Assembly (NCBI GenBank): GCA_046346885.1
Contig: JAXMHI010000008.1
Location: 52,049 to 116,048, forward strand
Length of the DNA stretch: 64,000 nt
Direction of reading: 5' to 3'
Origin: a bacterium
GTDB taxonomy: Bacteria; UBA10199; JADFYH01
Every line of letters begins with the position of its first letter. The stretch's first letter is position 1. The notes below the pieces were generated by a model, which saw only the letters and a program-made list of their open reading frames with translations, was not told where the DNA came from and did not search any database. The position numbers and the translations under genes were made by a program. Of this stretch, positions 1 through 64,000 are shown one piece after another.

Positions 1-243
1 AAGGTCGTCATCCAAAAGATCATCAAAGATGAAAGCGAACATTTGAATTATCTCGAACGGATGATCGAGCACTTTCCCGCCGACCTTTCGTTGAAAGATT
101 CCCCGCTTTTCGAGTTTGAAGAAAATTGCTTCATCGACTATATAAAAAGGATGAGGCAATATTTCGAAACGTCGGGGACGAATGACGAAATCAAGCCGGT
201 CAGTCCCCCCAAAGCCTTCGCCGAACGGCGACAGGCGGGATGA
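1..243 (+). CDS. 3' end of an unidentified protein (possible ferritin-like E-x-x-H motif); partial at window edge
   Basis: Open frame from window start to TGA at 241-243; translation ...KDESEHLNYLERMIEHF...; no recognisable family. Confidence 0.3.
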   Translation, partial: KVVIQKIIKDESEHLNYLERMIEHFPADLSLKDSPLFEFEENCFIDYIKRMRQYFETSGTNDEIKPVSPPKAFAERRQAG

Positions 244-253
244 TTCCTCGCTT

Positions 254-2512
254 ATGGTCTTTCAGCAAGATTCTCTGAAGACCCTCTCGAACATCGCCCG
301 CATTCTTCAGAAATCCCATCCTTCGGAAAATCCCCTCGCTCATATCGTGACGATCGTGCGCGATCAGATCGGCGTCGACGTTTGCTCCCTCTACCTCCTC
401 CAAGAAAAAACCTTGGTTTTGGTTGCCACCGACGGGCTCGATCCCGCTTCCGTGGGACAAGTGCGCATGCGGGTGAGCGAAGGTTTGACCGGGCTCGCCG
501 TCGAGAAGCTTCAACCGGTGATCGTCAATGAGGCGAGCCGGCATCCCCGCTTTAAATATTTTCCCAAAACGGGGGAGGAGAAATTCTCTTCTTTCGCCGC
601 CGTTCCTCTTTTGGATCGAGACCAAGTGATCGGCGTGCTCACCCTCCAAACCGCCCAAGCCCGCGAGTTTAGCCCCCACGAGATCGAGATTTTGAAGTTG
701 ATCGCCTTTCAGCTCTCGGGCGTTGTTCAAAATTTGGTTCGACTCGAAGTATTGCAGCAGGAAGGCAAGTCGGAGAAACGCCCGCAACAACTCTCGGGCA
801 TCCCCGTGGCCCCCGGCTTCGGCATCGCGGCGGCTTTTTTCTTAAGGCCCGGCGTTTCTCCCGTGGTGCTCCCTTTCGACCGCACCACGAAGCTGTCTCC
901 GAAAGAGGAATGGAAGAAGCTGAAGACCGCCATGGATAAGGCCTCGAAAGATTTGGCGAGGCTCGAGAAAAAGCTGCAGAAAAAGTTTTCGAAGAAGGAA
1001 TCGGACATTTTTTATTCGCACCGAATGATTCTCTCCGATCCTTCCTTTCAAAAAAAGCTGAAGACCGAGGTTCAGAAGGGCAAAAGCGCCTTCGACACCG
1101 TCGGGCAGGTGATTGGAGACTATATCCGCCATTTCGAGAAGGTGGAAGATCCCCATTTTCGCGAGCGGGCCGCCGATCTGGAAGATTTGCGGCAACGGGT
1201 GCTTGAGCACTTGGTCGGCACTAAAGTCGCCCGCTCGAAGCAGAAACTCGAAGGAATTTTAATCGCCGAAACCTTAGTGCCCTCCGATACGGCCCGGCTC
1301 GACCCCGAGCTCATCAAAGGCATCGTCACTTCCCGGGGCGGGCTCACTTCTCACGCGGCCATCTTGGCGCGTTCCCTCGGCATCCCAGCGGTCATGGGGA
1401 TCGGCGGGGTCGTAAACAAGATACAACCGGGAGATTTGCTCATCGTCGACGGCAACGAGGGAAAAGTTTACGTTCATCCCGAGCGCCCGGTGCTGCGAGA
1501 GTACGAGAAAATCCAAGAACGTTACGCCGACCGCATCGTGCACCTGCAGAAATTCGCCGGGGAGCCGGCCCATACGCGCGACGGGGAGCGCGTGCACGTG
1601 GAGGCCAACGTGGGCCTCATCTCCGATTTGAAGAAGCTCCGCTATTTCGGAGCCGAGGGTGTGGGACTATACCGCACCGAGTTCCCCTTCATGATGCGCA
1701 AGCGCCTGCCCGACGAGGAGGAACAGTTTGTTCTTTACCGCAAGGTGGTGGAAGAGGCGGGGGGACTGCCCATTACCTTCCGCATTTTAGATGCGGGGGG
1801 AGACAAACCCGTCGAGGCTTTGGGTATGACGCCGGAGGCGAATCCTTTCTTGGGTTACCGCTCCATCCGTCTTTTCTTGAACCGGCCGGAAATTTTAGAA
1901 ATTCAATTCCGAGCCCTCTTGCGCGCTTCCCTCGTGGGTCCGGTATTGGTGCTGGTGCCCATGATCTCGGGGTTGGAGGAGCTTCGGGCGATCCGAGACA
2001 TTTTCAAGGGCGCCCAGCAAAATTTGAAGCGGCGGCAAATCGAGTTCGACGCGAAAGTTCCCTTCGGCATCATGATCGAAGTGCCTTCGGCGGTGCAGAT
2101 GGTACGCCGCTTCGCCCCCGAGGTGGATTTTTTCAGCATCGGAACCAACGACCTCACCCAATATACCCTGGCGGTGGACCGAAACAACGAGCGCGTTTCC
2201 TCCTTCTTCGAACCTCTGCATCCGGCCGTGATCCAATCCATCGCCCGCGTCGCGAAGACGGGGAGGGAATTCTTAAAGCCGGTGGGCGTTTGCGGCGAGA
2301 TGGCGGGAGATCCCAAAATGGCCCCGCTGCTCGTCGGCTTGGGCGTTACCCAGCTTTCGATGATTCCCGCCAACATTCCCCTCGTGAAAAAGGTGATCCG
2401 CGAAATTGATTACGCCGAAGTGAAGCAAATGGCCGAGAAGGCCCTTGAAGCCGGCACCGTTGAGGAAGTGAGGGAGTTGTTGAGGCCCTTCGGGCGTTAT
2501 GCGGAGTCTTGA
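254..2512 (+). CDS. ptsP: Phosphoenolpyruvate-protein phosphotransferase PtsP (GAF domain + Enzyme I, nitrogen PTS)
   Basis: N-terminal GAF-like region; PEP-utilizing enzyme motifs GGLTSHAAILARSLGIPAVMG and SIGTNDLTQY. The ORF track starts at 182, but the ATG at 254 (MVFQQDSLKTLSNIARIL) aligns with the PtsP N-terminus. Confidence 0.85.
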   Translation: MVFQQDSLKTLSNIARILQKSHPSENPLAHIVTIVRDQIGVDVCSLYLLQEKTLVLVATDGLDPASVGQVRMRVSEGLTGLAVEKLQPVIVNEASRHPRFKYFPKTGEEKFSSFAAVPLLDRDQVIGVLTLQTAQAREFSPHEIEILKLIAFQLSGVVQNLVRLEVLQQEGKSEKRPQQLSGIPVAPGFGIAAAFFLRPGVSPVVLPFDRTTKLSPKEEWKKLKTAMDKASKDLARLEKKLQKKFSKKESDIFYSHRMILSDPSFQKKLKTEVQKGKSAFDTVGQVIGDYIRHFEKVEDPHFRERAADLEDLRQRVLEHLVGTKVARSKQKLEGILIAETLVPSDTARLDPELIKGIVTSRGGLTSHAAILARSLGIPAVMGIGGVVNKIQPGDLLIVDGNEGKVYVHPERPVLREYEKIQERYADRIVHLQKFAGEPAHTRDGERVHVEANVGLISDLKKLRYFGAEGVGLYRTEFPFMMRKRLPDEEEQFVLYRKVVEEAGGLPITFRILDAGGDKPVEALGMTPEANPFLGYRSIRLFLNRPEILEIQFRALLRASLVGPVLVLVPMISGLEELRAIRDIFKGAQQNLKRRQIEFDAKVPFGIMIEVPSAVQMVRRFAPEVDFFSIGTNDLTQYTLAVDRNNERVSSFFEPLHPAVIQSIARVAKTGREFLKPVGVCGEMAGDPKMAPLLVGLGVTQLSMIPANIPLVKKVIREIDYAEVKQMAEKALEAGTVEEVRELLRPFGRYAES

Positions 2513-3522
2513 GAATCGAGCGCCCGGAGTACTTGGCTTTTTAAGGCTTCGATGAAGAGGGGGCTGTCGTTCAAGGCGGGCATCAGCTCATATTGCTTCA
2601 TGCCAAGGCTCATCGCGAGCTCACCGTATAATTTTTTCAGCTCATACAGGGTTTCCGAGTGGTCGGAAACGAAACTGATGGGGACGGCGATGACGTAACG
2701 GATCCCCTCCTGCGCCATGGCGCCCAGAACGTCCACCGTGGAGGGCTCCAACCATCGTGCGGGCCCCACTTTGCTTTGATAGGCCAGACGGTGAGGCCAC
2801 GAAGGACTCAGTTCGGCCATCACCAGCTCGACACTGCGGCGTATTTGGCGGTCATAGGGGTCCCCCTGGCGGATTTCCTTAAGCGGGATTCCGTGAGCCG
2901 AGAAAAGCAGGTGTACTTCCCTTTGCTCCTCGGACGTGAAACGGTTCTTGGCTTCCCGGATCCGTTCGGCGACCGAACGGATGTAAAGCGGATGGTCGTG
3001 GTAATCATCGATAAAAATTTCTTTTTCGAAGCGAGCCTTCATTTTACGGCACTGCTTCCGCCATTCGCGAAGGGAGGAGCGGGTGGTGGTGTGGGAATAT
3101 TGGGGAAAGAGGGGAAGTAGAATGACTTTGCGGATTCCCTCTTCCTGCAGAAGACGGATGGCGTCTTCGGTAAAGGGCTTCCAATACCGCATCGCGATGA
3201 CGACTTTGAATCGTTTGTCCCCCTCTCCCGTCCGGGAAGAGGGGTAGTTTAATGTTTTTTCCAAAGCGTCCGCTTGTTTTTGCGTGAGTTCGGTAATGGG
3301 TGATTTGCCGCCCATATATTCGAAGTAGACCCGGCTCTTCGGCGCGCGCCGGGAGGAAATCAATTTCGCCAAGGGTTTGCGCAGCAGGGAAGCCAGGGGG
3401 AAAGTGAAGATGTCCGGATCTTGGAAAAGATTGTAGAGGAACGGTTCCACCGCTTCGAGCGAGTCGGGACCACCCAGATTGAAGAGCACCACGCCGATTT
3501 TTTCTGTTTTTGTTCCGGTCAT
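2497..3522 (-). CDS. hemH: Ferrochelatase
   Basis: MTGTKTEKIGVVLFNLGGPDSLEAVEPFLYNLFQDPDIF is a typical ferrochelatase N-terminus. Internal ATG at 3522 chosen; it lies 1 nt downstream of the hemN stop. Confidence 0.85.
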   Translation of the reverse strand: MTGTKTEKIGVVLFNLGGPDSLEAVEPFLYNLFQDPDIFTFPLASLLRKPLAKLISSRRAPKSRVYFEYMGGKSPITELTQKQADALEKTLNYPSSRTGEGDKRFKVVIAMRYWKPFTEDAIRLLQEEGIRKVILLPLFPQYSHTTTRSSLREWRKQCRKMKARFEKEIFIDDYHDHPLYIRSVAERIREAKNRFTSEEQREVHLLFSAHGIPLKEIRQGDPYDRQIRRSVELVMAELSPSWPHRLAYQSKVGPARWLEPSTVDVLGAMAQEGIRYVIAVPISFVSDHSETLYELKKLYGELAMSLGMKQYELMPALNDSPLFIEALKSQVLRALDSQDSA

Positions 3523-3523
3523 A

Positions 3524-4915
3524 TTAGAGCGTTTTGGAGAAAATCGGTTTTTCCTTCGCCATCGATTCAAGGTAGGCATCGAAGACCATTACGACGTTGC
3601 GGATGAGCAGCCGCCCCGTCCCTTCCACCCGGATCTTCCCGTTTTCGCGGATTACGAAACCATCCCGGATAAATTCCTTCAAGCGCTCCAATGAATCCGC
3701 GAAATACTCCCCGAAGTGGATGTTGAATTCCTTCTCAATTTCCTTTTCGTCCAATTCAAAATCGCACATGAGGCGCGTGATGACCTTCCGGCGTATGTGG
3801 TCGTCCGCATTCAGCCGGTAGCCCACGTGGGTCGCGAAGCGGTTTTCCGAGAGGGCGCGGTAATACTCGGGCAAGGTCTTCGCGTTTTGCGCGTAAACGT
3901 TTTCGAGCTGACTGATGGCGCTCATCCCCAAGGCGTAGACGTCGCAGCCCGCCTTGGTGGAATAGCCCTGGAAATTCCGGTAGAGGGTTTTGTTCTTTTG
4001 GGCGACGGCGAGCTCGTCGTCGGGCTTCGCGAAGTGGTCCATGCCGATGTATTCGTAACCGGAGGCGGAAAGTTTCTCGATGGTCATCTTCAAGATCGCG
4101 AGTTTTTGGTCGGGCGTGGGCAGGTCTTCGGCCTTAATCAGGTTCATGTGCTTCTTCAGCCAGGGCACGTGGGCGTAGTTGAAGACGGCCAGGCGTTCCG
4201 GGGAGATATCGAGGATATGGTCTAAGGTTTCCTCGAAGCTCTTCAGGGTTTGTAAGGGGAGGCCGTAGATTAAATCTAAATTGATGCTGCGGAATCCCAA
4301 CTCGCGGCCCCAGTTCACTGCATCACGTGTGATGCTCTCCGGTTGCACGCGGTTCACGGCCTGTTGCACCTTCTCGTTAAAATCCTGCACACCCATGGAG
4401 AGGCGGTTGAAACCGGCCTCTTGCAAGGCCTTCACGTGTTCACGCGTGAGGCCTCGGGGGTCGATTTCGCAACTGGCTTCCAATGCGTCCTCATCGAAGC
4501 GGAATTTTTTTCGGATGGCGCCCCCGAGCCTCAAGATTTCATCGGGGTTCAAGTAAGTCGGCGTTCCCCCGCCCCAATGCATTTGCACTACCGGGCGCGC
4601 GGAGGGTACATAGGCGGCCACGCGGTTAATTTCCTTTTCCAAGTAATCCAAATATTCCGAAATCTTTTGCCGCTCGTGGGTGACGAGCATGTTGCAGCCG
4701 CAGAAGTAGCAGAGCGTGTCGCAGAAGGGGATATGGAAATAGAGGGAGACGGGATTTCTAGAATTGCCCGCATTCGTGCCGCGGATCTCTTCCTCAAAAT
4801 CTTTCGGGCCGAAGTCTTTCGAAAATTTGGGCGCGGTCGGGTAACTTGTGTAGCGGGGGCCCGGCTTGTCGTAGCGCTTTAAGACCGAAAGGTCGATGTC
4901 GGTGAAGGACTTCAT
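3524..4915 (-). CDS. hemN: Oxygen-independent coproporphyrinogen III oxidase (radical SAM, HemN type)
   Basis: 463 aa; N-terminus YPTAPKF; radical-SAM cysteine motif CYFCGCN; sits between hemE and hemH. Confidence 0.85.
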   Translation of the reverse strand: MKSFTDIDLSVLKRYDKPGPRYTSYPTAPKFSKDFGPKDFEEEIRGTNAGNSRNPVSLYFHIPFCDTLCYFCGCNMLVTHERQKISEYLDYLEKEINRVAAYVPSARPVVQMHWGGGTPTYLNPDEILRLGGAIRKKFRFDEDALEASCEIDPRGLTREHVKALQEAGFNRLSMGVQDFNEKVQQAVNRVQPESITRDAVNWGRELGFRSINLDLIYGLPLQTLKSFEETLDHILDISPERLAVFNYAHVPWLKKHMNLIKAEDLPTPDQKLAILKMTIEKLSASGYEYIGMDHFAKPDDELAVAQKNKTLYRNFQGYSTKAGCDVYALGMSAISQLENVYAQNAKTLPEYYRALSENRFATHVGYRLNADDHIRRKVITRLMCDFELDEKEIEKEFNIHFGEYFADSLERLKEFIRDGFVIRENGKIRVEGTGRLLIRNVVMVFDAYLESMAKEKPIFSKTL

Positions 4916-4922
4916 GTTTCAA

Positions 4923-5963
4923 TCAAGAACTTAACTCTTTCACGCATTCCACCAAATACCGGGCGTTCTCCGGCGGGACGTCCGGCAGGATGCCGTGTCC
5001 CAGGTTGAAAACGTGGCCTTTTTTGCCCGCTTTTTTCAAGACCTCTTTCACTCCCTGGCGGATGCGGGAACGGGAGCAATACAGTAAACATGGATCAAGA
5101 TTGCCCTGCAGCGCAACCCGGCCTTTCGCGATTTTTCGCGCCCAGGCCATGTCGACCGTCCAGTCGAGGCTGATCACGTCCGCGCCGCAAGAGGCGATCC
5201 GTTTCAGTTGATGGCCCGTGCCCTTGGCGAAGAAGATGACGGGGACGTCTTTCCGGTTCAGGCGGCCGATCACCCGCTCCGCATAGCTTAAGGAGAATTC
5301 CTGAAACGATTCGGGATCTAAGATCCCGCCCCACGAATCGAAGATCTGCACCGCCTGGGCGCCGCATTCGATCTGGTAATTGAGGGAATCGGCCACCGCG
5401 TCGCTTAAGGTTTTCAAAAGCTGATGGGCCGTTTTTTTCTGGTCGTAGATGAAACGCTTCACTTTCGCGTAGTCCCGGCTGCCGCCGCCTTCCACCATGT
5501 AGACCAGGAGGGTCCATGGGGAGCCGGCGAAGCCGATCAACGGCACTTTTCCCTCCAGCCGTTTTCTAACGAGTTGGATGGCGCGTCCCAGCGAGTCGTA
5601 GGCTTTTTCCACCTTCGGTCGTTTGAGCCTCTTTAAATCGTGCACGGTCTTGACGGTGGGGAAAAGCTTCGGCCCCACTTTTTCCTCGATCGTGAGCCCC
5701 ATTCCCATGGCTTCGGGAATGATGAGGATGTCGGAGAAGATGATCGCCGCATCGACCTTTAAAATGTCGATCGGTTGCAGCGTCACCTGCGCGGCGAGCT
5801 CCGGGGTCTTGCAGAGATTTAGGAAAGTGGTTTTCTCCCGCACCTTGCGGTACTCGGGCAGGTAGCGTCCCGCCTGGCGCATGATCCAGACGGGGGTGCG
5901 CTCGGTGGGTTCGCGAAAACAGGCGCGGATGAAGAGACTTTCGTGTTTAGCGTGTTTGGGCAT
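4923..5963 (-). CDS. hemE: Uroporphyrinogen decarboxylase
   Basis: N-terminus ...PVWIMRQAGRYLPEYR is the hallmark HemE motif; 346 aa. Confidence 0.9.
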   Translation of the reverse strand: MPKHAKHESLFIRACFREPTERTPVWIMRQAGRYLPEYRKVREKTTFLNLCKTPELAAQVTLQPIDILKVDAAIIFSDILIIPEAMGMGLTIEEKVGPKLFPTVKTVHDLKRLKRPKVEKAYDSLGRAIQLVRKRLEGKVPLIGFAGSPWTLLVYMVEGGGSRDYAKVKRFIYDQKKTAHQLLKTLSDAVADSLNYQIECGAQAVQIFDSWGGILDPESFQEFSLSYAERVIGRLNRKDVPVIFFAKGTGHQLKRIASCGADVISLDWTVDMAWARKIAKGRVALQGNLDPCLLYCSRSRIRQGVKEVLKKAGKKGHVFNLGHGILPDVPPENARYLVECVKELSS

Positions 5964-6032
5964 AAAAAATCTCGCAAGAAGGCGCGAGGCTAGAACGGAT
6001 GGAGCACGATTTCAATGGGCTTTTGAAAAGGC

Positions 6033-6503
6033 TTAGTAGGACCCGTTCCCGCGGGTTCGCGACCAACTTTCGAATAACTTCAGGCTTTCTTTTCTGAGAA
6101 GGTCCCCTTCAATCTCAATCGGGCTTTCCCCCCATTTTTTCATCGTCTCGTTGGAAATCGTCAATTCGCTGAAGCCCAAGCCTTTCGCGTCTTCGATGCG
6201 GCTTCCGAAGAAGATCTTCGAGAGTCTGGCCCAATGGCAGGCGGAGAAACACATGGGGCAAGGCTCGCAGGTCGAATAAATCACGGCTCCGCTCAGGTCG
6301 ATCGCTTTCAAGCGGCGGCAGGCCTCGCGAATCGCCGTCACCTCCGCGTGGGCGGTGATGTCTCCGCTTTTCCACACTTGGTTGTGGACGAGCGCCACCA
6401 CTTCGTTGTCCTTTACGATGCAGGCGCCGAAGGGGCTTTGGCCCTGGGCGATTCCTTCCTTCGCTTTCGCGATGGCTTTCCGCATGTAATCTTCGTCGGT
6501 CAT
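6033..6503 (-). CDS. CDA-fold zinc deaminase, guanine deaminase (GuaD)-like or TadA-like
   Basis: 156 aa; HAE...PCPMC zinc-binding motifs; SPFGACIVKDN and TAHAEVTAIREAC resemble Bacillus GuaD. Confidence 0.6.
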   Translation of the reverse strand: MTDEDYMRKAIAKAKEGIAQGQSPFGACIVKDNEVVALVHNQVWKSGDITAHAEVTAIREACRRLKAIDLSGAVIYSTCEPCPMCFSACHWARLSKIFFGSRIEDAKGLGFSELTISNETMKKWGESPIEIEGDLLRKESLKLFESWSRTRGNGSY

Positions 6504-6510
6504 GATCCCC

Positions 6511-8556
6511 TTAGATTTGGTAGACGAATTCGCGCCCCGGCCAGATGGCTCTCAGCTTGATGCTCTTGCCTTGGGGATCCAAAATGCTTCCCCACGAGAT
6601 GGCCAAGCTCTCCATTTGGTTTTCCACGCTCATCTTTCCGGAAAGACCCATCACCACCTCATCCACCTGAAGGTCGTGGGCCACCTTGCCGATGGCGAAG
6701 TAGGGGTCGCGCGCGGGAACCAAGATGGGGATCACCGTTTTACCCGCTTTCTCCGCCAAGTTGACGATGTGGGTTAAAAGCGATTGTTCCTCCGGATAGA
6801 GGGAGCCGTAGTTTCCCTCGATCTGGTAGGGTTTCTCCACTTTCGCCGCCATGACGATGCAGTCGGTCGTGTCGGGGTCCAATTCTTCCAAAACTTTTTT
6901 CACATGGTAGAGGTTGTTGGGGTCGCGGGCGGTCACCAAAATGCGTTTCTCTTTATGCAGTTCGCAGCACTCGGGGGTCAGGTTTTCTTCGAATTCCAGG
7001 TTCACCTTCTCGTGAAACTCCACTCCATGTTCCTCTTTGTGTTTTTGGGCTTTATGCCGGTAAGACCTTTCCGAGAGAGTGAAGAGAACGAAGAAGAGAA
7101 GACTGAAGCCGACGCCCCACTCGGTGGCGATGGGCTTCGTGAAGAAATTGACGACGGCGAAGGCGAATAGAATGACCAAGGTGATGCCCAGTCCCAGGGG
7201 GATTTCCGTGCCGCCGATTTTGAAATTGAGCGGTACTTTCCACTCGCGCGGCGTTTTGTCTTTGAAGCGAAGGATAAGCATGGCTAATGCGACGAAGGTA
7301 AAGCTCCAGATGACTCCGAAGGCATAGGCCTCGCCCAGGGTGTAAATATTGCCCTGGCAAGCGAGTACGGTGAAGATCTGAAGGAGGAGGATCAAGTTGA
7401 GTACTCTCGACGTGGTCCCGAATTTTTTATGGGGTACGCGGAACCAATCGGTGAGGACGCCGTCTTCCGACACCCGGTTGAGGACGCCGTTGGAGCCTAC
7501 CATCGAGGTGTTCACTGCGCCGGAGAGGATGAGGAAGCCGACGAACACTACCAAACCGTGAAGCGCCAAGTGCAGCCACTCGGGGCCCACCACATGCATC
7601 GCGAGTCCCCCCAACAAATTATCCGCGTACTGTTTCACCCGCACCGAGTCGGGGATGATCATGATGGCGAAAAAAGTCGTGAGGGAGGTGAAAAGGAGAC
7701 TGAACGCGGCAATAAGCACTCCCGCGCGCATGAGATTTTTAAGTTTAGGCGCTTCGATCTCGCGATAGACTTGGGCGAGCGATTCCTCGCCGCTCATGGC
7801 GAGCAGCGAGTGGCCCAGGGCGACCATGATTCCAAAGGCGCCCCAGGTTTTCGCCCAGCTAAAATCCTTCAGCCAACCCAAGGCTTCGTCGGTGATGACG
7901 GGTTTGAGCGGGGGCAGCGGTGTGTGGTTCGTCATGAGGGTCGCCACGCTGAAACCGATGAGGATAACGCCGACCACCGTGGTGGCGATCAAGATTTTCA
8001 GCGCCTTGTCGCTCGATTCTTCGATGCCGATCACGTTTTTCCGCCAGAAATAGAAGATGACGAGAAGGGCGAAAATCACCGAGAAGAAATTGTGGGGCAG
8101 ATGGAACGAAAGATGAAAATAACCCGCCAGTTCGTTTAAGAAACTCACCAGGTATTGCCCCGCCGAGACGGCGCTGATGGGGCCGGTTAAGACGTAGTCG
8201 AACATGAGGGCCGAAACGGCGATCTTGGCTAAGGTGCCGCCCATGGCGTGCTTGACCACCTTGTAAACCCCGCCGCGGACGAACATGGAGCAAGACTCGA
8301 CGTAGACCATCCGTACGCAGTTGGAGAAGAGCATGATGCCCAAGATGAACCAGGGGGCAGCCTTCCCGATCGCCTGCTCCGCGATGCCGCCCGCATAAAA
8401 GGCGGAGGACCCCAAGTCGCAAAGGACGATGGCGCCGGCTCTCCAAAAGGAAATGAAGGAGAGCATGGCCGTCGTGCAGAGAATCGCGTTGGGTTTTAGG
8501 CTGCTTCTTATTTTTGAGGAAGGAGAAGATTCGTCCATATGATGAAAGGCAAACAA
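6511..8556 (-). CDS. APC-family amino acid/polyamine permease with C-terminal universal stress protein (USP)-like domain
   Basis: About 12 hydrophobic segments in the N-terminal 480 aa. C-terminal ~160 aa (KRILVTARDPNN...VPARDPYFAIGKVAHD...VVMGLSGK) is a USP-like alpha/beta domain. Confidence 0.6.
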   Translation of the reverse strand: MFAFHHMDESSPSSKIRSSLKPNAILCTTAMLSFISFWRAGAIVLCDLGSSAFYAGGIAEQAIGKAAPWFILGIMLFSNCVRMVYVESCSMFVRGGVYKVVKHAMGGTLAKIAVSALMFDYVLTGPISAVSAGQYLVSFLNELAGYFHLSFHLPHNFFSVIFALLVIFYFWRKNVIGIEESSDKALKILIATTVVGVILIGFSVATLMTNHTPLPPLKPVITDEALGWLKDFSWAKTWGAFGIMVALGHSLLAMSGEESLAQVYREIEAPKLKNLMRAGVLIAAFSLLFTSLTTFFAIMIIPDSVRVKQYADNLLGGLAMHVVGPEWLHLALHGLVVFVGFLILSGAVNTSMVGSNGVLNRVSEDGVLTDWFRVPHKKFGTTSRVLNLILLLQIFTVLACQGNIYTLGEAYAFGVIWSFTFVALAMLILRFKDKTPREWKVPLNFKIGGTEIPLGLGITLVILFAFAVVNFFTKPIATEWGVGFSLLFFVLFTLSERSYRHKAQKHKEEHGVEFHEKVNLEFEENLTPECCELHKEKRILVTARDPNNLYHVKKVLEELDPDTTDCIVMAAKVEKPYQIEGNYGSLYPEEQSLLTHIVNLAEKAGKTVIPILVPARDPYFAIGKVAHDLQVDEVVMGLSGKMSVENQMESLAISWGSILDPQGKSIKLRAIWPGREFVYQI

Positions 8557-8657
8557 TCGCCTTTATTTGGGTTTACAACGTCTCGGCCTAAAAGACAAGT
8601 TGGGGAAATCCGCTTCGTTCATTGACGAAAGGGGCGGGAATCATTAGGGTCTTACCC

Positions 8658-10025
8658 ATGCCGAAAGCCCAAACCGTTTTTTCCTGCCAAAACTGCGGTT
8701 ACCAATCGCCCAAGTGGTTGGGCAAATGCCCCGATTGCAACAAGTGGAACAGTTTCGCCGAGGAGAATTTCCAAGCCGCTCAGCCGACCGCCGCGCGTTT
8801 CTCGGATCCCGGCTTCGTGACGTTGTGTTCCGAAGCGCTTCCCATCACCGAAGTGACCTCCCAATCCGTCGCCCGCTTCACCTCCGGCAACAGCGAGCTG
8901 GATCGCCTTTTGGGGGGCGGCATCGTTCCTTCCTCGCTTACGCTCTTGGGCGGCGATCCCGGTATCGGGAAATCCACACTCGTCCTGCAAATGTTGGGAG
9001 CGGTAACCGAGAATGCACCCGTCCTCTACGTTTCGGGGGAAGAATCGGCGAGCCAGATCAAGCTGCGAGCGGAGCGTTTGGGCGTGCGTTCCGATCGTCT
9101 CTTCGTCCTCTCCGAAAATAATTTGCGCAAGGCCATCCAGGCCGTGGAGAAAATTCAGCCGAGACTCCTTGTCGTCGATTCCATCCAAACCGTTTTTCTT
9201 CCGGAGCTCGAATCGGCCCCCGGCTCCTTAACCCAAGTGAGGGAATGCGCGGGCAAGCTCCTCTACGTCACGAAAAGCCAGCCCATGGCCACTTGGCTCG
9301 TGGGACACATGACGAAGGAGGGAATGATCGCAGGGCCGAAGGTGCTCGAACACTTGGTGGATACCGTCCTTTATTTCGAAGGGGACAAGGGGCAGGCTTA
9401 TCGATTACTCCGGACCAACAAGAACCGCTTCGGTTCCACCAATGAAGTGGGCGTGTTTGAGATGGCGGGGCAGGGCTTGCTGCCCATCCAAAACCCCTCC
9501 GCGCTTTTCCTCTCCGATTCGGCGGAAGCGGCGCCCGGTTCGGTGGTGGTGTCCAGTTTGGAAGGAACGCGGCCTTTCCTCGTCGAAGTGCAGGTGCTGG
9601 TGACTTCTTCCAACTTAGGCATGCCGCGTTGGGTTTCTTTGGGTGTGGATGGCAACCGTTTGTCGCTTTTGGTGGCCATTTTGGAAAAAATCGTCGGTCT
9701 TTCTTTTGCCGGGATGGATATTTTCGTCAACGTGGTGGGTGGTTTGAAACTGAGCGAAACCGGTTGCGATTTGGGCTTGCTCGCCGCCTTGGCTTCGAGC
9801 CATCGAGGAAGGCCCCTTCAACGGGGAACTGTACTGATCGGTGAAGCGGGACTTTCCGGCGAGGTAAGGCCCGTCGCCCAGATCGATCTTCGTTTGGCCG
9901 AGATTGAGCGCTTGGGTTTCAAACGGGTCATTCTTTCGCATAAGACCCCGAAACCGAAAGGAAAAGGGAGTTTGGAGTTGGTTTTCGTGAAAGACGTTCA
10001 AGAAGCGTTGGAAGTCCTCCTTTAA
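8658..10025 (+). CDS. radA: DNA repair protein RadA/Sms
   Basis: N-terminal zinc finger CQNCGY...CPDCNKWNSF; Walker A GGDPGIGKSTL; KNRFG motif; C-terminal Lon-like domain. ATG at 8658 chosen. Confidence 0.9.
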   Translation: MPKAQTVFSCQNCGYQSPKWLGKCPDCNKWNSFAEENFQAAQPTAARFSDPGFVTLCSEALPITEVTSQSVARFTSGNSELDRLLGGGIVPSSLTLLGGDPGIGKSTLVLQMLGAVTENAPVLYVSGEESASQIKLRAERLGVRSDRLFVLSENNLRKAIQAVEKIQPRLLVVDSIQTVFLPELESAPGSLTQVRECAGKLLYVTKSQPMATWLVGHMTKEGMIAGPKVLEHLVDTVLYFEGDKGQAYRLLRTNKNRFGSTNEVGVFEMAGQGLLPIQNPSALFLSDSAEAAPGSVVVSSLEGTRPFLVEVQVLVTSSNLGMPRWVSLGVDGNRLSLLVAILEKIVGLSFAGMDIFVNVVGGLKLSETGCDLGLLAALASSHRGRPLQRGTVLIGEAGLSGEVRPVAQIDLRLAEIERLGFKRVILSHKTPKPKGKGSLELVFVKDVQEALEVLL

Positions 10026-10067
10026 GCTACCTCCCCCATTGGATTTTCTATATAATGATAAATATCT

Positions 10068-10379
10068 ATGAATCTGCAGACGGAACTGCACAAATTAACC
10101 TCGCGTTTTAAGACCTTGTGGGACCGGGTGCGGCAAAAAATTGCCGAAAGATCCAAGGGGAATCAGGAAAATTCTCAAAGAAAATCAGGGCGTTATAAAG
10201 ATCAGTACGCGGGGGTCGGAGTGAAGGACGTCAAAGAGTATTTCTCCGATTTCCAAAAGAAAGACGACATGAAACCGGGCGCGGAAGACCACGAGCTCTC
10301 CAAAGTCATCGACGACGTACTCGATGAAATGCCTCCCAATCCCGATTCGGGCCTTTATGGGGGGCGAAGGCAGAAGTAG
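10068..10379 (+). CDS. Hypothetical small hydrophilic Lys/Asp-rich protein
   Basis: 103-aa ORF; TATAAT at 10051-10056 just upstream; no homology recognised; could be spurious. Confidence 0.25.
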   Translation: MNLQTELHKLTSRFKTLWDRVRQKIAERSKGNQENSQRKSGRYKDQYAGVGVKDVKEYFSDFQKKDDMKPGAEDHELSKVIDDVLDEMPPNPDSGLYGGRRQK

Positions 10380-10398
10380 CCCCCTCTCGACAAAGGCC

Positions 10399-10427
10399 TT
10401 GCCAATTCAATATGATTTCACTATACA
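10399..10427 (+). promoter_or_regulatory. Candidate sigma70 promoter for rpmE (TTGCCA-N17-TATACA)
   Basis: -35 TTGCCA at 10399-10404, 17-nt spacer, -10 TATACA at 10422-10427, 30 nt upstream of the rpmE ATG. Confidence 0.35.
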
Positions 10428-10456
10428 CAGCCTTCCTTTTTTGAAGAGGTATTCCT

Positions 10457-10672
10457 ATGAAAGAAAACATCCATCCGAAATATCACGACATTGGCGTCGT
10501 TTGCGCTTGCGGAAACATCGTTGAAACGTCTTCCACGTCGCCCGCGCTCAACGTCGAAATTTGTTCGAAGTGCCATCCCTTCTTCACCGGCAAACAGAAG
10601 TTCGTCGATACCGAAGGGCGCATCGAGCGTTTCAAGAAGAAATACGAAAAAGTTCAAGCAGCCAAGAAGTAG
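10457..10672 (+). CDS. rpmE: 50S ribosomal protein L31
   Basis: [20 protein letters not shown]...[10 protein letters not shown] is canonical L31 with zinc-ribbon cysteines; SD GAGGT upstream. Confidence 0.9.
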
Positions 10673-10693
10673 CGGTTTTTCGAGACAAAAAAG

Positions 10694-10736
10694 ACCCATC
10701 GCGAGGTTTCTATGCGAACCCCCGATGGGTTTTTTG
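10694..10736 (+). terminator. Putative intrinsic terminator after rpmE
   Basis: Inverted repeat ACCCATCG...CGATGGGT followed by TTTTTT; loop is long (~20 nt). Confidence 0.4.
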
Positions 10737-10757
10737 TTGGGATTTTAAGTTTCCCCT

Positions 10758-11828
10758 ATGTTCGCCAAACTCGACGAAGTCGAAAAAAAATTCGAGAGCC
10801 TGACCGAGCGCCTCGCCGATCCCGGCATTACCGCCAATCCCAAGGAGTATCAGGCGGTGGCGAAGGAGCATTCGTCGCTTACCCCGCTGATCGACACCTA
10901 TCGTCTTTATAAAAAAGCCAATCAGCAAGTGGAAGACAACAAAGCCCTTCTCGCCGAATCGGACGAGGAAATGCGGGCCATGGCGAAGGAGGAGCTCGTC
11001 CATTGGGAGGCGGAGAAGGAGCGCTTGGCCCAAGAGCTGAAGGTGCTTCTCTTGCCCAAAGATCCCAACGACGAGAAAAACATCTTCCTCGAGATCCGCG
11101 CCGGAGCCGGAGGGGATGAAGCGGGTTTATTCGCCGCGGAACTCTTTCGCCTCTACTCCCGCTATGCGGAAAAAAAGCGATGGCGGGTGGAAATCATCGA
11201 TTCGAGCGAGAGCGGCATCGGGGGTTTAAAGGAAATCATCGCCATGATCTCGGGCGAAAACGTCTATAGCGACTTGAAGTACGAAAGCGGCGTCCACCGC
11301 GTGCAGCGCGTGCCCAAGACGGAAACTCAAGGTCGCGTTCACACCTCGACGGTGACGGTGGCCGTGTTGCCCGAGGCGGACGACGTGGAAGTGAACATCC
11401 AAGAGAAAGATTTAAAGATCGACGTGATGCGCGCCTCCGGCCCCGGGGGACAGAGCGTCAACACCACCGACTCGGCCGTGCGCATCACCCATTTGCCCAC
11501 CAATACGGTGGTGATCTGCAAAGACGAAAAATCGCAGCACAAGAACAAGGCGAAGGCCTTGAAGGTGTTGCAGGCGAGGCTCTTGGAAGTGGAGCGCGAG
11601 AAGCAGAACAAGGAGATTACCGACGCGAGGCGCTCCCAAGTAGGCACCGGGGACCGCAGCGAGAAGATTCGCACCTACAATTTCCCCCAAAGCCGCATGA
11701 CAGACCACCGCATCGGCCTGACGCTGCATCAATTGGACACGATCATGGAAGGCGGCATCGACCCGGTGATCCAGGCCCTGCGCGCCCATTACCAGGCGGA
11801 GGCGCTTAAGCAAGAGACGGGATCTTAA
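10758..11828 (+). CDS. prfA: Peptide chain release factor 1
   Basis: GGQ motif in [24 protein letters not shown]; RVQRVP(K)[10 protein letters not shown] domain-2 motif; 356 aa. Confidence 0.9.
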
Positions 11829-11833
11829 GCTTT

Positions 11834-12247
11834 CTACTCCGAATACGGCATTTTCCTCAATTTCTTGATTTTTCCCCGATGATGTTTGGCTTCCAGCATT
11901 TTTTCTTTCGCCCGCTTCGAGCGCTTGCGTTTTTGGCGGCGGATTTTCTCCCGCTTCCGTTCCTCTTCGCTTTTTTTGCCCAAAATTTGACGCTCGATTT
12001 TCTCGCACATCAAGCGACGCGCGAGGAAGCGGTTCATGGCTTGGCTGCGGGTTTTTTGGCATTTCACTTCCGTGCCGCTGGGGAGATGGATTAGATAGAC
12101 GCAGGTCGAGGTTTTGTTGACGTTTTGGCCGCCGGGGCCGGAGGAGCGGATGAAGCTTTCCTCCAAATCCGCCTCGGAAACATGGAGGCGGAGCATCCAG
12201 GCTTCCAATTCGTTTTGTTTCGCTTCTGACACGGGATAGACAGGCAT
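11834..12247 (-). CDS. arfB: ArfB/YaeJ-type peptidyl-tRNA hydrolase (alternative ribosome rescue factor)
   Basis: 137 aa; GGQ domain SSGPGGQNVNKTSTCVYL followed by a highly basic C-terminal tail, typical of ArfB. Confidence 0.75.
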   Translation of the reverse strand: MPVYPVSEAKQNELEAWMLRLHVSEADLEESFIRSSGPGGQNVNKTSTCVYLIHLPSGTEVKCQKTRSQAMNRFLARRLMCEKIERQILGKKSEEERKREKIRRQKRKRSKRAKEKMLEAKHHRGKIKKLRKMPYSE

Positions 12248-12283
12248 GAGTCCATCCTATAAAGAGATTCACGGAAAGATTCA

Positions 12284-13198
12284 ATGACGGAGACTTGGAC
12301 GATCTTAAAACTTCTGCAATGGACCGCAGAATATTTCCAATCCCGCGGCATCGAAAGCGCTCGATTGGACGCGGAGCTCATCCTTGCCCATGCTCTTGGG
12401 CTTAGCCGCATTCAACTCTACACCCAATTTGACCGACCCTTAAATTCGGAGGAACTTCAAAAAGTGAAGGGGCTCGTCAAGCGCCGCGCCCAGCGGGAGC
12501 CTTTGGCGTATTTGCTCGGTTCAAAAGAATTTTATTCGTTGGAATTCAAGGTGAGCCCCGCCGTTCTCATTCCGCGGCCGGAGACCGAATTGTTGGTGGA
12601 GGAGGGGATTCGACTTTTACAAAATCCCACCATCCCCCCTTTTTCAAAGGGGGGGCAGGGGGGATTTGAAATTCTCGATATCGGCACGGGGAGCGGATGC
12701 ATCGCCGTCGCCCTCGCCAAGCACCTGGCGGAGGCCCAAACATGGGCCGTCGACGCCTCCCAAGCGGCGTTGGAGATCGCGGCGGAGAACGCGAGAAAGC
12801 ACGGAGTGGAAGGGCGAATCCACTTTTTAGCTTGGGACGTTTTGAATGGGGATTGGAAAGGCCCCGCCGAGCCTTTCGACCTGATCGTCACCAATCCCCC
12901 TTATGTTTCGAGTACGATCCTTCCCCGACTGGCACCGGAGCTTCAATTCGAGCCGAAAATGGCTTTGGAAGCGGGGCCTAAGGGGCTTGATCTTTATCCG
13001 GCGATCTTAGGTTTCGCGTTCTCCCATCTCAAACCGGGCGGATGGCTTTTGGCGGAAATGGGGGAAGAGCAGGGCGGTGACTTGCTGGAGATCTCACGTC
13101 AAAAGGGTTTCGCGTCCGTCGATATATTAAAGGATTTAGCGGGAAAACCGAGAGTCTTGAGGGCGAAACGCCCCTTCGATTCCCCTATTGATTTTTAG
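12284..13198 (+). CDS. prmC: Release-factor glutamine N5-methyltransferase PrmC/HemK
   Basis: SAM-binding ILDIGTGSGCIA; NPPY motif LIVTNPPYV; located next to prfA. Confidence 0.85.
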   Translation: MTETWTILKLLQWTAEYFQSRGIESARLDAELILAHALGLSRIQLYTQFDRPLNSEELQKVKGLVKRRAQREPLAYLLGSKEFYSLEFKVSPAVLIPRPETELLVEEGIRLLQNPTIPPFSKGGQGGFEILDIGTGSGCIAVALAKHLAEAQTWAVDASQAALEIAAENARKHGVEGRIHFLAWDVLNGDWKGPAEPFDLIVTNPPYVSSTILPRLAPELQFEPKMALEAGPKGLDLYPAILGFAFSHLKPGGWLLAEMGEEQGGDLLEISRQKGFASVDILKDLAGKPRVLRAKRPFDSPIDF

Positions 13199-13263
13199 AC
13201 TTCCCTAGGTAGGATGCGCGGGTTTCCGCATTCACCCGAACCCATAGAAGGATCCCATCCAAA

Positions 13264-14523
13264 ATGGACAAAATCGTCATCAAAGGCGGCGAAAAGCTGA
13301 AGGGAAAAGTAAAAATTTCCGGTTCGAAAAACGCCGCGCTTCCCATCATGGCCGCGACCATACTCTCCAGCGGCTGGAACGACCTGCGAAACATCCCCGA
13401 GTTGCGCGACATCTCCACCATGGGCAAATTGCTCCAAGAGTTGGGCGTGAAGGTGAGCACGGGGAGCCATCGGGTAAAAGTTCACACCAATGGTTTTAAG
13501 AATCACGTTGCTCCTTACGAGCTCGTGAAGACGATGCGCGCCTCTGTGTTGGTGTTGGGCCCGCTTGTTGCCCGGTTGGGAAAGGCCAAGGTTTCCCTCC
13601 CCGGCGGTTGCGCCATCGGCGCGCGCCCCATCGACCTGCATTTGAAGGCGCTCGAGGCCATGGGGGCGGAAATCAAGATTGAACACGGTTACGTGGATGC
13701 CGCCTGCGACAAATTGAAGGGGGCCCACGTCACGTTTCCTTACGTGACGGTGACGGGCACGGAGAACGTGATGATGGCAGCGACGCTCGCCGAAGGGACG
13801 ACGATCCTCGACAACGCGGCGACCGAGCCGGAAGTGGTCGATCTCGCCGACTTCCTCATCAAGATGGGGGCGAAGATCGAAGGCGCCGGCACCCGCACGA
13901 TCAAGATCGAGGGAGTGAAGGAACTGCAGGGCACTCGTCACGAGGTGATGGCCGACCGCATCGAAGCGGGCACCTTCATGATCGGCGCCGCCCTCACGCA
14001 AGGGGAAGTGCTCGTCGACGGCATCAAGCCCGTTTACGTTCAGGCCCTTACCGACAAGCTTAAAGAGGCGGGCGTGAAGGTGGAAGAGATGAACGGCGGC
14101 CTGAAGGTGAGCGCGCCGAAAAAGATCCAGAGCGTAGATATTGAAACCGCCCCGTATCCCGGCTTCGCCACCGACTTCCAAGCGCAATTCATGGCGCTCA
14201 TGACCCGCGCCGAAGGCACTTCGCACATCGTGGAAAACATCTTCGAGAACCGCTTCATGCACGTGGGCGAGCTCATCCGCATGGGGGCCGACATCAAGAT
14301 CGACGGGAATCGCGCGGTGGTGAAGGGCTTGCCTAATTTATCGGCCGCGCCCATCATGGCTACGGACCTACGCGCTTCCGCGAGTCTGGTGCTGGCGGGC
14401 CTGGCTGCCGAGGGGATTACCGAGATCGCCCGCGTCTACCACATCGACCGGGGCTACGAGAAAATCGAGAAGAAGTTCCGCAAACTGGGCGCCAAGGTGA
14501 AACGGGTGAAGGTGAAATATTAA
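13264..14523 (+). CDS. murA: UDP-N-acetylglucosamine 1-carboxyvinyltransferase
   Basis: [31 protein letters not shown] is the canonical MurA N-terminus; 419 aa. Confidence 0.9.
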
Positions 14524-14524
14524 G

Positions 14525-15805
14525 ATGCGTCTTCTCAAAACCACCGACAAAAACTTCAAGAAAGAATTCGAACGAATCACCCGGCGCGGCGAATCCCTCG
14601 CGAGCGGAGCGGAAGAAACCGTCCGAAAGATCCTCGCCGACCTCCGCAAAAAGGGCGATAAAGCTCTCTTTGAGTACACCCGTCGTTTTGACGCCTTCAA
14701 AGTCGGTCCGAAAAACGTTTCCGTCACGAAGAAAGAAATTCAAGAGGCCTACCGAAAAGTCCCCGCCGAGGATTTGAAGGCCCTGAAGGTCGCGGCGGAA
14801 CGGATTCACGCCTTTCATCACCGGGTAAAATTGAAATCTTGGGAATACAAGAAAGACGGCGTGAGCTTGGGCCAGCGGGTGACTCCCCTCGAGCGGGTCG
14901 GCATTTACGTGCCGGGCGGCAAGGCCGCGTATCCTTCAAGCGTGCTCATGAATGCCATCCCCGCCTGCGTGGCAGGGGTCGACGAAATCGTCATGGTTTC
15001 CCCGTTTCTCCGGGGAGAGGCGAATCCTTACGTGCTCGTGGCGGCGGATTTGGCGGGCGTCGACCGTATTTTTAAGGTGGGTGGCGCCCAGGCGGTCGGG
15101 GCTTTGGCTTATGGCACCTTACTCGTGCCGAAGGTCGACAAGATCGTGGGTCCCGGAAACATTTACGTGGCTCTCGCCAAGCGGCAAGTCTTCGGCGAAG
15201 TGGATATCGACATGGTGGCGGGCCCATCGGAGGTGGTCGTCATCTCCGACGGCAAGGTAGACCCCTTCTGGACGGCCGCCGACTTGCTCAGTCAAGCGGA
15301 GCACGACGAAAAGGCCTCGTCGGTGCTGCTCACTTGGAATAAAAAATTCGCGGAGAAAGTCGTGCAGGCCCTTGAAGAGACGCTTAAAGTTTTACCCCGC
15401 GCGGCCATCGCCAGGCGCTCTCTGAAAGACAACGGAGCCCTGATCGTGACGCGAGACGCGTCAGAGGCGGCGGAACTTTCCAACGCCATTGCGCCGGAGC
15501 ATTTGGAACTCTCTGTTGATAATCCCCGAAAATTCATGGAACGCATCCGCCACGCGGGCGCGATTTTCCTCGGCCACCTCACCACCGAATCCTTCGGCGA
15601 TTATTTGGCCGGCCCCAACCACGTACTCCCCACGAGTGGCACGGCGCGCTTCGCCTCGCCGCTTTCCACCTTGGATTTCCTCAAATTCTCCAGCGTGATC
15701 GATTGCGGTCCCCAAGCCGTGAAAAAGCTGGGGGCTACCGTCGTGCGTCTCGCCGAGATGGAAGGGCTTACCGCCCACGCCTTGGCGATGAAGTTGCGCC
15801 TTTGA
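14525..15805 (+). CDS. hisD: Histidinol dehydrogenase
   Basis: 426 aa; typical HisD motifs (GPGNIYVALAKRQVFG, SQAEHDE); start ATG overlaps the murA stop. Confidence 0.9.
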   Translation: MRLLKTTDKNFKKEFERITRRGESLASGAEETVRKILADLRKKGDKALFEYTRRFDAFKVGPKNVSVTKKEIQEAYRKVPAEDLKALKVAAERIHAFHHRVKLKSWEYKKDGVSLGQRVTPLERVGIYVPGGKAAYPSSVLMNAIPACVAGVDEIVMVSPFLRGEANPYVLVAADLAGVDRIFKVGGAQAVGALAYGTLLVPKVDKIVGPGNIYVALAKRQVFGEVDIDMVAGPSEVVVISDGKVDPFWTAADLLSQAEHDEKASSVLLTWNKKFAEKVVQALEETLKVLPRAAIARRSLKDNGALIVTRDASEAAELSNAIAPEHLELSVDNPRKFMERIRHAGAIFLGHLTTESFGDYLAGPNHVLPTSGTARFASPLSTLDFLKFSSVIDCGPQAVKKLGATVVRLAEMEGLTAHALAMKLRL

Positions 15806-16574
15806 CCGACACAGCATCGCCCCGCTCTATTTTGAGGGCTTGAGCGGCGGAACCTTGGTTGACGCTGATTTCCAAAAGATTGGAACTGCCGAAGAGGAGG
15901 AAAGGTTTTTTGCCTTCCCCTTCCGCGTAGTGGGTTTTAAGGGGCGTGATTTTTTTCTTTTTCACGGTGAGGAAAAATTCGAGCGAGGGGAAATGGCGCT
16001 TCAAAAATCCCTTGCTGAAATTCGTGAGCGCGTTGCCGAAGCGGTCTACGTGGAGCACCTTGCCGATGATCTCTCCCTTTTTTACTTCGGGGATTAATCC
16101 TTCCAACCGCGTGTAATCTTCCAGCGAATATCCGAATCGTTCGGGGGCCTCTCCCCGCGAGAGATAGGCAGCGACGGGGGCGAAGAGGTCGCGGCCTTGG
16201 AAGGTGGCGGAGACGGAGGGGAGGAAATATTTTTCTTCCGTCAGGTGGATGATCTTTTCCGGTTTTTCTCCGGAAAAGGCCAGGGTGAAAAGGCCGTTAT
16301 CGGGGCCGACGAAAAAGTAATTCTTGGTTTGGATGAGGATGGGGCGCCGTTCACTCCCCACGCCGGGGTCGACGACGGAAAGGAAGATCGTTCCCTTCGG
16401 AAAGTAGCGATAAGATTGGAAGAGGGCCAAGGCCCCCGCCGTGACGTCGAAGGGCGGGATTTCGTGAGTCAGGTCGATGACCCGCGCCTCCGGCGCCAAT
16501 TGAGCGATGACGCCCTTGAGGACGCCCGCGTAAGGATCTTTCGTCCCGAAATCGGTCAGGAGAACGATGTCCAT
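15768..16574 (-). CDS. SAM hydroxide adenosyltransferase family protein (DUF62, SAM-dependent chlorinase/fluorinase-like)
   Basis: MDIVLLTDFGTKDPYAGVLKGVIAQLAPEARVIDLTHEIPPFDVTAG is the characteristic N-terminus of the DUF62/SalL/FlA family. Confidence 0.7.
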   Translation of the reverse strand: MDIVLLTDFGTKDPYAGVLKGVIAQLAPEARVIDLTHEIPPFDVTAGALALFQSYRYFPKGTIFLSVVDPGVGSERRPILIQTKNYFFVGPDNGLFTLAFSGEKPEKIIHLTEEKYFLPSVSATFQGRDLFAPVAAYLSRGEAPERFGYSLEDYTRLEGLIPEVKKGEIIGKVLHVDRFGNALTNFSKGFLKRHFPSLEFFLTVKKKKITPLKTHYAEGEGKKPFLLFGSSNLLEISVNQGSAAQALKIERGDAVSVKGATSSPRRGR

Positions 16575-16682
16575 ACGGAAGGAATGGGATTTCCCCTAAG
16601 GGGATTTCCTCGGCCTAAGCCTCAGTCACGAACCAGTTAATAAAAATGTGGGTTCTCATCCCACTCTCTATTGAATCAAAAA

Positions 16683-16769
16683 CGGAAGGAGTGGGATTCG
16701 AACCCACGATACCCTTTCAGGTATGCCGGTTTTCAAGACCGGTGCCATCAACCGCTCGGCCATCCTTCC
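16683..16769 (-). tRNA. tRNA-Ser (anticodon TGA)
   Basis: Reverse complement folds as GGAAGGA acceptor, anticodon loop CTTGAAA, long variable arm, and T-arm GTGGGTTCGAATCCCAC. Confidence 0.85.
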
Positions 16770-16797
16770 GATTCGCGATCGCTGGCAAAGCCAGACG

Positions 16798-16834
16798 CTC
16801 GCTAAAGCCAAGGGGAGCACTCCGTAGCTCCCCT
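16798..16834. repeat. Copy 1 of a 37-nt repeated element containing the hairpin GGGGAGC-N8-GCTCCCC
   Basis: CTCGCTAAAGCCAAGGGGAGCACTCCGTAGCTCCCC nearly identical to 36558-36594; followed by CCATTGG; lies upstream of tRNA-Ser on the minus strand. Confidence 0.6.
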
Positions 16835-17077
16835 TTTACCCCATTGGATGAGGAACTTTTATGATTATATAGCCTTATGCCAGTGGGATCTCACTTTTCT
16901 AAAGCACTTGCACTGATTCGTAAAGAATGTTTTAAAAAGACCCCCTTTATCGATAAAATGTAGTTTTCTTTAAAAAGAAAATACCTTATCCGGTGGGGGT
17001 TGAAGGGGGAGACCGGACTTCTCCCCCTGGGTTAGAAGGAGGGTCTGGCTTTGCCAGCCCGAGTGGAATCATCGGAA

Positions 17078-17167
<90 letters not shown>

Positions 17168-17179
17168 TAAAAATTTTTA

Positions 17180-17253
17180 GCGCCCATAGCTCAGTTGGAT
17201 AGAGCGTCGGTCTACGAAACCGAAGGTCGCATGTTCGAATCATGCTGGGCGCG
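17180..17253 (+). tRNA. tRNA-Arg (anticodon ACG)
   Basis: GCGCCCA acceptor, D-arm GCTCAGTTGGATAGAGC, anticodon loop CTACGAA, T-arm GCATGTTCGAATCATGC; 74 nt. Confidence 0.9.
17215..17253 (+). repeat. attL-like 39-bp direct repeat (3' half of tRNA-Arg)
   Basis: CGAAACCGAAGGTCGCATGTTCGAATCATGCTGGGCGCG is identical to 19203-19241. Confidence 0.8.
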
Positions 17254-17264
17254 CTTTAAAATCA

Positions 17265-17303
17265 AGCACTTAGGCCTTTCGGTCTAAGTGCTTTTTCTTT
17301 TTT
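17265..17303. terminator. Bidirectional intrinsic terminator between tRNA-Arg and the convergent beta-helix gene
   Basis: AGCACTTAG-gcctttcgg-CTAAGTGCT stem-loop followed by TTTTCTTTTTTT. Confidence 0.65.
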
Positions 17304-17388
17304 TGCGCTCACCGCTTTCAAGATCTGATTATCCAGTGTTAAATCGGCAAGCCCTTCTTGGTTTGGTTTTACAAAATAGTTTTGAAGA

Positions 17389-19116
17389 CTAAAGAGACGC
17401 TTTCCTTTTTTGGCGGAACAGGAGCGCGAGAGGGAAAAAGAACACGCCAAGCTGAAGAAGATTCCCGTCTTTCACCGAAGGATTCAAACTGCAACCGCCG
17501 CCTCCGGAGACACTATTACTTCCACCATTATTGGTCCCGGCAGCATTCACTGTGGTTGAGGACGAGGCGGTATTGTTGGCGGTATTCGGATCAAAGTCAT
17601 CACTTCTGACATTCACCGTGTTAGAAACGGAGCCGTTTGCACTTGCGGTGACAATGACAGTGACAAGCGCAGACTCTCCTTTGGCCAGGATTCCGAGGGA
17701 ACAGCTAAGCTGGGGTGCTCCCGAGCAGGTGCCTTGATTGCTGAGAGCATTTACAAACGCGACTTGGCTGGGCAAGTTATCCGTAAGCACCACATTCAAC
17801 GCGGCTTCTGGGCCGTTGTTGGTGACGGTCAAAACATAGGTGATGTCTTGTCCAACTTCCACCGCATCGGGAAAAGCCACTTCGGTGATGGCCAAATCGG
17901 CAACGCCTTGGCCGTATTCGATGGCACCAATATCCACTATACCGTTGATGATGCGATTTTTACCTTCGAAGTCAGTGGAAGGTAAGCCGTCGGGAGGATT
18001 GTTGTCGCCTTTGTTGATGAGAGGTGAGTTTGCTTGGAGGCGATAATCGTCCGCTGCAGGATCTACATATAAAGGATCGCTATTGGCGGAACTCAAAACT
18101 GTGTGTGGTCCTGGAGAATACCCTCCAAAAAATTCGTTAGAATTGAAGAAAAAATTATTGTCGTTATTAATAATCAATTGGGGCGTTGCAGCAGAAGGGA
18201 ATACCACTCCTTCCGGAGTGTTCGTAATGGCATTGTTGTATAGGTTAATGGTCGTTTGATCGGTACCAAACGACGAATAGGTAGCAACCCCGAGATGGTA
18301 TATATTATCGATTGTGTTGTTGACAATATTCGCGACTGTAGTCACCGCATTGGGACTTCCAATGATATTGCTATAACCAATAACGATCGCGGCCGGTGGT
18401 CCGGAAGGCAGTTTTGCCAAGGAGTGAAAGATATTATTGTAGATATTGATTTGCGCATTTCCAACACCCGCCCCATTCGTTTCTACACCAAGAGAATTGA
18501 TAGCTGGGTCCGCAGAAGTGATTTCATTGGCAATAATGGTGATAGTGCTGTTGCCCGGGTTAGATAGCCTATAGTTGTAAGTAATTCCTTTGGGTGAAGT
18601 GATAATTTTATTACCTTGGATCAATACATTATTATCGACGGTAGCATCGATGAATATTCCGGCCTGATTGGTGGAAGCATTATTAGTAAGAGTGCAGTTT
18701 GTCACTGTAACTTGGTCTACACCAAGGTGAGGATGGGAAAAATCAAACTCTAAAGAGGCACCGTTAAAATTGATATGATCAAGATTGATACTGACGGCTT
18801 GATTGTCATTAAAAAAGAGCGTCTGGGGGTTATTAATATTTCCGCTTCCGATTTGAGGTTGAAAGCCTGGGGCCGCAGTTAATGTAATGCTGTTTGTGCT
18901 AATAATGCTTTCATTGATTAAGTTATTCGTCGCAATCTGAATCTCGTCCCCTGAATTTGCACCATTGATACAGGCTTGCAAGGTCGTATCACATGGCGCA
19001 GAACCTGGATAAGCGAGGGTAGCCGCATGGGAAGAAGCGGTACAGACTAGGCTTAAGGCCACAAAGCCCGCCGAGACCCATTTTTTTTTGCCCCAAATGG
19101 AAAAACGAGAATTCAT
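17389..19116 (-). CDS. Secreted right-handed parallel beta-helix protein with DUF11 repeat and C-terminal Gly-rich/TM/basic sorting-like tail
   Basis: Signal peptide MNSRFSIWGKKKWVSAGFVALSLVCTASSHAAT. Asn-rich beta-helix repeats. DUF11-like segment LAITEVAFPDAVEVGQDITYVLTVTNNGPEAALNVVLTD. C-terminal SGGGGCSLNPS...LLQLGVFFFPLALLFRQKRKASL. Internal ATG at 19116 has SD GGAGAAG. Confidence 0.6.
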   Translation of the reverse strand: MNSRFSIWGKKKWVSAGFVALSLVCTASSHAATLAYPGSAPCDTTLQACINGANSGDEIQIATNNLINESIISTNSITLTAAPGFQPQIGSGNINNPQTLFFNDNQAVSINLDHINFNGASLEFDFSHPHLGVDQVTVTNCTLTNNASTNQAGIFIDATVDNNVLIQGNKIITSPKGITYNYRLSNPGNSTITIIANEITSADPAINSLGVETNGAGVGNAQINIYNNIFHSLAKLPSGPPAAIVIGYSNIIGSPNAVTTVANIVNNTIDNIYHLGVATYSSFGTDQTTINLYNNAITNTPEGVVFPSAATPQLIINNDNNFFFNSNEFFGGYSPGPHTVLSSANSDPLYVDPAADDYRLQANSPLINKGDNNPPDGLPSTDFEGKNRIINGIVDIGAIEYGQGVADLAITEVAFPDAVEVGQDITYVLTVTNNGPEAALNVVLTDNLPSQVAFVNALSNQGTCSGAPQLSCSLGILAKGESALVTVIVTASANGSVSNTVNVRSDDFDPNTANNTASSSTTVNAAGTNNGGSNSVSGGGGCSLNPSVKDGNLLQLGVFFFPLALLFRQKRKASL

Positions 19117-19202
19117 TTTTGCTTCTCCTTCTATAAAAATTTCATTAAGAAAAACGGTTAGTTGATGATTCAAAGTCGGGCATTTCGATGATTTTCTCCA
19201 CC

Positions 19203-19241
19203 GAAACCGAAGGTCGCATGTTCGAATCATGCTGGGCGCGT
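19203..19241 (+). repeat. attR-like 39-bp direct repeat (copy of the tRNA-Arg 3' half)
   Basis: Identical to 17215-17253. Confidence 0.8.
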
Positions 19242-19267
19242 TCCCAAAAAAACGAGGGAGTTGCGCG

Positions 19268-20020
19268 ATGGAAAAACTCTCCATCATTGTTCCTGTCTAT
19301 AACGAAGCGGCTCAATTGCGCCAAGTGATTGAGACCTTGATGGCTTCTTACTCTCCAATCCCCCGAGAATGGATTTTCGTCGACGACTGCTCGACGGACC
19401 CAAGCCTCTCTATCCTGCGATCTCATGCATCGCGTTATGGTTATCGTATTTTAACCCAAGAAAAGAATCTGGGAAAAGGAATGGCCGTCATTCGGGGAGT
19501 TCGCGAATCCACCGGAGATATAGTCATGGTCCAGGACGCCGATTTTGAATATGACCCGAATGAAATCCCCTCGTTGCTCGAGCCGATTTTAAAAGGGGAG
19601 GCGGATGTCGTTTACGGCAGCCGTTTCAAAAAGAAGACTCCTGCCTCCCGCCGCACTTGCCATTATTTCGCCAATCGCCTTTTGACGGCCTTGAGCAATG
19701 GGATGTCGGGCCTTCATCTCACCGATATGGAAACCTGTTATAAAGTGTTTCGAGCCGACTTGTTGAAGGCGATGAACTTGAAATCCAAACGCTTTGGGAT
19801 CGAGATCGAGATGACGGCGTATGTGACGAAAGTGCGGGCAAGACTGGAAGAGCGGCCCATTTCTTATCGCCCACGCACTCGTTTGCAGGGGAAAAAAATC
19901 AATTGGAAGGACGGTTTTGCCGCTTTCTTCCATCTCGCGCGCTTTTATTGGTTTACCCCTTTAACCGAAGCTTTTCATGAAGTCCCCCCGCCGTATTCCC
20001 ATTTCCCTAAAAAATTCTAA
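19268..20020 (+). CDS. Family 2 glycosyltransferase (polyprenyl-phosphate sugar transferase / GtrB/DPM1-like)
   Basis: LSIIVPVYNEA...FVDDCSTD...VMVQDADFEYDP...VVYGSRF are GT2 DxD-type motifs. ATG at 19268 has SD GAGGGA. Confidence 0.75.
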   Translation: MEKLSIIVPVYNEAAQLRQVIETLMASYSPIPREWIFVDDCSTDPSLSILRSHASRYGYRILTQEKNLGKGMAVIRGVRESTGDIVMVQDADFEYDPNEIPSLLEPILKGEADVVYGSRFKKKTPASRRTCHYFANRLLTALSNGMSGLHLTDMETCYKVFRADLLKAMNLKSKRFGIEIEMTAYVTKVRARLEERPISYRPRTRLQGKKINWKDGFAAFFHLARFYWFTPLTEAFHEVPPPYSHFPKKF

Positions 20021-20060
20021 GGCCGGCCTGTTTTCAACGAGTCCGGGTCCGATTGCTGGG

Positions 20061-21467
20061 TCAATAATACCGGTTCGAAAGCGCAAGGACCGTATCTCCC
20101 AAGAGAACCAAAGTCACGAGGGGGAGAACCCAAGGGAGCAGGAATTTTTCTCCGAACGCGGCTTCAACACGGTGGTTGTAAAGAAGTAGAAACGCGGGGG
20201 GAGCCAAGGGAACGAGATATCGACCGTAAAAGGCGTCGATTCGATCTGATCCCACCGCGTTGAAGGTGAGGTATTGCACGAAGAAAATGAAGAGCAGGTT
20301 CAGGGTGATCACAAAAAAAAGAAGGGCTTTGTCCTTCCAAGAAAAGGAAAAGGAGGGATTTTCGTCGGTCAGCGCGGTGAAAATGAGAAAAAAGAAAAGA
20401 AGGGCCGGAGCAAACCAAGAAAGGCGCACATCCAGCCAACCGAGGCCCCCGACGTATTGTTCCGCCCAAAATTTAAAATCGCTCACGATCGTATTCCCGA
20501 TCGCCGAGAAAAACACGGCGGGATGAGATAGGATCAGATGAAGCTGTTCATCGGGAAAAATGTTGGGAATCGGTCTTAAGGGAATAAAAACGCCTTTTCC
20601 GTGGAGCGACCAGGCAAGACTCGCGAGAAACCCGGGAGTAAATACGAGGACGAAACTTTTGAAGAAGCCGAGGGGGGCTATGAACTTGCGTCTTGGAATC
20701 AGGAAGAACAAGAGCGCGAGACAAAGGTATCCGGGTTTGGAAACCGATAGGAGGAAAGACAAGAGAGCGAGGATTCCGAGTTCCTTCTTCCCGACGGTGT
20801 CCACCGGGTCCGACTTGAGCTTAAGGAGGAAAGAGACGAGCAACAGGGAAATCCCGTTCGTAAAGGTGTCCGCCGAAACGGAGGCCGCTTGAAACAAGGA
20901 CATGGGAGTTAAGGAAAGAAAGGCGAAAAGCCATTTGCCGACCGGTGAAGTTTTGACGGCAATGAAAACAAGCAGCGTCCAAACGGAAAAATTGAACAGC
21001 CTGGCGCCGTACATGAGAATTAAGGGCGAAAGTTGAAAGATCCGGCCGGCGGCGATTCCTATGGCTTGAGGAAGGTAAGTCGGGGGAGGGTATAAGGCGG
21101 TATTCCTAAAATCCAGGAAGGTTCGGTTGTGGGGGGCCAGGGGCAGGTGAAGTAGGGAGAATATTTCTTTCCGATCCGCCTTGTTTTCAGGATGAAAGGG
21201 GATGGCGCCGAATGGTAAGGTCGTTTTGTTGAGGCTTGCCGGTAAGAAATCACCCACTTGGTGGTTCATTTTTCGGGCGAAGAAATTTCCTTCGGAAATT
21301 TGATAAGCCCTGAAGAAATGGGCAAATTCATCCGCGGCTTGGAAGGGGGGCGTTAGAAAAATAAATAAGGTTCCAAAGATAAGGGAGAAAAAAAGAAATA
21401 CGTTTTGGGGTTTAAAGGAAAACATTTCCGATGGGACGTTTCGGGGAGCTTCATTTTCCGGCTTCAA
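20061..21467 (-). CDS. Polytopic membrane protein, DUF2142-like (putative glycosyl/arabinosyl transferase-type)
   Basis: About 11 hydrophobic helices; N-terminal LTPPFQAADEFAHFFRAYQISEG resembles the DUF2142 signature. The ORF track starts at a TTG; alternative ATG at 21425. Confidence 0.45.
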   Translation of the reverse strand: MKPENEAPRNVPSEMFSFKPQNVFLFFSLIFGTLFIFLTPPFQAADEFAHFFRAYQISEGNFFARKMNHQVGDFLPASLNKTTLPFGAIPFHPENKADRKEIFSLLHLPLAPHNRTFLDFRNTALYPPPTYLPQAIGIAAGRIFQLSPLILMYGARLFNFSVWTLLVFIAVKTSPVGKWLFAFLSLTPMSLFQAASVSADTFTNGISLLLVSFLLKLKSDPVDTVGKKELGILALLSFLLSVSKPGYLCLALLFFLIPRRKFIAPLGFFKSFVLVFTPGFLASLAWSLHGKGVFIPLRPIPNIFPDEQLHLILSHPAVFFSAIGNTIVSDFKFWAEQYVGGLGWLDVRLSWFAPALLFFFLIFTALTDENPSFSFSWKDKALLFFVITLNLLFIFFVQYLTFNAVGSDRIDAFYGRYLVPLAPPAFLLLYNHRVEAAFGEKFLLPWVLPLVTLVLLGDTVLALSNRYY

Positions 21468-21571
21468 GTTTCCAGGCGATATAGCATTCTTATTTTTCCC
21501 CGCAACCTTATTTCATAAGAGTCGATTGTTACTTAGGTTTTTTAAATCTCATTCATTTATAGTGGTTTTGC

Positions 21572-24500
21572 ATGGAGCGTGCTCAGCTTAACGGGAGTGG
21601 AGAATTTTCTTTGCCCAGCGGCGAGGAATCTTCCGTCCTTCAAGACTCGGTCCTTTCGCGCCTCTCCGCGACCTCGCTTTCGTCCGTCTCTTCGTTGACG
21701 GAAAGCCAGGCGCAAGTGGACGTGCTTGTCGGCCGTTTCGCGGAAGAGGCCACGAATTGGCGGTCGCTCGCCGCCATGGCGACGGGATCGTTGTTCTACC
21801 GATTCGGCCGTATCGGTGCGCTAGCTTTGGCTTCGCGCTTACCCCAGGCGGCTCCTTTGTTCCAGGCGGCGTCCTACGGCGTCGGCTTGGCGACGGAAGT
21901 GGCGGCTTTCGAAGGCTCAAGCCGTTTCTTGGCGTACGCATCCGGAGACCGGTCGAACGCCAATCTTTGGAACTGGAACGGTCGCGGCGGTTGGCGCGAG
22001 GGACTCGCTCATTCTTTCGTGACCTTCGGCATGCTGAAGAGCGTGGGATTTTTAGCGCGCGAACAAAATGTCGTCTTGCAACACACGGTGAGCGATTTGG
22101 CGATGGTGGGCGGCAATCAGGTGGCGGCCGCGTTCGGGTTTGGTCCCCGTCCGGAAGGGAATTTTGCTTCGCAGATGCTGGAAGCGGAAGTAACCAATCT
22201 CCAGCTGGGCGCGGGGATGAGTTTATTGCACGGCGTTGCTCCAGGACTCGCCGCCTTCGAGAGGGCTTTGGATCTTACCGCATCGTCGGCGACGCCGGAT
22301 TTCCGCGCATCCCTTTCAAGTCTTCCGGATTTTTCTCCTTACCGCCCCGCTTATGCGGAAGGGGTGGAGAACTCGGACTCTTCGGTCCGATCTTTGGAGC
22401 CCCAGCGGGGTCCCACGATTTTGCAGATGACGATCGACGACGGGAAAAAGCCGGGCCGAGGCGTCGATACCTTGGATGCGCCTCCTGGTCTTGATCCAGC
22501 CGCCGGCGTTTCCCAACCCCTGCGCCGCAGCCCCCCTCCTCCTCCTTCTCCTCCGGGGCAGCCCATCGTTTTTCAGCCGGGCAGGAAGTTCGGCCCCGAT
22601 AGCGCTTTCCCCGAGGGGCGTTATGAAGTGATCCGTTGGTACGCCCAAGGCGGCTTCGGTAACATTTACCTTGTTCGCGATCATAAATTGAACCGCGACG
22701 TGGCGACAAAGATCCCCCGGGAGAACTTATACACGCAAGAGCATCTGGACCGCTTTCATCGGGAAATTCAGATTACGTCGCAGCTGGAGCTGGACGGGGA
22801 AAGTCTGGCGACCGTGCTCGACTTGGTGACCTTGCCCGAGGGCATGACCATCCCCATCATGAAATTCCTTCCGGGCGACGACTTGCTCAAATTGCGCACG
22901 CAATATTACCAACGGGATCGGGACGTTCTTCGTTTATACCCCTTGGAGCGCCGCATCGAAATTTTCGCGGAAATTTGCAAGATCGTCGATTCGGCCCACG
23001 AACAAGGAGTCATTCATCGAGATTTGAAGCCGGGCAACATCCGCATTCTTCCCGACGGCCGAGTGGTCCTCCTCGATTGGGGGCGGGCGATCAACATTCA
23101 CGGGGAGGAAGTGGTGCCTGGAGAGGAAGATCCGTCCTCCCACCCGAAAGGCTCCGTGCATTTGACCAGTCCCGGAAAGGTGATGGGAACGCCCGGCTAT
23201 ATTCCGCCGGAAGCGGGTTTGCTTCTTCCTCCGGATTCCTCCCCCCGATCCATCGACGTCTTTGCCTTGGGTGTCATTCTTTATGAGTGGATGACGGGCG
23301 TTCATCCCTTCGCCTTTTTCGAGTCCGGCAATACGGTCAGAGGCCAGGCGGAGAAGATCCCCCGTCGAGATCCTCACGGAGAAACGCAAATGAACGAAGT
23401 GGCGTCGTTCATGCGCTTGCCGAAGAACGAGCCTCCTCCCTTTCGGAGTGTGGTGACCGGCGAGCATCCATCCTATTTTTTCGAAATGGAGACCATCGCC
23501 CGCAAAGCCTTCGCCAATGATCCGAAATCCCGTTATTCGACCGCCCGAGAGTTGCGGGAAGCGGTGCTCATGGCGAGGGCCCAAGTCACCCGCCGCCGCA
23601 TTCATACCATCCAGGAGGAGATCGACCGTCTTCGGGAACAAGCGGAGCACGAGTGGGAAATTCTGCGTCATTCCCCGCAAGTGAAGAACGAAGCCCAGTG
23701 GGCGCGCATGCACGATCCCCTCTACGCGATGGTGGAGCTCCGACAGGAATGGCGCGAGTTGGCCCGCGGCGTCACGAACTACTTAAGTGGGAAACTCCAC
23801 CTGCTTTCCCAGCCGGAAATTGCGCGGGGCCTCATCGCCGAAATGAACTGGCTGCTGCTCATCGACGGCGGCGACCGCATGCCGCAGCAAGTTCGCGAGG
23901 AGCTGATGCAGACCATCCGGGAGAACGATTTGCCCAACGAGCAGGGAAGGGATTTCGGTTTCGCCCGCGCCTTGGAAGGGGATGCCTCGCTGCGTTTGCG
24001 GGTCCGAGATTTTTTTTCGGGGAAGGGTTTGGCCGCCTCCGAACTCAAAGTGAAAATCATTCCGCTGGTTCGGGAAGTGGGGAAGAACGGAAGGGAAACG
24101 CTCAATTTTCGTGAGGGACAAGAGGTCGAATTCGAGGGAGAAGATCTCCGGTCTCTAAGGCTTCCCGCGGGTTATTATATCGCGCAGGTTTCGCGCCCCG
24201 GATATGCGACGGCGAGGGTCCCCTTGGAAGTGACGCTCGATCAAGTCCGGCAGGGCCTTTTCTCCCAAGGGGATCTGCCTTGGGAAGTGGAGATGGTGCC
24301 GGTGGAGGAGGTGCCCGAGGGGTTTCGTTTGATTCACCAAGGAGTCGCCACGCTCGGTTATAATATTTTCCACGGCGAGATGCCCACCGACGTTTATAGT
24401 TCTCCCGAAAGAAAAATGCCCTTCCAATCCTTTTTGGCCAAAGAATTTCCGGAGACGGTTCAAGAGTACGTCACTTATATCGAAGATCGGCTCAACACGA

Positions 24501-25285
24501 TCAACGTGGCTCTGCAAAAGGGAAACATGGAGCGCGTGCGGCGCATCTTAAAAGAGGTGAGGGAGGCGGTGCCCAGGGCCCAGGCGACGGTACCCGACGC
24601 CCTGCCGGAGGACTTGTCCAAGTCTTTCGAAGGATTAAACCTTTACTGGCGCATCCGTTCACGGGGAAGTTTGGAGGAGAGAAATCTAAGATTTTTCATG
24701 GAGGATCCCACGTCTCATCCCGATCCGAACGGCGATCCCATGCGCGCTCGACAACCGATCAACGCGATTTCATATTTGGGAGGCGAGTCTTACGCGCGTT
24801 GGTTGAGCCGCACCCACGGGGTTCGGTATGAAATCGCCTCCGCGGAACAAGAAGAGATCATGGCCCGTAGCGCCCTGCCGTTTCCCTATCCGTGGGGATA
24901 CCGTTTCAATCCCTTTTATGTGGTTTCCCGTTCGGTCTTCTCCGATCTCATCAAAGGCACCTATCCCCAAGACGTGGGAACTCATCCTTTGGGGCAAGGG
25001 CAATATCGGGATTATTCCCTCGTTTACGGCATCCGGGATTTGATCGGCAACGTGCGTCGTTCCACCTCGACCCAGGTGGAGCCGGATACTCCCGCGAGTG
25101 AATCCACTCCCGCTCAACCGGGCACCATCTTCGTGAAAGGGGGATCTTTGCGGGTTCTTTGGGGGCCTTTCTTCCGGGCGGGGGTGGAGGCCCATGTGCG
25201 GAAAAACATCGCCGATGCCAGCATGGGAGGTTTCCGTCTTGTCGTCAATCTGACGGATCGGCGTTATTCTCCAAGAGTTCCTTAA
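21572..25285 (+). CDS. Paralog A: conserved N-module + Pro-rich linker + Ser/Thr protein kinase (DWG variant) + PEGA + FGE-sulfatase-like C-terminal domain
   Basis: 1237 aa. N-module (aa ~45-245) is 80-95% identical to the other two paralogs. Kinase motifs GGFGNIY, VATKI, HRDLKPGN, DWG, GTPGYIPPEA. PEGA-like LRLPAGYYIAQVSRPGYATARVPLEV. C-terminal YPWGY...GNV...KGGS...GFRLV matches the FGE/SUMF1 fold but lacks the catalytic Cys pair. Confidence 0.8.
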   Translation: MERAQLNGSGEFSLPSGEESSVLQDSVLSRLSATSLSSVSSLTESQAQVDVLVGRFAEEATNWRSLAAMATGSLFYRFGRIGALALASRLPQAAPLFQAASYGVGLATEVAAFEGSSRFLAYASGDRSNANLWNWNGRGGWREGLAHSFVTFGMLKSVGFLAREQNVVLQHTVSDLAMVGGNQVAAAFGFGPRPEGNFASQMLEAEVTNLQLGAGMSLLHGVAPGLAAFERALDLTASSATPDFRASLSSLPDFSPYRPAYAEGVENSDSSVRSLEPQRGPTILQMTIDDGKKPGRGVDTLDAPPGLDPAAGVSQPLRRSPPPPPSPPGQPIVFQPGRKFGPDSAFPEGRYEVIRWYAQGGFGNIYLVRDHKLNRDVATKIPRENLYTQEHLDRFHREIQITSQLELDGESLATVLDLVTLPEGMTIPIMKFLPGDDLLKLRTQYYQRDRDVLRLYPLERRIEIFAEICKIVDSAHEQGVIHRDLKPGNIRILPDGRVVLLDWGRAINIHGEEVVPGEEDPSSHPKGSVHLTSPGKVMGTPGYIPPEAGLLLPPDSSPRSIDVFALGVILYEWMTGVHPFAFFESGNTVRGQAEKIPRRDPHGETQMNEVASFMRLPKNEPPPFRSVVTGEHPSYFFEMETIARKAFANDPKSRYSTARELREAVLMARAQVTRRRIHTIQEEIDRLREQAEHEWEILRHSPQVKNEAQWARMHDPLYAMVELRQEWRELARGVTNYLSGKLHLLSQPEIARGLIAEMNWLLLIDGGDRMPQQVREELMQTIRENDLPNEQGRDFGFARALEGDASLRLRVRDFFSGKGLAASELKVKIIPLVREVGKNGRETLNFREGQEVEFEGEDLRSLRLPAGYYIAQVSRPGYATARVPLEVTLDQVRQGLFSQGDLPWEVEMVPVEEVPEGFRLIHQGVATLGYNIFHGEMPTDVYSSPERKMPFQSFLAKEFPETVQEYVTYIEDRLNTINVALQKGNMERVRRILKEVREAVPRAQATVPDALPEDLSKSFEGLNLYWRIRSRGSLEERNLRFFMEDPTSHPDPNGDPMRARQPINAISYLGGESYARWLSRTHGVRYEIASAEQEEIMARSALPFPYPWGYRFNPFYVVSRSVFSDLIKGTYPQDVGTHPLGQGQYRDYSLVYGIRDLIGNVRRSTSTQVEPDTPASESTPAQPGTIFVKGGSLRVLWGPFFRAGVEAHVRKNIADASMGGFRLVVNLTDRRYSPRVP

Positions 25286-25353
25286 TCTTGATTTGCCTGC
25301 CTGAAACGTCAAACTTTCCGATATAAAGCGTCAAAACCCCATTTTTTAAACGT

Positions 25354-25375
25354 AACTAAATAATATTATTTAGTT
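25354..25375. promoter_or_regulatory. Perfect 22-bp AT palindrome in the AT-rich upstream region of the small repeat-protein gene
   Basis: AACTAAATAATATTATTTAGTT is a perfect inverted repeat. It sits in a ~300-bp stretch of about 25% GC, ~210 nt upstream of the ATG at 25586. Confidence 0.35.
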
Positions 25376-25585
25376 ATTTGTTTTTATTTTCTAATAAAGA
25401 AAAAGAGTTTTTCCCCTTTTCTCCGGGTGATTTTTTACTTTTTTTATTCTCTCCTCTCTCTGTGACAAACAATCATAATTATTTGATTTTATTTAATTTT
25501 TTTAAAAATGCCTAAAAGGGCATGGCCTTTGCGTAACAGTCCCCCCGGGTGTGTGATTTTTTTACTCATGAAAAAGGGGGATGGA

Positions 25586-25891
25586 ATGAATAAAAAATCA
25601 ATTATTATCATGGTGTTATTATTCTCATGGATCGGTCTTTCCACTGTCGCCCGGGCGGAAACCATTGCTGAGAGAAATCTCAAATCCACCTTCGGTTCCT
25701 CCGTCATTTATCAAAACCAAGGGCCCCAATTTATGCCGACCGGCTTGGTTCAAAACCAGGGGCCTCAGTTTATGCCGACGAGTACGGTGGAAAATCAGCC
25801 GCCTCAATTCATGCCGGTGGGAACGGTTCAAAATCAGGGGCCCCAGTTTATTCCCGTCAATTGGCGTTATAACCAGCCTCCGCAGTTTTAG
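25586..25891 (+). CDS. Small secreted tandem-repeat protein (QNQGPQFMP repeats)
   Basis: Signal peptide MNKKSIIIMVLLFSWIGLSTVARA. Five imperfect 13-aa repeats (V)QNQGPQFMPTGL. SD AAGGGGGA upstream of the ATG at 25586. Confidence 0.6.
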   Translation: MNKKSIIIMVLLFSWIGLSTVARAETIAERNLKSTFGSSVIYQNQGPQFMPTGLVQNQGPQFMPTSTVENQPPQFMPVGTVQNQGPQFIPVNWRYNQPPQF

Positions 25892-25918
25892 ACCTTGTTT
25901 CTTCTCCGGGTTGTTGCA

Positions 25919-25953
25919 AGGCCCGTATCGGTGTTTTTTTACCGGTGCGGGCC
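25919..25953 (+). terminator. Putative terminator hairpin after the small repeat-protein gene
   Basis: GGCCCG...CGGTGTTTTTTTACCG...CGGGCC nested inverted repeats with a T-run. Confidence 0.35.
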
Positions 25954-26063
25954 TTCTTATTTGCGGAAATTTCTTTGATTTTCTGGCAACCTTCCCCCTT
26001 GCAGGCCGATAGGGCTTAGACTCCACCATTGTTTTTTCCTTAAGGATTGGTTCGGGTTTGTTT

Positions 26064-29000
26064 ATGACCTTTGGCTCCTCCATTTTTCGTTCGGCCCCGG
26101 ATGCCACTTTGCCGGATCATACGGAGACGCTACTCTCCCGTTTCTCTTCCCATTCTTTAGTCAATGATTCTTCCTTGAGTGCTTCCCAAGCGCAGGTGGA
26201 CGGTCTTGTGAGTCGTTTCACGGAAGAGGCGACGAATTGGCGGTCTTTGGCGGCGATGGCGACGGGTTCTTTGTTTTATCGCTTCGGCCGCATCGGTACC
26301 TTGGCCTTGGCCTCGCGCCTGCCTCAAGCGGCGCCTCTGTTTCAAGCGGCGTCCTACGGCATCGGTCTTGGGGCGGAAGTGACGGCTTTCGAAGGATCGA
26401 GCCGTTTCTTGGCGTATGCCTCGGGAGATCGATCGAACGCCAACTTGTGGAGGTGGAGCGGGAGAGGCGGATGGAGCGAGGGTTTGTCTCATTCCCTCGT
26501 CACCTTCGGCATGCTGAAGAGCTTCGGCCATTTGGGGAGCGAGCAGAATGTTGTTTTGCAACACGTGATGTCGGATTTGGGGATGGTGGGAGGGCATCAG
26601 GTTTCCGCCGCGTTGGGATTCACGCCTCGTCCCGAGGGGAGCCTTGCCTCACAATTCCTAGAAGCGGAGATTACCAATCTACAGCTCGGCGCGGGGATGA
26701 GCTTGTTGCACCTGGCGTCGCCCCGTCTGGCCGCTTTCGAACGGGGATTGGATCTTTCCATCCGCGCGCGGGAAACGACGGGCGCCCCGAATCGGAATTT
26801 AGAAAATTTTTTCGGGCCTCAAGAACAGCTTGTGTTCGACGGTGCGCCCGTGAGCCGAGAAACATTTGCGCCGGAGAACCCTTTTGAGGGACCTCAGATT
26901 CTTCTCATGTCTTCGAAAGAAGGCCCTAATAACGGAAAAGGAACGATTCCCGATCCGTCGAAGGTTCAACGCCCCGATTCGGTAATGGAAGTGACTCCTT
27001 CGATGATGGTTCCTCCTTCCGGCGTGGGGGTGGAAGGCCTCTCGAACGGAGAGGAGGTTGCGGATGGAGAAGTGATTCCAGGGGTTCCGATACGGGTGGT
27101 ATCCGAATCGGCATTGGCGCCGACTTCTCCGGCCCCGCCGGCGGTGGCGCCTGTCGTTATTAAACCCGGGGATGCCGATGCCGCGGCTGTGGATGCGGAT
27201 CCGCAGAGTGTGGGCGATCAACGGACCGTCGTGCGTCCCCTCCAACTTCCGCTTCCACCGGCCGTTCCGAACGGCGTCAGGGCGGGGGGCGCGGAAACCT
27301 TGCGCGAACAAGAAGTCGTTTCGAAGCTTTCCATCGCGCCTCCTCCCTCGGGAACCGTGGAAAGCGGAATGATCTTGGCGGGTCGCTACGAAGTGAAGGA
27401 ATTTCTCGGCGCTGGCGGTTTCGGAAACGTCTACAAGGTTCTCGATCAGCGCTTGGGCCGCATCGGCGTGATCAAGGTGCCGAGAGCCGAGATGGATACG
27501 GTCGAGTTCAGGCCGCGCTTCTCGAATGAAATCCGCATTACCGCCGCCCTCGATCCGCGTCGGGTCGTGGGGGTTTACGATTTGATCGAGCTCGCCGACG
27601 GGCGGCTCATCCCCGTGATGGAATACGTGCCCGGGCATGACCTCTCGGACATCGTGGGTCAACTCTCCGTAAGCCGCCGTTTGGAAATCTTCGCCGAGAT
27701 TTGCGAAGGGGTGGCTTCCGCCCATCGGAGAGGTTTCGTTCACCGTGATTTAAAGCCCGCCAACATCCGCATTACCTCCGACGGCCACGTGAAAATCATG
27801 GACTGGGGCCTGGCCAAACCGCTCGACGAAGTGACCGCGGGTGAAGGAGGGGCGGTCCCCACGGACCTTTCCGCGCGACTGAAAAGAAATTTGACCGTAG
27901 GAGGGGGCGGCATGCCCTTCGGGACGCCCGGATACATTGCCCCCGAGGCGTTTTTAGGCGGGAAGATTCCCAACCCGCGCTCTCTCGATAACTTCGCGTT
28001 GGGCGCCATTCTCTATGAGATGATGAGCGGGCGGCATCCTTTCGTGGACGATTGGAGCGAGCAGCGGGCCGTCGCCAATTACATGTCGACCCATCCTTCC
28101 GTGATCAGGCCCGTCTCGGAATTTAAGGATGTCCTCATCGGCGACTATCCGCCCATCGTTTACGAGGTGGAACCCATCGCCCGGCGCAGCCTGGAAAGAG
28201 AGCAGGCGAAACGTTTTCAAAACGCCCTCGAGATCCGCGATGCCGTGTTGATGGCACAGGCCCGCGTCGAGTTTAGGGCCATCGGCGAGGTGCGCACCGA
28301 AATGAAGCGGCTCGCCGCCCGGATGGTGGAGGCCTGGGATCATTTTGATCCTTCCCACCAAATCGACTCGAATTATTGGGATCAAGAAATGTATCAAACC
28401 CTCTACGACGTGAGGGATCGCCGCGCTGCCATGGACCAGCGGGCCATCGACTTGATCGCGCAGCTGGCGGAAATCAAGGTCGTGCTCACCGACCCCAACC
28501 CGGCCAAGAAGATGATCGCGGAGCTCTCTTGGATGCGCTTACTTTATGGGGGAGACCGGATGCCGGAGGGGCAGAGGCGGCTCCTGATCGACGCCATCTC
28601 GAAAAATGACGTCGCTACGGCGGAAGAAAAGATTCCCAGCATGAAGCTCGCGCTGGAAACGCCGCTTGGGATGGAGATCCGAGCGACCGATTGGCGGACC
28701 GGAAAATCCCTTTTTCAAGACGGGAGCTCCTTATATCACATGAACGTCAAGGTGCTTCCCTATGAACGGGACCGTTTGGGGAATTACAGCGAAGGGGCTC
28801 CCCTTTTAGACGGCCCTTTGGCGACCGTGCTTCCGCAGATGCACTTAAAGGCGGGATATTACGTGATCGAGGTTTCTTATCCCGGCTATGCGCCCATGCG
28901 AGTTCCTTTCCACATGAGGCTCAAGGACGTGCGGCGCGGTTTGCTGGAGGAGAAGCCCCATCTTCTGAATTTGGAGTTTATCCCTCAAGACCTCGTCCCT

Positions 29001-29939
29001 TCCGATTTCGACGTCATTCATGGCGGCTACGGCTACATCGGTCACGATTATATTTACGAAGGCGATCCCGCAAACGGTTACAGTCAACCGCTCCGGAAGG
29101 TGCAATACTCGACTTATGCGATTTCCCGGGTGCCCCCGCGGGTCCGTGATTATAAGGTTTTCATCGATTCGGAGTTGAGCATGGCCAACGCCTTGATCCG
29201 CGCCGGAAAGATCCGCGACGCGGGAATCCTGCTCAATCGTCTGAGGAATTTCATTCCGAGAAACCAGGCGGTGCCGCAAATTCCCGAAGACCGGATCACC
29301 GACGATCCGGCGACGCTCGTGCCTCTTTTCGAGAAGACCCCTTATTTGTGCTGGAGAGTGCGCATTCATCAAGAAGACGGTCTTCCCCAATTCTCGCTCA
29401 TCGACCCCTGGACCCACCATGACCGGGAGAACGGAGGGTATCCGATCTTGGAGCACGCCTCCGTGAGCGCGATTCCTTATCAAGCGGTGGAGGCGTTTCG
29501 GGATTGGCGGCGCGACCGGGACAATAGGGATTATGAAATCATGTCCGCAGAGGAAAACGAGATCATGGCCCGCGGTTCGTGGGAGCTCCCCTATCCTTGG
29601 GGCTACCATCCCAATCCCGCCTATTTAGTCTCCCGCTTGGTATTCGAAGATACTTGGAAAGACTCCTATCCCCGTCCTGTGGGTTCCCATCCCATGGGGC
29701 AACACCATTATCGCGATCGTTCGCCGTTCGGTCCCATTGACGTTTTGGGAAATACTCGAAAATGGACCTCGACCGTGATGGAGCCCGACGTCAATGCCAT
29801 GGCGGGTTTGTCCGTGAGGACGGGAACGGGGCCTTACGGGAATCCGGACTCCCGAACCTTAGGATCGACTGATAACTGGGCGGTGGATGCTAATGGTTCC
29901 TTCCGGCTTGTGCTGCGTTTTCCCCGCCGGAATCCATAA
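26064..29939 (+). CDS. Paralog B: conserved N-module + linker + Ser/Thr protein kinase (DWG variant) + PEGA + FGE-sulfatase-like domain
   Basis: 1293 aa. N-module nearly identical to paralog C. Kinase motifs GAGGFGNVY, VIKV, HRDLKPAN, DWG, GTPGYIAPEA. PEGA-like HLKAGYYVIEVSYPGYAPMRVPF. C-terminal YPWGY...GNTRKWTST...GSFRLV. The ATG at 26064 gives an MTF... start like paralog C. Confidence 0.8.
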   Translation: MTFGSSIFRSAPDATLPDHTETLLSRFSSHSLVNDSSLSASQAQVDGLVSRFTEEATNWRSLAAMATGSLFYRFGRIGTLALASRLPQAAPLFQAASYGIGLGAEVTAFEGSSRFLAYASGDRSNANLWRWSGRGGWSEGLSHSLVTFGMLKSFGHLGSEQNVVLQHVMSDLGMVGGHQVSAALGFTPRPEGSLASQFLEAEITNLQLGAGMSLLHLASPRLAAFERGLDLSIRARETTGAPNRNLENFFGPQEQLVFDGAPVSRETFAPENPFEGPQILLMSSKEGPNNGKGTIPDPSKVQRPDSVMEVTPSMMVPPSGVGVEGLSNGEEVADGEVIPGVPIRVVSESALAPTSPAPPAVAPVVIKPGDADAAAVDADPQSVGDQRTVVRPLQLPLPPAVPNGVRAGGAETLREQEVVSKLSIAPPPSGTVESGMILAGRYEVKEFLGAGGFGNVYKVLDQRLGRIGVIKVPRAEMDTVEFRPRFSNEIRITAALDPRRVVGVYDLIELADGRLIPVMEYVPGHDLSDIVGQLSVSRRLEIFAEICEGVASAHRRGFVHRDLKPANIRITSDGHVKIMDWGLAKPLDEVTAGEGGAVPTDLSARLKRNLTVGGGGMPFGTPGYIAPEAFLGGKIPNPRSLDNFALGAILYEMMSGRHPFVDDWSEQRAVANYMSTHPSVIRPVSEFKDVLIGDYPPIVYEVEPIARRSLEREQAKRFQNALEIRDAVLMAQARVEFRAIGEVRTEMKRLAARMVEAWDHFDPSHQIDSNYWDQEMYQTLYDVRDRRAAMDQRAIDLIAQLAEIKVVLTDPNPAKKMIAELSWMRLLYGGDRMPEGQRRLLIDAISKNDVATAEEKIPSMKLALETPLGMEIRATDWRTGKSLFQDGSSLYHMNVKVLPYERDRLGNYSEGAPLLDGPLATVLPQMHLKAGYYVIEVSYPGYAPMRVPFHMRLKDVRRGLLEEKPHLLNLEFIPQDLVPSDFDVIHGGYGYIGHDYIYEGDPANGYSQPLRKVQYSTYAISRVPPRVRDYKVFIDSELSMANALIRAGKIRDAGILLNRLRNFIPRNQAVPQIPEDRITDDPATLVPLFEKTPYLCWRVRIHQEDGLPQFSLIDPWTHHDRENGGYPILEHASVSAIPYQAVEAFRDWRRDRDNRDYEIMSAEENEIMARGSWELPYPWGYHPNPAYLVSRLVFEDTWKDSYPRPVGSHPMGQHHYRDRSPFGPIDVLGNTRKWTSTVMEPDVNAMAGLSVRTGTGPYGNPDSRTLGSTDNWAVDANGSFRLVLRFPRRNP
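26178..26770. repeat. Left arm of a ~590-bp near-identical inverted repeat (N-module coding DNA of paralog B)
   Basis: The same out-of-frame ORF translation (MAVFGGDGDGFFVL...GDELV) appears at 26237-26887(+) and 33435-34130(-). This implies >95% nucleotide identity in inverted orientation. Confidence 0.75.
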
Positions 29940-30166
29940 TTTTCCTCAAATTTTTTAAAGATGGGCTCAATGGACTAAAATGATATTTAATTTTGGTTCC
30001 TAAAGTCCCCACCCGCGTCATTATTTTGACTGGTCCCTAAATCATGCTTAAATTGTTAAAATAATTAACTCTTTTTAAGTAATCCTTCCTTTTTTCATGA
30101 AAAAAATTGGGTGAAAACACCTCACTTTGATCAAGTCTTAACAAGTTTGAAATAACTATAAATATA

Positions 30167-30178
30167 TGATATTTAATT
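30167..30178. promoter_or_regulatory. AT-rich motif TGATATTTAATT, also at 29981-29992 and similar to the 25354-25375 palindrome
   Basis: Two exact copies lie upstream of the second small repeat-protein gene, within a 320-bp AT-rich region; a similar TAATATTATTTAGTT lies upstream of the first. Confidence 0.35.
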
Positions 30179-30258
30179 GAAATCTAAAAAACGCCCCCTA
30201 TGGCATAAGATCTGCTTCATTATCAACGGGTTGGTGATCATAAAAGGAGGATAGATTC

Positions 30259-30711
30259 ATGAGAAAAGGATTTTCGCTTTTTATTTTGGGTGCGGTCTTA
30301 TTGGCTTTCCAATCAGCGGGGTTTACGGAGGAAGTGGCCCACGATATGCAATTTTGCAGTCAGAAGAACGTGGATGAGCTCACCGTTAACGAATTGAAAG
30401 ACTGCGTCACTCACTTCAAAAAAACCATTAGCGCGAAAAACGGAAACATCTTGGAGATGGCTCCCCAAACCTTGACGGAAATGCCGCCTCAAACCTTGAC
30501 GGCGATGCCGCCGCAAACCGTCAATGCGATGCCGCCGCAGACGGTGAATGCCATGCCCCCGCAAACAATCAACGGAATGGCGCCGCAGACGATCACGGCG
30601 ACTCCCGTTTTCATGGCGCCTCAAACGATCAACGCGATGCCTCCCCAGACGATCAACGGGGTGAACTCGGTGATCGAGAAAAAAGGCATGGCCCCCCAAA
30701 CGCTGCGCTAA
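30259..30711 (+). CDS. Small secreted tandem-repeat protein (MPPQTxxA octapeptide repeats)
   Basis: Signal peptide MRKGFSLFILGAVLLAFQSAGF. About 9 tandem repeats of MPPQT(L/V/I)(T/N)(A/G). Strong SD AAAAGGAGGA. Confidence 0.65.
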   Translation: MRKGFSLFILGAVLLAFQSAGFTEEVAHDMQFCSQKNVDELTVNELKDCVTHFKKTISAKNGNILEMAPQTLTEMPPQTLTAMPPQTVNAMPPQTVNAMPPQTINGMAPQTITATPVFMAPQTINAMPPQTINGVNSVIEKKGMAPQTLR

Positions 30712-30736
30712 GAATAAAAAAGGAATCGTGGAAGAA

Positions 30737-30766
30737 AAGGCCCCCTTGTGGGGCCTTTTTTATTTT
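30737..30766. terminator. Bidirectional intrinsic terminator between the repeat-protein gene and corA
   Basis: GGCCCCC-ttgt-GGGGGCC perfect hairpin followed by TTTTTTATTTTT. Confidence 0.7.
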
Positions 30767-30776
30767 TGACGGAAAG

Positions 30777-31769
30777 CTAAAGCCACTTCTTTTTCTTGAA
30801 AAAGAAAATCATGCCTCCCGCCACCCCGATCATGATGAACCAGAGGAGATAATAAAAACCCTTCCAGTGGAATTCGGGCATGTAGTCGAAGTTCATGCCG
30901 TAGACGCCCACGATGAAGGTTAAGGGAAGGAAGATCGTGGCGGCGATGGTCAAGCGCTGCATGACGAAATTCAGATTGTTGGAAGACTCAGTCATCTTGA
31001 TGGAAAGCATGGCGGCATAAACGTCGAAGACCGACGCGGCGTGTTCCTTCAAACTTTCGAGTTCCTGCAGGAGCACCTGCATGTCGTCGAGCACATTCTT
31101 GAAGTAGGGCCGCGCCTCCGCGGAGATGCAAGGCAGGCTCTTTTCGTAGAGCTGCTTGATCACGTCGCGCTCGGGCAAGAGGTTTTTGCGCATGGTGGTG
31201 ACGAGCTTCTTGAATTGCAGAATTTGGTCGAGAATTTTCTCATGGGCACCTTTCAATACCTGGTGCTCGATTTCCTCGAGCATTTCCTGCCACTGTTCGA
31301 TGACGGGTTCGTGGTCTTTTACGGCGAGGTCCAAAAGGTGGAAGAGGACGTAAGGTGTCCCCTTGCCGAGCGTTTCTTGCGGTTCTTCCCGCACCCGTTC
31401 CCTCGCGGTGCCGAACGTGCGCGCCAAGTGGGCCCGGTGGATCGTGACGATGAACTGTTCGGAGAAAAACACTTCGAATTCGCGTCGCTCGCACTCTTCC
31501 CGATCGAAGTGGTAGAAGACCCGGTGCAACACGAGGAAAGCATAGGTCTCATAGAGGTTGATTTTCGGTACTCCCGCCATGCTCTTCACGTCTTCGACGG
31601 CCAGGGGGTGGAAACGGAAGACGGAATCCAGGATTTCCAATTCCGAGTCGGTGGGTTCGTCCAAGTCCACCCACACGCGGCGACGGTCGTTCAACGCTTC
31701 TTCGAGAAGTTTCAGGTCGTGGGTTTCGACGAGTTGTCCCGTTTCGGAAAAAAGCAGGATATGCAGCAT
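30777..31769 (-). CDS. corA: Magnesium/cobalt transporter CorA
   Basis: C-terminal two TM helices with the YGMNF (GMN) motif; 330 aa. Confidence 0.85.
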   Translation of the reverse strand: MLHILLFSETGQLVETHDLKLLEEALNDRRRVWVDLDEPTDSELEILDSVFRFHPLAVEDVKSMAGVPKINLYETYAFLVLHRVFYHFDREECERREFEVFFSEQFIVTIHRAHLARTFGTARERVREEPQETLGKGTPYVLFHLLDLAVKDHEPVIEQWQEMLEEIEHQVLKGAHEKILDQILQFKKLVTTMRKNLLPERDVIKQLYEKSLPCISAEARPYFKNVLDDMQVLLQELESLKEHAASVFDVYAAMLSIKMTESSNNLNFVMQRLTIAATIFLPLTFIVGVYGMNFDYMPEFHWKGFYYLLWFIMIGVAGGMIFFFKKKKWL

Positions 31770-31828
31770 GCGTTTTCGCTCCCTTTACGGGGCACTATAG
31801 CATGCCGGTTTAAAATCCCTCATTCATT

Positions 31829-34285
31829 TTATGGAAGGCGTCCCAGCTCGGTTGGCAAGAGTGATTCATGTCCCTTCCTTCGCAAGGCACGGCGAAGAAC
31901 GGCCCAGCCGGGATATGAATCTTGGAGGAGGAAGAGGGATTCCCAGTAAGGGTGAATTTCCAAGAAGAAGTCTTTCCCAAGCTCGCTTCCGTCTTCACCG
32001 GTCAAGGCGAGCAGTTCCCAAGAGTAGCCGGCTTGAGAAAGTTCCCGCTCCTTTTCCGGCGAGAGGGTAATCCTTCGTTGGGCAAGGTAGGCTCGGAAAG
32101 AGTTTTTTAATTCTTCGCCTATTTCGGGAAGGACGTAGTCGAATCCCATCTTGGGCCAGAAAGCCCCCCCTTGTTTTCCAACGGGCACTTCATAGTTGGC
32201 GATTCCCATTCTTTTGAGGAAGAGAAGTTCGTTGGCCACGATGACGCCGCCGATGCCTTGTTGCTTGAATTCCGGCCGCACGTCCAATCCTCTGCCCTTG
32301 GCATAGGGACGGAAATTTTTTTGGGGGGAAAAATGGATTTCGCGATGGAAATCGGCCACGTCTCTGCCTGTTTCTTCCGTCACGACCAGGCCCGAGAAAG
32401 AGACTCGGTCGCTGAAGGTGTTGAAGGAGAGTCTTCCGATTTTATAACCGGAGGGAAGGCGGTAAAAAAGGGCGAGAGCTTCTTCTACGGAGGGGGCCGA
32501 AAGGGGAAAGGCGCGTTGCAGACGCGCGAGAGGGGTTGTGCTTCTTTCCGTGACCTTCTTGTGATTGATGACGAGCGTGCCGCGGCGTTCCTCCGCGATT
32601 CTTAGGGAGCTCGCGATCTCCTCCGGGAAAGGGTAGGGCGCTTCCGTGGAATCGAGCGCCTCCCGAAGCAATCTCCAACCCGGATATCCCGCGTCCAAAT
32701 CGAAACTGGTGAGCCACGAGCAGGGTTCATAACGGCTTAAAAATTCGCGGCCCACCTCGCGGTTGTTGCGCATCTTGAAGTGCGCCAACTCCCAACTGTG
32801 TTCGATGAGTGTAAGCCTCGCGTCTTCCCGGGGGGAAAGGGAGATGCGTTGTTCGGCCAGGTATTCACGGAATTGCATGAGTTTCTTTTCCCGCGTTGCT
32901 GCATCCACGAAATCGAAGCCGCGTGTGGCCCAGAAGTGGCCGCCGTTTCTCCCCGCAGGGACGAAGAACGTGGAAACCCCGAGCTCCCGGAAGAAGAGGA
33001 GGTCCGAAAGGGTGAGATGAGTTCCCAAACCCTTGCCGCGCTCATGTTCTCCGAATACCTCCAGGCCGTCCCCCATCGCGACGAGTAGCGGCCGGGTGGC
33101 ATCCACGTTCATTTGGATGACGCGGCGATAGGTGGCCTTGCCGAGTCCGTTCTCGCCCAAGAAATCCCCTTCAATTTTCAAAGCTCCGTTGCTCATTTCT
33201 TGGAAACTGATGTGGCGGACGGGAAAACGGGGATGCGTATGGGTGAGCCATGAAAGAATTTTTTCCAAGTCGATTCTTCTGCCCGCCCTTCGCGATAAGA
33301 CGCGTTGCAAGGGGCCTAAATCGCCTTCGAGAAGCCGGCCGTTTACCACCAGCCGCGTGCCGGGCGGGAGAGAGGCTGTCGGGGGATTCGGGAGACGCTC
33401 GACCGGAGGTAGGGGCTCTAAGCGCGAGGAGCTTTTACCCGTTTCTCCCTCCGAGGGACGAATCATAATGGCGGCCAGGGGGCGGGAAAGCGTTTCCGAT
33501 AAAGACGCGGGTTCTATCGCTGCGTGTGGAACTCCTTCCACAGCGGCTTCCATCCGCCAAGCATTTTGGAAGTGGCGCGTGCTGGGAGGGGTTTCGTTTG
33601 CGGCGATGGAAAGATCCAATCCCCGTTCGAAAGCGGCCAGACGGGGCGACGCCATGTGTAACAAGCTCATCCCCGCGCCGAGCTGTAGATTGGTAATCTC
33701 CGCTTCTAGGAATTGTGAGGCAAGGCTCCCCTCGGGACGAGGCGTGAATCCCAACGCGGCGGAAACCTGATGCCCTCCCACCATCCCCAAATCCGACATC
33801 ACGTGTTGCAAAACAACATTCTGCTCGCTCCCCAAATGGCCGAAGCTCTTCAGCATGCCGAAGGTGACGAGGGAATGAGACAAACCCTCGCTCCATCCCC
33901 CTCTCCCGCTCCACCTCCACAAGTTGGCGTTCGATCGATCTCCCGAGGCATACGCCAAGAAACGGCTCGATCCTTCGAAAGCCGTCACTTCCACCCCAAG
34001 ACCGATGCCGTAAGAGGCCACTTGAAAGAGCGGTGCCGCCTGAGGCAGGCGCGAGGCCAAGGCCAAGGTGCCGATACGGCCGAAGCGGTAGAACAAAGAA
34101 CCCGTCGCCATCGCCGCCAAAGACCGCCAATTCGTCGCCTCTTCCGTGAAACGACTCACAAGACCGTCCACCTGCGCTTGAGCGGCGCTTAGGGGCCGGG
34201 TGCGTTCGTTTTCCAGGGACGAAGCGGTAATGCGATCCAAAACCGAGGGGCTTGAGGATCCGTCGAAAGTAAATGAAAAAGTCAT
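31829..34285 (-). CDS. Paralog C: conserved N-module fused to two tandem GNAT-like acyltransferase domains
   Basis: 818 aa. N-module ~98% identical to paralog B. Two repeats containing GNAT motif A-like ERGKGLGTHL / KQQGIGGVIV and motif B-like GGHFWATRGFDFV / GGAFWPKMGFDYV. Confidence 0.75.
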   Translation of the reverse strand: MTFSFTFDGSSSPSVLDRITASSLENERTRPLSAAQAQVDGLVSRFTEEATNWRSLAAMATGSLFYRFGRIGTLALASRLPQAAPLFQVASYGIGLGVEVTAFEGSSRFLAYASGDRSNANLWRWSGRGGWSEGLSHSLVTFGMLKSFGHLGSEQNVVLQHVMSDLGMVGGHQVSAALGFTPRPEGSLASQFLEAEITNLQLGAGMSLLHMASPRLAAFERGLDLSIAANETPPSTRHFQNAWRMEAAVEGVPHAAIEPASLSETLSRPLAAIMIRPSEGETGKSSSRLEPLPPVERLPNPPTASLPPGTRLVVNGRLLEGDLGPLQRVLSRRAGRRIDLEKILSWLTHTHPRFPVRHISFQEMSNGALKIEGDFLGENGLGKATYRRVIQMNVDATRPLLVAMGDGLEVFGEHERGKGLGTHLTLSDLLFFRELGVSTFFVPAGRNGGHFWATRGFDFVDAATREKKLMQFREYLAEQRISLSPREDARLTLIEHSWELAHFKMRNNREVGREFLSRYEPCSWLTSFDLDAGYPGWRLLREALDSTEAPYPFPEEIASSLRIAEERRGTLVINHKKVTERSTTPLARLQRAFPLSAPSVEEALALFYRLPSGYKIGRLSFNTFSDRVSFSGLVVTEETGRDVADFHREIHFSPQKNFRPYAKGRGLDVRPEFKQQGIGGVIVANELLFLKRMGIANYEVPVGKQGGAFWPKMGFDYVLPEIGEELKNSFRAYLAQRRITLSPEKERELSQAGYSWELLALTGEDGSELGKDFFLEIHPYWESLFLLQDSYPGWAVLRRALRRKGHESLLPTELGRLP
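33600..34190. repeat. Right arm of the ~590-bp inverted repeat (N-module coding DNA of paralog C)
   Basis: See the left arm at 26178-26770. Confidence 0.75.
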
Positions 34286-34342
34286 AAATTCCCGTTACTT
34301 ATCCTGCAAGGATTCTTATCGAACGGGGGCTTGAAGAGTTGT

Positions 34343-35272
34343 CTATTCGGGACGAACTTCGAATTCGTTGGAGAGGATCGAATCGGGCATCTTGGTCCAC
34401 TGCTTTTCGCAGAAAGTGACGGAGATTCGGTAGCGGCCGGGGGCGAGGGATTTTTTTGGCTTGAAGGAAAGGTTCTTGATTTGTCGCCTTTCCCCCAATT
34501 TGACGCAGGTTTCCTGAGAAGATTTCTTATCGGCGAAGGCGATTTCCCCCTCGTCGATTTTTTTCCATTGGTCTTTTTCTTGTTTTTCCAAACTCATGGC
34601 GGAAGGAACGCCGATGGGGAAATCGGAAGCGCGGGCGAAGTCGAAATCGACGGCTTCTCCCGGTGAATAAATATCCTTCTTGGTGAGCAGGATGATCTTT
34701 TCGTTTTCTTGGGGTTCCTTTTTCTCGGTGCCGCTCGTCTTCTCATCCCACCAGCGCTTGGGGCCCGTGTCGAGATGGATGTGCCGCCCGTGATAATAGC
34801 CGACGCCGCAGCAAGGGAGCTCCATCGCGTAATCCTTCACTTTCGTGATCTCCACGCCTTCCAAGCGGATATCCGCCGCCGACGCCTCGATGTGCATGCT
34901 CGATTGGGCGGCCATTTTGCCTTGGTTTCGCAGGCCCTGGTTCACGCTCGAACTGCGGAAGCCGGAAAGGATCTGGATTTGAGCTCCGTTGAAGTGGTCT
35001 TGCAGGTAGGAAAGAAGCTCCAGAAAACGCAGAGACATGCGGTTGACGGGGTCGTCATAAGAGCTTCCGTAAACTTGATTGATCTTCTTTAAAGCGGTGA
35101 CGTCGTAATCCTTCTCGCCCTTCCGGTAGCGGATCTTTACGCTGCCGCCCTTGTTCACGTTCTGCAGGTTGATCTCTCCCGACCCCATGATGAAAAAATC
35201 CGGATGGGCGAAGACACCTGAAGGAAGCAGGAGAAGGGCGAACGAGACGAGAAGGGGAAGTCGTTTTCTCAT
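34343..35272 (-). CDS. Secreted peptidase M15-like protein (DUF882/YcbK/MepK-type murein endopeptidase)
   Basis: Signal peptide; motifs SGFRSSSVN, SMHIEASAADIR and GRHIHLD match the zinc-binding H/D residues of the M15/DUF882 family. Confidence 0.65.
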   Translation of the reverse strand: MRKRLPLLVSFALLLLPSGVFAHPDFFIMGSGEINLQNVNKGGSVKIRYRKGEKDYDVTALKKINQVYGSSYDDPVNRMSLRFLELLSYLQDHFNGAQIQILSGFRSSSVNQGLRNQGKMAAQSSMHIEASAADIRLEGVEITKVKDYAMELPCCGVGYYHGRHIHLDTGPKRWWDEKTSGTEKKEPQENEKIILLTKKDIYSPGEAVDFDFARASDFPIGVPSAMSLEKQEKDQWKKIDEGEIAFADKKSSQETCVKLGERRQIKNLSFKPKKSLAPGRYRISVTFCEKQWTKMPDSILSNEFEVRPE

Positions 35273-35278
35273 AGAGAA

Positions 35279-35902
35279 TTATTTGATTTCCGAAAATGAC
35301 TTGAGGATTCGAAGGCCCACCTCTTGGCTTTTTTCTGGGTGGAACTGGGTGGCGTGAATATTGTCTTTCTGCAGGCTCGAGGCGAACTCCACTCCGTAAT
35401 CGGTGGTGGTCGCGATCACCTTGGGGTCTTTCGGAACGACGTAGTACGAATGGACGAAATAAACGTAGCTTCCCTCCGAAACTCCCTTCAGCAGTGGGGA
35501 CGCTTTTTTCTTTTTGAGTTGGTTCCATCCGATCTGGGGAACTTGCAGCTTTTCCTCCGCATCCGGCTCAGCTTCCGGGAAACGGATCACCTTGCCGGGG
35601 ATCACGTTCAACCCCTCGTGCCTCCCGAACTCCTCGCTCTCGGTCATGAGCAGCTGCATCCCTAAGCAAATGCCCAAGAACGGCTTGCCCGAGCGGATCG
35701 ATTGAAGGAGGGGATCGACGAGTCCCAGCTCGGTTAAATTCTTCATGCAATCCTTGAAAGCGCCTACCCCGGGCAGAACGATCTTAGAAGCCGCCGCGAT
35801 TTTCTTGGGGGCCCGGGTGACCTCCGCTTTTACGTCCAAGTGTTCGAAGGCTTTGTGGACGCTCCTTAAATTTCCCATTCCGTAATCGATGATGGCGATC
35901 AT
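35279..35902 (-). CDS. hisH: Imidazole glycerol phosphate synthase, glutamine amidotransferase subunit
   Basis: MIAIIDYGMGNLRSV...GICLGMQLL...HPEKS is the class I GATase triad; 207 aa. Confidence 0.9.
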   Translation of the reverse strand: MIAIIDYGMGNLRSVHKAFEHLDVKAEVTRAPKKIAAASKIVLPGVGAFKDCMKNLTELGLVDPLLQSIRSGKPFLGICLGMQLLMTESEEFGRHEGLNVIPGKVIRFPEAEPDAEEKLQVPQIGWNQLKKKKASPLLKGVSEGSYVYFVHSYYVVPKDPKVIATTTDYGVEFASSLQKDNIHATQFHPEKSQEVGLRILKSFSEIK

Positions 35903-35905
35903 AAA

Positions 35906-36492
35906 CTACAAAGTCCCCTTGGTCGATTGCACGCCCTTAATCCTAGGGTCGATTTGCGTGGCCATGTCGCAGGCCTTGGCGAAAGCCTTGAAGATGGATT
36001 CCACGATGTGGTGCTTGTTTCTCCCATAATGCACCTGGATGTGCAGGTTGATCAAGGCCGCGTTGGTGAAGCCTTGGAAGAACTCGGGTACGAGCTCCGC
36101 GTCAAAGTTGCCGATGCGGCCTTTCTTGAGCAGGCTGCGGTAGATCATGCAGGGCCGTCCCGAAAAATCGAGGGCCACGGTGGTGAGCACCTCGTCCATG
36201 GGCAGTACGCAGAAACCGTAGCGACGGATGCCTTCCTTTTTCCCCAACGCTTCTTTGAAGGCCTGGCCCAAGGTGATGCCGATGTCTTCCACCGTGTGAT
36301 GAAAGTCGATGTGCACGTCGCCTTTGGCTTTTAAGTGGATGTCGAAGAGCCCGTGTTTGGTGAAGAGCTCCAGCATGTGGTTTAAGAAAGGGATGGGGGT
36401 GTCGATCTTGTATTTGCCCGAACCGTCGAGTTTCAGGTCGCAAGCGATCTGGGTTTCGGTGGTATTTCTAACGACTTTGGCGCTGCGTTTCA
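35906..36492 (-). CDS. hisB: Imidazoleglycerol-phosphate dehydratase
   Basis: [16 protein letters not shown]...[11 protein letters not shown]...[10 protein letters not shown]. Internal ATG chosen (the ORF track extends to 36607). The start coordinate is +/-1 nt because of a counting ambiguity in the printed sequence. Confidence 0.8.
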
Positions 36493-36557
36493 TAGGAGGC
36501 CGAAAGTAGGGGATTTGTCTGGGGATGTCAATTCGCTCGGACCGGCGAAGCCGGATC

Positions 36558-36594
36558 CTCGCTAAAGTCAAGGGGAGCACTCCGTAGCTCCCCC
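36558..36594. repeat. Copy 2 of the 37-nt repeated element with GGGGAGC-N8-GCTCCCC hairpin
   Basis: CTCGCTAAAGTCAAGGGGAGCACTCCGTAGCTCCCC; lies upstream of hisB on the minus strand, in the hisB/bioB divergent region. Confidence 0.6.
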
Positions 36595-36616
36595 TGACAA
36601 CCCCCATTGGTATGAA

Positions 36617-36650
36617 TTGTCAACCTTTTGCCAATTTTGAAGGTTGACAA
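36617..36650. promoter_or_regulatory. BirA operator (bioO) in the hisB-bioB divergent region
   Basis: TTGTCAACC-N16-GGTTGACAA has perfect 9-bp inverted arms matching the BirA-box pattern TTGT(A/T)AACC-N14-16-GGTT(A/T)ACAA; 58 nt upstream of bioB. Confidence 0.6.
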
Positions 36651-36707
36651 TCCCTCTATCCTTATGAAAACGTTGCCCGTTCTGAAAATTTACCGGGAGA
36701 ATGCCTT

Positions 36708-37745
36708 ATGTTTCCGACCGATTTAAAAGCTGAAATCCTTTTTCCCGACGGGGCGGGGGAAGAGATCATCCGTGCCGTCATCTACGCCGAAGAGGGGGAG
36801 TTTTTCCGCGCCGTCCTGCCGCTCGCGAACCGCCTTCGGGAGATGGCTTTTGAAAACGAGATCAGCTTCTGCTCCATCGTCAACGCCAAGAGCGGTGCCT
36901 GCGTGGAGACCTGTAATTTCTGCTCTCAATCGGCTTCGTTCAAGGGCGCTCAGGCGCCCCTTTATCCCTTGATGAGTTCCGACGAAATTTTAAAGAGCGC
37001 CAAAGAAGCCGAAGCCTTGGGGGGGACCGAGTTTTCCATCGTCACCAGCGGTCGTGGGATGACGAAACAGAAAGAGCTTGATGCGATGGTGGATGCCATC
37101 ACCCGCATCCGCGAACAAACGGACCTGGAAACCTGCGCTTCTTTAGGCCTCATGAAACGCGAAGATTTGCTCAAACTGAAAGAAGCCGGCATGCGCCACT
37201 ACCACCACAACATCGAGACGGCCCGCTCTTACTTTCCCAATATCGTCCAGAGCCATACGTGGGAGGAAGAGGTCGAGACGATCCGTACGGCAAAAGAGCT
37301 CGGTTTCGAGACCTGCTGCGGCGGCATCATGGGCATGGGGGAGAGCGCGGAGCAGCGGGTGGAGTTCGTCATGCAGCTGAAAGACATCGATCCTCATTCG
37401 ATCCCCATCAATTTTTTAAATCCCCGCCCGGGCACGCCGCTGGCGGACAAGCACGATCTGAATCCCCTCGATTGTCTGAAGATCATCGCCGCCTTGCGCC
37501 TCGCCATGCCCACCAAAGACATTTTCGTGTGCGGCGGCCGCGAGGTGAACCTGAAGGAATACCAAGATAAGATGTTCGAGGCCGGCGCCTCGGGCACCAT
37601 GCTCGGCAACTACCTCACCACGAAAGGCCGAGCCGCCGAGGAAGACCGCGCCATGATCGAGCGGTTGGGCATGAAAGTCGTCGCGCCCCACCGAAGGGCC
37701 AAGAAGTCGAAGGAAAGAAATGCGCTCGCTGAATCAAGAGATTGA
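36708..37745 (+). CDS. bioB: Biotin synthase
   Basis: Radical-SAM CxxxCxxC (CVETCNFC); YHHNIETA and CCGGIMGMGES match the BioB YNHNLDT/CSGGI motifs. Confidence 0.9.
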   Translation: MFPTDLKAEILFPDGAGEEIIRAVIYAEEGEFFRAVLPLANRLREMAFENEISFCSIVNAKSGACVETCNFCSQSASFKGAQAPLYPLMSSDEILKSAKEAEALGGTEFSIVTSGRGMTKQKELDAMVDAITRIREQTDLETCASLGLMKREDLLKLKEAGMRHYHHNIETARSYFPNIVQSHTWEEEVETIRTAKELGFETCCGGIMGMGESAEQRVEFVMQLKDIDPHSIPINFLNPRPGTPLADKHDLNPLDCLKIIAALRLAMPTKDIFVCGGREVNLKEYQDKMFEAGASGTMLGNYLTTKGRAAEEDRAMIERLGMKVVAPHRRAKKSKERNALAESRD

Positions 37746-38868
37746 AGAGATTCGGCAGGCCCATCTCTTCAGGCGGATCACTCCGGTCGAGTTCGAGGCC
37801 GATGGGGTGATGCGCATCGACGGGAAAGACTACGTTAATTTTTCCTCCAACAATTACTTGGCAATCGCCCAAGATCCCCGATTGAAAGAGGCCGCCAATG
37901 CGGCCACCCAAGAGTTCGGCGCGGGCAGCGGCGCGTCCCGGCTAGTGACCGGCTCGCTTCAAATTCATCATCGGCTCGAAAATAAAATCGCGGAATTCAA
38001 AGGAACGGAGGCGGCGCTCCTTTTCAACTCGGGCTATCACGCGAACTTGGGCATTCTTACCGCCATGCTTCGGGAAGGCGACGAGGTTTATTCCGACGCG
38101 CTCAATCACGCCTCCATCGTCGACGGTTGCCGTCTTTCGCGGGCGACGGTGAAGGTTTACCGGCATTCGGACGCCTCCCACTTGGAATCGTTGCTCCGAG
38201 AGAGTAACGGAGTTTCTCGTCGTTTGATCGTCACCGATTCGATCTTCAGCATGGACGGGGATGCGGCGCCCTTAAGAGATTTGGCGGATCTTGCCGAAAA
38301 ATACGAGACATGGCTCTTCGTGGACGAAGCTCATGCGACCGGAGTATGCGGTCCGAACGGCAAGGGACTCGTCGAGGAGGTTTGGCCGGGGGAAAGGCCC
38401 GCTTATTTGCGCGAGCGCCTCATTCAAATGGGAACTTTGGGAAAGGCCTTGGGTTCTTTCGGCGCCTATGCGGCGGGAAGTCGGGAGCTGGTTGAATTCC
38501 TCGTGAACCTCTCTCGCCCCTTCATCTACACGACGGCGCTCCCTCCGGGAGTTTCCGCGGCCTCGCTGGCCGCACTTCAAATCGTGGAGAAAGAACCGGA
38601 GCGAAGGCGAAAACTTTGGGGGAATATCCGGTTCTTAAGGGAAAAACTTTTTCCCGACGCCGTTGCGGCGGCAAGCCCCATTTTTCCTTTCATCGTCGGC
38701 GATTCCCAAAAGGCCTTGGATATAAGCCAACGGTTGAAGGAATCGGGGTTTTGGGTGACGGCCATCCGTCATCCGACGGTGGCCCGCGGCACGGAGCGCC
38801 TGCGCATCACCTTGACGGCGGCGCATACGAAGGAGCAGATCGAATCGTTGATCGGGCATTTAAGATGA
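37720..38868 (+). CDS. bioF: 8-amino-7-oxononanoate synthase
   Basis: Class II aminotransferase; PLP-lysine context FSMDGD; GYHANLG; overlaps the bioB end. Confidence 0.85.
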   Translation: MRSLNQEIEEIRQAHLFRRITPVEFEADGVMRIDGKDYVNFSSNNYLAIAQDPRLKEAANAATQEFGAGSGASRLVTGSLQIHHRLENKIAEFKGTEAALLFNSGYHANLGILTAMLREGDEVYSDALNHASIVDGCRLSRATVKVYRHSDASHLESLLRESNGVSRRLIVTDSIFSMDGDAAPLRDLADLAEKYETWLFVDEAHATGVCGPNGKGLVEEVWPGERPAYLRERLIQMGTLGKALGSFGAYAAGSRELVEFLVNLSRPFIYTTALPPGVSAASLAALQIVEKEPERRRKLWGNIRFLREKLFPDAVAAASPIFPFIVGDSQKALDISQRLKESGFWVTAIRHPTVARGTERLRITLTAAHTKEQIESLIGHLR

Positions 38869-40181
38869 ATTCGGACGAAATTAAAAAATTAAAGACTCTC
38901 GACCGGGAACTTCTCTGGCACCCCTTTACCCAAATGAAAGAGTACGAAGGCGAAGAACCGCTTATCGTCGAACGCGGGGAGGGAAACTATCTCGTCGACG
39001 TGGAGGGAAAGAAATATCTCGACGGAATTTCCTCTCTTTGGGTGACCGTGCACGGTCACCGCAAAAAGGAAATCGACGAGGCGGTGAAGAGGCAGATTGA
39101 CCGGGTCGCCCACAGTACCCTGCTCGGCCTCTCGAACGTGCCGGCGATTCAGCTTGCGGAAAAACTGCTCCGGATCGTTCCCCAAAACCTCAAGAAAGTT
39201 TTTTATTCCGACTCCGGTTCCACCTCGGTGGAGATCGCGCTGAAGATCGCCTTCCAATATTTTCACAATCGGGGAAATCAAAAGAAACAAAAGTTCGTCA
39301 CCTTGGAAAACGCCTACCACGGCGACACGATCGGGTCGGTGAGCGTGGGGGGGATGGATCTTTTCCATTCCATTTACCGTCCCTTGCTCTTCGATGCGTA
39401 CAAGATTCCCCGTTTCGATTTGGAGTGGCTGGAAAAATTACTCCAAGACAAGCACGAAGAAATCGCGGGCGTCATCGTCGAGCCCCACATCCAGGGGGCG
39501 GCGGGGATGCTCTTGCAACCGTCCGGATTCTTGACGAAGCTGCGCGCGCTCACCCGGAAATACGAGACCCTCCTCATCGTCGACGAAGTGGCCACCGGCT
39601 TCGGCCGGACGGGCAAGATGTTCGCCTGCGAACACGAAGGGGTCGAGCCCGATCTTCTTTGTCTCGCCAAGGGGATCACGGGCGGTTATTTGCCGCTCGC
39701 CGCCACGCTCGCGACCCAAGCGGTCTATGACGGATTTTATGCGGATTACGCCGCTCTTAAGACCTTCTTCCACGGCCACACTTACACGGGCAATCCCCTC
39801 GCCTGCGCCGCGGCGATCGCCAATTTGGAGATCTTCGAAGAGGAGCCGGTGATCGAGCAGGTTCAAAAGAAGGCCCGTTTGTTTCAAGAACTTCTTATCC
39901 CCCTCTCCAAGCATCCCCATGTGAAGGAAGTGCGGCAGTTGGGCCTCATGGTGGGAATTGAGCTTGTCAAAGACAAGAAAAACGGGGTGGAATATCCCCT
40001 CGAAGCGCGCATCGGCCACCGGGTGACCTGGGCGGCGCGGCGGAGGGGAATCATCCTCCGTCCCTTAGGTTCTGTCATCGTTCTCATGCCGCCCCTCTCC
40101 ATTTCGGAGGAAGAACTAAAAATTTTGGCCGAGGGGGCCGCCCGGTCGATCGAGGAAGCGACTTCGTCATTCGAGGGATAG
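38865..40181 (+). CDS. bioA: Adenosylmethionine-8-amino-7-oxononanoate aminotransferase
   Basis: Class III aminotransferase motifs (LLWHPFTQ, DEVATGFGRTGKMFA). ATG overlaps the bioF stop (ATGA). The ORF track start at 38616 is an upstream read-through. Confidence 0.9.
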   Translation: MNSDEIKKLKTLDRELLWHPFTQMKEYEGEEPLIVERGEGNYLVDVEGKKYLDGISSLWVTVHGHRKKEIDEAVKRQIDRVAHSTLLGLSNVPAIQLAEKLLRIVPQNLKKVFYSDSGSTSVEIALKIAFQYFHNRGNQKKQKFVTLENAYHGDTIGSVSVGGMDLFHSIYRPLLFDAYKIPRFDLEWLEKLLQDKHEEIAGVIVEPHIQGAAGMLLQPSGFLTKLRALTRKYETLLIVDEVATGFGRTGKMFACEHEGVEPDLLCLAKGITGGYLPLAATLATQAVYDGFYADYAALKTFFHGHTYTGNPLACAAAIANLEIFEEEPVIEQVQKKARLFQELLIPLSKHPHVKEVRQLGLMVGIELVKDKKNGVEYPLEARIGHRVTWAARRRGIILRPLGSVIVLMPPLSISEEELKILAEGAARSIEEATSSFEG

Positions 40182-40907
<726 letters not shown>

Positions 40908-40908
40908 G

Positions 40909-40956
40909 GAAATAGGAGGCAAGGAGTTTCCTCCTGTTTTGAATGCCTCCTATTTC
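40909..40956. terminator. Putative bidirectional terminator between bioD and nrdJ
   Basis: 13-bp perfect inverted repeat GAAATAGGAGGCA...TGCCTCCTATTTC enclosing a smaller GGAGG/CCTCC hairpin, with T-runs. Confidence 0.45.
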
Positions 40957-41030
40957 CGAGGGAAAATTTTTAATAATGAACTTGTCATTCCCGCCTTGAG
41001 TGTTCACGGAGAGTAGGGGGCGAAGATTCT

Positions 41031-43847
41031 TTAGTGCCCTTCCTTACACTCCGGGCACGACCAGCTTCCGTTCAATTTCTTAAAAGGTTTCCCGCAATCC
41101 GCGCAGGCGGCAATGGGGGCCGATTCCGCGGAGAGATGATTTTCCCCCGAAGGAGCGTCTTTTGTCTCCACCGACTTCCTTTCGTCTTTCAACGTCGGCT
41201 CCTCCGGTTGGGGGAGGATGGCGGGGGCGGGCGCTTCCATTTGTTTTTGAGGCGCCATGCGGTTTCCGTCGATGCCCAGGTGCAGGCAGATCGCCTGGGC
41301 GATGGCGTCCGTGCAGGAGGGAAGCGTTTCCGGGCCGCGTGCGGCGCCGGAGCAGGAAATGCCGTGGAGTTGGTCGAAGACCTCCCGCGGGTCGATGCCG
41401 CAACGGAAGGCCAACGTGATCATCCGCGAGACCGCCTCGTTTTGGCTCGCCGTGCAACCGCCCGATTTTCCCAGTTGGGCGAAGAGTTCGAAGGGGCCCT
41501 GGGGGTCGTCGTTGATCGTCACGTAAAGGTTGCCGCAGGTGGTTTTCACCTTATAGGTGCTTCCCGTCAGGCGGTCCGGGCGAAGGCGGGGAACGAGATA
41601 AGAACTTTCACGGGAACTCTTCGTCTCCGGCGCGGAAGCGGCGGCGGGAGAGAGGCCTGTTTGGGTTGTTTCTTCCTCTTGCCGAGCTTCCGTTTTTTCT
41701 GCGGGAAGGTTCTGAGCTTCCTCGGACGTTTTTTGGGGAACGGCTTCTCCGACGCGCTTCAGGCAAAGACTTTTCAAATTCAAGTCCACGGCCTTTTGAA
41801 CCATGTCGGCCAATAGTTCTTCCTCAAGGGTGGCGGGCACGGGGCAGAATTTCGTGACGCCTTGGTCGAAGTGCCTCTCGAAGGCGTTCGCCATGCGCAG
41901 GTGCCATTCCCATTCGATGTCTTGCGCCCCCACGAAAACTTTCCTTACGTCTTTCGGGATTTCCAAGACCTCCTGAAGCGATCCGCTCTCGACGATCTTC
42001 CGGTAAACCGCCTCATGCGAGAAATTCCGCTGTTTGGCCACTTCCGCCAAAAAGGGGTGCACGAGGTATTGCGCCTTTCCGTTCGCTCCCGGCGCCTGCG
42101 CGACCAGGATGGAGTGGGGCTCGATGCCCGGCGCCACCTGGGCGATATTGGAAGGGACGGGATCCCACAAGAGCGAGGTTAAGTGGGCGTTGCGGACGGG
42201 AATCCCCCGCTTTTGCCAGAGGCTGCCGATGTAGTTGGGAAAGACGCCGCGCGTTTTGGCGAGCTCCGAGGAGGCGGCCACCGCCTCCTCTTGGATGAAC
42301 TGCGCCAGCCGCGAGGCAAGGTCGAGGGCCTCGTCGCTGTTGTAGGGGATTCTCAAAATGTAGAGCAGATCGGCCCAGCCCATGACCCCCAAGCTTAAAG
42401 ATCGGTTGGATTTGGTGATCCTCTCCGATGCTTCGCTGGGGTAAGAGATGAAATCGATGGCGTTGTCCAAGAAATGGACGGCGTGCCTCACGGCCCGCCG
42501 CAATCGATCCCAACTGATGTCCTCGTCGTCCACCATGGCCACCAGGTTCAAGGCTGCCGAAGGAACCCATTGGCCGGAGTAGAGAAGGGAAGGGCTTACC
42601 GGGCTGGGAACCCGATCGGCTCTCATTTGAGGCGTTAAGTCTTGCTCCTGGGATCGCTCCAAGAAAAAGAGCCTTAAGGTGCTCGCGGCCAGCAGGCACT
42701 GGCGCAAGACCCGAACGAGAGAATCACGGCCCCCCAAGGCCGGTTCGGGTGATCCCGTGAGAGCGGAAGGCGGGTCGAAGGGTCTTCCTGACACCCCTAA
42801 AGAGAGGGCGAAATAAGAACGGTTTTCTTCTTTTTGCAGCCATTGAAGGAAAGAGGAGGAAACAGAAGCGTCTTTATCTTCCGTGCTTTCTCCCGTTTTG
42901 AGCAGCGTCTCCAAGTTGAGGTAGAGATCTTGCCGGGGCGCCGCTTTCGAGCTTCGAACGCCGTGCTCCAAGGTCGTCTTGAGCAGGTTGAGCAATAAGA
43001 TCTCCGCATCGGCGCTTTCGGAAAGATCCAACCCCAGGCATAGCGCAAGCGATTCCTTTTGGGCGCTTTCGATCGTCTGCAGGGTTTCGTAGAGATTTTC
43101 CGTTTTCGGTTTCACCGAAAGACCCCACATCATGCCGGGGGATTTTTGCGTCGCCAGGTCCGCGCGAAGCAGGGCGGCGCCGGGGAGGAAGGAGAGCGTC
43201 GCCCATTCGTTGTAAAAATGAACGGAGCCGGCTTCCAAATCCGCGGTTGCATCGTAGAACGCGTCGCCTTGGGCGATTTTTTGGCTGAAGCGCTCGAGAA
43301 ACTCCTCCGCCTTTTGCGGCGCGTTTTCGCCTCCGATCGATGTTAAGTCGTCGAGCGCTTTCCGTCCTTCTTCCGACCATAAGAGATCTTCCCGAATGGG
43401 CCGTGACTTGACGGGTTTCAGCTCGAAACGAAGGGAGGGCTGCGAGGGGGCGAAAGGTTGTGTGGCTTTCATAGTCTTTCCCGGTAAATTTTTGGGGGAT
43501 TCGGCGGGTGCCTTTCCGGAAGCCGTTTTGAGGGAGCTCACTTTTTTTGGCAAGGGAGGTGCTTCTTGGTTGCGGGGGGAACGGATTTCGATGAGGCCTA
43601 ATTCTTCCAGCTTAAACCGTACGAGTTCGGAAACGAGCTCGGCGGTGACGTTTTCCGGATTTTGCTCGCGAAGTTCCATTTCCACTTCGAGGGCGATAAG
43701 CTCCGCGATCGGTTTTGTTATTTTGGGATTGCAGAGGCTTAAGAGTTCTTCCACCAAACGGGCGCCGTTGAAATGAAGAAGAGGGGCGGCAGGGGGATGC
43801 TTTTCATCGGCAGCGAAATTTTCTCGAGCGGATGATCCCTGACTCAT
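41031..43847 (-). CDS. nrdJ: Class II (adenosylcobalamin-dependent) ribonucleotide reductase, NrdJ-like
   Basis: C-terminal region TCGNLYVTIN...SGGCTASQ...FRCGIDP and the terminal CxxC...CPEC zinc-ribbon tail are typical of NrdJ; N-terminal ATP-cone-like region. ATG at 43847 has SD GGAGG. Confidence 0.75.
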   Translation of the reverse strand: MSQGSSARENFAADEKHPPAAPLLHFNGARLVEELLSLCNPKITKPIAELIALEVEMELREQNPENVTAELVSELVRFKLEELGLIEIRSPRNQEAPPLPKKVSSLKTASGKAPAESPKNLPGKTMKATQPFAPSQPSLRFELKPVKSRPIREDLLWSEEGRKALDDLTSIGGENAPQKAEEFLERFSQKIAQGDAFYDATADLEAGSVHFYNEWATLSFLPGAALLRADLATQKSPGMMWGLSVKPKTENLYETLQTIESAQKESLALCLGLDLSESADAEILLLNLLKTTLEHGVRSSKAAPRQDLYLNLETLLKTGESTEDKDASVSSSFLQWLQKEENRSYFALSLGVSGRPFDPPSALTGSPEPALGGRDSLVRVLRQCLLAASTLRLFFLERSQEQDLTPQMRADRVPSPVSPSLLYSGQWVPSAALNLVAMVDDEDISWDRLRRAVRHAVHFLDNAIDFISYPSEASERITKSNRSLSLGVMGWADLLYILRIPYNSDEALDLASRLAQFIQEEAVAASSELAKTRGVFPNYIGSLWQKRGIPVRNAHLTSLLWDPVPSNIAQVAPGIEPHSILVAQAPGANGKAQYLVHPFLAEVAKQRNFSHEAVYRKIVESGSLQEVLEIPKDVRKVFVGAQDIEWEWHLRMANAFERHFDQGVTKFCPVPATLEEELLADMVQKAVDLNLKSLCLKRVGEAVPQKTSEEAQNLPAEKTEARQEEETTQTGLSPAAASAPETKSSRESSYLVPRLRPDRLTGSTYKVKTTCGNLYVTINDDPQGPFELFAQLGKSGGCTASQNEAVSRMITLAFRCGIDPREVFDQLHGISCSGAARGPETLPSCTDAIAQAICLHLGIDGNRMAPQKQMEAPAPAILPQPEEPTLKDERKSVETKDAPSGENHLSAESAPIAACADCGKPFKKLNGSWSCPECKEGH

Positions 43848-43952
43848 AAAGGTCGCCTCCAAGAAGATTGTTGTGAACAAGTCTTAAATGTATGTTGCAT
43901 CGATTCTTTTAAGATCTTATCCCCAGCTAATCCACATTAATTCACAAGAAAT

Positions 43953-43999
43953 CCACAACATAATGTGGTTAACTTAAATTGAACCACAACATATTGTGG
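43953..43999. promoter_or_regulatory. Tandem NrdR boxes upstream of nrdJ
   Basis: CCACAACATAATGTGG (43953-43968) and CCACAACATATTGTGG (43984-43999) are palindromic 16-mers spaced 31 bp apart; they match the NrdR-box consensus acaCwAtATaTwGtgt. Confidence 0.65.
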
Positions 44000-44573
44000 T
44001 GTCTGGGGTCGGTCAAGGAGATTGAGTGGCGGAGAAGTGAAGTTTTTATAAAAACTAAAAAATTATCATGAGTTAAAGCAGAATAAAAAAATGAAGAGAG
44101 AAAGGAACGAAAAAGCTCCTTGTGGAAGTATTTTTACAAGTGCCTAGAATGACAGACGAAAAAAAAGATTTTTTGAAAAGCACAAAGAGATCGATGGAAA
44201 AGGATGAAGCAAGAGGTTTTTTTCGGAAGAAGCCCTCCTTATTTATTGAAGAAGAACTCGGGGAAATAAAAAATCAAAGACCCGCTTTTTCCATCTACCA
44301 AAGATTTGGGATCGTGATAGAGGTGTTAGAACTTTTTTTACTCATTTGAGGTTTTGACACGAACCAACGCGAGAGAAAGTAACGATAATAAAAGAAAGCA
44401 ATCACGGCCCAAAGTATTGACACTGCTCGGAGCATTCAATATACTTCTGAAAAATCAAATCTTTGGGTCAGGTTTTCAATTAAAAAAGAAGTCCTAAATT
44501 ACGAATCATTTTGAAACTCATGCGGGTGAGCCCGTGAAGCAAGAAGGCTTCCCGCGTTGCTTTTGAGGTTGTA

Positions 44574-46719
44574 GTGGTCAAGAAGATCCTTTTGCTATTG
44601 GTGGGTGCGAGTTTGCTGGCTTCATGCGGCGAGCTGCCCGCTCCCCGCAGCGCTTCCAATAAAGGATCCCACAGCAGCAAGTCGAAAGCCCCCGCCAAAA
44701 AATACGCCTATTACGACCAGAACGTCGATCCCGCCAATCAAGATTCCATCGAAGACCTCATCTACTCCGAGCTTTCCAAGAGACAACAAGGATTGCTGAA
44801 AAAATACAGCGTGCCCACGAGCATTCATTCGCTGGCCGGGGTGAAGTTCGACATTCCCATGACGATGAATGAAAAGGTGCGAGTGGATCGACTATTTCGC
44901 CAACGGGAGCGGCCGAAAACATTTCGAGCGTTATCTTTCCCGTTCCACTCGCTTCGTTCCCACCGAGCTGCGCATTTTGAAGGAAAACCGGGTGCCGAAA
45001 GATTTGATCTTTCTTTCCATGATCGAGAGCGGTTTCAACACGCACGCTTACTCGAGCGCCGCGGCGTCCGGCTTATGGCAGTTCATCCGCTCCACGGGAC
45101 GTCTGTATGGTTTGGATTCGGATTATTGGGTCGACGAGAGGCGAGATCCAGAGAAGGCGACCCTCGCCGCGGCCCGGCATTTGCGCGATCTGTACGAAGA
45201 GTTCGGCGATTGGTACCTAGCCTTCGCCGCATATAACGCCGGCGCCGGAAAGGTGCGGCGTGCCATCGAGGCCGTCGGTTCGCGCAATTTCTGGGAATTG
45301 GCTTCCACCAGCTATTTGAGGCAAGAGACGAAAGATTACGTGCCGAAAATCCTGGCCGCCGCGATCATCTCGAAATCCCCCGAAAAGTACGGTTTCCGTG
45401 ACGTGTCCTACCAGGATCCGATTGCCACCGAAACGGTGACGGTTTCTTCCTCCACCGACTTGGATGTTGTCGCCGATTGCGCGGGAGTCGATACCGACCT
45501 GATCCGACTCATCAATCCGGAGCTCATCCGAAACGTGACGCCGCCCAATCGGCCAGAGTATCGGGTTTTCTTGCCGCGCGGCACGCGCTCCAATTTCGAG
45601 AGAAAATATGCCCACCTCGATTCGGGCCAGCGCTTGAAAAACGTCCGCTACGTGGCTCAACGAGGAGATACGCTCCGTTCCATCGCCCAAGACCACGGTG
45701 TGAGTGTTTCCAGTTTGATCAACGCGAACCCTTCGCTTGAGGGGCGCAATAGCGTTCCTTCCGGCACGACCTTGGTCGTGCCGAAGGCCTTCGATTCCCC
45801 TCCGCCGGTGCCGGTGGCTTCGGCATATCCTTCTACTTCCCGCGGAAAACGTCTCATCGATTTGATCGCCGACAAGGACGAAAACGAGATCAAAACTTCG
45901 AAGAAGGATAAGAAGGTTAAGAATCAAAAAGTGAAGTCGCCCGTCGAAGAAGAAAGCGGCAACGACGGCGAGATGAAGGTGGTGTGGAAGGATAAAGAAA
46001 AGAGCGCCGAACCGAAGCCCGCGCCGGCAGTGAAAAAAGTGGAAGAAGAAAAAGCGGATACGGTAACCGCGAAAAACGAAAATGCGGCCGAACCGGCCGC
46101 CAAACCGGAAGGTGAGAGCGGAAACAAAGCCTCCGACACGGATCAAAAAATCGCGGAAGCTTTGGATAAAGTCGGCACAGGCGATTCACAAAATGCCGAT
46201 GAGGCCGCTCAAGAGAACGGCGCCATCCGAGTGAAGCCTTCCGGCGAAGATCCCCGCGTGGCCTTGAAGGCCAAAACGAAGAAAGCCGAAAAAGAACCGG
46301 CCGAGACGAAGGTGTCTTATAAGGTGAAGCGGGGAGAAAGTCTCGCTACGATCGCCGAAAAGTACGACGTGACCGTTTCCGAATTGAAGGAATGGAACCA
46401 CCTGAAGGGCAAGAAAGGGCTTCTCGCCAACCAGAGGCTGGTCATTTATAAGGAAGCCCCCGCTAAAGAAACTTCTTCCCGAGCCCCCGCGAAGCTCGCC
46501 GAGCAAGACGGGAAGGGTAAGCGCAAGGCCGCGGAGAAGGCCAAGCCGAAAGTGATCGCCTATAAAGTGCGGCCCGGCGACACGATCAACAAGATCGCCA
46601 AGCGTTATGAATTAACTCCTTCCGAAATCATTACCTTTAATGGTCTCTCCAAAAAGACGGCTTTGAAACCCGGCCTCGTTTTGAGAATTCCCGCTAAATC
46701 GTCCACTTCGCGCGGTTAA
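44574..46719 (+). CDS. mltD: Membrane-bound lytic murein transglycosylase D-like (lipoprotein, SLT domain, 3x LysM), with an apparent frameshift near 44880
   Basis: Lipobox LLASCG in the ORF at 44574. The SLT motif IESGFNTHAYSSAAASGLWQF and three LysM repeats are in the ORF at 44869. The two ORFs join across one frame change (…NEKVRV / WIDYFANG…). Confidence 0.7.
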
Positions 46720-46941
46720 GTTGCTTACAAGCTTCCCCATTCAAAAGATGAAAGAAGTGCGTGGAATTGCGTAAAAGCGAAAGCGGACCTTTTTCTTTTT
46801 TCTAAAAAAATCCGTGAAATTCCCGTCAGGTGTAATTCTCAATTTAACTTGCCGCACATCCACGCGTCATTTGGACACCTTTGAGGGAAGGACGCACGCA
46901 TAGGGCGAGCGATTGGCATCGGTGGAAAAAAAGGAGGCTTT

Positions 46942-47868
46942 ATGCGTATAGGGAAAGCACTCGTTTTCCTGTGTCTTTTGTGGATGACCGCCTGCGGTTC
47001 TTCCACCTCCGGCCAGCCCGCGCCGGCTCTCTTATCACCGGGCGATTACAATCAAACCCTTTTTGCAGGCGGCGTTCAGCGCCGGTACATCCTTCACGTT
47101 CCTTCCGGCTATGACGGCTCGAAGGCCTTGCCCCTCTTGTTCGTTTTGCACGGTCACGGTGGGTCGGCGGAAGCGATGAGGCAGAGCACGGGCTTCAACC
47201 AAAAAGCGGATGAGGAAAGTTTTTTTGTTGCCTATCTTCAGGGAACGCTCGGGTCAGACGGTGTGCCCGGATGGAATACCGGGATCAGCCCGGGTCTCGA
47301 TATCAACGTGGATGACGTGGATTTCGTGCGGATGGTGGCCTCGCAACTGCAAGGGCAAGTAATCGTGGATGCGAACCGTATCTATGCCGCCGGCTTCTCC
47401 AACGGGGGTATGATGTCCCACCGGCTCGGAGCGGAGCTCTCCGACCTACTGGCCGGTGTCGCCGTCGTGGAGGGCACGATCGGAGTTCGTCAGCCCGACG
47501 GGACGTTTTTAACGACCTCGATTCCGATGGGGCCGATTCCCGTGCTGATGATTCATGGGAAGCAAGACGCCACTCTTCCCTATGAGGGAGGCCCGTCGGG
47601 AGTGGGTGAGCATCTCGAAGTGAAATCGGCCGCGGATGCCGTCGCTTTTTGGAACCAAGCCGATGTTTGTGCGGGATCCGCTCAGACGCAAACCAGCGTG
47701 GACGGGAACACGATCACCGCCGACTACGCGGCTTGCGCTTTCGGCAGCGAAGTGGAGTTGATTACTTTGGTGAATGGAATTCACCAGTGGCCCAATCCGG
47801 GGAATCCGGGAGAAATCTCGGGGAGTGATGCGGTTTGGGATTTCTTCGCGCGGCATTCGAAGAGCTGA
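46942..47868 (+). CDS. Lipoprotein alpha/beta-hydrolase, esterase / PHB-depolymerase-like family
   Basis: Lipobox LWMTACG; PLLFVLHGHGGS and nucleophile-elbow GFSNGG motifs. Confidence 0.65.
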   Translation: MRIGKALVFLCLLWMTACGSSTSGQPAPALLSPGDYNQTLFAGGVQRRYILHVPSGYDGSKALPLLFVLHGHGGSAEAMRQSTGFNQKADEESFFVAYLQGTLGSDGVPGWNTGISPGLDINVDDVDFVRMVASQLQGQVIVDANRIYAAGFSNGGMMSHRLGAELSDLLAGVAVVEGTIGVRQPDGTFLTTSIPMGPIPVLMIHGKQDATLPYEGGPSGVGEHLEVKSAADAVAFWNQADVCAGSAQTQTSVDGNTITADYAACAFGSEVELITLVNGIHQWPNPGNPGEISGSDAVWDFFARHSKS

Positions 47869-47902
47869 TCTGTGAATTATTATCGAGCTTTTCGTATTCG
47901 AA

Positions 47903-47929
47903 CCCCCTCCCGGGAAGGGAGGGGGTTTT
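47903..47929. terminator. Bidirectional intrinsic terminator between the esterase gene and the giant kinase-EBP gene
   Basis: CCCCCTCCC-gggaa-GGGAGGGGG followed by TTTT. Confidence 0.65.
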
Positions 47930-47977
47930 AAAATGGACGATTAGGATGAGAAAATGGGACGCGACTTAAACCGTTTC

Positions 47978-50900
47978 TCACGCCGACTGCTTGAGTTCCT
48001 TTAAAATCTTATAAAAGTATCCCTGAGAAACCCCCAGCCATTTGATGGCGGTGTAAGGCTTCGCCCCTGAATATTCGTGGGCTGCCTGAAAGACTTTCTT
48101 CACGTAGTCTTGCAGGGTGAGGTTCGCGTCGTAGAGGAAGGGGTTTTGGAAGAGCGCGTTGTTGGCGTTGGCAAGGTCGAATTCTTTGATGCGCTTGTAG
48201 ACGGTGGCCAGCGAGAGGTCGAGTACTTCCGCCGTCTTGGAGGGATTGGATCCCTGAGTTTGATACGCTTTTGCGGTAATCAATTTTTCGTAGTCGTTCC
48301 AAGTCATGTTGGGGTCGTAGAGGTTTTGCCCGTCGATGAGCACCCTCACGCCCGGCGCAGCCCCTTTGCTTATTACCGGCGGCGTCGCGCTTTCGCCTAC
48401 GGCGGCCGCCGCAGGAGACGCGGCGGCTTTCGCGCCCGAATCGATGTTTCGCCGAATTCCGTAGCTGGTCGGGAGCGATTCGTAGGTGAGTTCGTCGTGG
48501 TCGGCCAGGGCGGTGGCCACCGAGATGATGTTTTCCAACTCGCGCACGTTGCCCGGCCAATCGTACTCCAATAATTTTTTCATGAAAGAAGGAGCCAGCT
48601 TCAGATCCCTCTCGATGCCGTGCTGCTTGCGGTACATCGACATGAATTTCTCCGCCAAGAGAGGGATGTCTTCCTTGCGGTTGCGCAGGGGAGGCAGGTC
48701 AATCTTGATTTGGCAGATGCGGTAGAAAAGATCTTCGCGGAAACGCCCCGTCTTGATTTCTTCCTCTAAATTCTTATGGCTCGCCGCGACGATGCGCACG
48801 TCGACGTTGTAGGTTTTCGTGTCGCCCACGGGCGTGATTTCCGCCTCTTCCAACACGCGAAGCAGCTTTACCTGCAGGTTCATGTCGAGCTCTGCCACCT
48901 CGTCTAAAAAGAGCGTGCCGCCGTCGGCCTCGACGAAGAGGCCTTTCTTGTCCTTCGTCGCCCCCGTGAAGGAGCCGGCCTTATGGCCGAAGAGCTCGCT
49001 TTCCATGAGGTTCGCCGGGATCGCTCCGCAGTTGATGGCGACGAAGCGCTTATCTTTTCGGATTTTGTTGTTGTAGTGAAGGGCCTTCGCGATGAGTTCC
49101 TTTCCGGTTCCCGTCTCGCCGTTGATGAAGACGGCCAGCGAGGTTTCGGTGATTTTGTCCAAGAGACGGAAGATGTCGTACATCGCCTTGCTCTTGGCGA
49201 TGATCTTCTCGTAGGAGTATTTCGTCGGGATGTTGATCGACTCTTCCTCCATGATCGCTTGGTAGGCCGACACTTCGTTTTCCGCTTCCTCCAATTTTTT
49301 CCTCAGCTCGAGCTCCGCCTGCTGGTACTGATTGATCAATTTCGCGTTTTCGATCGCGATCCCCACCTGGTCGCAGAAGGCCATGAGCACCTTGAAGTTG
49401 ACCCTCTTGAAGGCGCCGGGGCGATAGCGGTTATCCAAGTAGAGTACGCCCACCGTCTTGTTGCGCGACTGGATGGGCAGGCAGAGGATGGAGCGCAGCT
49501 TCAAGATCATCACCGATTGATATTCATTAAAGCGGTTGTCCCCCGAGGCGTCGTCCGTTTGCACCGGCTCGCCCGAATTCAAGACGCGTTCGGCGATGCT
49601 CGTCGAGATCTGGGCTAAGTTGGGGGAGAGCTCGGCGTTGAGGCAGGCCTTCACTTCGAGCGTGCCCTTTTCGTCCACGAGGAGGATGAGGCCGCGTTCC
49701 GCATGCGAAAGTTCCAGGGCGTTGTGCAAGATCGTCTTCAAGAGAAAGTCGAGGTTGTGCTCCGAGTTCAAATATTTGTTGAGGGTGAGGATATACTCGT
49801 ATTCCTTCTCGAGAGTCGCCAGCCCGCTGCCTGAGTCTTCGTGCACCTCCACGGGGGCGGCCACCTGCTTTTTCACCTCCGGCTTGGGGGAGGGAACCAC
49901 CATGGTCACTCCACCCATCATCTTTTCGATTTCCTTCAAATCTTCTTTCTGTTCCGGCTCCGTGGCGAGTTCGCGGGTTTTCTCCAAGCTTTCCTGGGCC
50001 TCTTCCACCCGCAGTTGGTCGATGTAGAGTCGCGTGAAGGCCCCGTGCACCCAGTAGAGTTGACCTTTGAGGCTGGTATTCTGCTCGATGAGCCCCAGCG
50101 CGTCCCGCAGGGCGTCGCGGGAGACCTCGAATTTCTTCTGCTTGCGCAATACGTCGCCCATCTCGAGCTTGGCGCGGGCGAGAAAGTAAAGTTGGTAGGC
50201 GGTTTTCTGGGGGATGCGCTCTAAGAGGAAGATCGCGTTCACCAAATGGGGGTGCGAGTCTTCGTAGTGTCCCGACTCGTTGTAGATGATGCCCATGTTG
50301 GCGGCGATGGCCGCCTGCGAGTTGATGTCTTGGATCTTCTGGCTGATAGCCAAGGCTCGTCCGTAATAGTGGAGCGAGTTCTCGATGTCGCGGTTCACGT
50401 TGTATACGTTGCCCAAGCCGTTATAGGCGCGCAACAGCAGCTCGTAATAGCGGTGGGCCTTCGAGATTTCCACGCAGGCCTTATATTGCTCGATCGTGTG
50501 GTTTAAATCCTTCAGCGCATAATACACTTCCCCCAAATGATAATGGGTACGGGCGGTGAGGAAGTGGTGATGGATCGACTTGTAGAAATCCAGATCTTTC
50601 TGGAATTGGGCCAGGGCCTTCGGATAGTCGTGCTTCAAATGGTAGACGGTGGCCAGATCGTTATTGAGCACTTCCTTGCGTTCATTTTCCTTTAGTTCTT
50701 CTTCCCACACCTTGTGGGTGTTTTCGAAAATTTTCAGGGCCTCGTCGAGTTTCCCCTCCACGATGCGTGCTCGTCCCATGTAGTTTTCGATGATGAGGCG
50801 CTTGCCCGTACTCAAATCGAATTCTTCCAGAAGGGCGATCGCCGACGAGAAAATCTCTTTCGCCTTGTCCGGTTCGTGGCGCTTTAAGTAAATGACGCCC

Positions 50901-52987
50901 AATTTCTCGTAGACGTCGATCTTCCAGTGGATGTTGTCGCCCAGGTTCTTCACTTCCTTCAGGCGGTTGCGGATCGTGTCGAAGAGTTCGCCCGCCTTGT
51001 TGAGGTCTCCTTCCTTCAGTAAGGCGTCTCCCAGTTTGAGCGCCACATTCATCTGGGTGGTGAGGTCGAGCGAGCCGGATTTTTCGTATGCTTTCTCCAA
51101 AAAATCTTTCGCTTCCCCCGTTCTTCCTTCGCTTAAGGACTTCTCCCCCAGTTCGATGAGCGCCTCCAACGATTCCTTGCCTTGGTCGCTCGATCCCAAA
51201 TGATAGAGGTATTCGCTTTGCCTTAAAGGTTGGTCCTTCAATACTGCGGCAATTTTTTTGTGCAGCGTGTTTTTCTCCGTGGCCTTCAGGTTGGCCACGA
51301 TCGCCTTGCGAAGCAGGGGGTTCTTGAAATCGTAGGATTGGGTGCGGTCTTCCCGCTCCAAAATGCCTTCCTGCGCCAGGTGCGCCACCGTCTCGGGCAC
51401 GGCCTCGGCGCCGGTGAATTTGACGAGTTCCTCGAGGGAAGTCTCGCGGCCCACCAGGCTTAGGGTCTTGAGCACTTTCTTTTCCAAGTCGTTGCGGGTC
51501 TCGAATTGGTGCAGCAAAAACTCTTCGATGGTGGAAGGGACTTGGATCTTCGAGAAATCGATGCCCAAATCCTCATAGGTGGAGGCCTTCCAGCGGCCGT
51601 GACTGTCGAAGAGCAGGCCGCGGCTGATGAGCGCCTTGAGGAGTTCGGAGACGAAGAGGGGGTTGCCTTGGGTGCGTTGATAGAGTTCGTCGATGAGCAC
51701 CGGCGGAGGCGATTCCAAGCCCGTCATGGACGCGACGTAATCGCGCAGCTCCATCTTATTGAAGGGTTCGAGAGGCCAGGCCGCCGTGTCGGGCCCCGTT
51801 TTGAAATCTTCCGTCGTGGCCGCCAAGATCAGAAGGGAAGCGGGAAAGCTCACGAGAAAAGTCTGCAGTTTCTCGTAGTCTTCCCCGTTCAAGTCGTCCG
51901 CCACCACAACGTGGCCCGTTTGAAACTCAAGCGAGACCCCTCGACGGAAAATAAAGACCGGCGCGTTGTTGAGTTGGGCGTGAAAGCGGAACTCCTTGAG
52001 CAAACGGCTCTTGCCGATGCCGCTCGGGCCTTTGAGCAGCAAGATCTTCTTCTCCATGGGGTTGCTTAAGTTCTGCGTGAATTGCCCGAAGATCTCCTTG
52101 AATTGATCCAACTCCTTCTTGCGGCCGATGAGCTGGCCTTCGCCGGGCAGGTAAGAGAGGAGGGTGTCGGTGGTTTCGATGTCGTAATTTTTACCGGAGA
52201 GTTGGTTGAGTTCTCGGATTACCGAGGCCGCGCTCGTGTAACGGTCCGACGGATTTTTCGCCAAGAGTTTTTTGAGGATCGTGTCGAGGTATTTGGGAAT
52301 CTCTTTTCTTAGCTGCGTCGCGGGCGGGGGCGTGAGCGTCTGTTGGCGGTTGAGCGTTTCGGTCAACTGCTCGCTGCGGAAAGGATTCGTGCCCGTCAGG
52401 CACTCGTAGAGCACGACGCCCAATGAATAAAGATCGGCGCGGCCGTCGGGACGGTCGCCCAAGATAATTTCGGGGGCCATATAAGAAGGCGTCCCGGCCA
52501 TCTTTCCTTTTGGTTTGTAGCCAGCCAAGCCGAAGTCGATGATTTTGACGATCTTCTCCGACTTCGCGTCTTTACCCACGAGCATGTTCTGCGGCTTTAA
52601 GTCGAAATGATAGATGGCATGGGCGTGCAGATATTCGAGGGCGCGCAGCGACTGCACGAAGAGGTTCTCGATGGTTTCGACGGATTGATCTCGGCATGCT
52701 TCTAAAAGGTTTGGACCGTCGATGAATTCGGTGGTGAAATAATATTGATCTTGGTTCGCCTCGTAACCGAAGTCGTGAATGCGGGCCACATGGGGATGGT
52801 TCAGCTCTTTGAGCAGCGTGAACTCGTTTTTGAAATTGGCGATGGCTTCTTCTTTCGAAAAACTGATTTGAGAACTTTTGAGAAATTTGAGGGCGTAAAG
52901 GCCGGTAGGATCCTTGGCTAAGAGGACTTCCCCAGAAAAACCGCTCCCCAGTTTCTTGACCACTTCGTATTTGCCGTCAATATTCAC
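47978..52987 (-). CDS. Giant multidomain regulator: non-RD Ser/Thr kinase + P-loop NTPase + TPR repeats + GAF + sigma54-interaction AAA+ domain + two Fis-type HTH
   Basis: 1669 aa. Kinase motifs LGSGFSGEV, ALKFLK, HFDLKPQN, DFGLA, GTPSYMAPE. P-loop LLLKGPSGIGKS. TPR-rich middle. EBP motifs GETGTGKE, GSFTGA, GTLFLDEV, FREDLFYRI, PPLRNRKEDI. C-terminal HTHs. Confidence 0.8.
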   Translation of the reverse strand: MNIDGKYEVVKKLGSGFSGEVLLAKDPTGLYALKFLKSSQISFSKEEAIANFKNEFTLLKELNHPHVARIHDFGYEANQDQYYFTTEFIDGPNLLEACRDQSVETIENLFVQSLRALEYLHAHAIYHFDLKPQNMLVGKDAKSEKIVKIIDFGLAGYKPKGKMAGTPSYMAPEIILGDRPDGRADLYSLGVVLYECLTGTNPFRSEQLTETLNRQQTLTPPPATQLRKEIPKYLDTILKKLLAKNPSDRYTSAASVIRELNQLSGKNYDIETTDTLLSYLPGEGQLIGRKKELDQFKEIFGQFTQNLSNPMEKKILLLKGPSGIGKSRLLKEFRFHAQLNNAPVFIFRRGVSLEFQTGHVVVADDLNGEDYEKLQTFLVSFPASLLILAATTEDFKTGPDTAAWPLEPFNKMELRDYVASMTGLESPPPVLIDELYQRTQGNPLFVSELLKALISRGLLFDSHGRWKASTYEDLGIDFSKIQVPSTIEEFLLHQFETRNDLEKKVLKTLSLVGRETSLEELVKFTGAEAVPETVAHLAQEGILEREDRTQSYDFKNPLLRKAIVANLKATEKNTLHKKIAAVLKDQPLRQSEYLYHLGSSDQGKESLEALIELGEKSLSEGRTGEAKDFLEKAYEKSGSLDLTTQMNVALKLGDALLKEGDLNKAGELFDTIRNRLKEVKNLGDNIHWKIDVYEKLGVIYLKRHEPDKAKEIFSSAIALLEEFDLSTGKRLIIENYMGRARIVEGKLDEALKIFENTHKVWEEELKENERKEVLNNDLATVYHLKHDYPKALAQFQKDLDFYKSIHHHFLTARTHYHLGEVYYALKDLNHTIEQYKACVEISKAHRYYELLLRAYNGLGNVYNVNRDIENSLHYYGRALAISQKIQDINSQAAIAANMGIIYNESGHYEDSHPHLVNAIFLLERIPQKTAYQLYFLARAKLEMGDVLRKQKKFEVSRDALRDALGLIEQNTSLKGQLYWVHGAFTRLYIDQLRVEEAQESLEKTRELATEPEQKEDLKEIEKMMGGVTMVVPSPKPEVKKQVAAPVEVHEDSGSGLATLEKEYEYILTLNKYLNSEHNLDFLLKTILHNALELSHAERGLILLVDEKGTLEVKACLNAELSPNLAQISTSIAERVLNSGEPVQTDDASGDNRFNEYQSVMILKLRSILCLPIQSRNKTVGVLYLDNRYRPGAFKRVNFKVLMAFCDQVGIAIENAKLINQYQQAELELRKKLEEAENEVSAYQAIMEEESINIPTKYSYEKIIAKSKAMYDIFRLLDKITETSLAVFINGETGTGKELIAKALHYNNKIRKDKRFVAINCGAIPANLMESELFGHKAGSFTGATKDKKGLFVEADGGTLFLDEVAELDMNLQVKLLRVLEEAEITPVGDTKTYNVDVRIVAASHKNLEEEIKTGRFREDLFYRICQIKIDLPPLRNRKEDIPLLAEKFMSMYRKQHGIERDLKLAPSFMKKLLEYDWPGNVRELENIISVATALADHDELTYESLPTSYGIRRNIDSGAKAAASPAAAAVGESATPPVISKGAAPGVRVLIDGQNLYDPNMTWNDYEKLITAKAYQTQGSNPSKTAEVLDLSLATVYKRIKEFDLANANNALFQNPFLYDANLTLQDYVKKVFQAAHEYSGAKPYTAIKWLGVSQGYFYKILKELKQSA

Positions 52988-53125
52988 CGTTTTGTCTCCT
53001 CAATAAGGGTGGAATGGCTTATTTTGGACTAAAATATGAGTATATACAAATTAAAATATGTGGTGTCTCTATTCTCCAGAATAAAGAAACGTATTCTAAA
53101 TTTTAAGCCTTTCCCAACTGCATAA

Positions 53126-53154
53126 TTTTAAAATCTTTTAAAATCATATAGTTG
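53126..53154. promoter_or_regulatory. AT-rich upstream element: 2x10-bp tandem repeat TTTTAAAATC plus IHF-like site AATCATATAGTTG
   Basis: Direct repeat at 53126-53145, overlapping a near-match to the IHF consensus WATCAANNNNTTR; located 35-70 nt upstream of the sigma54 promoter. Confidence 0.3.
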
Positions 53155-53179
53155 CTGATTTTAATCAAAATAAAAAGCT

Positions 53180-53195
53180 TGGTACGTGCTTTGCT
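53180..53195 (+). promoter_or_regulatory. Sigma54 (-24/-12) promoter
   Basis: TGGTACGTGCTTTGCT versus consensus TGGCACG-N4-TTGCW has one mismatch and correct GG/GC spacing. It lies 45 nt upstream of the small ORF at 53240 and is divergent from the sigma54-activator gene. Confidence 0.55.
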
Positions 53196-53239
53196 TTATT
53201 GAAAGGGCAATGGTGGGGGCTCTTTAAAAGGAGCAAAAA

Positions 53240-53386
53240 ATGGGTATGGCCCTTCAAGAAATGGATCAAATGATTTTATGCGAGCTCGAAGAGTTGCTCG
53301 AGCATCAGATCAGCCAAAGCAATTTGGAGTTGCAAGAACTCCTCAAAATGAATCCTCAAATTCCTCCTCCCCCCGAAGAGTTATAA
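53240..53386 (+). CDS. Small acidic 48-aa peptide (unannotated in the ORF track)
   Basis: ATG with strong SD AAAAGGAG 7 nt upstream; MGMALQEMDQMILCELEELLEHQISQSNLELQELLKMNPQIPPPPEEL; sits downstream of the sigma54 promoter. Confidence 0.35.
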   Translation: MGMALQEMDQMILCELEELLEHQISQSNLELQELLKMNPQIPPPPEEL

Positions 53387-53582
53387 TTGTTAAAAGTTGC
53401 TCATAGGTCTCCCTTTTCGGGGAAAATAAAGGGGCTTGAGAAGCATTTTATTCGAAGAAAGACTCAACTTTACTCTCCCCCTCTCCGATAAACCTTATAA
53501 GGGACACACGCTTGGGGACGGCTGAAAGTCTATCTTTTTAGGCTTTTGACATCCCCATTCAGAATAAGGTGTAATAGAGATC

Positions 53583-55394
53583 ATGCGGCACACTTTTCTC
53601 CCTTCCAGTCTTATTTCTCCAAAAAAGAACGGAAAGAATTCTTTTATCCAAGGCTTAGGCCGTTTTCTTTTGCTTTTCGCCCTCACGGCTTGTGCCGGGG
53701 CGGGGGCTCCGGGAGGCGGCGCCACGCCGGTGGGTGGGGGAGAAGGTTTAAGCAATGCGGGCGCACCGCCCATTTCGCTTCCCGGACCGGAGGCCCTCAA
53801 TATGAACGGCGTCTCCGTTTCGAGCGACGGCAGCGGCACGGCCACGGTCACCACGGCCCCGGGAACGGGATCGCCGGGCAACTACACGGGCGTGCGCAAT
53901 ATCGGCGACGTGGCATGGTATCAACCGGTGAGAGAATTTTTCATCCGCTCCGCCTATGCGGTGGGGGAAAGCGTCAACCTCCCCATCGGGCCCAACGGTT
54001 CCACCGTGCCTTCGCCTTTTACCATTCCCGCCAAGATCGGCGATTGGCTTGAGTTCAAGCAGTGCTTGAAAGCGAATCCCAATATCTGCAGCGCGGGGTT
54101 CCGCATCGAAGTCATCTTGGGCACGAATAACGGCGGCACCGCCGTGTTCTCCTCGCCCCCCACGAAGTTCTCGATCGATCCGGGCAAGGGTCAGATTTAT
54201 TACATGATGAAGGAACCCAAAAAGGGTTGGGATTGGAAGACCCTGTTCGTCTCCACCGCCTACGCCCAAGAGGCCCACGGGCCCGGCCCCCTCAACGTTG
54301 ATTTAAGCGATTTTACCGCCGCCACCTGCGGCTTGCCTGCTTTTGCTTCCACCCCCGCGCCGACTCCCAAGGATGAAGGCAACGTATGCACGGTGAAGGG
54401 GAATAACCACAACCCGGGCGTCATTGAAGAAGTCGCGAAGATCAACTGCAATCCCCAAGGGGAAAACCGCGGCGTTTATGCCTATGACGACGTGGGAATG
54501 CCTCGGTTGGCCGTTTGGTCGGCCAACAAGCTTATCGTGCTTTCCCATTTGGATTCTCCCACGATCACCCTCGAGAAAAAATGGGTGTATCCCGCGGATA
54601 TTTCCCACGTGCAAAGCATCGGGGGCCATTTGATCGTCTTCCTCGACCGCAAAGGAAACGATTCGCTTCCCCACTTTTACGTCGACACGGCTTGCGCGTC
54701 GAATCCCGTCATCGACAACGTCGAGCAATTCATCGGATTCGACAATAACGGCAGCACTCCCAGCTTCGGTCGGGGAGGCGAGTTCGTGGCCACGGTGAAG
54801 AATCCCCGCGGCTATTGCGCCATCGTGGGCACTTCCACCCGCGACAACCCCGTCGCCTCGGTGAGCGAGGAGTATTGCCAAAGCCTGCCTCTGACCGTCG
54901 TCCAGATCCTTCCGCGGGCGGATGATTCCGTGCCGGTGTGCGGCCTTAATTACGTAGTGTTAAGCCCCAACCGGGGAGAATTGATTTATACGTTCCATCC
55001 TTTTGATTCCGTCCGCGATCCCCGCTGCGTCGCGGAGCCGGCCGGGGAGGCGCGGTCGAAGCATTTTACCATTCCCGGCGCCGTAGCCCCGGTGAGCTTC
55101 GTCTTGGGGAACTCGAGCGCGGAGCGTAACGATCCCGTTTTAGTGGTGCTCGATTCTCCCGCGGATAAGAAATCGAAATTGATTCCGTTCAAGTTGGAAG
55201 CGGTCGGCTACAAGTTCAACCTGGCGGCCGACCCCACGAAGGTGCAGGAGCTCCCGATACGGGGAGCCGCGGTGGGGTACGACCACAATAGTTTCATTTC
55301 CTACCCCTCCGATCTGACGGCGAGCCCGGAGCCTCATAGAACCCGTGGCACGATTTTCGGTTCGGATGCCGAACCAGGGACGTTGATGCGATGA
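53583..55394 (+). CDS. Lipoprotein of unknown function, paralog 1 (Gly/Ala/Pro-rich N-terminal stalk, Cys-containing globular region)
   Basis: Lipobox LTACAG; 603 aa; shares N-terminal ~70 aa and scattered blocks (FTAATC...CNP...LAVWS.NKL) with the next gene. Confidence 0.6.
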   Translation: MRHTFLPSSLISPKKNGKNSFIQGLGRFLLLFALTACAGAGAPGGGATPVGGGEGLSNAGAPPISLPGPEALNMNGVSVSSDGSGTATVTTAPGTGSPGNYTGVRNIGDVAWYQPVREFFIRSAYAVGESVNLPIGPNGSTVPSPFTIPAKIGDWLEFKQCLKANPNICSAGFRIEVILGTNNGGTAVFSSPPTKFSIDPGKGQIYYMMKEPKKGWDWKTLFVSTAYAQEAHGPGPLNVDLSDFTAATCGLPAFASTPAPTPKDEGNVCTVKGNNHNPGVIEEVAKINCNPQGENRGVYAYDDVGMPRLAVWSANKLIVLSHLDSPTITLEKKWVYPADISHVQSIGGHLIVFLDRKGNDSLPHFYVDTACASNPVIDNVEQFIGFDNNGSTPSFGRGGEFVATVKNPRGYCAIVGTSTRDNPVASVSEEYCQSLPLTVVQILPRADDSVPVCGLNYVVLSPNRGELIYTFHPFDSVRDPRCVAEPAGEARSKHFTIPGAVAPVSFVLGNSSAERNDPVLVVLDSPADKKSKLIPFKLEAVGYKFNLAADPTKVQELPIRGAAVGYDHNSFISYPSDLTASPEPHRTRGTIFGSDAEPGTLMR

Positions 55395-57298
55395 AAAAAC
55401 ACCCCCTCCATCTTTTAAGTTTTTTATTCTTCGTTTTAAGCCTGATCGCTTGCGCGGGCGCGGGTGCGCCCGGAGGAGGGGCGTCGCCGGTCGGGGGCGG
55501 CGAGAGCGGCATCGGTACCGGCAATGCGGGCGCCCCACCCATCTCGATTCCCGGGCCCGAGGCTTTGAACATGGACGCCGTCACCGTGAGCGCTCCGGAT
55601 TCCGCGGGCAACGTGACGGTGACGGGGATGACGGGCGCGGGCACTCCCGGCCAAGAAGCGCGGTTGCGCGACATCGGCAGCGTGACGAGCCGCCGATGGC
55701 CCAACAAGATCGAGAAACTCTTTATCCCCAACGCCGTGGCGGCGGCCGGGGGAAGCTGCAACATCAAGGTGCTGCCGGACGGAGCTTTCAAATGCATCAT
55801 CTCCGGAGCGGCCGTGGGCGACTTCATCGCCATGAAGCAATGCGATTTCAGGGGCAACTGCAGCGCCGAGCTCGCCAAGCAAGTGCTCGCCGTCGACAAT
55901 ACTTCGGGTCCCGCGACCATCGTCACGCCCCCGACGGTGAAGGGTATGACGGTCGATTCGAAGGGGAACATCTTTACGAACAGTTCCAATAAATCGTGGA
56001 AGTGGACCGATCTTTTCATCTCAAACGCCTACGGGGCGGATGAAGGTCATGATTCGGAACCTACTCCCCACGTTTCGACGACCGTCTTAACGCCGACCCC
56101 TTCCGTTGTAGGCACCGCTCCCATAAATTTGGAGGGGCGCCTGAACCCTTTACAGGGCTTCACGGCGGCCACTTGCGCCGATCTCCCCGCCGATTATTCC
56201 CCGGCCCCGGCGGCGTCTCCCGCGGGTAAAACCTGTACGCTCAAGAAGACGGGCAGCGACGGGAACGCGGAGGTGCTGGCGACCCTTACGAATTGCAATC
56301 CCGAAGCGGGCGGCATCTACTATTTCGAGCAATCGGCGCAGCAAAAACTCGCCGTTTGGTCGGAGAACAAGCTTTGGGTGATCAACACCAACCAGAAAGG
56401 CCCCTCGGCCGTCGAGGAAAAGCGCGTTTATTGGTCGAACATCAGCGGCGTGCAGGCGATCAACGACGGGGTGGGGTCCGATAACCTTTTCGTCGTGTTG
56501 GAGCAAAAAACCGGCGCCAATTACCCCCTCCTGGCGATCAACCACGATTGCATCGGTTTCGGCTATGTCCGCGAACTTGCGCCGGCCCGCAAAGTGACCG
56601 GTTTCACTTCGTTCGGCAGTTCGTTCATGATGTCCGTCGATTTCGGGCGCGAGTCGTGTCTGGTCTTCGGTTCTTCCGGGGAAATCACGATCGGGGCCTT
56701 AAATAAAGACCCCGTGACCTGCCAGGCCGCCCCCTTCACCGACGTGGGGATCTTGAAGGCGGAGATTTGCGGTCTTCAATACGTCGCGCTCAGCCCCGAT
56801 ACCAAGGAGTTGATCCAGGGTTTCCATGCGACCAATTTGGGTTACGGGGGATGCAATACGCCCAGCTATATCATCTCAAAGAGGTCGATCCAGGATTCCG
56901 GCAAGCCCGTGAGCCTCGCTGTCGGACGGGACCGACATTCCCGGGGAGATAAGGTAGTCGTGCTGGTGACTCCCACCGGCGAAAACGAGCATGCAAAATT
57001 GTTCCCCTTTCAAGTGAACGACCGAGACAATCGCGTCACTCTTCAATCGATGATGCCGGTCGATTTGGGGGTCATGAAGCCGACTCTTCTGCGCTATAGC
57101 TCGAACGGCACGTCGGAAGACGGGCAATTCGTCACCAACGTCGTTGACACGACTGCTTCTTCCAATCGTTCCTCCTACGTGTATCAGCGGTCTTCCGATT
57201 TCAAGACCTTCAACCTGCCGACGGTCAACAGCGATGCCCTGAAGGCTATCGATAAAAATGCCATCGAGCGATCTCCCAATCCTCCCCGCATCCGTTAG
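55391..57298 (+). CDS. Lipoprotein of unknown function, paralog 2
   Basis: Lipobox LIACAG; 635 aa; its ATG overlaps the stop of paralog 1 (ATGA). Confidence 0.6.
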   Translation: MKKHPLHLLSFLFFVLSLIACAGAGAPGGGASPVGGGESGIGTGNAGAPPISIPGPEALNMDAVTVSAPDSAGNVTVTGMTGAGTPGQEARLRDIGSVTSRRWPNKIEKLFIPNAVAAAGGSCNIKVLPDGAFKCIISGAAVGDFIAMKQCDFRGNCSAELAKQVLAVDNTSGPATIVTPPTVKGMTVDSKGNIFTNSSNKSWKWTDLFISNAYGADEGHDSEPTPHVSTTVLTPTPSVVGTAPINLEGRLNPLQGFTAATCADLPADYSPAPAASPAGKTCTLKKTGSDGNAEVLATLTNCNPEAGGIYYFEQSAQQKLAVWSENKLWVINTNQKGPSAVEEKRVYWSNISGVQAINDGVGSDNLFVVLEQKTGANYPLLAINHDCIGFGYVRELAPARKVTGFTSFGSSFMMSVDFGRESCLVFGSSGEITIGALNKDPVTCQAAPFTDVGILKAEICGLQYVALSPDTKELIQGFHATNLGYGGCNTPSYIISKRSIQDSGKPVSLAVGRDRHSRGDKVVVLVTPTGENEHAKLFPFQVNDRDNRVTLQSMMPVDLGVMKPTLLRYSSNGTSEDGQFVTNVVDTTASSNRSSYVYQRSSDFKTFNLPTVNSDALKAIDKNAIERSPNPPRIR

Positions 57299-57350
57299 TT
57301 CGCCCGTGGCGATTGACACCTTTCTCCCTACCCCCTAAAGTGCGGCCCCT

Positions 57351-57818
57351 ATGGCAGAAGGCGAAAAAGTCATTGCGACTAACCGCAAGGCCCACTTCAA
57401 CTACGAAATTGTCGAGAAGTTGGAAGCCGGGATCGCCCTCGTGGGCTCCGAGGTGAAGTCGCTTCGAGAAGGCAAGGCGAACCTCTCCGACGCCTATGCG
57501 ATGATCGAGAAGGGGGAGGCCTATCTCTACCACTGCCACATCAGCCCCTACGACAACGCGGGACCCTTCAACCACGAGCCCTTAAGGGTGCGGAAGCTCC
57601 TCTTGCACCGCCGGGAGATCGAAAAGCTCATCGGCAAGACACAGGAAAAGGGTTTCACCCTGGTGCCGACCAAACTTTATTTCAAAAAAGGCCGCGCGAA
57701 AGTGGAGATCGGGCTCGCAAAAGGAAAAAAACTTTACGACAAACGCGAGACGATTAAACGACGCGAACAAGACCGTGAAATGAGCAAAGCGATCAAGCGC
57801 GGGCGCGAACGGGGATAA
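57351..57818 (+). CDS. smpB: SsrA-binding protein SmpB
   Basis: KVIATNRKAHFNYEIVEKLEAGIALVGSEVKSLR is canonical SmpB; 155 aa. Confidence 0.9.
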   Translation: MAEGEKVIATNRKAHFNYEIVEKLEAGIALVGSEVKSLREGKANLSDAYAMIEKGEAYLYHCHISPYDNAGPFNHEPLRVRKLLLHRREIEKLIGKTQEKGFTLVPTKLYFKKGRAKVEIGLAKGKKLYDKRETIKRREQDREMSKAIKRGRERG

Positions 57819-58052
57819 AAAAATATCCTCATAAACCTTTTAAAAACGGACGTTTACTTTTTCTCCTTTCTTTTTTTCTTCCCCAATTTTTCCCGAAGCG
57901 CTCCCGCGATTTTTGACGCGCATGACGGCAAATATCGATGAAATTTGCCTCCGCCGTTTGACACGTCGCATTAATTCGTTGACAACTTTATCCAACTCTG
58001 GTCGAAAATAAATACAGATAGGGGAATAGACTTGAGCAAGGGGGTTAGCCGG

Positions 58053-60608
58053 ATGACGGGCCCAACTAGCTTAGAGTCTAGTCAGGTAGCGCAGATCTTT
58101 AGTCAGTTCCATCTTTACGACGACGGTCCGACCAGTGTTCTTGACCGTTCGGCGGGGATTGGTTCCTCTACTTCTTCCTTCCATAATCCTCTCGGGGAAA
58201 TCGCGGAAAAGCTTAATCAAACCGGTGCCGTGCTTGGTTTGGCCAGCGTCGTTTGTTCGTTCATTCCCCCTCTAAGGCCCATCGGGGTATTAGGCATTAA
58301 TTTCCTTTCCGCTCCCCCCGTGGCCGCCGCGCTTTTGGCGTCCGGTGCTTATTCCATTTACCATCAAATTCCCCAAACCTCCGCGGCCTTCGGGCGCCTC
58401 TTCACTTCCTATTCGAATTCTTCCCATTCCCGTTTCGAAGATCTCCTCCAAGTCTGCGGTTTCGGGGTCGGCGCTTTAGGCATTTGGGTGGGGGCGAGCT
58501 CTTTCACTTTGGGCGGCAAGACCTATCTGGCCACCCGCCGACAACTTCTCGCGGAAGGCTTCGCTCCTCTCGAAGCGTCGCGCACCGCCTATTTACGGGC
58601 CGATGCGGTGAGGCGCGCGGTGCAAGATCCGGAGATCTGGACCCAGTTCGCCCGGGGAAACGTGGCATTAAGTACCGCTCAAAGGGAGTTTTTGTTGAGA
58701 TCCGGCCATGTGTCGGAAGCGATTTTAGTGGGCGGTTCGACCTTGGTGGGAGTGGGAAAATTCGGTTATGGCATAAGCCACCTTTACGATCGTTATCGAC
58801 GTGGAAGCCGGGTCAACGCGGGAGACGTGGGCAATCTGTTGCTGGGTTTTGCCTTGGACGTTTATCCCGGGGTGACCACCTATTTGTATCGGGCCGGCCG
58901 GGGAAATCGCCGTTTCAATCTGGAACCCGCCATGAGCCAAGAGTTGACGAATGAATCCTATCGAAATCCCTCTTTAAGAACCTGGGTTCTCGAAAAATTG
59001 GAGAAAGGTTTGCCGCGGCTTTCTCCGCAGCAAGAGAGGGATTATGTCTCCCAAAGTCAGAGCGATTTGTCGCGCGTGGAGGCCATGCTCGACCGGGCCG
59101 AGGCCCTCCCCATTCTTTCTCAGGACTTGCTGGCATTAAATGAAAGGGGATTTCCCGGCGCCTTGCCGACTTCGATCGTGCCGGCTCCACGCCGCTTTTC
59201 GAGTTCTTCCACGGCCCCGGGGGCGCCTCGCGAGCCGATTTCCCGTCAAGAATTAGGCAATTTTAGCGTCGAACAATTTTATCAGGCTTACTCGGAAGGT
59301 CGGGTGACTCCGACGGAAGTCTTGAAAATGATCCTCGATCATCCCGTCACCCAGAACGGCAGTATTTTTCCGCGTCCCTTGCAGGGCGGAAGATTGAACG
59401 CCCTATTGAGGCGGTCTGCGGAGGAAAGCACGCGGCGCTTCCAACTGGGAACCCCTCGACCCTTGGAGGGGATTTTCGTCGCGGTGAAGGATATTTTTCC
59501 CGGTTTGGACGGCGTCATGCAGGTGGGTTCCAAGACCTCCCGCATTACCGGCATCGATCCGAGTCCGGTGGTGGAAATCCTCAAGGAAATGGGGGCCATC
59601 CCCGTGCCCGTGGGCATGACGGCTGCCGCCAATGGAGGCTCCGGGCTTCACTCGGGATTCGGTTACATTCCCCATCCCACCCGCGAAGGTTATGACCCCG
59701 CCGGTTCTTCTTCGGCGACGGCCCATGTGGTCGGTCTGACGGATTTCCCCATCAACATCGGGATCGGGACCGACACGGGTGGTTCGATCACCGCCCCCGC
59801 CGGCGCAGTGGGGCTCTTCGGCTTCGTGCCTCCCTCGGGCGTCATTTCGACGCGCAACATGGTGCCCTTCGCCACTTTCCTAGACCGGGTGGGCGTTATC
59901 GCCCGCCACGCCCAGGACGGAATGATGCTCGCACGCACCCTCTCGCGTACGGTCGGGGACGACCCGCACATGCGTTTCCAAAACCCCGGTATGCTCTACC
60001 AGCCTTCCACCCAAAAGCCCGTGCTCCTCTATTTGGAGAAGTTGATCACCGAAGCCTCCGAGCAGGCCCGTTATAATTTCGTGCGGCAGCTGGAATACTA
60101 TCGTCGCCACGGCTACGCGGTGATCGGGCTCGACGCGAACTGGAATTTCATCGCTGAGGCGCCCATGCTGCTCTATCCTTTCGACGCCTATTCGGCCGCC
60201 GCCTTTACCCATACCAATCCCCTGCGGCCGACCTTCATGGAACCCCCCCGCAGAACGTTGGACTATAACCTGTTACTTCGCCTGCCTAAGGGAGGAATAG
60301 CGCTTCGTTTCGGGCTTTTCGATCGGGCTCGCCAGCTGTCGTCCCGTTTCCAGGATATCTTGCACCAAAAGATCGGCGGTGATTTCGTGCTTATGTCTCC
60401 TTCGGCCGAGGCAATCACCACCCAAGAGATTTTAAACGGACAAGCGGGAGCCAAACTCGACCATCACGACTTGATCACCATGCAGAAAAACCGGGTTCCC
60501 GATTGGGGCCAGCTCAACTTGCCCACGACCCCCGGTTCACCCGTTGGCGTCGTCTTGACCGGTTCGCTTCCGAATCTGCTTCATTTTACCACGCCTCCTC
60601 CCCAGTGA
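58053..60608 (+). CDS. Amidase-signature family enzyme with a ~400-aa N-terminal membrane-associated extension of unknown function
   Basis: C-terminal half has GSSSATAHVVG...GTDTGGSITAPAG (AS-family cis-Ser/nucleophile-Ser motifs). N-terminal half has 3-4 hydrophobic helices. ATG at 58053 has SD AAGGGGG. Confidence 0.65.
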   Translation: MTGPTSLESSQVAQIFSQFHLYDDGPTSVLDRSAGIGSSTSSFHNPLGEIAEKLNQTGAVLGLASVVCSFIPPLRPIGVLGINFLSAPPVAAALLASGAYSIYHQIPQTSAAFGRLFTSYSNSSHSRFEDLLQVCGFGVGALGIWVGASSFTLGGKTYLATRRQLLAEGFAPLEASRTAYLRADAVRRAVQDPEIWTQFARGNVALSTAQREFLLRSGHVSEAILVGGSTLVGVGKFGYGISHLYDRYRRGSRVNAGDVGNLLLGFALDVYPGVTTYLYRAGRGNRRFNLEPAMSQELTNESYRNPSLRTWVLEKLEKGLPRLSPQQERDYVSQSQSDLSRVEAMLDRAEALPILSQDLLALNERGFPGALPTSIVPAPRRFSSSSTAPGAPREPISRQELGNFSVEQFYQAYSEGRVTPTEVLKMILDHPVTQNGSIFPRPLQGGRLNALLRRSAEESTRRFQLGTPRPLEGIFVAVKDIFPGLDGVMQVGSKTSRITGIDPSPVVEILKEMGAIPVPVGMTAAANGGSGLHSGFGYIPHPTREGYDPAGSSSATAHVVGLTDFPINIGIGTDTGGSITAPAGAVGLFGFVPPSGVISTRNMVPFATFLDRVGVIARHAQDGMMLARTLSRTVGDDPHMRFQNPGMLYQPSTQKPVLLYLEKLITEASEQARYNFVRQLEYYRRHGYAVIGLDANWNFIAEAPMLLYPFDAYSAAAFTHTNPLRPTFMEPPRRTLDYNLLLRLPKGGIALRFGLFDRARQLSSRFQDILHQKIGGDFVLMSPSAEAITTQEILNGQAGAKLDHHDLITMQKNRVPDWGQLNLPTTPGSPVGVVLTGSLPNLLHFTTPPPQ

Positions 60609-60652
60609 AATTCGTCGACAGGGAGCGAAGGTTTCGTTTAGGCTTCTCCGTC

Positions 60653-61168
60653 ATGAGGGCGGATCAGATCATCGAACTTCTCGGTTTGAAGCCGCTGCCC
60701 CAAGAGGGCGGTTTTTTCCGGGAGACCCACCGTGCCTCCGAGGCCCTGGCCGAAGAGGCGCTCGGCGGCCGACACTCGGGAGACCGTCATCTTTCCACCG
60801 CTATCTACTTCCTCATCACCGCGGAACACTTCTCCGCCTTCCATCGCATCGTTCAAGACGAGGTCTTCCATTTTTACTTGGGCGACGCGGTGGAGTTGGT
60901 ACAACTGGACGAAGCGGGCCATTTACAAACAGGGCCTAAACTTTTAGAAGGGCAACGTCCTGGACGATTGTACCCGCGGGAACGTGGCAAGGCTTGCGCG
61001 TGGTCGAGAGTGGGCCCTCTTGGGCACCGTCCGCTTTGCCACAAAGCTTCCGGGATTTTCGAGATCGGAAAGGAAGAACTTCTTGCCCGCTACCCCCAAT
61101 ACCGTGCGGAATCCTCCCGCTTCACTCGGGAGGATAATGGAACAAAGAGCGAAAGCAGTTCTCTGTAA
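60653..61168 (+). CDS. Cupin-fold protein (DUF985-like)
   Basis: MRADQIIELLGLKPLPQEGGFFRETHR...TAIYFLI...FHFYLGD; the distal part of the ORF may be read-through. Confidence 0.45.
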   Translation: MRADQIIELLGLKPLPQEGGFFRETHRASEALAEEALGGRHSGDRHLSTAIYFLITAEHFSAFHRIVQDEVFHFYLGDAVELVQLDEAGHLQTGPKLLEGQRPGRLYPRERGKACAWSRVGPLGHRPLCHKASGIFEIGKEELLARYPQYRAESSRFTREDNGTKSESSSL

Positions 61169-61860
61169 TTTTCACCCTGTCCCATTATTGCGAGAAGGCC
61201 CGTTGGGCGCTCGATTACAAAGGCGTGCCCTACGAGCTGCGCAACCTTATCCCGGTCCGCGCTTTGCTCACCGTCGGCGTAGCTCACAAACGAGCGTTCC
61301 CGTTTGGAAGTACACGAAGGGAGTGGTTCAAGACTCGACGAAATCATTCATTACCTCGACCGGAAGTTTCCCGAGAAACGCTGACTCCCGTTTCGGAAAA
61401 CCTTGAGAAAAAGAAGCGATCGAGCTGGAGATGTTCGACCAGAGGCGGGGTCCATCTCAGGCGCTTCCTCTATCATTTCGTTTTGGAAGATCGCGCTTTG
61501 GCCTCCTTCCTGCTTTTGCAGGATGGCCCTTGGTATGGAAGGGCTTGTATGCCGTCGCTTTCCCCCTGCTTAAGCGCTTGATGCAGAAAACGGATGCGGA
61601 TCAGCGACGAATCCGCCCGTCGTTCTCAGGCCCGCTTGGAAGAAGTTCTGAAAAACTTGGTGAGCAGTGAAGAAAAAGAATTCTTAGTCGGCAATTCTTT
61701 CACCCGCGCCGATCTCACCGCCGCCTCGCTCTTGGCGCCGTTGCGTGCATCCCCGCCGTTTCATGATTTCACCAGCCCGAGGTGCAAGCAATGCTGGGCC
61801 CCTCGCCGAATTCCAAAAGGCCCATCAGGCGGATCCCTTCTTTGATTGGGTTTTGAAAAT
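61137..61860 (+). pseudogene. Glutathione S-transferase-like gene interrupted by at least 3 frameshifts
   Basis: Thioredoxin-like GST N-terminus (MEQRAKAVL / NFTLSHYCEKARWALDYKGVPYELRNL / VQDSTKSFI.YLDRKFPEK) and GST C-terminus (FLVGNSFTRADLTAASLL) lie in three different frames. Confidence 0.45.
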
Positions 61861-61869
61861 GTACCGTGA

Positions 61870-63254
61870 ACATCGCCGTTAGGAGCTTGCTTTTCCCGAA
61901 AAGCTCGGAATTCAGGGAAATCAAAAAAACTCTTTTGTTTTGCTTGCCACCCCTTTGGGGCAGGGCTTATCATTGCCGCCGGGAAATACCTCATGCGGAT
62001 CCGGTATTCGGGGGAATGCGATCGGATTCATGGCATCTCCCCGCGAGGTTCTGCGGAGAAATTTTCGGAAGTGAGACGACGGAGCGAGGCGATCACCACG
62101 GCCGCTTCAGGCGGATGATTACGTCATCCAATCGATGCCGGACGCCCAAATGGCGACGGCGCACCACCTGGTTTTCAGACTTTTCTGCTGATCCCCCATC
62201 TTCCGTCGTATGGTCTACCGCAGTTAATGCCTGTTCGTTCTATTATGGTTTGAGCCAGCATCACCCCCGCGGCGACCGCGGCTTTATCTCGGCCGACGGT
62301 GGAAAAGTATACGTTGGCGCGCGGTGGACCAGGCGATGGAACGGCGATCTCCGGAAGCCAGGAAAAGGAAGGATTTGTTGCCGTCAGCAGGACGCATACC
62401 ATGAGGAGCAGCATCAAAACTGCCCATAGCCGGTCATCACTATCTGTCTTTCCAATCCGCTGCCAGTTTATCAAACTTAAAAGGTTTTCCCCTCTCCGCG
62501 AGAGAAGGAGAAAATCTCTGTTGCATTGGTTTGAATATCCGGAAGGAGTGGTGAAAATTGGGCACGAAGGTTTCGATTTTCCTTCGATAACGAAACGCTA
62601 CGGCATCGCGTCTTCCTCGAAAATTACCGCCTGGCCTCGCGATTGGTGACGAACGGGAATACCTGCGAGTTCATGGAAGAAGGAGGTTATCGCGACGCGC
62701 CCGCATTGGCTTTCCAACAGCGAAGACAGGATGCGGTGCAGCAAAACCGTTGGGAAGCGCCGTTTTATTGGGAGAAGCGGACGGCCAGTGGTGGCGAGAT
62801 GAGCCTTTCCGGCATGCGGCCGGTTGTTCATGAAGAACCGGTGAGTCACGTGAGTTTTTTCGAGGCGGACGCCTATGCCCGCTGGGCGGGAAAGCGCCTG
62901 CCGACGGAGGCGGAATGGGAGAACGCGGTCTTTCCCTTGAAGATTGAGGGAAATTTCTACGAATCCGGTTTTTTAAGCCCTCAAGCGCTTGCGCGCCCTC
63001 GTGAAGGGCATCCCTCCCAGATGTTCGGCGACGTTTGGGAATGGACGGCGAGCCCCTACGTCGCTTATCCCCGCTTCAAGCCCCTTCAAGGGAGCTTCGG
63101 CGAATACAACGGCAAGTTCATGTGCGACCAATGGGTGCTGCGGGGCGGTTGCTGTTTCACGCCCGAATCGCACTTCCGGAAAACGTACCGAAACTTCTTT
63201 CCCTCACACACCCGATGGCAATGCTCGGGCATTCGACTGGCGGAGGACTTATGA
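61870..63254 (+). pseudogene. egtB: Ergothioneine sulfoxide synthase EgtB-like (DinB_2 + FGE-sulfatase), with an intact C-terminal half and frameshifted N-terminal half
   Basis: FDNETLRHRVFLENYRLASRLVTNGNTCEFMEEGGYRD...WEWTASPY...VLRGGCCFT is the EgtB C-terminal FGE domain. Upstream DinB-like fragments (AHH..TTWFSDF) are split across frames. The stop overlaps the egtD ATG (ATGA). Confidence 0.55.
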
Positions 63255-64000
63255 GATCGGCGTTTCAACCGACGGGACTGTGCAAATCCCAAGCGACCTT
63301 CGACTTTCACGATTATCACCCCGCGTTGGACGATTTTTACGGGGAGGTGATGGAAGGCTTAGGCAAAACACCCAAGGCGATCCCTCCCAAATTTTTCTAC
63401 GACGAGCGGGGTTCAGATCTCTTTTTCGCCATCACGAAGGTGCCGGAATATTATCTCACCCGCACCGAGGTGGCGCTCCTCGAGTTGATCACGCCCGAGC
63501 TCGCCGATTTGCTCGAGCGAGGCTGCAACCTCATCGAATACGGCTGTGGCAGCTCGCGCAAGATCCGCATCCTCCTCGACGCGCTCTACCAACCGAGCGC
63601 CTATCTGGCGATCGACATCTCGAAGGAGCACCTGCTCGATCTCTGCCGCTCTTTAGGCTCCCGTTACTCGAATCTCGCCATCAAGGCCATCTGCGCCGAC
63701 TTCACCCGGGCGCTCAAGCTCCCTATCGATTCCCGAGAGCGCAACGTCGCCTTTTTTCCCGGCTCTTCCATCGGTAATTTCGAGCCCGCCGAGGCCCTGT
63801 TGTTTTTGAGAAACGTGAAACAATCGGTGGGAAGGGGAGGGGGAATGATCGTCGGCGTCGATTTGAAGAAAGACCCTCGAATCCTGCACGCCGCCTACAA
63901 CGACTCCCAAGGCGTTACGCGTGATTTCAACCTCAACCTGCTTGAGCGCATCAACCGCGAGTGCGAAGGCACCTTCAACCTCGATGCTTTCGAACACCGA
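63251..64000 (+). CDS. egtD: L-histidine N-alpha-methyltransferase EgtD (partial, runs off the window end)
   Basis: KFFYDERGSDLFFAITKVPEYYLTRTE...IEYGCGSSRKIRILLDAL matches EgtD family motifs (YFYD, PEYY.TR.E, GxG SAM site). Confidence 0.8.
   Translation, partial: MRSAFQPTGLCKSQATFDFHDYHPALDDFYGEVMEGLGKTPKAIPPKFFYDERGSDLFFAITKVPEYYLTRTEVALLELITPELADLLERGCNLIEYGCGSSRKIRILLDALYQPSAYLAIDISKEHLLDLCRSLGSRYSNLAIKAICADFTRALKLPIDSRERNVAFFPGSSIGNFEPAEALLFLRNVKQSVGRGGGMIVGVDLKKDPRILHAAYNDSQGVTRDFNLNLLERINRECEGTFNLDAFEHR

Follow-up and report, generated by a model that had tools for sequence, protein, structure and literature searches.

Two convergent genes in the bacterial DNA analyzed here, a stretch of 64 kb referred to as the window, carry N-terminal coding regions that the initial annotation described as an almost identical inverted repeat. 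The genes, here named paralog B and paralog C, differ in their remaining parts, which raises the question of how one domain of each came to be so similar at the DNA level and whether the segment between the two copies acts as a switch. Two answers had been offered, namely a shufflon-like expression switch and recent gene conversion that homogenizes the module.

Genes and regulatory elements of the locus

Paralog B (positions 26064 to 29939, + strand) encodes a protein of 1291 amino acids, identical to library protein P0156, in which a Ser-rich leader is followed by the N-module, a Pro-rich linker, a Ser/Thr kinase domain, and an FGE-sulfatase-like domain. The oppositely oriented paralog C (31829 to 34285, − strand; NCBI U1F57_07120, P0163) encodes 818 amino acids, comprising a leader, the N-module, and an orphan C terminus that consists of two repeats of ~250 amino acids with a GNAT-like R/QxxGxG motif. 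This C-terminal cassette has no sequence match in the PDB and no homolog besides itself. A third gene, paralog A (21572 to 25285, + strand; 1237 amino acids), shares the architecture of B; its NCBI start is probably codon 14, and its kinase/FGE part shares 35% protein identity with the counterpart in B. Searches with NCBIfam and PADLOC returned generic kinase-domain matches in A and B and none in C or the small ORFs, and an Rfam search of the 64-kb window found three tRNAs and nothing else.

The segment bracketed by the two N-modules contains the kinase/FGE part of B, a gene for a small repeat protein, corA, and the C-terminal part of C. This agrees with the content given in the initial annotation apart from the label "GNAT" for the C cassette, since the corresponding match is weak (Acetyltransf_7, E = 0.057, in one of the two halves). 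The small secreted protein, encoded 3′ of B and inside the segment (30259 to 30711, + strand), has 150 amino acids and is composed of a signal peptide and ~10 copies of the 8-amino-acid repeat MPPQT.NA. The gene for the Mg2+ transporter CorA (30777 to 31769, − strand; PF01544, E = 7e-63) is located downstream of C, also within the segment. The middle of the segment, where the two transcription units converge, contains a bidirectional terminator-like hairpin with a 12-bp stem (30733 to 30761).

Both B and C possess an ATG start codon, a Shine-Dalgarno-like sequence, a family-typical leader, and a separate upstream region. Upstream of B, a strong terminator-like hairpin with a 16-bp stem (25918 to 25955, + strand) implies that the gene is transcribed from its own promoter within 25956 to 26063. 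The start codon of C is separated from the M15 peptidase gene by 57 nt (34286 to 34342, − strand) that contain no predicted terminator, and C may be cotranscribed with hisB-hisH-M15. Two candidate signals in these regions were dropped: in the candidate sigma-54 promoter TGGCAA...TTGCA upstream of B, GG and GC are 14 nt apart where a spacing of 10 nt is required, and the palindromes TCCTTAAGGA and TCCTTGCAGGA, found ~20 nt upstream of the start codons of B and C, do not represent a family signal, with a frequency of 14% upstream of family genes versus 15% in the background.

Extent and borders of the inverted repeat

A repeat search identified inverted arms at 26173 to 26776 and 33591 to 34194, each of 604 nt, that are 96% complementary and separated by 6814 nt. 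This pair was the only significant one among the inverted repeats between 25300 and 35300; the others comprise 14 to 26 nt with 73 to 93% identity, and none is located at the borders. Direct comparison of the core arms, i.e., 26187 to 26762 on the + strand (N-module of B, QAQVD...GLDLSI) and 34180 to 33605 on the − strand (N-module of C), yielded 97.4% identity with 15 mismatches in 576 nt, which confirms the near-identical inverted repeat. Over the 50 to 200 nt adjoining either end of the core, identity amounts to 24 to 29% and thus to the random level, and this fall from 97% spans few bases at both ends. Homology of A to B and to C ends at the borders of the B-C repeat as well, and the reading frames of B and C are unbroken across both repeat junctions.

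The module DNA of paralog A (21707 to 22279) is 76 to 79% identical to either arm and hence, as had been noted before, clearly more diverged. Identity between B and C is far above chance and above the family norm described below, and it also exceeds the level of ~80% that the initial annotation had named for A versus B. The shared out-of-frame ORFs pointed out there, at 26237 to 26887 and 33435 to 34130, do exist, and both start with (L/M)AVFGGDGDGFFVL; their likeness is a trivial consequence of the identical DNA of the arms.

The N-module family

The N-module is a conserved, all-helical N-terminal region of ~190 amino acids that is preceded by a short S(V/I)LSR(L/F)S leader and followed by a low-complexity linker. 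Paralogs A, B, and C align with homologs at the motifs QxQVD, GLGAEVTAFE, NxxxQH, LHAEATNLQLGAGM, and LERGLDLS. A profile of the module covers 913 cluster representatives from metagenomes, in all of which it is N-terminal. The AF2 model reaches a pLDDT of >90 throughout. Neither Pfam nor NCBIfam has a model for the module, and the PDB yielded no fold neighbor. A classic transmembrane anchor was considered and rejected, as Kyte-Doolittle values for 19-amino-acid windows stay below 1.6 throughout.

The C termini of the family include kinase plus FGE, GGDEF, histidine kinase, PAS, aminotransferase, PS decarboxylase, cNMP-binding, HPr, and metallophosphatase domains, and many are without a Pfam match. 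The combination of a conserved N-terminal module, variable C termini, and arrays of paralogs resembles polymorphic toxins and effectors, but neither toxin nor immunity domains nor secretion system genes were seen with the N-module family.

Family genes occur in arrays of up to five, with a direct arrangement at 21 loci and a divergent one at 4. Elsewhere, paralog pairs within one locus (n = 30) are 52 to 75% identical, and the median between loci is 62%. Across ~100 related loci, no other paralog pair exceeds 79% over the full module, and no near-identical inverted pair is present. Because the modules of related paralogs are 52 to 79% identical and mostly stand in direct tandem arrays, the B-C pair is a one-off rather than a family design. 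Scans of GTDB and metagenomes yielded family loci at ≤58% protein identity and no DNA from the same species. In the nearest relatives (MurA 86% and 83% identical), only murA-hisD-SAM_HAT is kept, and the A/B/C locus is absent within 9 to 10 kb downstream of murA.

Synonymous divergence and distribution of mismatches

Synonymous divergence (dS) between B and C is 0.09, compared to 1.2 to 1.3 for A-B and A-C, which argues for homogenization at the level of DNA and not for selection on the protein. Comparisons with A gave a dN/dS of ~0.1, indicating purifying selection. The earlier suggestion that something maintains the identity of the N-module therefore applies to the B-C pair alone, the only one with homogenized synonymous sites, given that the pairs with A keep a dS of 1.2 to 1.3; the similarity of A is explained by purifying selection.

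Of the 15 mismatches, 12 (10 synonymous and 2 Ala/Val exchanges) fall into a patch of 99 nt at 26276 to 26374 (+ strand; counterpart in C, 33993 to 34091), in which identity is 88%. It is preceded by a perfect tract of 89 nt (26187 to 26275) and followed by a stretch with three mismatches (26375 to 26762) that harbors perfect tracts of 93, 239, and 50 nt. This clustering is nonrandom (max-chi2 permutation, 0/300; P = 0.004 for the longest mismatch-free run, which has 239 nt), as expected for a mosaic of conversion tracts, and the pattern in the alignment points to at least two such tracts. Outside the module, homology between the leaders of B and C is only weak (14/48 identical, z = 4.6), and no significant similarity exists between their linkers; B and C are therefore old paralogs in which the module was recently overwritten.

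Probable gene conversion between B and C

We consider recent gene conversion between B and C by homologous recombination the best explanation and a probable one. Of the two answers offered initially, it is the one supported by the dS contrast, the clustered mismatches, and the leaders and linkers typical of old paralogs. B and C display what is expected of converted genes, i.e., synonymous near-identity with divergence below that of other paralogs and identity confined to the homologous segment. According to our model, the N-module DNA of both genes was homogenized recently by non-reciprocal, putatively RecA-type homologous recombination. Conversion tracts would end where prior homology of the paralogs ends, which would account for a repeat that stops exactly at the module borders. 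The perfect tracts around the 88% patch suggest either two or more events that differ in age or a small conversion that came afterwards from a further paralog.

A parallel is provided by tufA and tufB of Salmonella enterica, which reportedly undergo concerted evolution by RecA-dependent gene conversion. Inversion by crossover between the tuf copies is a known alternative outcome. As in the tuf pair, the B-C copies are inverted, reside on one chromosome, and show about a dozen differences (12 in 1185 nt for tuf and 15 in 576 nt for B-C), identity is limited to the homologous segment, and the differences follow contiguous tracts. In contrast to tuf, homogenization of B and C concerns one domain of otherwise unrelated multidomain genes, the distance between the copies is 6.8 kb instead of 762 kb, there is no evidence of selected identity, and the role of RecA is putative. 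For the 1185-nt inverted tuf duplicates with their 12 differences, conversion tracts were described as contiguous and as arising once per 10^5 to 10^6 generations, and in recA strains the selected changes dropped strongly (Paulsson et al. 2017, PMC5485169).

Two aspects speak against the model. If the prior identity of B and C was ~77%, as for A-B, mismatch repair should pose a strong barrier to the first conversion, so that the initial event would have been rare or would have begun from a less diverged pair. Furthermore, conversion tracts in the tuf model abort on reaching the ends of homology (PMC5485169); by analogy, high identity up to both ends would need several overlapping events or another route. 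Taken alone, the B-C repeat is of little importance, since such outcomes of homologous recombination between paralogs are ordinary and well understood.

Alternative explanations

The closest alternative is a single recent segmental copy with no ongoing process, in which module DNA would have passed once from one gene into the other and the patch would result from patchy heteroduplex correction or from later import from a third paralog. It differs from the favored explanation in the number of events alone. The uniqueness of the B-C pair among ~100 loci fits a single copy, as there is no sign of sustained homogenization in the family, and at least three further paralogs on other contigs of the metagenome-assembled genome (MAG) (U1F57_08720, _01485, and _11310) are possible donors of the patch. 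In the alignment of the patch, C equals A at four of the first five sites and B equals A at six of the last seven, which hints at two separate small imports. However, 12 differences in 99 nt versus 3 in 477 nt cannot have arisen by mutation after the event, and with >96% of tuf conversion tracts being contiguous (PMC5485169), one event would rarely leave an internal unconverted patch. We thus regard a single copy as unlikely.

Under the gene conversion model, the arms, in which perfect tracts extend to 239 nt, should be good substrates for reciprocal crossover as well. Such a crossover would invert 26763 to 33604 and exchange the promoters and leaders of the kinase cassette and the GNAT-like cassette. 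The topology is as originally proposed, with the promoter and leader of B joined to the C cassette and vice versa. We regard inversion of the 6.8-kb segment as mechanistically possible, as an unselected by-product rather than a programmed switch.

Shufflon-type switches (R64 Rci/sfx, Hin/Gin, and Bacteroides invertible promoters) depend on a dedicated recombinase that acts at crossover sites ~19 to 31 bp long. Inversion at the B-C locus would likewise join a constant N-terminal part to one or another C-terminal part, but the repeat is a coding domain of 576 bp, and neither a recombinase nor short sites were found. A Pfam search of ~40 of the larger ORFs across the window revealed no recombinase, integrase, or invertase domain; a few ORFs, located at 53583 to 57298 and 61866 to 63777, gave no Pfam match. 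As both genes, moreover, have their own start, leader, and upstream region, a shufflon-like expression switch is not supported.

A programmed inversion might also proceed via homologous recombination. In Campylobacter fetus, sap inversion reportedly takes place between conserved 5′ regions of opposed sapA homologs. By this analogy, the ~600-bp 5′ regions of B and C would be kept identical for RecA-dependent flipping of the segment, and each flip would re-pair promoter and leader with the kinase or the GNAT-like cassette and thereby alter the effector in a given regulatory context. Both systems share opposed homologs with a conserved 5′ coding region of ~600 bp, differing 3′ parts, a bracketed segment of ~6 kb, and homologous rather than site-specific recombination. 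The geometry of the locus (a near-identical 576-bp 5′ coding region with 6.8 kb between the copies) fits, perfect tracts as long as 239 nt offer RecA ample homology, and the upstream contexts are unlike, with B behind a strong terminator and C 57 nt behind hisB-hisH-M15 and maybe operon driven.

The differences, on the other hand, are considerable. The sap system has one promoter inside the invertible segment and otherwise silent cassettes, whereas the 5′ ends of B and C face outward and, judging from the sequence, neither gene is silent, each having an ATG, a Shine-Dalgarno-like sequence, and a family-typical leader. All sap homologs carry the conserved region, while paralog A is diverged and, with a DNA identity of only 77 to 79%, unable to take part. 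B and C each have their own leader and upstream region, and inversion would cause no obvious change of phenotype; its products would differ from the present proteins only in a leader of 35 to 41 amino acids and three module residues. In addition, this layout is absent from all other family loci (~100 related loci), and no protein combining the B leader with the C cassette, or the reverse, was present among the fetched sequences. A sap-type switch is therefore improbable.

An assembly artifact, i.e., a module misjoined or duplicated by the metagenome assembler or an arbitrary orientation of the segment, has a very small probability. The source is a MAG, and the identical tract of 239 nt exceeds the usual k-mer sizes, so that the orientation of the segment would have hung on read-pair resolution. 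However, the copies differ at 15 positions, have unique flanks on both sides, and run in frame into long ORFs (1291 or 818 amino acids) with family-typical leaders; hairpin chimeras are perfect and terminal, and the B-C repeat is neither.

Finally, selection on protein or codon usage alone, without recombination, has next to no probability: the module is indeed under strong purifying selection (A-B dN/dS, ~0.1; 25 invariant columns in a 15-sequence alignment), but synonymous sites stay free, and the dS contrast under the same constraint (~1.2 for A versus B or C and 0.09 for B-C, with 239 identical bases) refutes this explanation.

Implications for the locus and the N-module family

In a more far-reaching scenario, homologous recombination within the module (conversion, inversion, and deletion in tandem arrays) would be a general route of diversification in the family, with B and C caught in the act, and would bring leaders and promoters together with different enzymatic cassettes at the C terminus. 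The module would be a built-in recombination handle and, in the protein, a domain with a new fold for targeting or anchoring, and the 6.8-kb segment would flip at a measurable frequency. We give this scenario little chance; if true, flipping would place a kinase and an orphan acetyltransferase-like protein in another regulatory context.

The repeat also carries a warning, as the orientation of the segment from 26.8 to 33.6 kb in the MAG may be polymorphic or assembler dependent. The N-module family is the more promising subject than the repeat itself, which draws attention to an uncharacterized module with a confidently predicted structure and diverse signaling and metabolic fusions.

Inverted repeat in the genes of paralogs B and C

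A repeat search across the window returned one large inverted repeat (26173-26776 and 33591-34194; 604 nt, 96% complementary) with a spacing of 6,814 nt between its arms. Base-by-base comparison placed the true repeat at 26187-26762 versus 34180-33605, i.e., 576 nt with 15 mismatches (97.4% identity). The ragged ends of the 604-nt extension are noise, and 50 to 200 nt beyond either end of the repeat, identity is at the random level (24 to 29%). The repeat is real and far above chance, and the near-identity of the B and C module DNA reported in the initial annotation was borne out by the alignment, which also showed sharp borders. The same holds for the greater divergence of gene A, in which a third copy (21707-22279, + strand) shows 76 to 79% DNA identity to either arm. 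The two out-of-frame open reading frames (ORFs) pointed out previously are present and have their first residues in common, which is a trivial consequence of the identical DNA of the arms.

The arms code for a conserved N-terminal module (N-module) found in the three paralogs. A (21572-25285, + strand, 1,237 amino acids) and B (26064-29939, + strand, 1,291 amino acids) have the same architecture, with a Ser/Thr kinase and an FGE-sulfatase-like domain following the module, and share 35% protein identity outside it. In C (31829-34285, − strand, 818 amino acids; U1F57_07120 in the source metagenome-assembled genome [MAG], whose MurA is MFO1519400.1), the module is followed by orphan tandem GNAT-like repeats. 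This C-terminal cassette (31829-33370, − strand, residues about 306 to 818) is an internal tandem duplication with a unit of ~250 amino acids, each unit carrying a GNAT-like R/QxxGxG motif. Its Pfam match is marginal (Acetyltransf_7, E = 0.057), a search of 5.8 billion proteins gave no homolog except itself, and a PDB sequence search gave no match; the cassette is an orphan.

B and C are convergent, and the arms enclose the kinase/FGE part of B, a 150-amino-acid secreted repeat protein, a bidirectional terminator hairpin (30733-30761), corA, and the C cassette. Since a strong terminator hairpin (25918-25955) precedes B, this gene must have its own promoter. The start codon of C lies 57 nt downstream of an M15 peptidase gene, within the same-strand run hisB-hisH-M15-C-corA.

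Synonymous divergence and probable gene conversion

Nei-Gojobori estimates over 190 module codons gave a dS of 1.22 and a dN of 0.12 for A-B, 1.29 and 0.13 for A-C, and only 0.09 and 0.007 for B-C. Between A and B or C, synonymous divergence has reached saturation, whereas B and C are almost untouched at these sites under equal protein constraint. This contrast indicates that the similarity of A stems from purifying selection and that the B-C identity reflects recent homogenisation at the DNA level. Twelve of the 15 mismatches fall inside one divergent patch (26276-26374), around which perfect tracts of 89, 93, 239, and 50 nt extend. The clustering was not reached in any of 300 shuffles (max-chi-square permutation), and the longest mismatch-free run in the repeat was also significant (P = 0.004). 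The leaders of B and C are weakly homologous (14 of 48 positions identical, z = 4.6) and both keep the family-typical motif S(V/I)L.R(L/I/F)(S/T), and their 70-amino-acid linkers show no significant similarity, which argues that the two genes had long diverged before the event. One module, of either B or C, would have been overwritten from the other, probably more than once and no further than the homology already present.

The B-C pattern is the signature of gene conversion. Recent conversion between the convergent paralogs, probably in at least two events, is therefore the best explanation and in our judgment a likely one; the dS contrast, the clustered mismatches, and the long-diverged flanks all favor this alternative from the initial annotation. 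A comparable published layout is that of tufA and tufB (PMC5485169), with 1,185-nt inverted copies differing at 12 positions; contiguous tracts form there once per 10^5 to 10^6 generations, and recA strains show far fewer of the selected changes. A one-off copy followed by a small import at a later time appears unlikely.

Potential for inversion

The topology proposed earlier is correct: if the arms crossed over, 26763-33604 would be inverted, bringing the promoter and leader of B to the C cassette, and the reverse. Such an inversion is mechanistically plausible given perfect tracts as long as 239 nt; with a module just 77 to 79% identical in DNA, A cannot be a partner. Nothing, however, speaks for a programmed switch, and the suggested shufflon-like one could not be upheld. 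Among ~40 of the larger ORFs of the 64-kb window, Pfam scans identified housekeeping genes (hem, radA, prfA, prmC, murA, hisD, hisBH, bioBFAD, RNR, and others) without any recombinase, the repeat search found no short crossover-type repeats flanking the segment, and B and C each possess a start codon and a leader of their own. Moreover, the inverted state would encode two proteins nearly the same as the present ones. The A/B/C locus is absent from the nearest relatives (MurA 86% and 83% identical) in the 9 to 10 kb examined downstream of murA. A sap-like, RecA-dependent switch is distinctly improbable, and inversion is a possible, unselected by-product. That the repeat is an assembly artefact is very hard to believe, and selection on protein or codon usage as the cause of the modules' likeness is refuted by the dS values and practically discounted.

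Other features of the window

Downstream of both kinase-FGE paralogs lies a small gene whose product has a signal peptide and consists of tandem peptide repeats. The gene after A (25508-25891, + strand) encodes four to five copies of QNQGPQFMPTG.V (39-nt DNA repeat, 25711-25866), and the gene after B (30259-30711, + strand) encodes ~10 copies of MPPQT(L/V/I)NA (24-nt DNA repeat, 30457-30663). Neither gave a Pfam, NCBIfam, or PADLOC match. The kinase/FGE-like protein and the secreted repeat peptide (substrate or ligand?) may form a conserved two-gene unit.

At 16683-17253 and 18000-20000, three clustered tRNA genes adjoin a low-GC stretch (42 to 49% versus about 56% elsewhere) encoding a DUF11 surface-type protein and a GT2 glycosyltransferase. 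L078 (MurA 86% identical), the nearest relative among those whose DNA was fetched, differs from the window in the genes past murA-hisD-SAM_HAT, and an SLT-LysM gene located within ~5 kb there lies ~28 kb further on here, which suggests that this region is variable. In a 1,669-amino-acid protein (47978-52987, − strand), a Ser/Thr kinase is joined to a STAND-like AAA region, TPR repeats, a GAF domain, and a sigma-54 activator domain with an HTH.

The N-module family

Library scans found no Pfam or NCBIfam model for the N-module. A family profile built from 15 sequences and searched against 1.84 billion proteins matched 913 cluster representatives, always beginning within the first ~60 residues of proteins of up to 3,930 amino acids. 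In the 71 metagenome loci (mainly from three JGI metagenome sets) and 3 GTDB loci fetched, family genes form arrays containing at most five copies; 21 loci have direct arrays and 4 have divergent ones. Distant relatives occur in uninterrupted same-strand arrays of four to five genes (L001, 6554-20546; L003; L004, 2967-10501), in which every gene opens with the N-module and the C termini are all different and mostly unannotated. Across the family, most C termini have no Pfam match; the others include kinase plus FGE, GGDEF, histidine kinase, PAS, aminotransferase, PS decarboxylase, cNMP-binding, HPr, metallophosphatase, cysteine dioxygenase, and HTH.

Module DNA identity was 52 to 75% among same-contig paralogs (30 pairs) and had a median of 62% between contigs, with partial tracts of 86 to 89% in a few cases (e.g., L014/L032 and within L030). 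No pair among the family loci approached the B-C identity, so there is neither family-wide homogenisation nor conservation of the inverted layout. Among metagenome-derived proteins, P0003 and P0008 are identical in leader and early module and then diverge, and P0012 and P0017 are identical in the C-terminal 80 amino acids and different in the N-terminal half; such mosaics would fit recombination between family members of other genomes. On other contigs of the source MAG lie at least three further N-module genes (U1F57_08720, U1F57_01485, and U1F57_11310; P0002, P0031, and P0033), two of these three being short, frameshifted-looking fragments. These genes may have donated the divergent patch of the repeat.

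A second short conserved motif, [GR]P.I[LI].M[ST]....G..G, lies in the low-complexity linker ~55 amino acids past the module, at about 26900-26960 in B (EGPQILLMSSKEGPNNGKG) and 22400-22460 in A (RGPTILQMTIDDGKKPGRG), and in the homologs P0001, P0004, P0010, and P0015, possibly as a site of processing or docking. Given that the module always sits at the N terminus, and given the conserved motif at the extreme N terminus, this linker motif, and the diverse fused domains, we speculate that the N-module serves in targeting, docking, or scaffolding. The uncharacterised N-module family deserves more attention than the repeat itself, which as a DNA phenomenon belongs to a known kind and is only modestly interesting.

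Follow-up and report, generated by a model that had tools for sequence, protein, structure and literature searches.

A conserved one-chain family of uncultured bacteria that fuses a Ser/Thr kinase, a STAND-type core and a sigma54 activator

The fusion gene and its relatives

The window, i.e., the whole 64-kb stretch of DNA analysed here, encodes a 1669-amino-acid protein in which a Hanks-type Ser/Thr kinase, a STAND-type P-loop region, TPRs, a GAF domain, a sigma54 enhancer-binding protein (EBP) and two Fis-type HTHs follow one another in a single chain. Divergently from this gene, a sigma54 promoter precedes a small ORF and two tandem lipoprotein-like genes (Table 1). The start codon of the fusion gene has a ribosome-binding site (GAGGAG) about 9 nt 5' of it, and the N-terminus that it predicts agrees with that of the homologues (M-x-IDGKYE). 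A reading made from the sequence only had claimed one ORF with all of these modules. This holds: there is one open frame, the modules are recovered by Pfam and by predicted folds, with Pkinase and Sigma54_activat both found by Pfam in the same protein, and every motif that had been quoted is present. There is next to no chance that a sequencing or assembly error has merged two or more genes, and nothing was found in favour of this; the frame is uninterrupted, and over 100 independent assemblies (NCBI, JGI, ENA, Logan) contain collinear full-length homologues of the same architecture, which excludes both a frameshift and an artificial gene fusion.

Table 1. Features of the fusion gene, its product and the divergent genes, in window coordinates
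Feature	Residues (aa)	Position (nt)	Strand	Remarks
Fusion gene, 1669 aa (kinase-STAND-TPR-GAF-sigma54 EBP-2xHTH)		47978..52987	-	Complete, GTG start
Hanks-type Ser/Thr kinase domain	7-253	52229..52969	-	Pfam Pkinase 1.5e-48
HFDLKPQN catalytic loop	127-134	52586-52609	-	Non-RD
Kinase-to-NOD linker motif ETTDTLLSYLP	271-281	52145..52177	-	T272, T275 and Y279 invariant (116/116)
STAND NOD (NBD, helical domain, winged helix)	~285-567	51287..52135	-	Pfam AAA_16 and predicted fold
TPR array	~568-1020	49928..51286	-	Pfam TPR_12 x4 1.6e-33; PDB TPR matches
GAF domain	1077-1213	49349..49759	-	Directly N-terminal to AAA+; Pfam GAF/GAF_2 ~1e-15
Sigma54-interaction AAA+ and lid	1262-1510	48458..49204	-	Sigma54_activat 7.1e-68; AAA_lid_14 1.5e-21
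GSFTGA loop	1338-1343	48959-48976	-	GAFTGA-type
Tandem Fis/NtrC-type three-helix HTH pair	1548-1664	47996..48346	-	Predicted fold
Sigma54 -24/-12 promoter TGGTACGTGCTTTGCT		53180..53195	+	Sole exact TGGYAC-N5-TTGCW match in 64 kb
48-aa ORF		53240..53386	+	RBS AAGGAG; first gene past the promoter; conserved solely in the window's clade
Lipoprotein-like gene, 603 aa		53583..55394	+	Signal peptide and Cys; conserved N-terminal domain
Tandem lipoprotein-like paralogue, 635 aa		55391..57298	+	33% identical to the 603-aa protein

The fusion had also been called rare and uncharacterised. The first stands only in part, since NCBI already has an identical, automatically annotated protein (MFO1519422.1, 100% identity), and the architecture is shared by no fewer than 116 full-length homologues (90% clustering, 34-100% identity), which fall into about 40-70 clusters at 50% identity. 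The family-specific tandem HTH was found (E<=1e-10) in 72 representatives of 50%-identity clusters, and the tandem-HTH motif also led to 14 complete ORFs on metagenome contigs, every one a kinase fusion and all but one (13/14) equipped with the EBP module. In a survey of GTDB genomes with generic EBP peptides, 79 of the 80 loci listed were ordinary EBPs or unfused kinase and EBP neighbours, the sole true fusion among them being in a MAG labelled "Nitrospirales" (L007); separate kinase and EBP genes adjoin in some Myxococcota and KSB1 MAGs (L008, L011, L014). The family is thus uncommon yet well populated, and not a one-off. The second description so far holds, as no account of the fusion came up in full-text literature searches, which left many subscription papers outside their reach. 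All family members found stem from metagenomes or MAGs, with source labels such as "Deltaproteobacteria bacterium", "Pseudomonadota bacterium" or "bacterium". We conclude that the protein is real and belongs to a conserved, experimentally unexplored family of one-chain signalling proteins in uncultured bacteria.

Modules of the chain

Kinases of the RD subclass carry an Arg before the catalytic Asp that is coupled to activation-loop phosphorylation. Non-RD kinases are active kinases too; they are independent of activation-loop phosphorylation and typically not controlled by phosphorylation themselves. Here the triplet is HFD, and across the family residue 128 is never listed as Arg (Phe 87, Leu 16, Cys 5, Tyr 3, Ser 2, Gly 2). 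In the short activation segment, T166, a structural residue, is the sole conserved Ser/Thr. With neither a conserved phospho-acceptor nor an Arg at 128, the domain is a non-RD kinase, and its short segment fits a kinase that is not gated by loop phosphorylation. The remaining kinase motifs are in place (GSGFSGEV, 14-21; Lys34; DFG, 151-153; SYMAPE, 168-173), and none of the 116 homologues deviates at the G-loop, K34, E55, H127, D129, K131, N134, DFG or the APE region. The earlier description of an HFD kinase that retains its catalytic Asp and DFG is therefore correct, with the qualification that this is a family-wide trait and not peculiar to this protein. Between kinase and NOD, the linker has low pLDDT and is flexible in the AlphaFold model; its ETTDTLLSYLP motif is a candidate phospho-acceptor or docking segment.

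By its predicted fold, the P-loop region is a STAND module. Pfam AAA_16 covers aa 285-353 (35.8 bits, cut-off 32.6), and the AlphaFold model of aa 268-612 (pLDDT 83) has the NBD, helical domain and winged helix of such proteins, in a chain that also has a repeat sensor and terminal effectors. The top Foldseek match of this model is PH0952 (6mfv, 9.6e-10), along with Apaf-1 (1z6t/3sfz), CED-4 and MalT (8bob) at E values of 1e-9 to 1e-8; Avs3 and plant NLRs are matched as well. In the NOD, Walker A reads GPSGIGKS (320-327) and Walker B VVVADD (360-365), with the Walker A Lys kept in 109/116 homologues and the Walker B Asp in 95/116, and it is the conservation of these two residues that speaks for nucleotide use by the NOD. 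The window's clade has an unusually short Walker A-Walker B spacing (33 residues) and a NOD region ~27-40 residues shorter than that of most homologues. The TPR array that follows, on which TPR_MalT scores 43.7 bits, slightly below its cut-off of 45, is presumed to be the sensor/arm region of the module.

The usual switch of a sigma54 activator is a receiver, PAS, GAF or V4R domain, or else a partner protein. The GAF domain here (Pfam envelope 1079-1212, 7.7e-15) is placed like those of NifA, NorR and FhlA, directly before the AAA+ domain. In NorR, the GAF domain keeps the AAA+ domain repressed until a signal arrives (PMC2941729). The AAA+ module is complete: Sigma54_activat at aa 1262-1429 spans positions 1-167 of the 168-position profile, AAA_lid_14 follows at 1435-1510, and Walker A/B, sensor and arginine-finger motifs are present. 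GETGTGKE (1290-1297), GTLFLDEV (1357-1364), FREDLFYR (1416-1423) and GNVREL are conserved, and PPLRNRKEDI lies at 1432-1441. EBPs must oligomerise, and their GAFTGA loop contacts sigma54 through a motif in which Phe and Thr are essential (PMC7057263). In the family, the second position of this loop is Ala in 68 homologues and Ser in 48, F1340 is Phe in 115/116 (one Tyr), and T1341, like K1296, D1362 and E1363, is invariant in 116/116. Since the active residues of kinase, EBP and NOD are conserved in the 116 homologues, all three nucleotide-using modules appear to be under selection for activity.

The C-terminal HTH DNA-binding domain of an EBP is likewise present, by predicted fold. Neither HTH exceeds the Pfam threshold (HTH_8 has E 1.1e-3 on the first and no match on the second), but the AlphaFold model of the C-terminus (pLDDT 97) shows two three-helix bundles, each of which superposes on the DNA-binding domains of NtrC1/NtrC4 with an rmsd of 0.9-1.1 A. 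The second bears the signature LGVSQGYFYK, which is specific to the fusion family. In one relative (L103), the whole AAA+ module is missing and the promoter is retained, which suggests that DNA binding without activation is also viable.

The divergent sigma54 promoter and its genes

The sequence-only reading had placed a sigma54 promoter next to the fusion gene, and comparison across the family strengthens this assignment. At 11/14 loci, against ~1.07 expected, there is a divergent -24/-12 site at a distance of 100-370 nt upstream from the fusion gene, and at 9/14 it reaches a score of at least 10, against 0.25 expected; the three loci at which no such site was found are L006, L093 and L096. 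The promoter is also kept in relatives only ~38-50% identical, in which the spacer sequences differ. From this pattern, it is probably the target of the activator. No rpoN gene or RpoN box was found within the 64-kb window or any fetched family locus. Searching the AT-rich intergenic DNA by k-mer enrichment and for repeats, we could define no enhancer (UAS): TAAAATAG occurs in 6/15 loci, and some 8-mer reached 6 in 2/200 shuffles. The window's intergenic region holds marginal repeat candidates, namely a direct repeat of TAAAATATG at 53030/53052 and inverted repeats at 53063-53090 and 53115-53154.

At the promoter-bearing family loci, a lipoprotein-like gene always comes after the promoter, and the N-terminal domain of its product is shared between loci; in the window the 603-aa gene is probably the regulated gene. 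The small ORF in between has 44-58 aa homologues in L001/L089 and L005/L087. In the window's clade, the small ORF is followed by a second conserved promoter-like block, not of sigma54 type, ahead of the lipoprotein gene, so that in this clade the sigma54 promoter may chiefly drive the 48-aa ORF. The lipoprotein-like proteins matched no Pfam, NCBIfam or PADLOC family; distant members give weak NHL/lactonase hints. The wider neighbourhood is housekeeping in character, and its synteny (smpB, ribonucleotide reductase, bio operon, SLT-LysM) is kept in relatives down to 57% identity. The conserved divergent sigma54 promoter with its downstream lipoprotein gene at family loci is new here.

Control of the kinase and the activator

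Several known systems share parts of this design. PknK of Mycobacterium tuberculosis and other STAND Ser/Thr kinases resemble the N-terminal ~1000 residues of the fusion in that, judged by module order, both run kinase-NOD-TPR sensor. However, PknK ends at the sensor, whereas the fusion has a non-RD kinase and adds GAF-sigma54 AAA+-2xHTH, a module through which it could act on a promoter directly. One JGI homologue (P0096) has been auto-named "PknK". With MalT of Escherichia coli and PH0952, the fusion has in common the NOD fold, the TPR sensor and a DNA-binding effector at one end. In MalT, a LuxR-type HTH recruits sigma70 RNA polymerase, whereas the output of the fusion is a second ATPase ring (the sigma54 EBP) together with a kinase; the fusion, unlike MalT, thus has two oligomerising NTPase modules per chain. 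TOMM kinase/cyclase fusions (TIGR03903) and other Pkinase-AAA_16 proteins follow a like design of Hanks kinase, STAND/TPR and second effector, but the TIGR03903 match is restricted to the kinase (169 bits against a cut-off of 706), and the second effector of the TOMM proteins is a nucleotide cyclase.

At the other end of the chain, the NCBIfam model of NifA aligns with aa 1062-1605 (GAF, AAA+ and HTH), and the NorR and FhlA models also align with the C-terminal ~600 residues. The fusion stays below every equivalog cut-off (NifA 353 against 529 bits, NorR 305 against 476), and it has ~1060 extra N-terminal residues and two HTH bundles instead of one. Orthology to NifA was rejected on the TIGR01817 score (352.9 bits, cut-off 528.85) and on the lack of nif context around the fusion gene. 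Jelsbak et al. reportedly described, in 2005, FHA-domain EBPs of Myxococcus xanthus that are linked to Ser/Thr kinases. Those EBPs also connect Ser/Thr phosphorylation to sigma54 activators, and two of the MAG loci that pair kinase and EBP genes (L011, L014) are from Myxococcota; in M. xanthus, however, kinase and EBP are separate proteins that meet via the phospho-binding FHA domain, whereas the fusion is covalent and has no FHA domain.

STAND proteins are platforms that activate effectors through induced proximity. The superfamily is closed with ADP and open with ATP, an inducer triggers multimerisation, and its main bacterial members are MalT-like activators and PknK-like Ser/Thr kinases, with effectors at either end (PMC4381067, PMC6468293). 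By likeness to MalT and PH0952, an inducer-driven ADP/ATP switch with multimerisation would be expected of the fusion as well (PMC4381067, PMC6468293). We give an even chance to a MalT/PknK-type STAND switch in which a signal opens the core and oligomerisation then puts the EBP ring together and brings the kinase domains into a cluster. At rest, an ADP-bound NOD would be shut, under autoinhibition from the TPR sensor, with the GAF domain keeping the AAA+ domain off. A signal on the TPR sensor, possibly joined by a small molecule on the GAF domain, would open the NOD and let ATP replace ADP; the NODs would then multimerise, and the EBP AAA+ domains would form an ATP-hydrolysing ring whose GSFTGA loop touches sigma54. 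The tandem HTHs would anchor the protein in the AT-rich intergenic region, where the divergent promoter would be opened and the small ORF and lipoprotein genes turned on. NOD clustering would also gather the kinase domains. Because a non-RD kinase needs no phosphate on its activation loop, the clustered domains could then act, giving a second output if their substrates are other proteins, or feeding back on the switch if they modify the invariant T272/T275 linker.

The anatomy of the protein suits a STAND core that switches two terminal effectors no less well than it suits the coupling of phosphorylation and sigma54 activation within one molecule, which had been the first interpretation of the fusion. 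It must be said that the stoichiometries of a STAND oligomer and an EBP hexamer need not match, which counts against the switch. So do the lack of a definable enhancer, the three loci without a -24/-12 site, the second promoter-like block in the window's clade, the loss of the AAA+ module in L103, the failure to find rpoN in the window or the fetched loci, and the short Walker A-Walker B spacing of the clade's NOD. The linkers at aa 1021-1065 and 1511-1547 are poorly conserved (mean conservation 0.10 and 0.06), and such variable linkers could accommodate differing ring stoichiometries. Taken further, the switch might work as an NLR-like "signalosome", in which ligand-driven STAND oligomerisation templates the covalently attached sigma54 ring, fires the non-RD kinase at the same time and controls a conserved envelope lipoprotein module; we put this fuller version forward tentatively, as a possibility well short of even.

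In the alternative of a cis phospho-switch, the kinase takes the place of the NtrC receiver, autophosphorylation of the chain (in cis or between subunits) releases or assembles the AAA+ ring, and STAND, TPR and GAF only tune the kinase. The kinase active site is invariant family-wide, T272, T275 and Y279 in the flexible linker are plausible acceptors, and the adjacent kinase and EBP genes at L008, L011 and L014 hint at a wider kinase-EBP partnership. We nevertheless regard this as unlikely, if deserving of some weight: ~1000 residues and a complete STAND switch part the kinase from the AAA+ domain, the linkers flanking GAF and AAA+ have no conserved Ser/Thr, non-RD kinases are not as a rule under phosphorylation control, and the ET..TLLSYLP...GR stretch may be no more than an ordinary N-terminal extension of AAA_16-type NODs.

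The family-wide absence of the HRD Arg and the short activation segment could be read as marks of a pseudokinase scaffold that aids dimerisation or sensing within a large STAND-regulated sigma54 activator, but this is quite improbable, given that non-RD kinases are active and that catalytic residues invariant in 116/116 homologues, at divergence down to ~35% identity, follow the pattern of an active enzyme. An Avs/NLR-like antiviral STAND protein with kinase and AAA+ effectors is highly improbable: the fold search does match Avs3 and plant NLRs, and PADLOC kinase and RtcR-like AAA+ models match at the domain level, but the PADLOC matches span single generic domains with no full-length system match, the conserved housekeeping synteny is not that of a defence island, and the chain ends in a full sigma54 activator that includes DNA-binding domains, its cognate promoter being conserved.

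Two things limit the value of the find: public databases already contain the architecture, with automatic annotation, and the modules, taken one by one, are well understood. If the signalosome version of the STAND switch is true, it would be a mode of EBP control not described so far, and one sensor would give both a transcriptional and a phosphorylation output. The family could reveal whether an AAA+ activator ring can arise through STAND multimerisation, and by what route Ser/Thr phosphorylation connects to sigma54 transcription. Its conserved target, a divergent -24/-12 promoter with a lipoprotein gene, makes it experimentally approachable.

Architecture of the fusion protein

The sequence-only reading had proposed that a kinase and a sigma54 enhancer-binding protein (EBP) are joined in one polypeptide. 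The gene is indeed a single unbroken ORF of 1669 codons, starting at GTG with a ribosome-binding site (RBS), GAGGAG, ~9 nt upstream, and all of the motifs quoted for it were found in the expected place in the protein. Pfam confirmed both Pkinase and Sigma54_activat, plus AAA_16, TPR, GAF, and AAA_lid_14. The last 600 residues align with NifA, NorR, and FhlA-type GAF-AAA+-HTH activators (NCBIfam), missing all equivalog cut-offs; the fusion protein does not reach the NifA, NorR, or PknB-PASTA equivalog cut-offs. In sequence and fold, it qualifies as a Hanks kinase (non-RD subclass), a STAND NTPase, and a sigma54 EBP. The fusion architecture is real, and an artefact is disfavoured by database homologues of the same architecture.

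Structure prediction refined two regions. Modelling aa 268-612 in AlphaFold from 12 family sequences (pLDDT 83) gave PH0952, a STAND protein with a TPR sensor, as the top PDB match (6mfv, 9.6e-10), and Apaf-1, CED-4, MalT (8bob), Avs3, and plant NLRs are other leading matches. Since the best matches are STAND proteins, the P-loop region is, by its modelled fold, a genuine STAND nucleotide-binding oligomerisation domain (NOD), with NBD, helical domain, and winged helix. At the C-terminus, the only Pfam match is HTH_8, which falls below threshold and is confined to the first segment; the second has none. The model of aa 1548-1664 (pLDDT 97) has two successive three-helix bundles, each superposing to within 0.9-1.1 Å on the DNA-binding domains of NtrC1 and NtrC4, so the earlier call of two Fis-type HTHs is right by predicted fold. 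The pair as a whole has no match among solved structures.

Features of the window and of the fusion protein
Feature	Position	Strand	Remarks
PtsP (EI-Ntr) architecture gene	182-2512	+	GAF + PEP-utilising enzyme domains
Ser/Thr kinase, 1237 aa	21572-25285	+
Ser/Thr kinase, 1293 aa	26058-29939	+
Esterase/PHB-depolymerase-like gene	46942-47868	+	between fusion gene and SLT-LysM gene
Fusion gene	47978-52987	-
Kinase-NOD linker motif ET..TLLSYLP	52145-52177 (aa 271-281)	-
AT-rich intergenic region	52988-53180
Direct repeat TAAAATATG x2	53030, 53052		22 nt apart
Inverted repeat around ATTCTCCAGAAT	53063-53090		13-nt arms; core also in L005/L087 and L004
Inverted repeat	53115-53154		19-nt arms; in AT-rich region
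sigma54 -24/-12 promoter TGGTACGTGCTTTGCT	53180-53195	+	sole exact TGGYAC-N5-TTGCW match in 64 kb
48-aa ORF MGMALQEMDQMILCELEELLEHQISQSNLELQELLKMNPQIPPPPEEL	53240-53386	+	good RBS; directly after sigma54 promoter
Promoter-like block GACTCAACTTT-N15-CGATAA	53461-53492	+	between 48-aa ORF and lipoprotein gene
Lipoprotein-like gene 1	53583-55394	+	signal peptide + Cys
Lipoprotein-like gene 2	55391-57298	+	signal peptide + Cys; tandem paralogue, 33% identical to gene 1
Pkinase	aa 7-253		Pfam 1.5e-48
Kinase motifs	aa 14-21, 34, 127-134, 151-153, 168-173		GSGFSGEV (G-loop), Lys, HFDLKPQN, DFG, SYMAPE
AAA_16	aa 285-353		Pfam, above its cut-off
STAND P-loop motifs	aa 320-327, 360-365		GPSGIGKS, VVVADD
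TPR array			Pfam TPR_12 x4, 1.6e-33; TPR_MalT just below its cut-off
GAF	aa 1079-1212		Pfam ~1e-15
Sigma54_activat	aa 1262-1429		Pfam 7.1e-68, whole profile covered
EBP motifs	aa 1290-1297, 1338-1343, 1357-1364, 1416-1423, 1432-1441		GETGTGKE, GSFTGA, GTLFLDEV, FREDLFYR, PPLRNRKEDI
AAA_lid_14			Pfam match

Extent and conservation of the family

The description of the fusion as rare was overstated. An identical protein is in NCBI (MFO1519422.1, 'MAG: sigma 54-interacting transcriptional regulator [bacterium]'), all of the best 120 database matches carry both PF00069 and PF00158, and at least 116 of them span 1550-1750 aa, with 34-75% identity across about the whole length. Several homologues were auto-named by JGI 'transcriptional regulator with GAF, ATPase, and Fis domain/serine/threonine protein kinase'. 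Among 1.84 billion 50%-identity cluster representatives, a tandem-HTH profile found 72 at E<=1e-10 and 39 at <=1e-30, the complete ones being 1380-1690 aa. A metagenome scan with the family signature LGVSQGYFYK, from the second half of the tandem-HTH region, gave 25 loci, 14 with a complete ORF; all 14 start with an HFD/HLD kinase and 13 have the sigma54 module. Generic EBP peptide queries listed at least 80 loci from GTDB genomes; among the 80 listed was one true fusion, in a MAG labelled 'Nitrospirales'. The named sources seen were all MAGs. Taken together, these searches indicate a coherent, moderately large family, uncommon rather than a one-off.

Some relatives differ in composition. One subgroup (P0091, P0093, P0097, P0109, P0110, and P0113; 1500-1623 aa) has kinase, AAA_16, TPR, and Sigma54_activat with no GAF Pfam match, so some of the wider family can do without the GAF domain. 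The complete ORF without a sigma54 module (L103 5280-9530, contig Ga0315276_10001485; 1417 aa) aligns with aa 2-1235 and 1549-1667, lacking the entire AAA+ module, yet its gene still adjoins a lipoprotein gene and, in divergent orientation, a strong -24/-12 promoter, TGGCACTCTACTTGCT. Either this variant occurs naturally without an activator, or a segment was lost in the assembly. In KSB1 (L008), Archangium (L011), and Myxococcaceae (L014) MAGs, a separate kinase gene (HQD in L008, HRD in the others) adjoins a separate sigma54 EBP gene on the same strand, which might be a two-gene counterpart of the fusion.

In a MAFFT alignment of 116 full-length homologues, kinase residues K34, E55, H127, D129, K131, N134, and DFG are invariant, which disfavours a pseudokinase. 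The HRD-arginine position is F (87), L (16), or else C, Y, S, or G, so the non-RD state is a trait of the whole family. The NOD keeps its Walker A lysine in 109 of 116 and its Walker B aspartate in 95; in the EBP module, K1296, T1341, D1362, and E1363 never vary, F1340 is replaced once, by Tyr (F in the other 115), and the second GAFTGA position is A (68) or S (48). Given this conservation, all three nucleotide-using modules look functional. The kinase activation segment is short, with the structural T166 as its only conserved Ser/Thr. The sole conserved Ser/Thr cluster outside folded domains lies in the kinase-NOD linker, predicted flexible, where T272, T275, and Y279 are invariant (116/116); conservation is essentially absent from two further linkers, aa 1021-1065 and aa 1511-1547. 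The organism is kinase-rich: two other very large Ser/Thr kinases in the window have the kinase domain mid-chain and an FGE-sulfatase-like domain at the C-terminus.

The divergent promoter and its probable target genes

The fusion gene had also been placed next to a sigma54 promoter, and an exact consensus match does lie in the 595-bp region separating it from the divergent genes. We surveyed the 14 family loci with enough upstream DNA, taking the background rate from the same loci. A -24/-12 site with at least 9/12 consensus positions is present in 11 loci (~1.07 expected) and missing in three; at least 10/12 is reached in nine (0.25 expected). The sites lie 100-370 nt from the fusion gene, always directed away from it. 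They include relatives at only ~38-50% identity with differing spacers (e.g., TGGCACTTCTCTTGCT, TGGCACTCTACTTGCT, and TGGCACTGGGATTGCT), in which the promoter directly precedes a lipoprotein gene homologous to the window's proteins over the first ~110-130 residues (APPVxLPAPITGRIxVSxPDxxGxVxVTG). No other functional clue obtained is as strong as this unit of fusion gene, divergent sigma54 promoter, and lipoprotein gene, which makes the lipoprotein gene a probable target.

The two lipoprotein-like proteins belong to no Pfam or NCBIfam family, and the 48-aa ORF has no family match. Its 44-58 aa homologues occupy the same position in L001/L089 and L005/L087, loci of the window's clade, and are absent from distant family loci. 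The gene smpB comes next after the lipoprotein-like pair, and 57-62%-identity relatives keep SLT-LysM, ribonucleotide reductase, bio genes, and smpB. On the other side, SLT-LysM directly follows the fusion gene in L001, L004, and L006, so the window's esterase/PHB-depolymerase-like gene looks like a local insertion.

A second block, (G/C)ACTCAACTTT-N15/16-CGATAA with GGGCAC after it, precedes the lipoprotein gene in four window-clade loci (the window, L001 ~9560-9590, L005, and L006), and L006 keeps it though it has neither sigma54 site nor small ORF. With AAC at -35 and CGA/T at -10, the block looks like a promoter of the ECF-sigma type, so the lipoprotein genes may also be transcribed from a second promoter that does not depend on sigma54. 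The intergenic repeats, together with TAAAATAG (shared by 6 of 15 family loci in one orientation, a marginal result versus shuffles), are candidates for the sites that the tandem HTH binds; no enhancer was definable in the family intergenic regions. A search for rpoN in the 64-kb window and fetched loci did not find it there. The PtsP gene belongs to the nitrogen phosphotransferase system (PTS), and the rpoN operon is where genes for the partners of PtsP usually lie; the PtsP gene is the only hint, and an indirect one, of an rpoN-linked nitrogen PTS and sigma54 use in the genome.

A proposed STAND switch between two effectors

In STAND proteins as described in the literature, the resting NOD is closed on ADP and autoinhibited by the TPR sensor; inducer binding opens it, ADP is exchanged for ATP, and multimerisation activates effector domains at the chain ends by proximity (PMC4381067, PMC6468293). 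As the main bacterial branches, the literature names MalT-type activators and Ser/Thr kinases of the PknK type (PMC4381067, PMC6468293). EBPs require ring oligomerisation for ATP hydrolysis and sigma54 remodelling via the GAFTGA loop (PMC7057263), and in NorR the AAA+ domain is repressed by the GAF domain that immediately precedes it (PMC2941729). Taken together, this literature makes a STAND switch that carries an effector at each end the best-supported reading, one that we infer by analogy. A signal would drive NOD multimerisation, which would bring the attached EBP modules together as a ring at the divergent promoter while also clustering the non-RD kinase; the substrates of the clustered kinase might then be other proteins, or the threonines that are invariant in the linker. 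A less probable alternative, the one first proposed, is that the activator is gated by phosphorylation of the molecule itself. A role as a defence system is disfavoured.

Among known systems, the protein would resemble PknK and MalT in the working of its first 1000 residues, and NifA and NorR in that of its last 600. It is set apart by having two oligomerising NTPase modules covalently joined, a kinase in addition, and a tandem HTH. The fusion protein combines known kinds in a new way, is present in databases, and is unstudied, and its family comes with a conserved, testable target promoter.

Follow-up and report, generated by a model that had tools for sequence, protein, structure and literature searches.

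In a 64,000-nucleotide stretch of bacterial DNA (the window), the gene for a sigma-54 activator (EBP) with a kinase domain faces away from a predicted sigma-54-type promoter at positions 53180-53195. Judged from its sequence in this and related loci, the promoter is genuine and conserved. By the same comparison it travels with a 48-residue protein encoded just downstream, not with the two lipoprotein genes that follow. We hold it moderately probable that the promoter serves the small protein and that the lipoprotein genes have promoter-like motifs of their own as well. The system is of a type already known; the architecture of the activator is unusual, and the lipoprotein family is very rare. 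The features discussed below are these:

47978-52987, minus strand: activator gene, 1669 aa, GTG start at 52987
53115-53154, no strand: imperfect palindrome with 19-nt arms, 84% complementary, a candidate activator or architectural-protein site only
53126-53145, nested inside that palindrome: direct repeat, 2 x TTTTAAAATC
53180-53195, plus strand: predicted sigma-54 -24/-12 promoter, TGGTACGTGCTTTGCT, from its consensus match and its conservation in L001, L002/L004 and L005
53219-53234, plus strand: 6-bp hairpin in the leader of the small ORF, with the Shine-Dalgarno sequence as 3' arm (GCUCUU/AAGGAGC, -6.6 kcal/mol)
53240-53386, plus strand: small ORF, 48 aa, pI 4.05, from homologues and codon pattern (GenBank U1F57_07180)
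53466-53491, plus strand: two-part motif AACTTT-N14-CGATAA, promoter-like (similar to sigma-28 or ECF promoters), with no second match in the window
53501-53509, plus strand: GGGACACAC, local copy of a GGGCRCRC box conserved downstream of CGATAA
53546-53575, plus strand: sigma-70-like element TTGACA-N18-TGTAAT, ending 7 nt before the lipoprotein A ATG, recognised by conservation only
53583-55394, plus strand: lipoprotein A, 603 aa, with a long signal peptide, lipobox LTAC (Cys37), Gly/Pro tether, beta-sandwich, linker and 7-bladed beta-propeller
55391-57298, plus strand: lipoprotein B, 635 aa, lipobox LIAC (Cys21), paralogue of lipoprotein A

Results

The sigma-54 site and its surroundings

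The initial annotation placed TGGTACGTGCTTTGCT one position away from the consensus TGGCACG-N4-TTGCW, and it does match at 11 of the 12 specified positions. A consensus scan of the 64 kb returned it as the sole site with at most one mismatch, and a crude weighted score puts it first in the whole window (17.9 of 20.9). Transcription would start near 53206. Taken alone, this single match is not significant: the expectation is 0.38 sites with at most one mismatch per window, and one or more turned up in 28 of 100 shuffles.

The case against chance is the conservation of the site at the orthologous position in other lineages. GG-N10-TTGCT is found there in L001 (TGGCATTCGAATTGCT), L002/L004 (AGGTACGCCTCTTGCT) and L005 (TGGTATCTTCTTTGCT); L002 and L004 are grouped, and L001, L002 and L005 are counted as three independent lineages beside that of the window. 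GG and TTGCT(T) are invariant across the four, the N4-5 spacer and flanks vary, and the AT-rich DNA around the sites is otherwise barely alignable. A homologue of the small ORF begins 37-52 nt downstream in every case (45 nt in the window). This conservation of the -24/-12 element does not extend to L003, L006, L008 or L010. Further near-consensus sites lie in intergenic DNA at 30201 in the window, 14801 in L003 and 1698 in L007, which argues that sigma-54 is used in these genomes.

The region between promoter and activator gene had been described as a classic EBP/IHF/sigma54 layout. Its AT-rich block does contain the reported 2x10-bp direct repeat. Words of the TTTTAAAA type recur 5' of the sigma-54 site in L001 and L005 and are commoner than in mononucleotide shuffles. 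Because the DNA carrying them is 27-35% GC and their distance from the promoter varies, these words and the palindrome amount only to a candidate site. Palindrome and word searches of the window and related loci found no convincing conserved upstream activator site, and a role of the repeat as such a site is not substantiated. Nor is the IHF-like site: it matches with one mismatch, and since 47 such matches occur in the window against 33 expected, it carries no information.

A conserved small protein

The ORF of 48 codons with a strong Shine-Dalgarno sequence is present as described (AAGGAG, 6 nt 5' of the start). The initial annotation called it unlisted; GenBank includes it. Homologues of 44-50 aa stand at the corresponding place in L001, L002 and L005, with a conserved Shine-Dalgarno sequence. 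Their third codon positions diverge more than the second, each pair differs by 8-12 synonymous codon changes, and Ser codons switch between AGC and TCC/TCT. To judge from this coding-type pattern of substitution, the ORF is a genuine gene.

Its product has no signal peptide. By inspection it has a Leu-rich amphipathic core, followed by a Pro-rich acidic C-terminus. Conservation is strongest in the central amphipathic helix (LLEHQISQSNLELQELL) rather than at the C-terminus, where the poly-Pro run is not conserved (PPPPEEL in the window; NPPEE and NPPLED elsewhere). There is weak evidence that a leader hairpin sequesters the Shine-Dalgarno sequence in three of the four loci: L001 has an equivalent (-7.2 kcal/mol), L002 has one of other sequence (GACAUCC/GGAUGUC, -13.8 kcal/mol, z -4.7), and none was seen in the folded L005 fragment.

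Motifs in front of the lipoprotein genes

The small ORF and lipoprotein A are separated by 196 nt. A motif of the AACTTT-N14-CGATAA type lies 5' of the first lipoprotein gene, once per locus, in all ten lipoprotein lineages examined, even in L007 and L009, where no activator gene is adjacent. A search of 332 kb for the relaxed form AAC[CT]3-N14-CGATA[AT] gave 8 occurrences where about 0.3 would be expected, each of them 5' of a lipoprotein gene that is first in its row. The spacing is constant and the spacer sequence variable. The AACTCC part in L006 and L008 and the -35-like AACACC in L010 overlap the reverse complement of the activator-gene Shine-Dalgarno sequence.

In close loci the GGGCRCRC box follows CGATAA by 9-13 nt; in distant ones the interval is 23-45 nt. 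The box is not a sigma-54 site, and no conserved RNA fold was found at the box or in the gap between small ORF and lipoprotein gene. The window, L002, L003 and L005 share conserved sigma-70-like blocks, with a spacer that reads as 17-18 nt in their sequences; the element is not present in L001. Alternatively, AAGGTG within this element may serve longer transcripts as a Shine-Dalgarno sequence. Scans of the 64-kb window and of parts of the flanking loci found no sigma factor gene.

Which gene does the sigma-54 site accompany? Site and small ORF occur together in four of four lineages, and both are missing from L003, L006, L008 and L010; in L003 the GG of the site and the small ORF are lost together. 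These last four loci keep an intact activator gene beside a lipoprotein gene without any adjoining GG-N10-GC site, so the activator must have other targets. The divergent pairing of activator and lipoprotein persists where the lipoproteins have drifted to about 20% identity. Synteny reaches housekeeping genes such as smpB and SLT-LysM, however, so that conserved adjacency may reflect shared ancestry rather than function.

The activator

The activator gene starts 193 bp from the promoter on the opposite strand, in agreement with the earlier estimate of about 190. Its product consists, in order, of a Ser/Thr kinase, a STAND NTPase (AAA_16), TPR, GAF, a sigma-54 AAA+ domain, an AAA lid and a C-terminal HTH. 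The Pfam matches are Sigma54_activat (228 bits), Pkinase (166 bits), TPR_12, GAF, AAA_16 (35.8 bits) and AAA_lid_14; TPR_MalT, at 43.7 bits, falls just under its cut-off of 45. For residues 1062-1605 the best NCBIfam match is NifA, under its cut-off, and the NtrC and NorR models are likewise below theirs. The kinase, with GSGFSGEV, K34, HFDLKPQN, DFG and APE, is of the non-RD type and, from these motifs, apparently active. The EBP part has Walker A (GETGTGKE), the GSFTGA loop, LFLDEV and REDLFYR. Full-length orthologues with 58-62% identity occur in L003 and L005, and the same architecture in L006 and L010; the sigma-54-contact and ATPase motifs are intact in the activator and its orthologues.

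The lipoproteins

The two lipoproteins are mutually homologous, as the initial annotation had recognised: they share 33% identity (E 2e-60), each has a lipobox, a Gly/Pro-rich tether and conserved Cys residues, and the start of B overlaps the stop of A (ATGA). GenBank begins lipoprotein A at Met74 (P0005, 530 aa), a start with which its signal peptide would be lost. Neither protein has a sequence match in Pfam, NCBIfam or PDB. The small protein had no match in the same three databases. The AlphaFold2 model of lipoprotein A has a mean pLDDT of 68.5, with the propeller (residues about 240-580) mostly at 75-94 averaged per 10-residue block, and a Foldseek search of the PDB with it returned 7-bladed propellers at E about 1e-6. 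As modelled, each lipoprotein comprises an N-terminal beta-sandwich and a 7-bladed beta-propeller. The best structural matches are eukaryotic propellers; at 9-12% identity, the resemblance to them is one of fold only. The beta-sandwich carries the signature GAPPISIPGPEALNM, and there are two occurrences of LF[IV]xxAYA. Remote relatives from a profile search contain VG..P.GVA...AYV.N..DN.VS.IDL repeats, which can be read as YVTN-like.

Discussion

In the mechanism we propose, 53180-53195 would act as a functional sigma-54 promoter. The 1669-aa protein encoded divergently from it would probably be the activator that opens it, a pairing suggested by adjacency. The kinase, STAND NTPase, TPR and GAF domains of this protein may serve to integrate signals, and its AAA+ domain, with the GSFTGA loop, would remodel sigma-54 RNA polymerase. 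The dedicated output would be the acidic 48-aa protein, presumably cytoplasmic and probably a coiled coil. No plus-strand terminator was found between the small ORF and lipoprotein A, so transcription may run on into the two lipoprotein genes, which would be translationally coupled; none was found behind lipoprotein B either. These genes have promoter-like motifs of their own, apparently the older ones, the AACTTT-N14-CGATAA element (most like a sigma-28/ECF-type promoter) and then the sigma-70-like element abutting the start codon, and so their expression would not be solely sigma-54-dependent. Their products are probably proteins of the envelope, tethered to a membrane and disulfide-bonded, with a beta-sandwich and 7-bladed propeller on a flexible Gly/Pro tether; the beta-propeller is a typical ligand- or protein-binding scaffold.

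The initial annotation went further, to a self-contained regulon in which the small ORF and both lipoprotein genes are expressed mainly from one sigma-54 transcript that starts from 53180-53195 and is governed by the adjacent activator. The common strand of all these genes, the missing terminator before lipoprotein A, the ATGA overlap and the long persistence of the activator/lipoprotein pairing all fit this reading. We nevertheless think it unlikely, because four loci have activator and lipoprotein without the site and the small ORF, the 196-nt gap holds motifs conserved throughout the family, and L007 and L009 have lipoprotein and motif without an adjacent activator gene. The conserved promoter, the EBP gene, the real small ORF and the paralogous lipoproteins stand; control of the lipoproteins from this promoter, and self-containment, do not stand as stated.

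Could the small ORF instead be a cis-acting leader (uORF), for instance one whose C-terminal PPPP stalls ribosomes and tunes lipoprotein expression, with no free-standing protein? It precedes the lipoprotein genes and shares their strand, its C-terminus is Pro-rich in every form cited, and a hairpin may cover its Shine-Dalgarno sequence. Yet conservation peaks in the central helix and not in the poly-Pro end, the next start codon is 196 nt away with no conserved RNA structure or terminator found, and the peptide lacks the signal or transmembrane segment that known secretion-monitor arrest peptides carry; we regard this role as improbable. We give still less credence to a chance match in AT-rich intergenic DNA, with the small ORF read from an ordinary sigma-70 promoter. 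The shuffles allow it for one window, but not readily for four lineages in which GG and TTGCT(T) stay fixed amid variable flanks and spacer. GG and small ORF disappear jointly in L003, no sigma-70-like site was found there on the plus strand, and the adjoining gene encodes an EBP with an intact GSFTGA loop.

The promoter and activator have their closest counterparts in NifA/NorR-type divergent EBP systems, with which they share the GG-N10-GC geometry at near-consensus match, the AT-rich upstream region, an activator on the other strand about 190 bp away, and GAF, Sigma54_activat, GSFTGA, Walker A/B, arginine finger and C-terminal HTH. The differences are that a palindromic upstream activator site was not identified, that the NifA, NtrC and NorR models give sub-threshold scores, and that the activator has about 1050 extra N-terminal residues (an apparently active non-RD Ser/Thr kinase, STAND NTPase and TPR). 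We know of no characterised EBP with such a sensor module, and a literature search found no paper naming a protein kinase domain together with EBP terms. In Mycobacterium tuberculosis PknK and MalT-type STAND regulators, a kinase or NTPase is followed by TPR and a DNA-binding output. The N-terminal two-thirds of the activator, with its order of Pkinase, AAA_16 and MalT-like TPR, resembles these in domain order; the output here is a GAF and sigma-54 AAA+ activator, whereas theirs is a LuxR-type HTH.

The lipoprotein motif resembles two promoter classes. Sigma-28 (FliA/SigD/WhiG) promoters have the consensus TAAAGTTT-N11-GCCGATAA; CGATAA is their -10 core (GCCGATAA in L010, CCGATAT in L009) and AACTTT recalls AAGTTT at -35, but the spacer is one base longer and the TAAA part of the -35 is absent. 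ECF promoters have AAC at -35 and CGT at -10, as in sigma-E GGAACTT-N16-TCAAA. The AAC-N17-CG spacing is typical of them, whereas the -10 reads CGA, not CGT. The lipoproteins themselves recall BamB, a beta-propeller envelope lipoprotein with 8 blades, in combining a lipobox with a propeller body, and YVTN-repeat propeller proteins in that their remote relatives contain repeats of YVTN-like appearance; they differ from BamB in their 7 modelled blades, and they have an additional N-terminal beta-sandwich.

Results

A predicted sigma-54 promoter conserved with a small gene

The interval between the activator gene and smpB holds the elements below.

Elements of the activator-smpB interval (window positions)
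47978-52987 (-), activator gene, encoding a 1669-aa enhancer-binding protein (EBP)
53180-53195, predicted sigma-54 promoter, TGGTACGTGCTTTGCT
53219-53234, hairpin at the Shine-Dalgarno sequence of the small ORF
53240-53386 (+), small ORF, encoding a 48-aa acidic micro-protein
53466-53491, AACTTT-N14-CGATAA motif
53501-53509, GGGCRCRC box
53546-53575, TTGACA-N17/18-T[GA]TAAT element
53583-55394 (+), lipoprotein A, 603 aa
55391-57298 (+), lipoprotein B, 635 aa
57313-57341, TTGACA-17-TAAAGT site belonging to smpB; it stops 10 nt short of the ATG
57313-57818, smpB entry

The GC content of the intergenic DNA is 27-40%, versus about 55-60% in the genes on either side. We compared this interval with related loci from other sources. 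The independent loci are L001 (MAG GCA_016786645.1), L002 (with which L004 is identical), L003 (a GTDB MAG) and L005 (an 82-kb metagenome contig). L006, L007, L008, L009 and L010 are more distant; L011, a contig of another sample, carries the same lipoprotein (P0032). A JGI contig completes the set. Where flanks exist, the usual order is SLT-LysM, the activator gene (-), one or two lipoprotein genes and smpB. In every activator-bearing locus (window, L001, L003, L005, L006, L008 and L010), smpB lies 37-61 nt after the last lipoprotein gene. A gene for an 858-aa protein (window 58032-60608, +) is syntenic after smpB in L001 and the JGI contig. Its product has an amidase-signature domain at residues ~405-715 only; the long N-terminal region has no family match.

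The initial annotation placed a near-consensus sigma-54 promoter upstream of the small ORF, and the site is as described: TGGTACGTGCTTTGCT has a single mismatch to TGGCACG-N4-TTGCW (C to T, position 4) and keeps the GG-N10-GC spacing. It is the sole match with one mismatch or fewer in the 64 kb and, by a crude weighted score, the top-scoring site in the window. Such matches are expected by chance 0.38 times per window, so the site on its own could be chance. Could it recur by chance at the orthologous position in other genomes? L001, L002/L004 and L005 all have a -24/-12 element there. In L001, L002 and L005 a GG-N10-TTGCT site (TGGCATTCGAATTGCT, AGGTACGCCTCTTGCT and TGGTATCTTCTTTGCT, respectively) lies 37-52 nt upstream of a small-ORF homologue; GG and TTGCT(T) are invariant, and the spacer and flanks vary. 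From base composition, we estimate the probability of a chance site in 200 nt of such AT-rich DNA at ~0.004 per locus, and four coincident sites are therefore not chance. On this comparative evidence, 53180-53195 is predicted to be a genuine sigma-54 promoter.

The regulatory surroundings fared less well. AT-rich palindromes of the TTTTAAAA type do occur upstream in three loci, but their distances vary and a UAS role is unsubstantiated. The match to the proposed IHF-like site is uninformative. A minus-strand sigma-54-like site within the small ORF (53301) is not conserved and was judged to be chance. Neither the window nor the scanned parts of L003 and L005 yielded a sigma factor gene.

By its coding signature and its homologues, the 48-aa ORF, which begins 45 nt after the promoter and has a Shine-Dalgarno sequence, is a real gene. 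The four homologues, 44-50 aa long, have the core LLEHQISQSNLELQELL in common. Differences are about twice as frequent at third as at second codon positions, and 8-12 synonymous codon changes separate each pair, Ser switches between AGC and TCC/TCT among them; the Shine-Dalgarno sequence is conserved. The micro-proteins are acidic (pI ~4-5.6) and have no signal peptide. No relatives beyond these four were detected among 5.8 billion database proteins, and searches of Pfam, NCBIfam and PDB sequences gave no match.

In three of the four loci, the Shine-Dalgarno sequence of the small ORF is the 3' arm of a 6-7 bp hairpin (at 53219-53234 in the window, 834-850 in L001 and 92-113 in L002). L002 builds its hairpin from another pair of sequences, a hint that translation of the small ORF may be controlled. 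A consensus fold of the leaders contains no pairs because the alignment is out of register; single-sequence folds give short Shine-Dalgarno hairpins only. Against Rfam, 52900-58100 gave just two matches at E up to 1, both at chance level.

A second promoter-like motif at the lipoprotein genes

In all loci, AACTTT-N14-CGATAA or a variant of it (AACTCC, AACCCT, CGATA[CT]; L010 reads AACACC-N15-GCCGATAA) directly precedes the first lipoprotein gene. Its spacing does not change, and the spacers of different loci are unrelated in sequence. A relaxed form of the motif has eight matches in 332 kb, both strands, versus ~0.3 expected, and all eight are at that position. L007 and L009 carry the motif too, in both cases with no activator gene alongside. 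L006, L008 and L010 are weaker as independent support, since there the -35-like part coincides partly with the reverse complement of the Shine-Dalgarno sequence of the activator gene.

The GGGCRCRC box always lies downstream of CGATAA, 9-45 nt away, in L001-L010 as in the window. We rejected it as a second sigma-54 -24 element, since no locus has GC at the required spacing, and no conserved RNA fold was found for the box. Several loci have the similar sequence GGC[AG]CAC after the start codon of the lipoprotein gene, where it encodes M-[WR]-[HR]-T. A consensus RNA fold energy of ~0 for the lipoprotein leader rules against a riboswitch or attenuator. In four close loci, TTGACA-N17/18-T[GA]TAAT ends 7 nt before the ATG; it may be a sigma-70-type promoter, the mRNA then being almost leaderless, or else no more than the Shine-Dalgarno region (AAGGTG). 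L006 (3949-4047) and L008 (2129-2227), two distant loci without the acidic micro-protein, have a putative conserved 32-aa ORF (MQ[YF]S..IIHF..YNL*) between the GGGCRCRC box and the lipoprotein gene, with no obvious Shine-Dalgarno sequence.

A search for plus-strand intrinsic terminators found none behind the small ORF and none behind lipoprotein B, so transcripts from the sigma-54 promoter may read through.

The lipoproteins

The two lipoprotein ORFs begin 196 nt past the small ORF and overlap each other at ATGA. Their products were initially described as unrecognisable but mutually homologous, and both points hold: they are 33% identical (E 2e-60), with a Gly/Pro tether and conserved Cys common to both, and neither matches Pfam, NCBIfam or PDB sequence families. 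Both contain the signature GAPPISIPGPEALNM. Lipidation is predicted at the lipobox, LTAC (Cys37) in A and LIAC (Cys21) in B; the lipobox Cys is invariant in a five-sequence alignment (A2) and nearly invariant in a 15-sequence alignment (A9). The GenBank protein P0005 begins lipoprotein A at Met74 (530 aa) and so loses the signal peptide and lipobox, which affects window 53583-53802. The homologues support the upstream start at 53583.

In the AlphaFold2 models, a disordered linker joins a small beta-sandwich at the N-terminus to a C-terminal domain that is all beta. Mean pLDDT was 54 with five sequences and 68.5 with 15; in the latter model, block averages over 10 residues in the propeller region are mostly 75-94. 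Each family member has the motif [LF]F[IV]xxAYA twice (~117-126 and 220-228 in A, ~109-118 and 208-216 in B), each copy in a low-confidence linker of the model. Structure prediction, suggested in the initial annotation for these proteins, supports the seven-bladed propeller fold alone. Foldseek matches the C-terminal domain to seven-bladed propellers (DDB1, LGI1 EPTP, Rae1 and Vps39) at 9-12% identity, which means that the fold alone is in common. In the PDB sequence search, Atg21 scored E 0.086. We rejected membership of the WD40, YVTN or PQQ sequence families because no Pfam or NCBIfam repeat profile matches either lipoprotein.

Relatives are few. A word-indexed search of 5.8 billion proteins gave four matches, and additional ones needed an exhaustive profile search, which found 40 among 1.84 billion representatives at E up to 1e-3. 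The most distant have the N-terminal domain alone in common, and their repeats read as YVTN-like.

The activator

The kinase-EBP gene reported on the opposite strand is a 1669-aa ORF starting at 52987, and its domains run in the order Pkinase, AAA_16 (STAND), TPR, GAF, Sigma54_activat, AAA_lid_14 and a weak, putative HTH. Sigma54_activat (PF00158) scores 228 bits, versus a cut-off of 20.2, which by domain makes the protein a bacterial EBP. The AAA+ motifs are intact: Walker A GETGTGKE, GSFTGA, Walker B LFLDEV and the arginine-finger REDLFYR. At the C-terminus, HTH_23 reaches 21.3 bits, under its cut-off of 24.6. The activator is not NifA, NtrC or NorR by the NCBIfam models, scoring 353, 318 and 305 versus cut-offs of 529, 559 and 476. 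NifA is the best-scoring of these models, with an alignment that extends through residue 1605, and no named EBP equivalog matched.

The kinase domain (Pkinase, 166 bits) has GSGFSGEV, ALK34, HFDLKPQN (non-RD), DFG151 and APE171. By these motifs it is a Hanks-type Ser/Thr kinase, and catalysis is predicted. A literature search on kinase-fused EBPs found no relevant paper. Full-length identity is 58-62% for the activator orthologues of L003 and L005, and the L006 and L010 activators have the same domain architecture.

Other sigma-54-like sites

Similar sites occur elsewhere in the window. One, TGGCATAAGATCTGCT (30201-30216, +), is found within 320 nt of AT-rich intergenic DNA. The strong Shine-Dalgarno sequence (AAAGGAGG) of ORF 30259-30711 follows it after 43 nt; this ORF encodes a 150-aa secreted protein of MPPQT[ILV]N[AG] repeats with no family match. 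A weaker one, GGGCATGGCCTTTGCG (25518-25533, +), is between the large paralogous genes 21572-25285 and 26058-29939, each encoding a Ser/Thr kinase with an FGE-sulfatase-like domain (1237 and 1293 aa). The window also has a ptsP-like gene (182-2512, +) for a GAF and PEP-utilising enzyme I (enzyme I of the nitrogen-related phosphotransferase system); this system is usual in rpoN-bearing bacteria.

In L003, a near-perfect site, TGGCACAAGTCTTGCTTTAT (14801-14816, -), lies upstream of a 609-aa ORF without a family match, 3 kb from the lipoprotein. About 125 nt upstream of it is a perfect palindrome with 14-nt arms, TATATATAAGACTA-GAA-TAGTCTTATATATA (~14925-14955). With the promoter beside its gene decayed, the L003 activator may act at this site. 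Near the paralogous lipoprotein loci of L007 and L009 there are further intergenic sites: TGGCATCTTCTTTGCT (L007 1698-1713, +), which differs little from the small-ORF promoter of L005, stands before a gene for a 291-aa lipocalin-like protein, and TGGCCCCCTTTTTGCT (L009 8678-8693, -) lies ahead of a 249-aa gene. The near-consensus sites at window 30201, L003 14801 and L007 1698, the ptsP-like gene and the activators with an intact GSFTGA loop lend indirect support to a putative rpoN in these genomes.

Discussion

What is the sigma-54 promoter coupled to? The site and the small ORF occur together in four lineages and are both missing from L003, L006, L007, L008, L009 and L010. L003 is instructive here. 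Both the activator gene, GSFTGA loop included, and the lipoprotein gene are intact; ~195 nt are missing, the small ORF among them, and the counterpart of the sigma-54 site is degenerate, with TT for the former -24 GG and TTGCT retained. The sigma-54 promoter and micro-protein thus form a unit whose loss can leave the lipoprotein in place.

This bears on the initial proposal that the promoter drives the small peptide and both lipoproteins. The first half stands, with the micro-protein as the predicted dedicated cargo. The lipoproteins, however, have a promoter-like motif of their own, so that they would be at most co-regulated by read-through. Their motif is apparently the older one, of alternative-sigma type. 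From these comparisons, the sole obligatory cargo of the conserved sigma-54 promoter is predicted to be a 5-kDa protein. The description of the locus as a self-contained sigma-54 regulon needs a similar adjustment: the promoter is genuine and an activator of unusual architecture lies next to it, but self-containment is not demonstrable, given that loci without the promoter still keep orthologous activators.

We only infer functions for the micro-protein and the propeller lipoproteins. One reading, which we think quite improbable, is that the sigma-54 promoter and micro-protein arrived together as a regulatory module whose insertion separated the activator gene from an older alternative-sigma promoter, with the micro-protein acting in trans. 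The activator may then switch on the micro-protein, a 48-aa acidic coiled-coil protein, which could work in one of two ways. It could be an anti-sigma- or anti-activator-like modulator of the lipoproteins' sigma-28/ECF-type promoter. Alternatively, it could give feedback as a ligand, its acidic C-terminus (PPPPEEL-COOH) docking into the activator TPR much as EEVD tails dock into TPR clamps. If the inserted-module reading were true, an uncultured lineage would have a cascade running from sigma-54 through a micro-protein to an alternative sigma factor.

None of this overturns known principles; the locus is valuable as a well-specified test case and not as a surprise. The comparison defines a rare sandwich-plus-propeller lipoprotein family, with ~40 representatives among 1.8 billion proteins, and its family-wide promoter-like motif could serve to trace the regulon that an alternative sigma factor controls in these uncultured bacteria.

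How do these components compare with known systems? We know of no characterised activator that combines a eukaryote-like kinase, a STAND NTPase, TPR and a GAF sensor. The lipoprotein motif looks most like a sigma-28 promoter. The sigma-28 (FliA) consensus is TAAAGTTT-N11-GCCGATAA, that is, TAAA-N15-GCCGATAA; CGATAA matches the -10 core at 6/6 positions and AACTTT matches AAGTTT at 5/6, but the spacer is one base longer and TAAA is absent. The motif could instead be an ECF promoter, for which the consensus is AAC at -35 and CGT at -10, with 16-17 nt between AAC and CG. The AAC-N17-CG spacing is that of ECF promoters, although the -10 element reads CGA(T) and not CGT.
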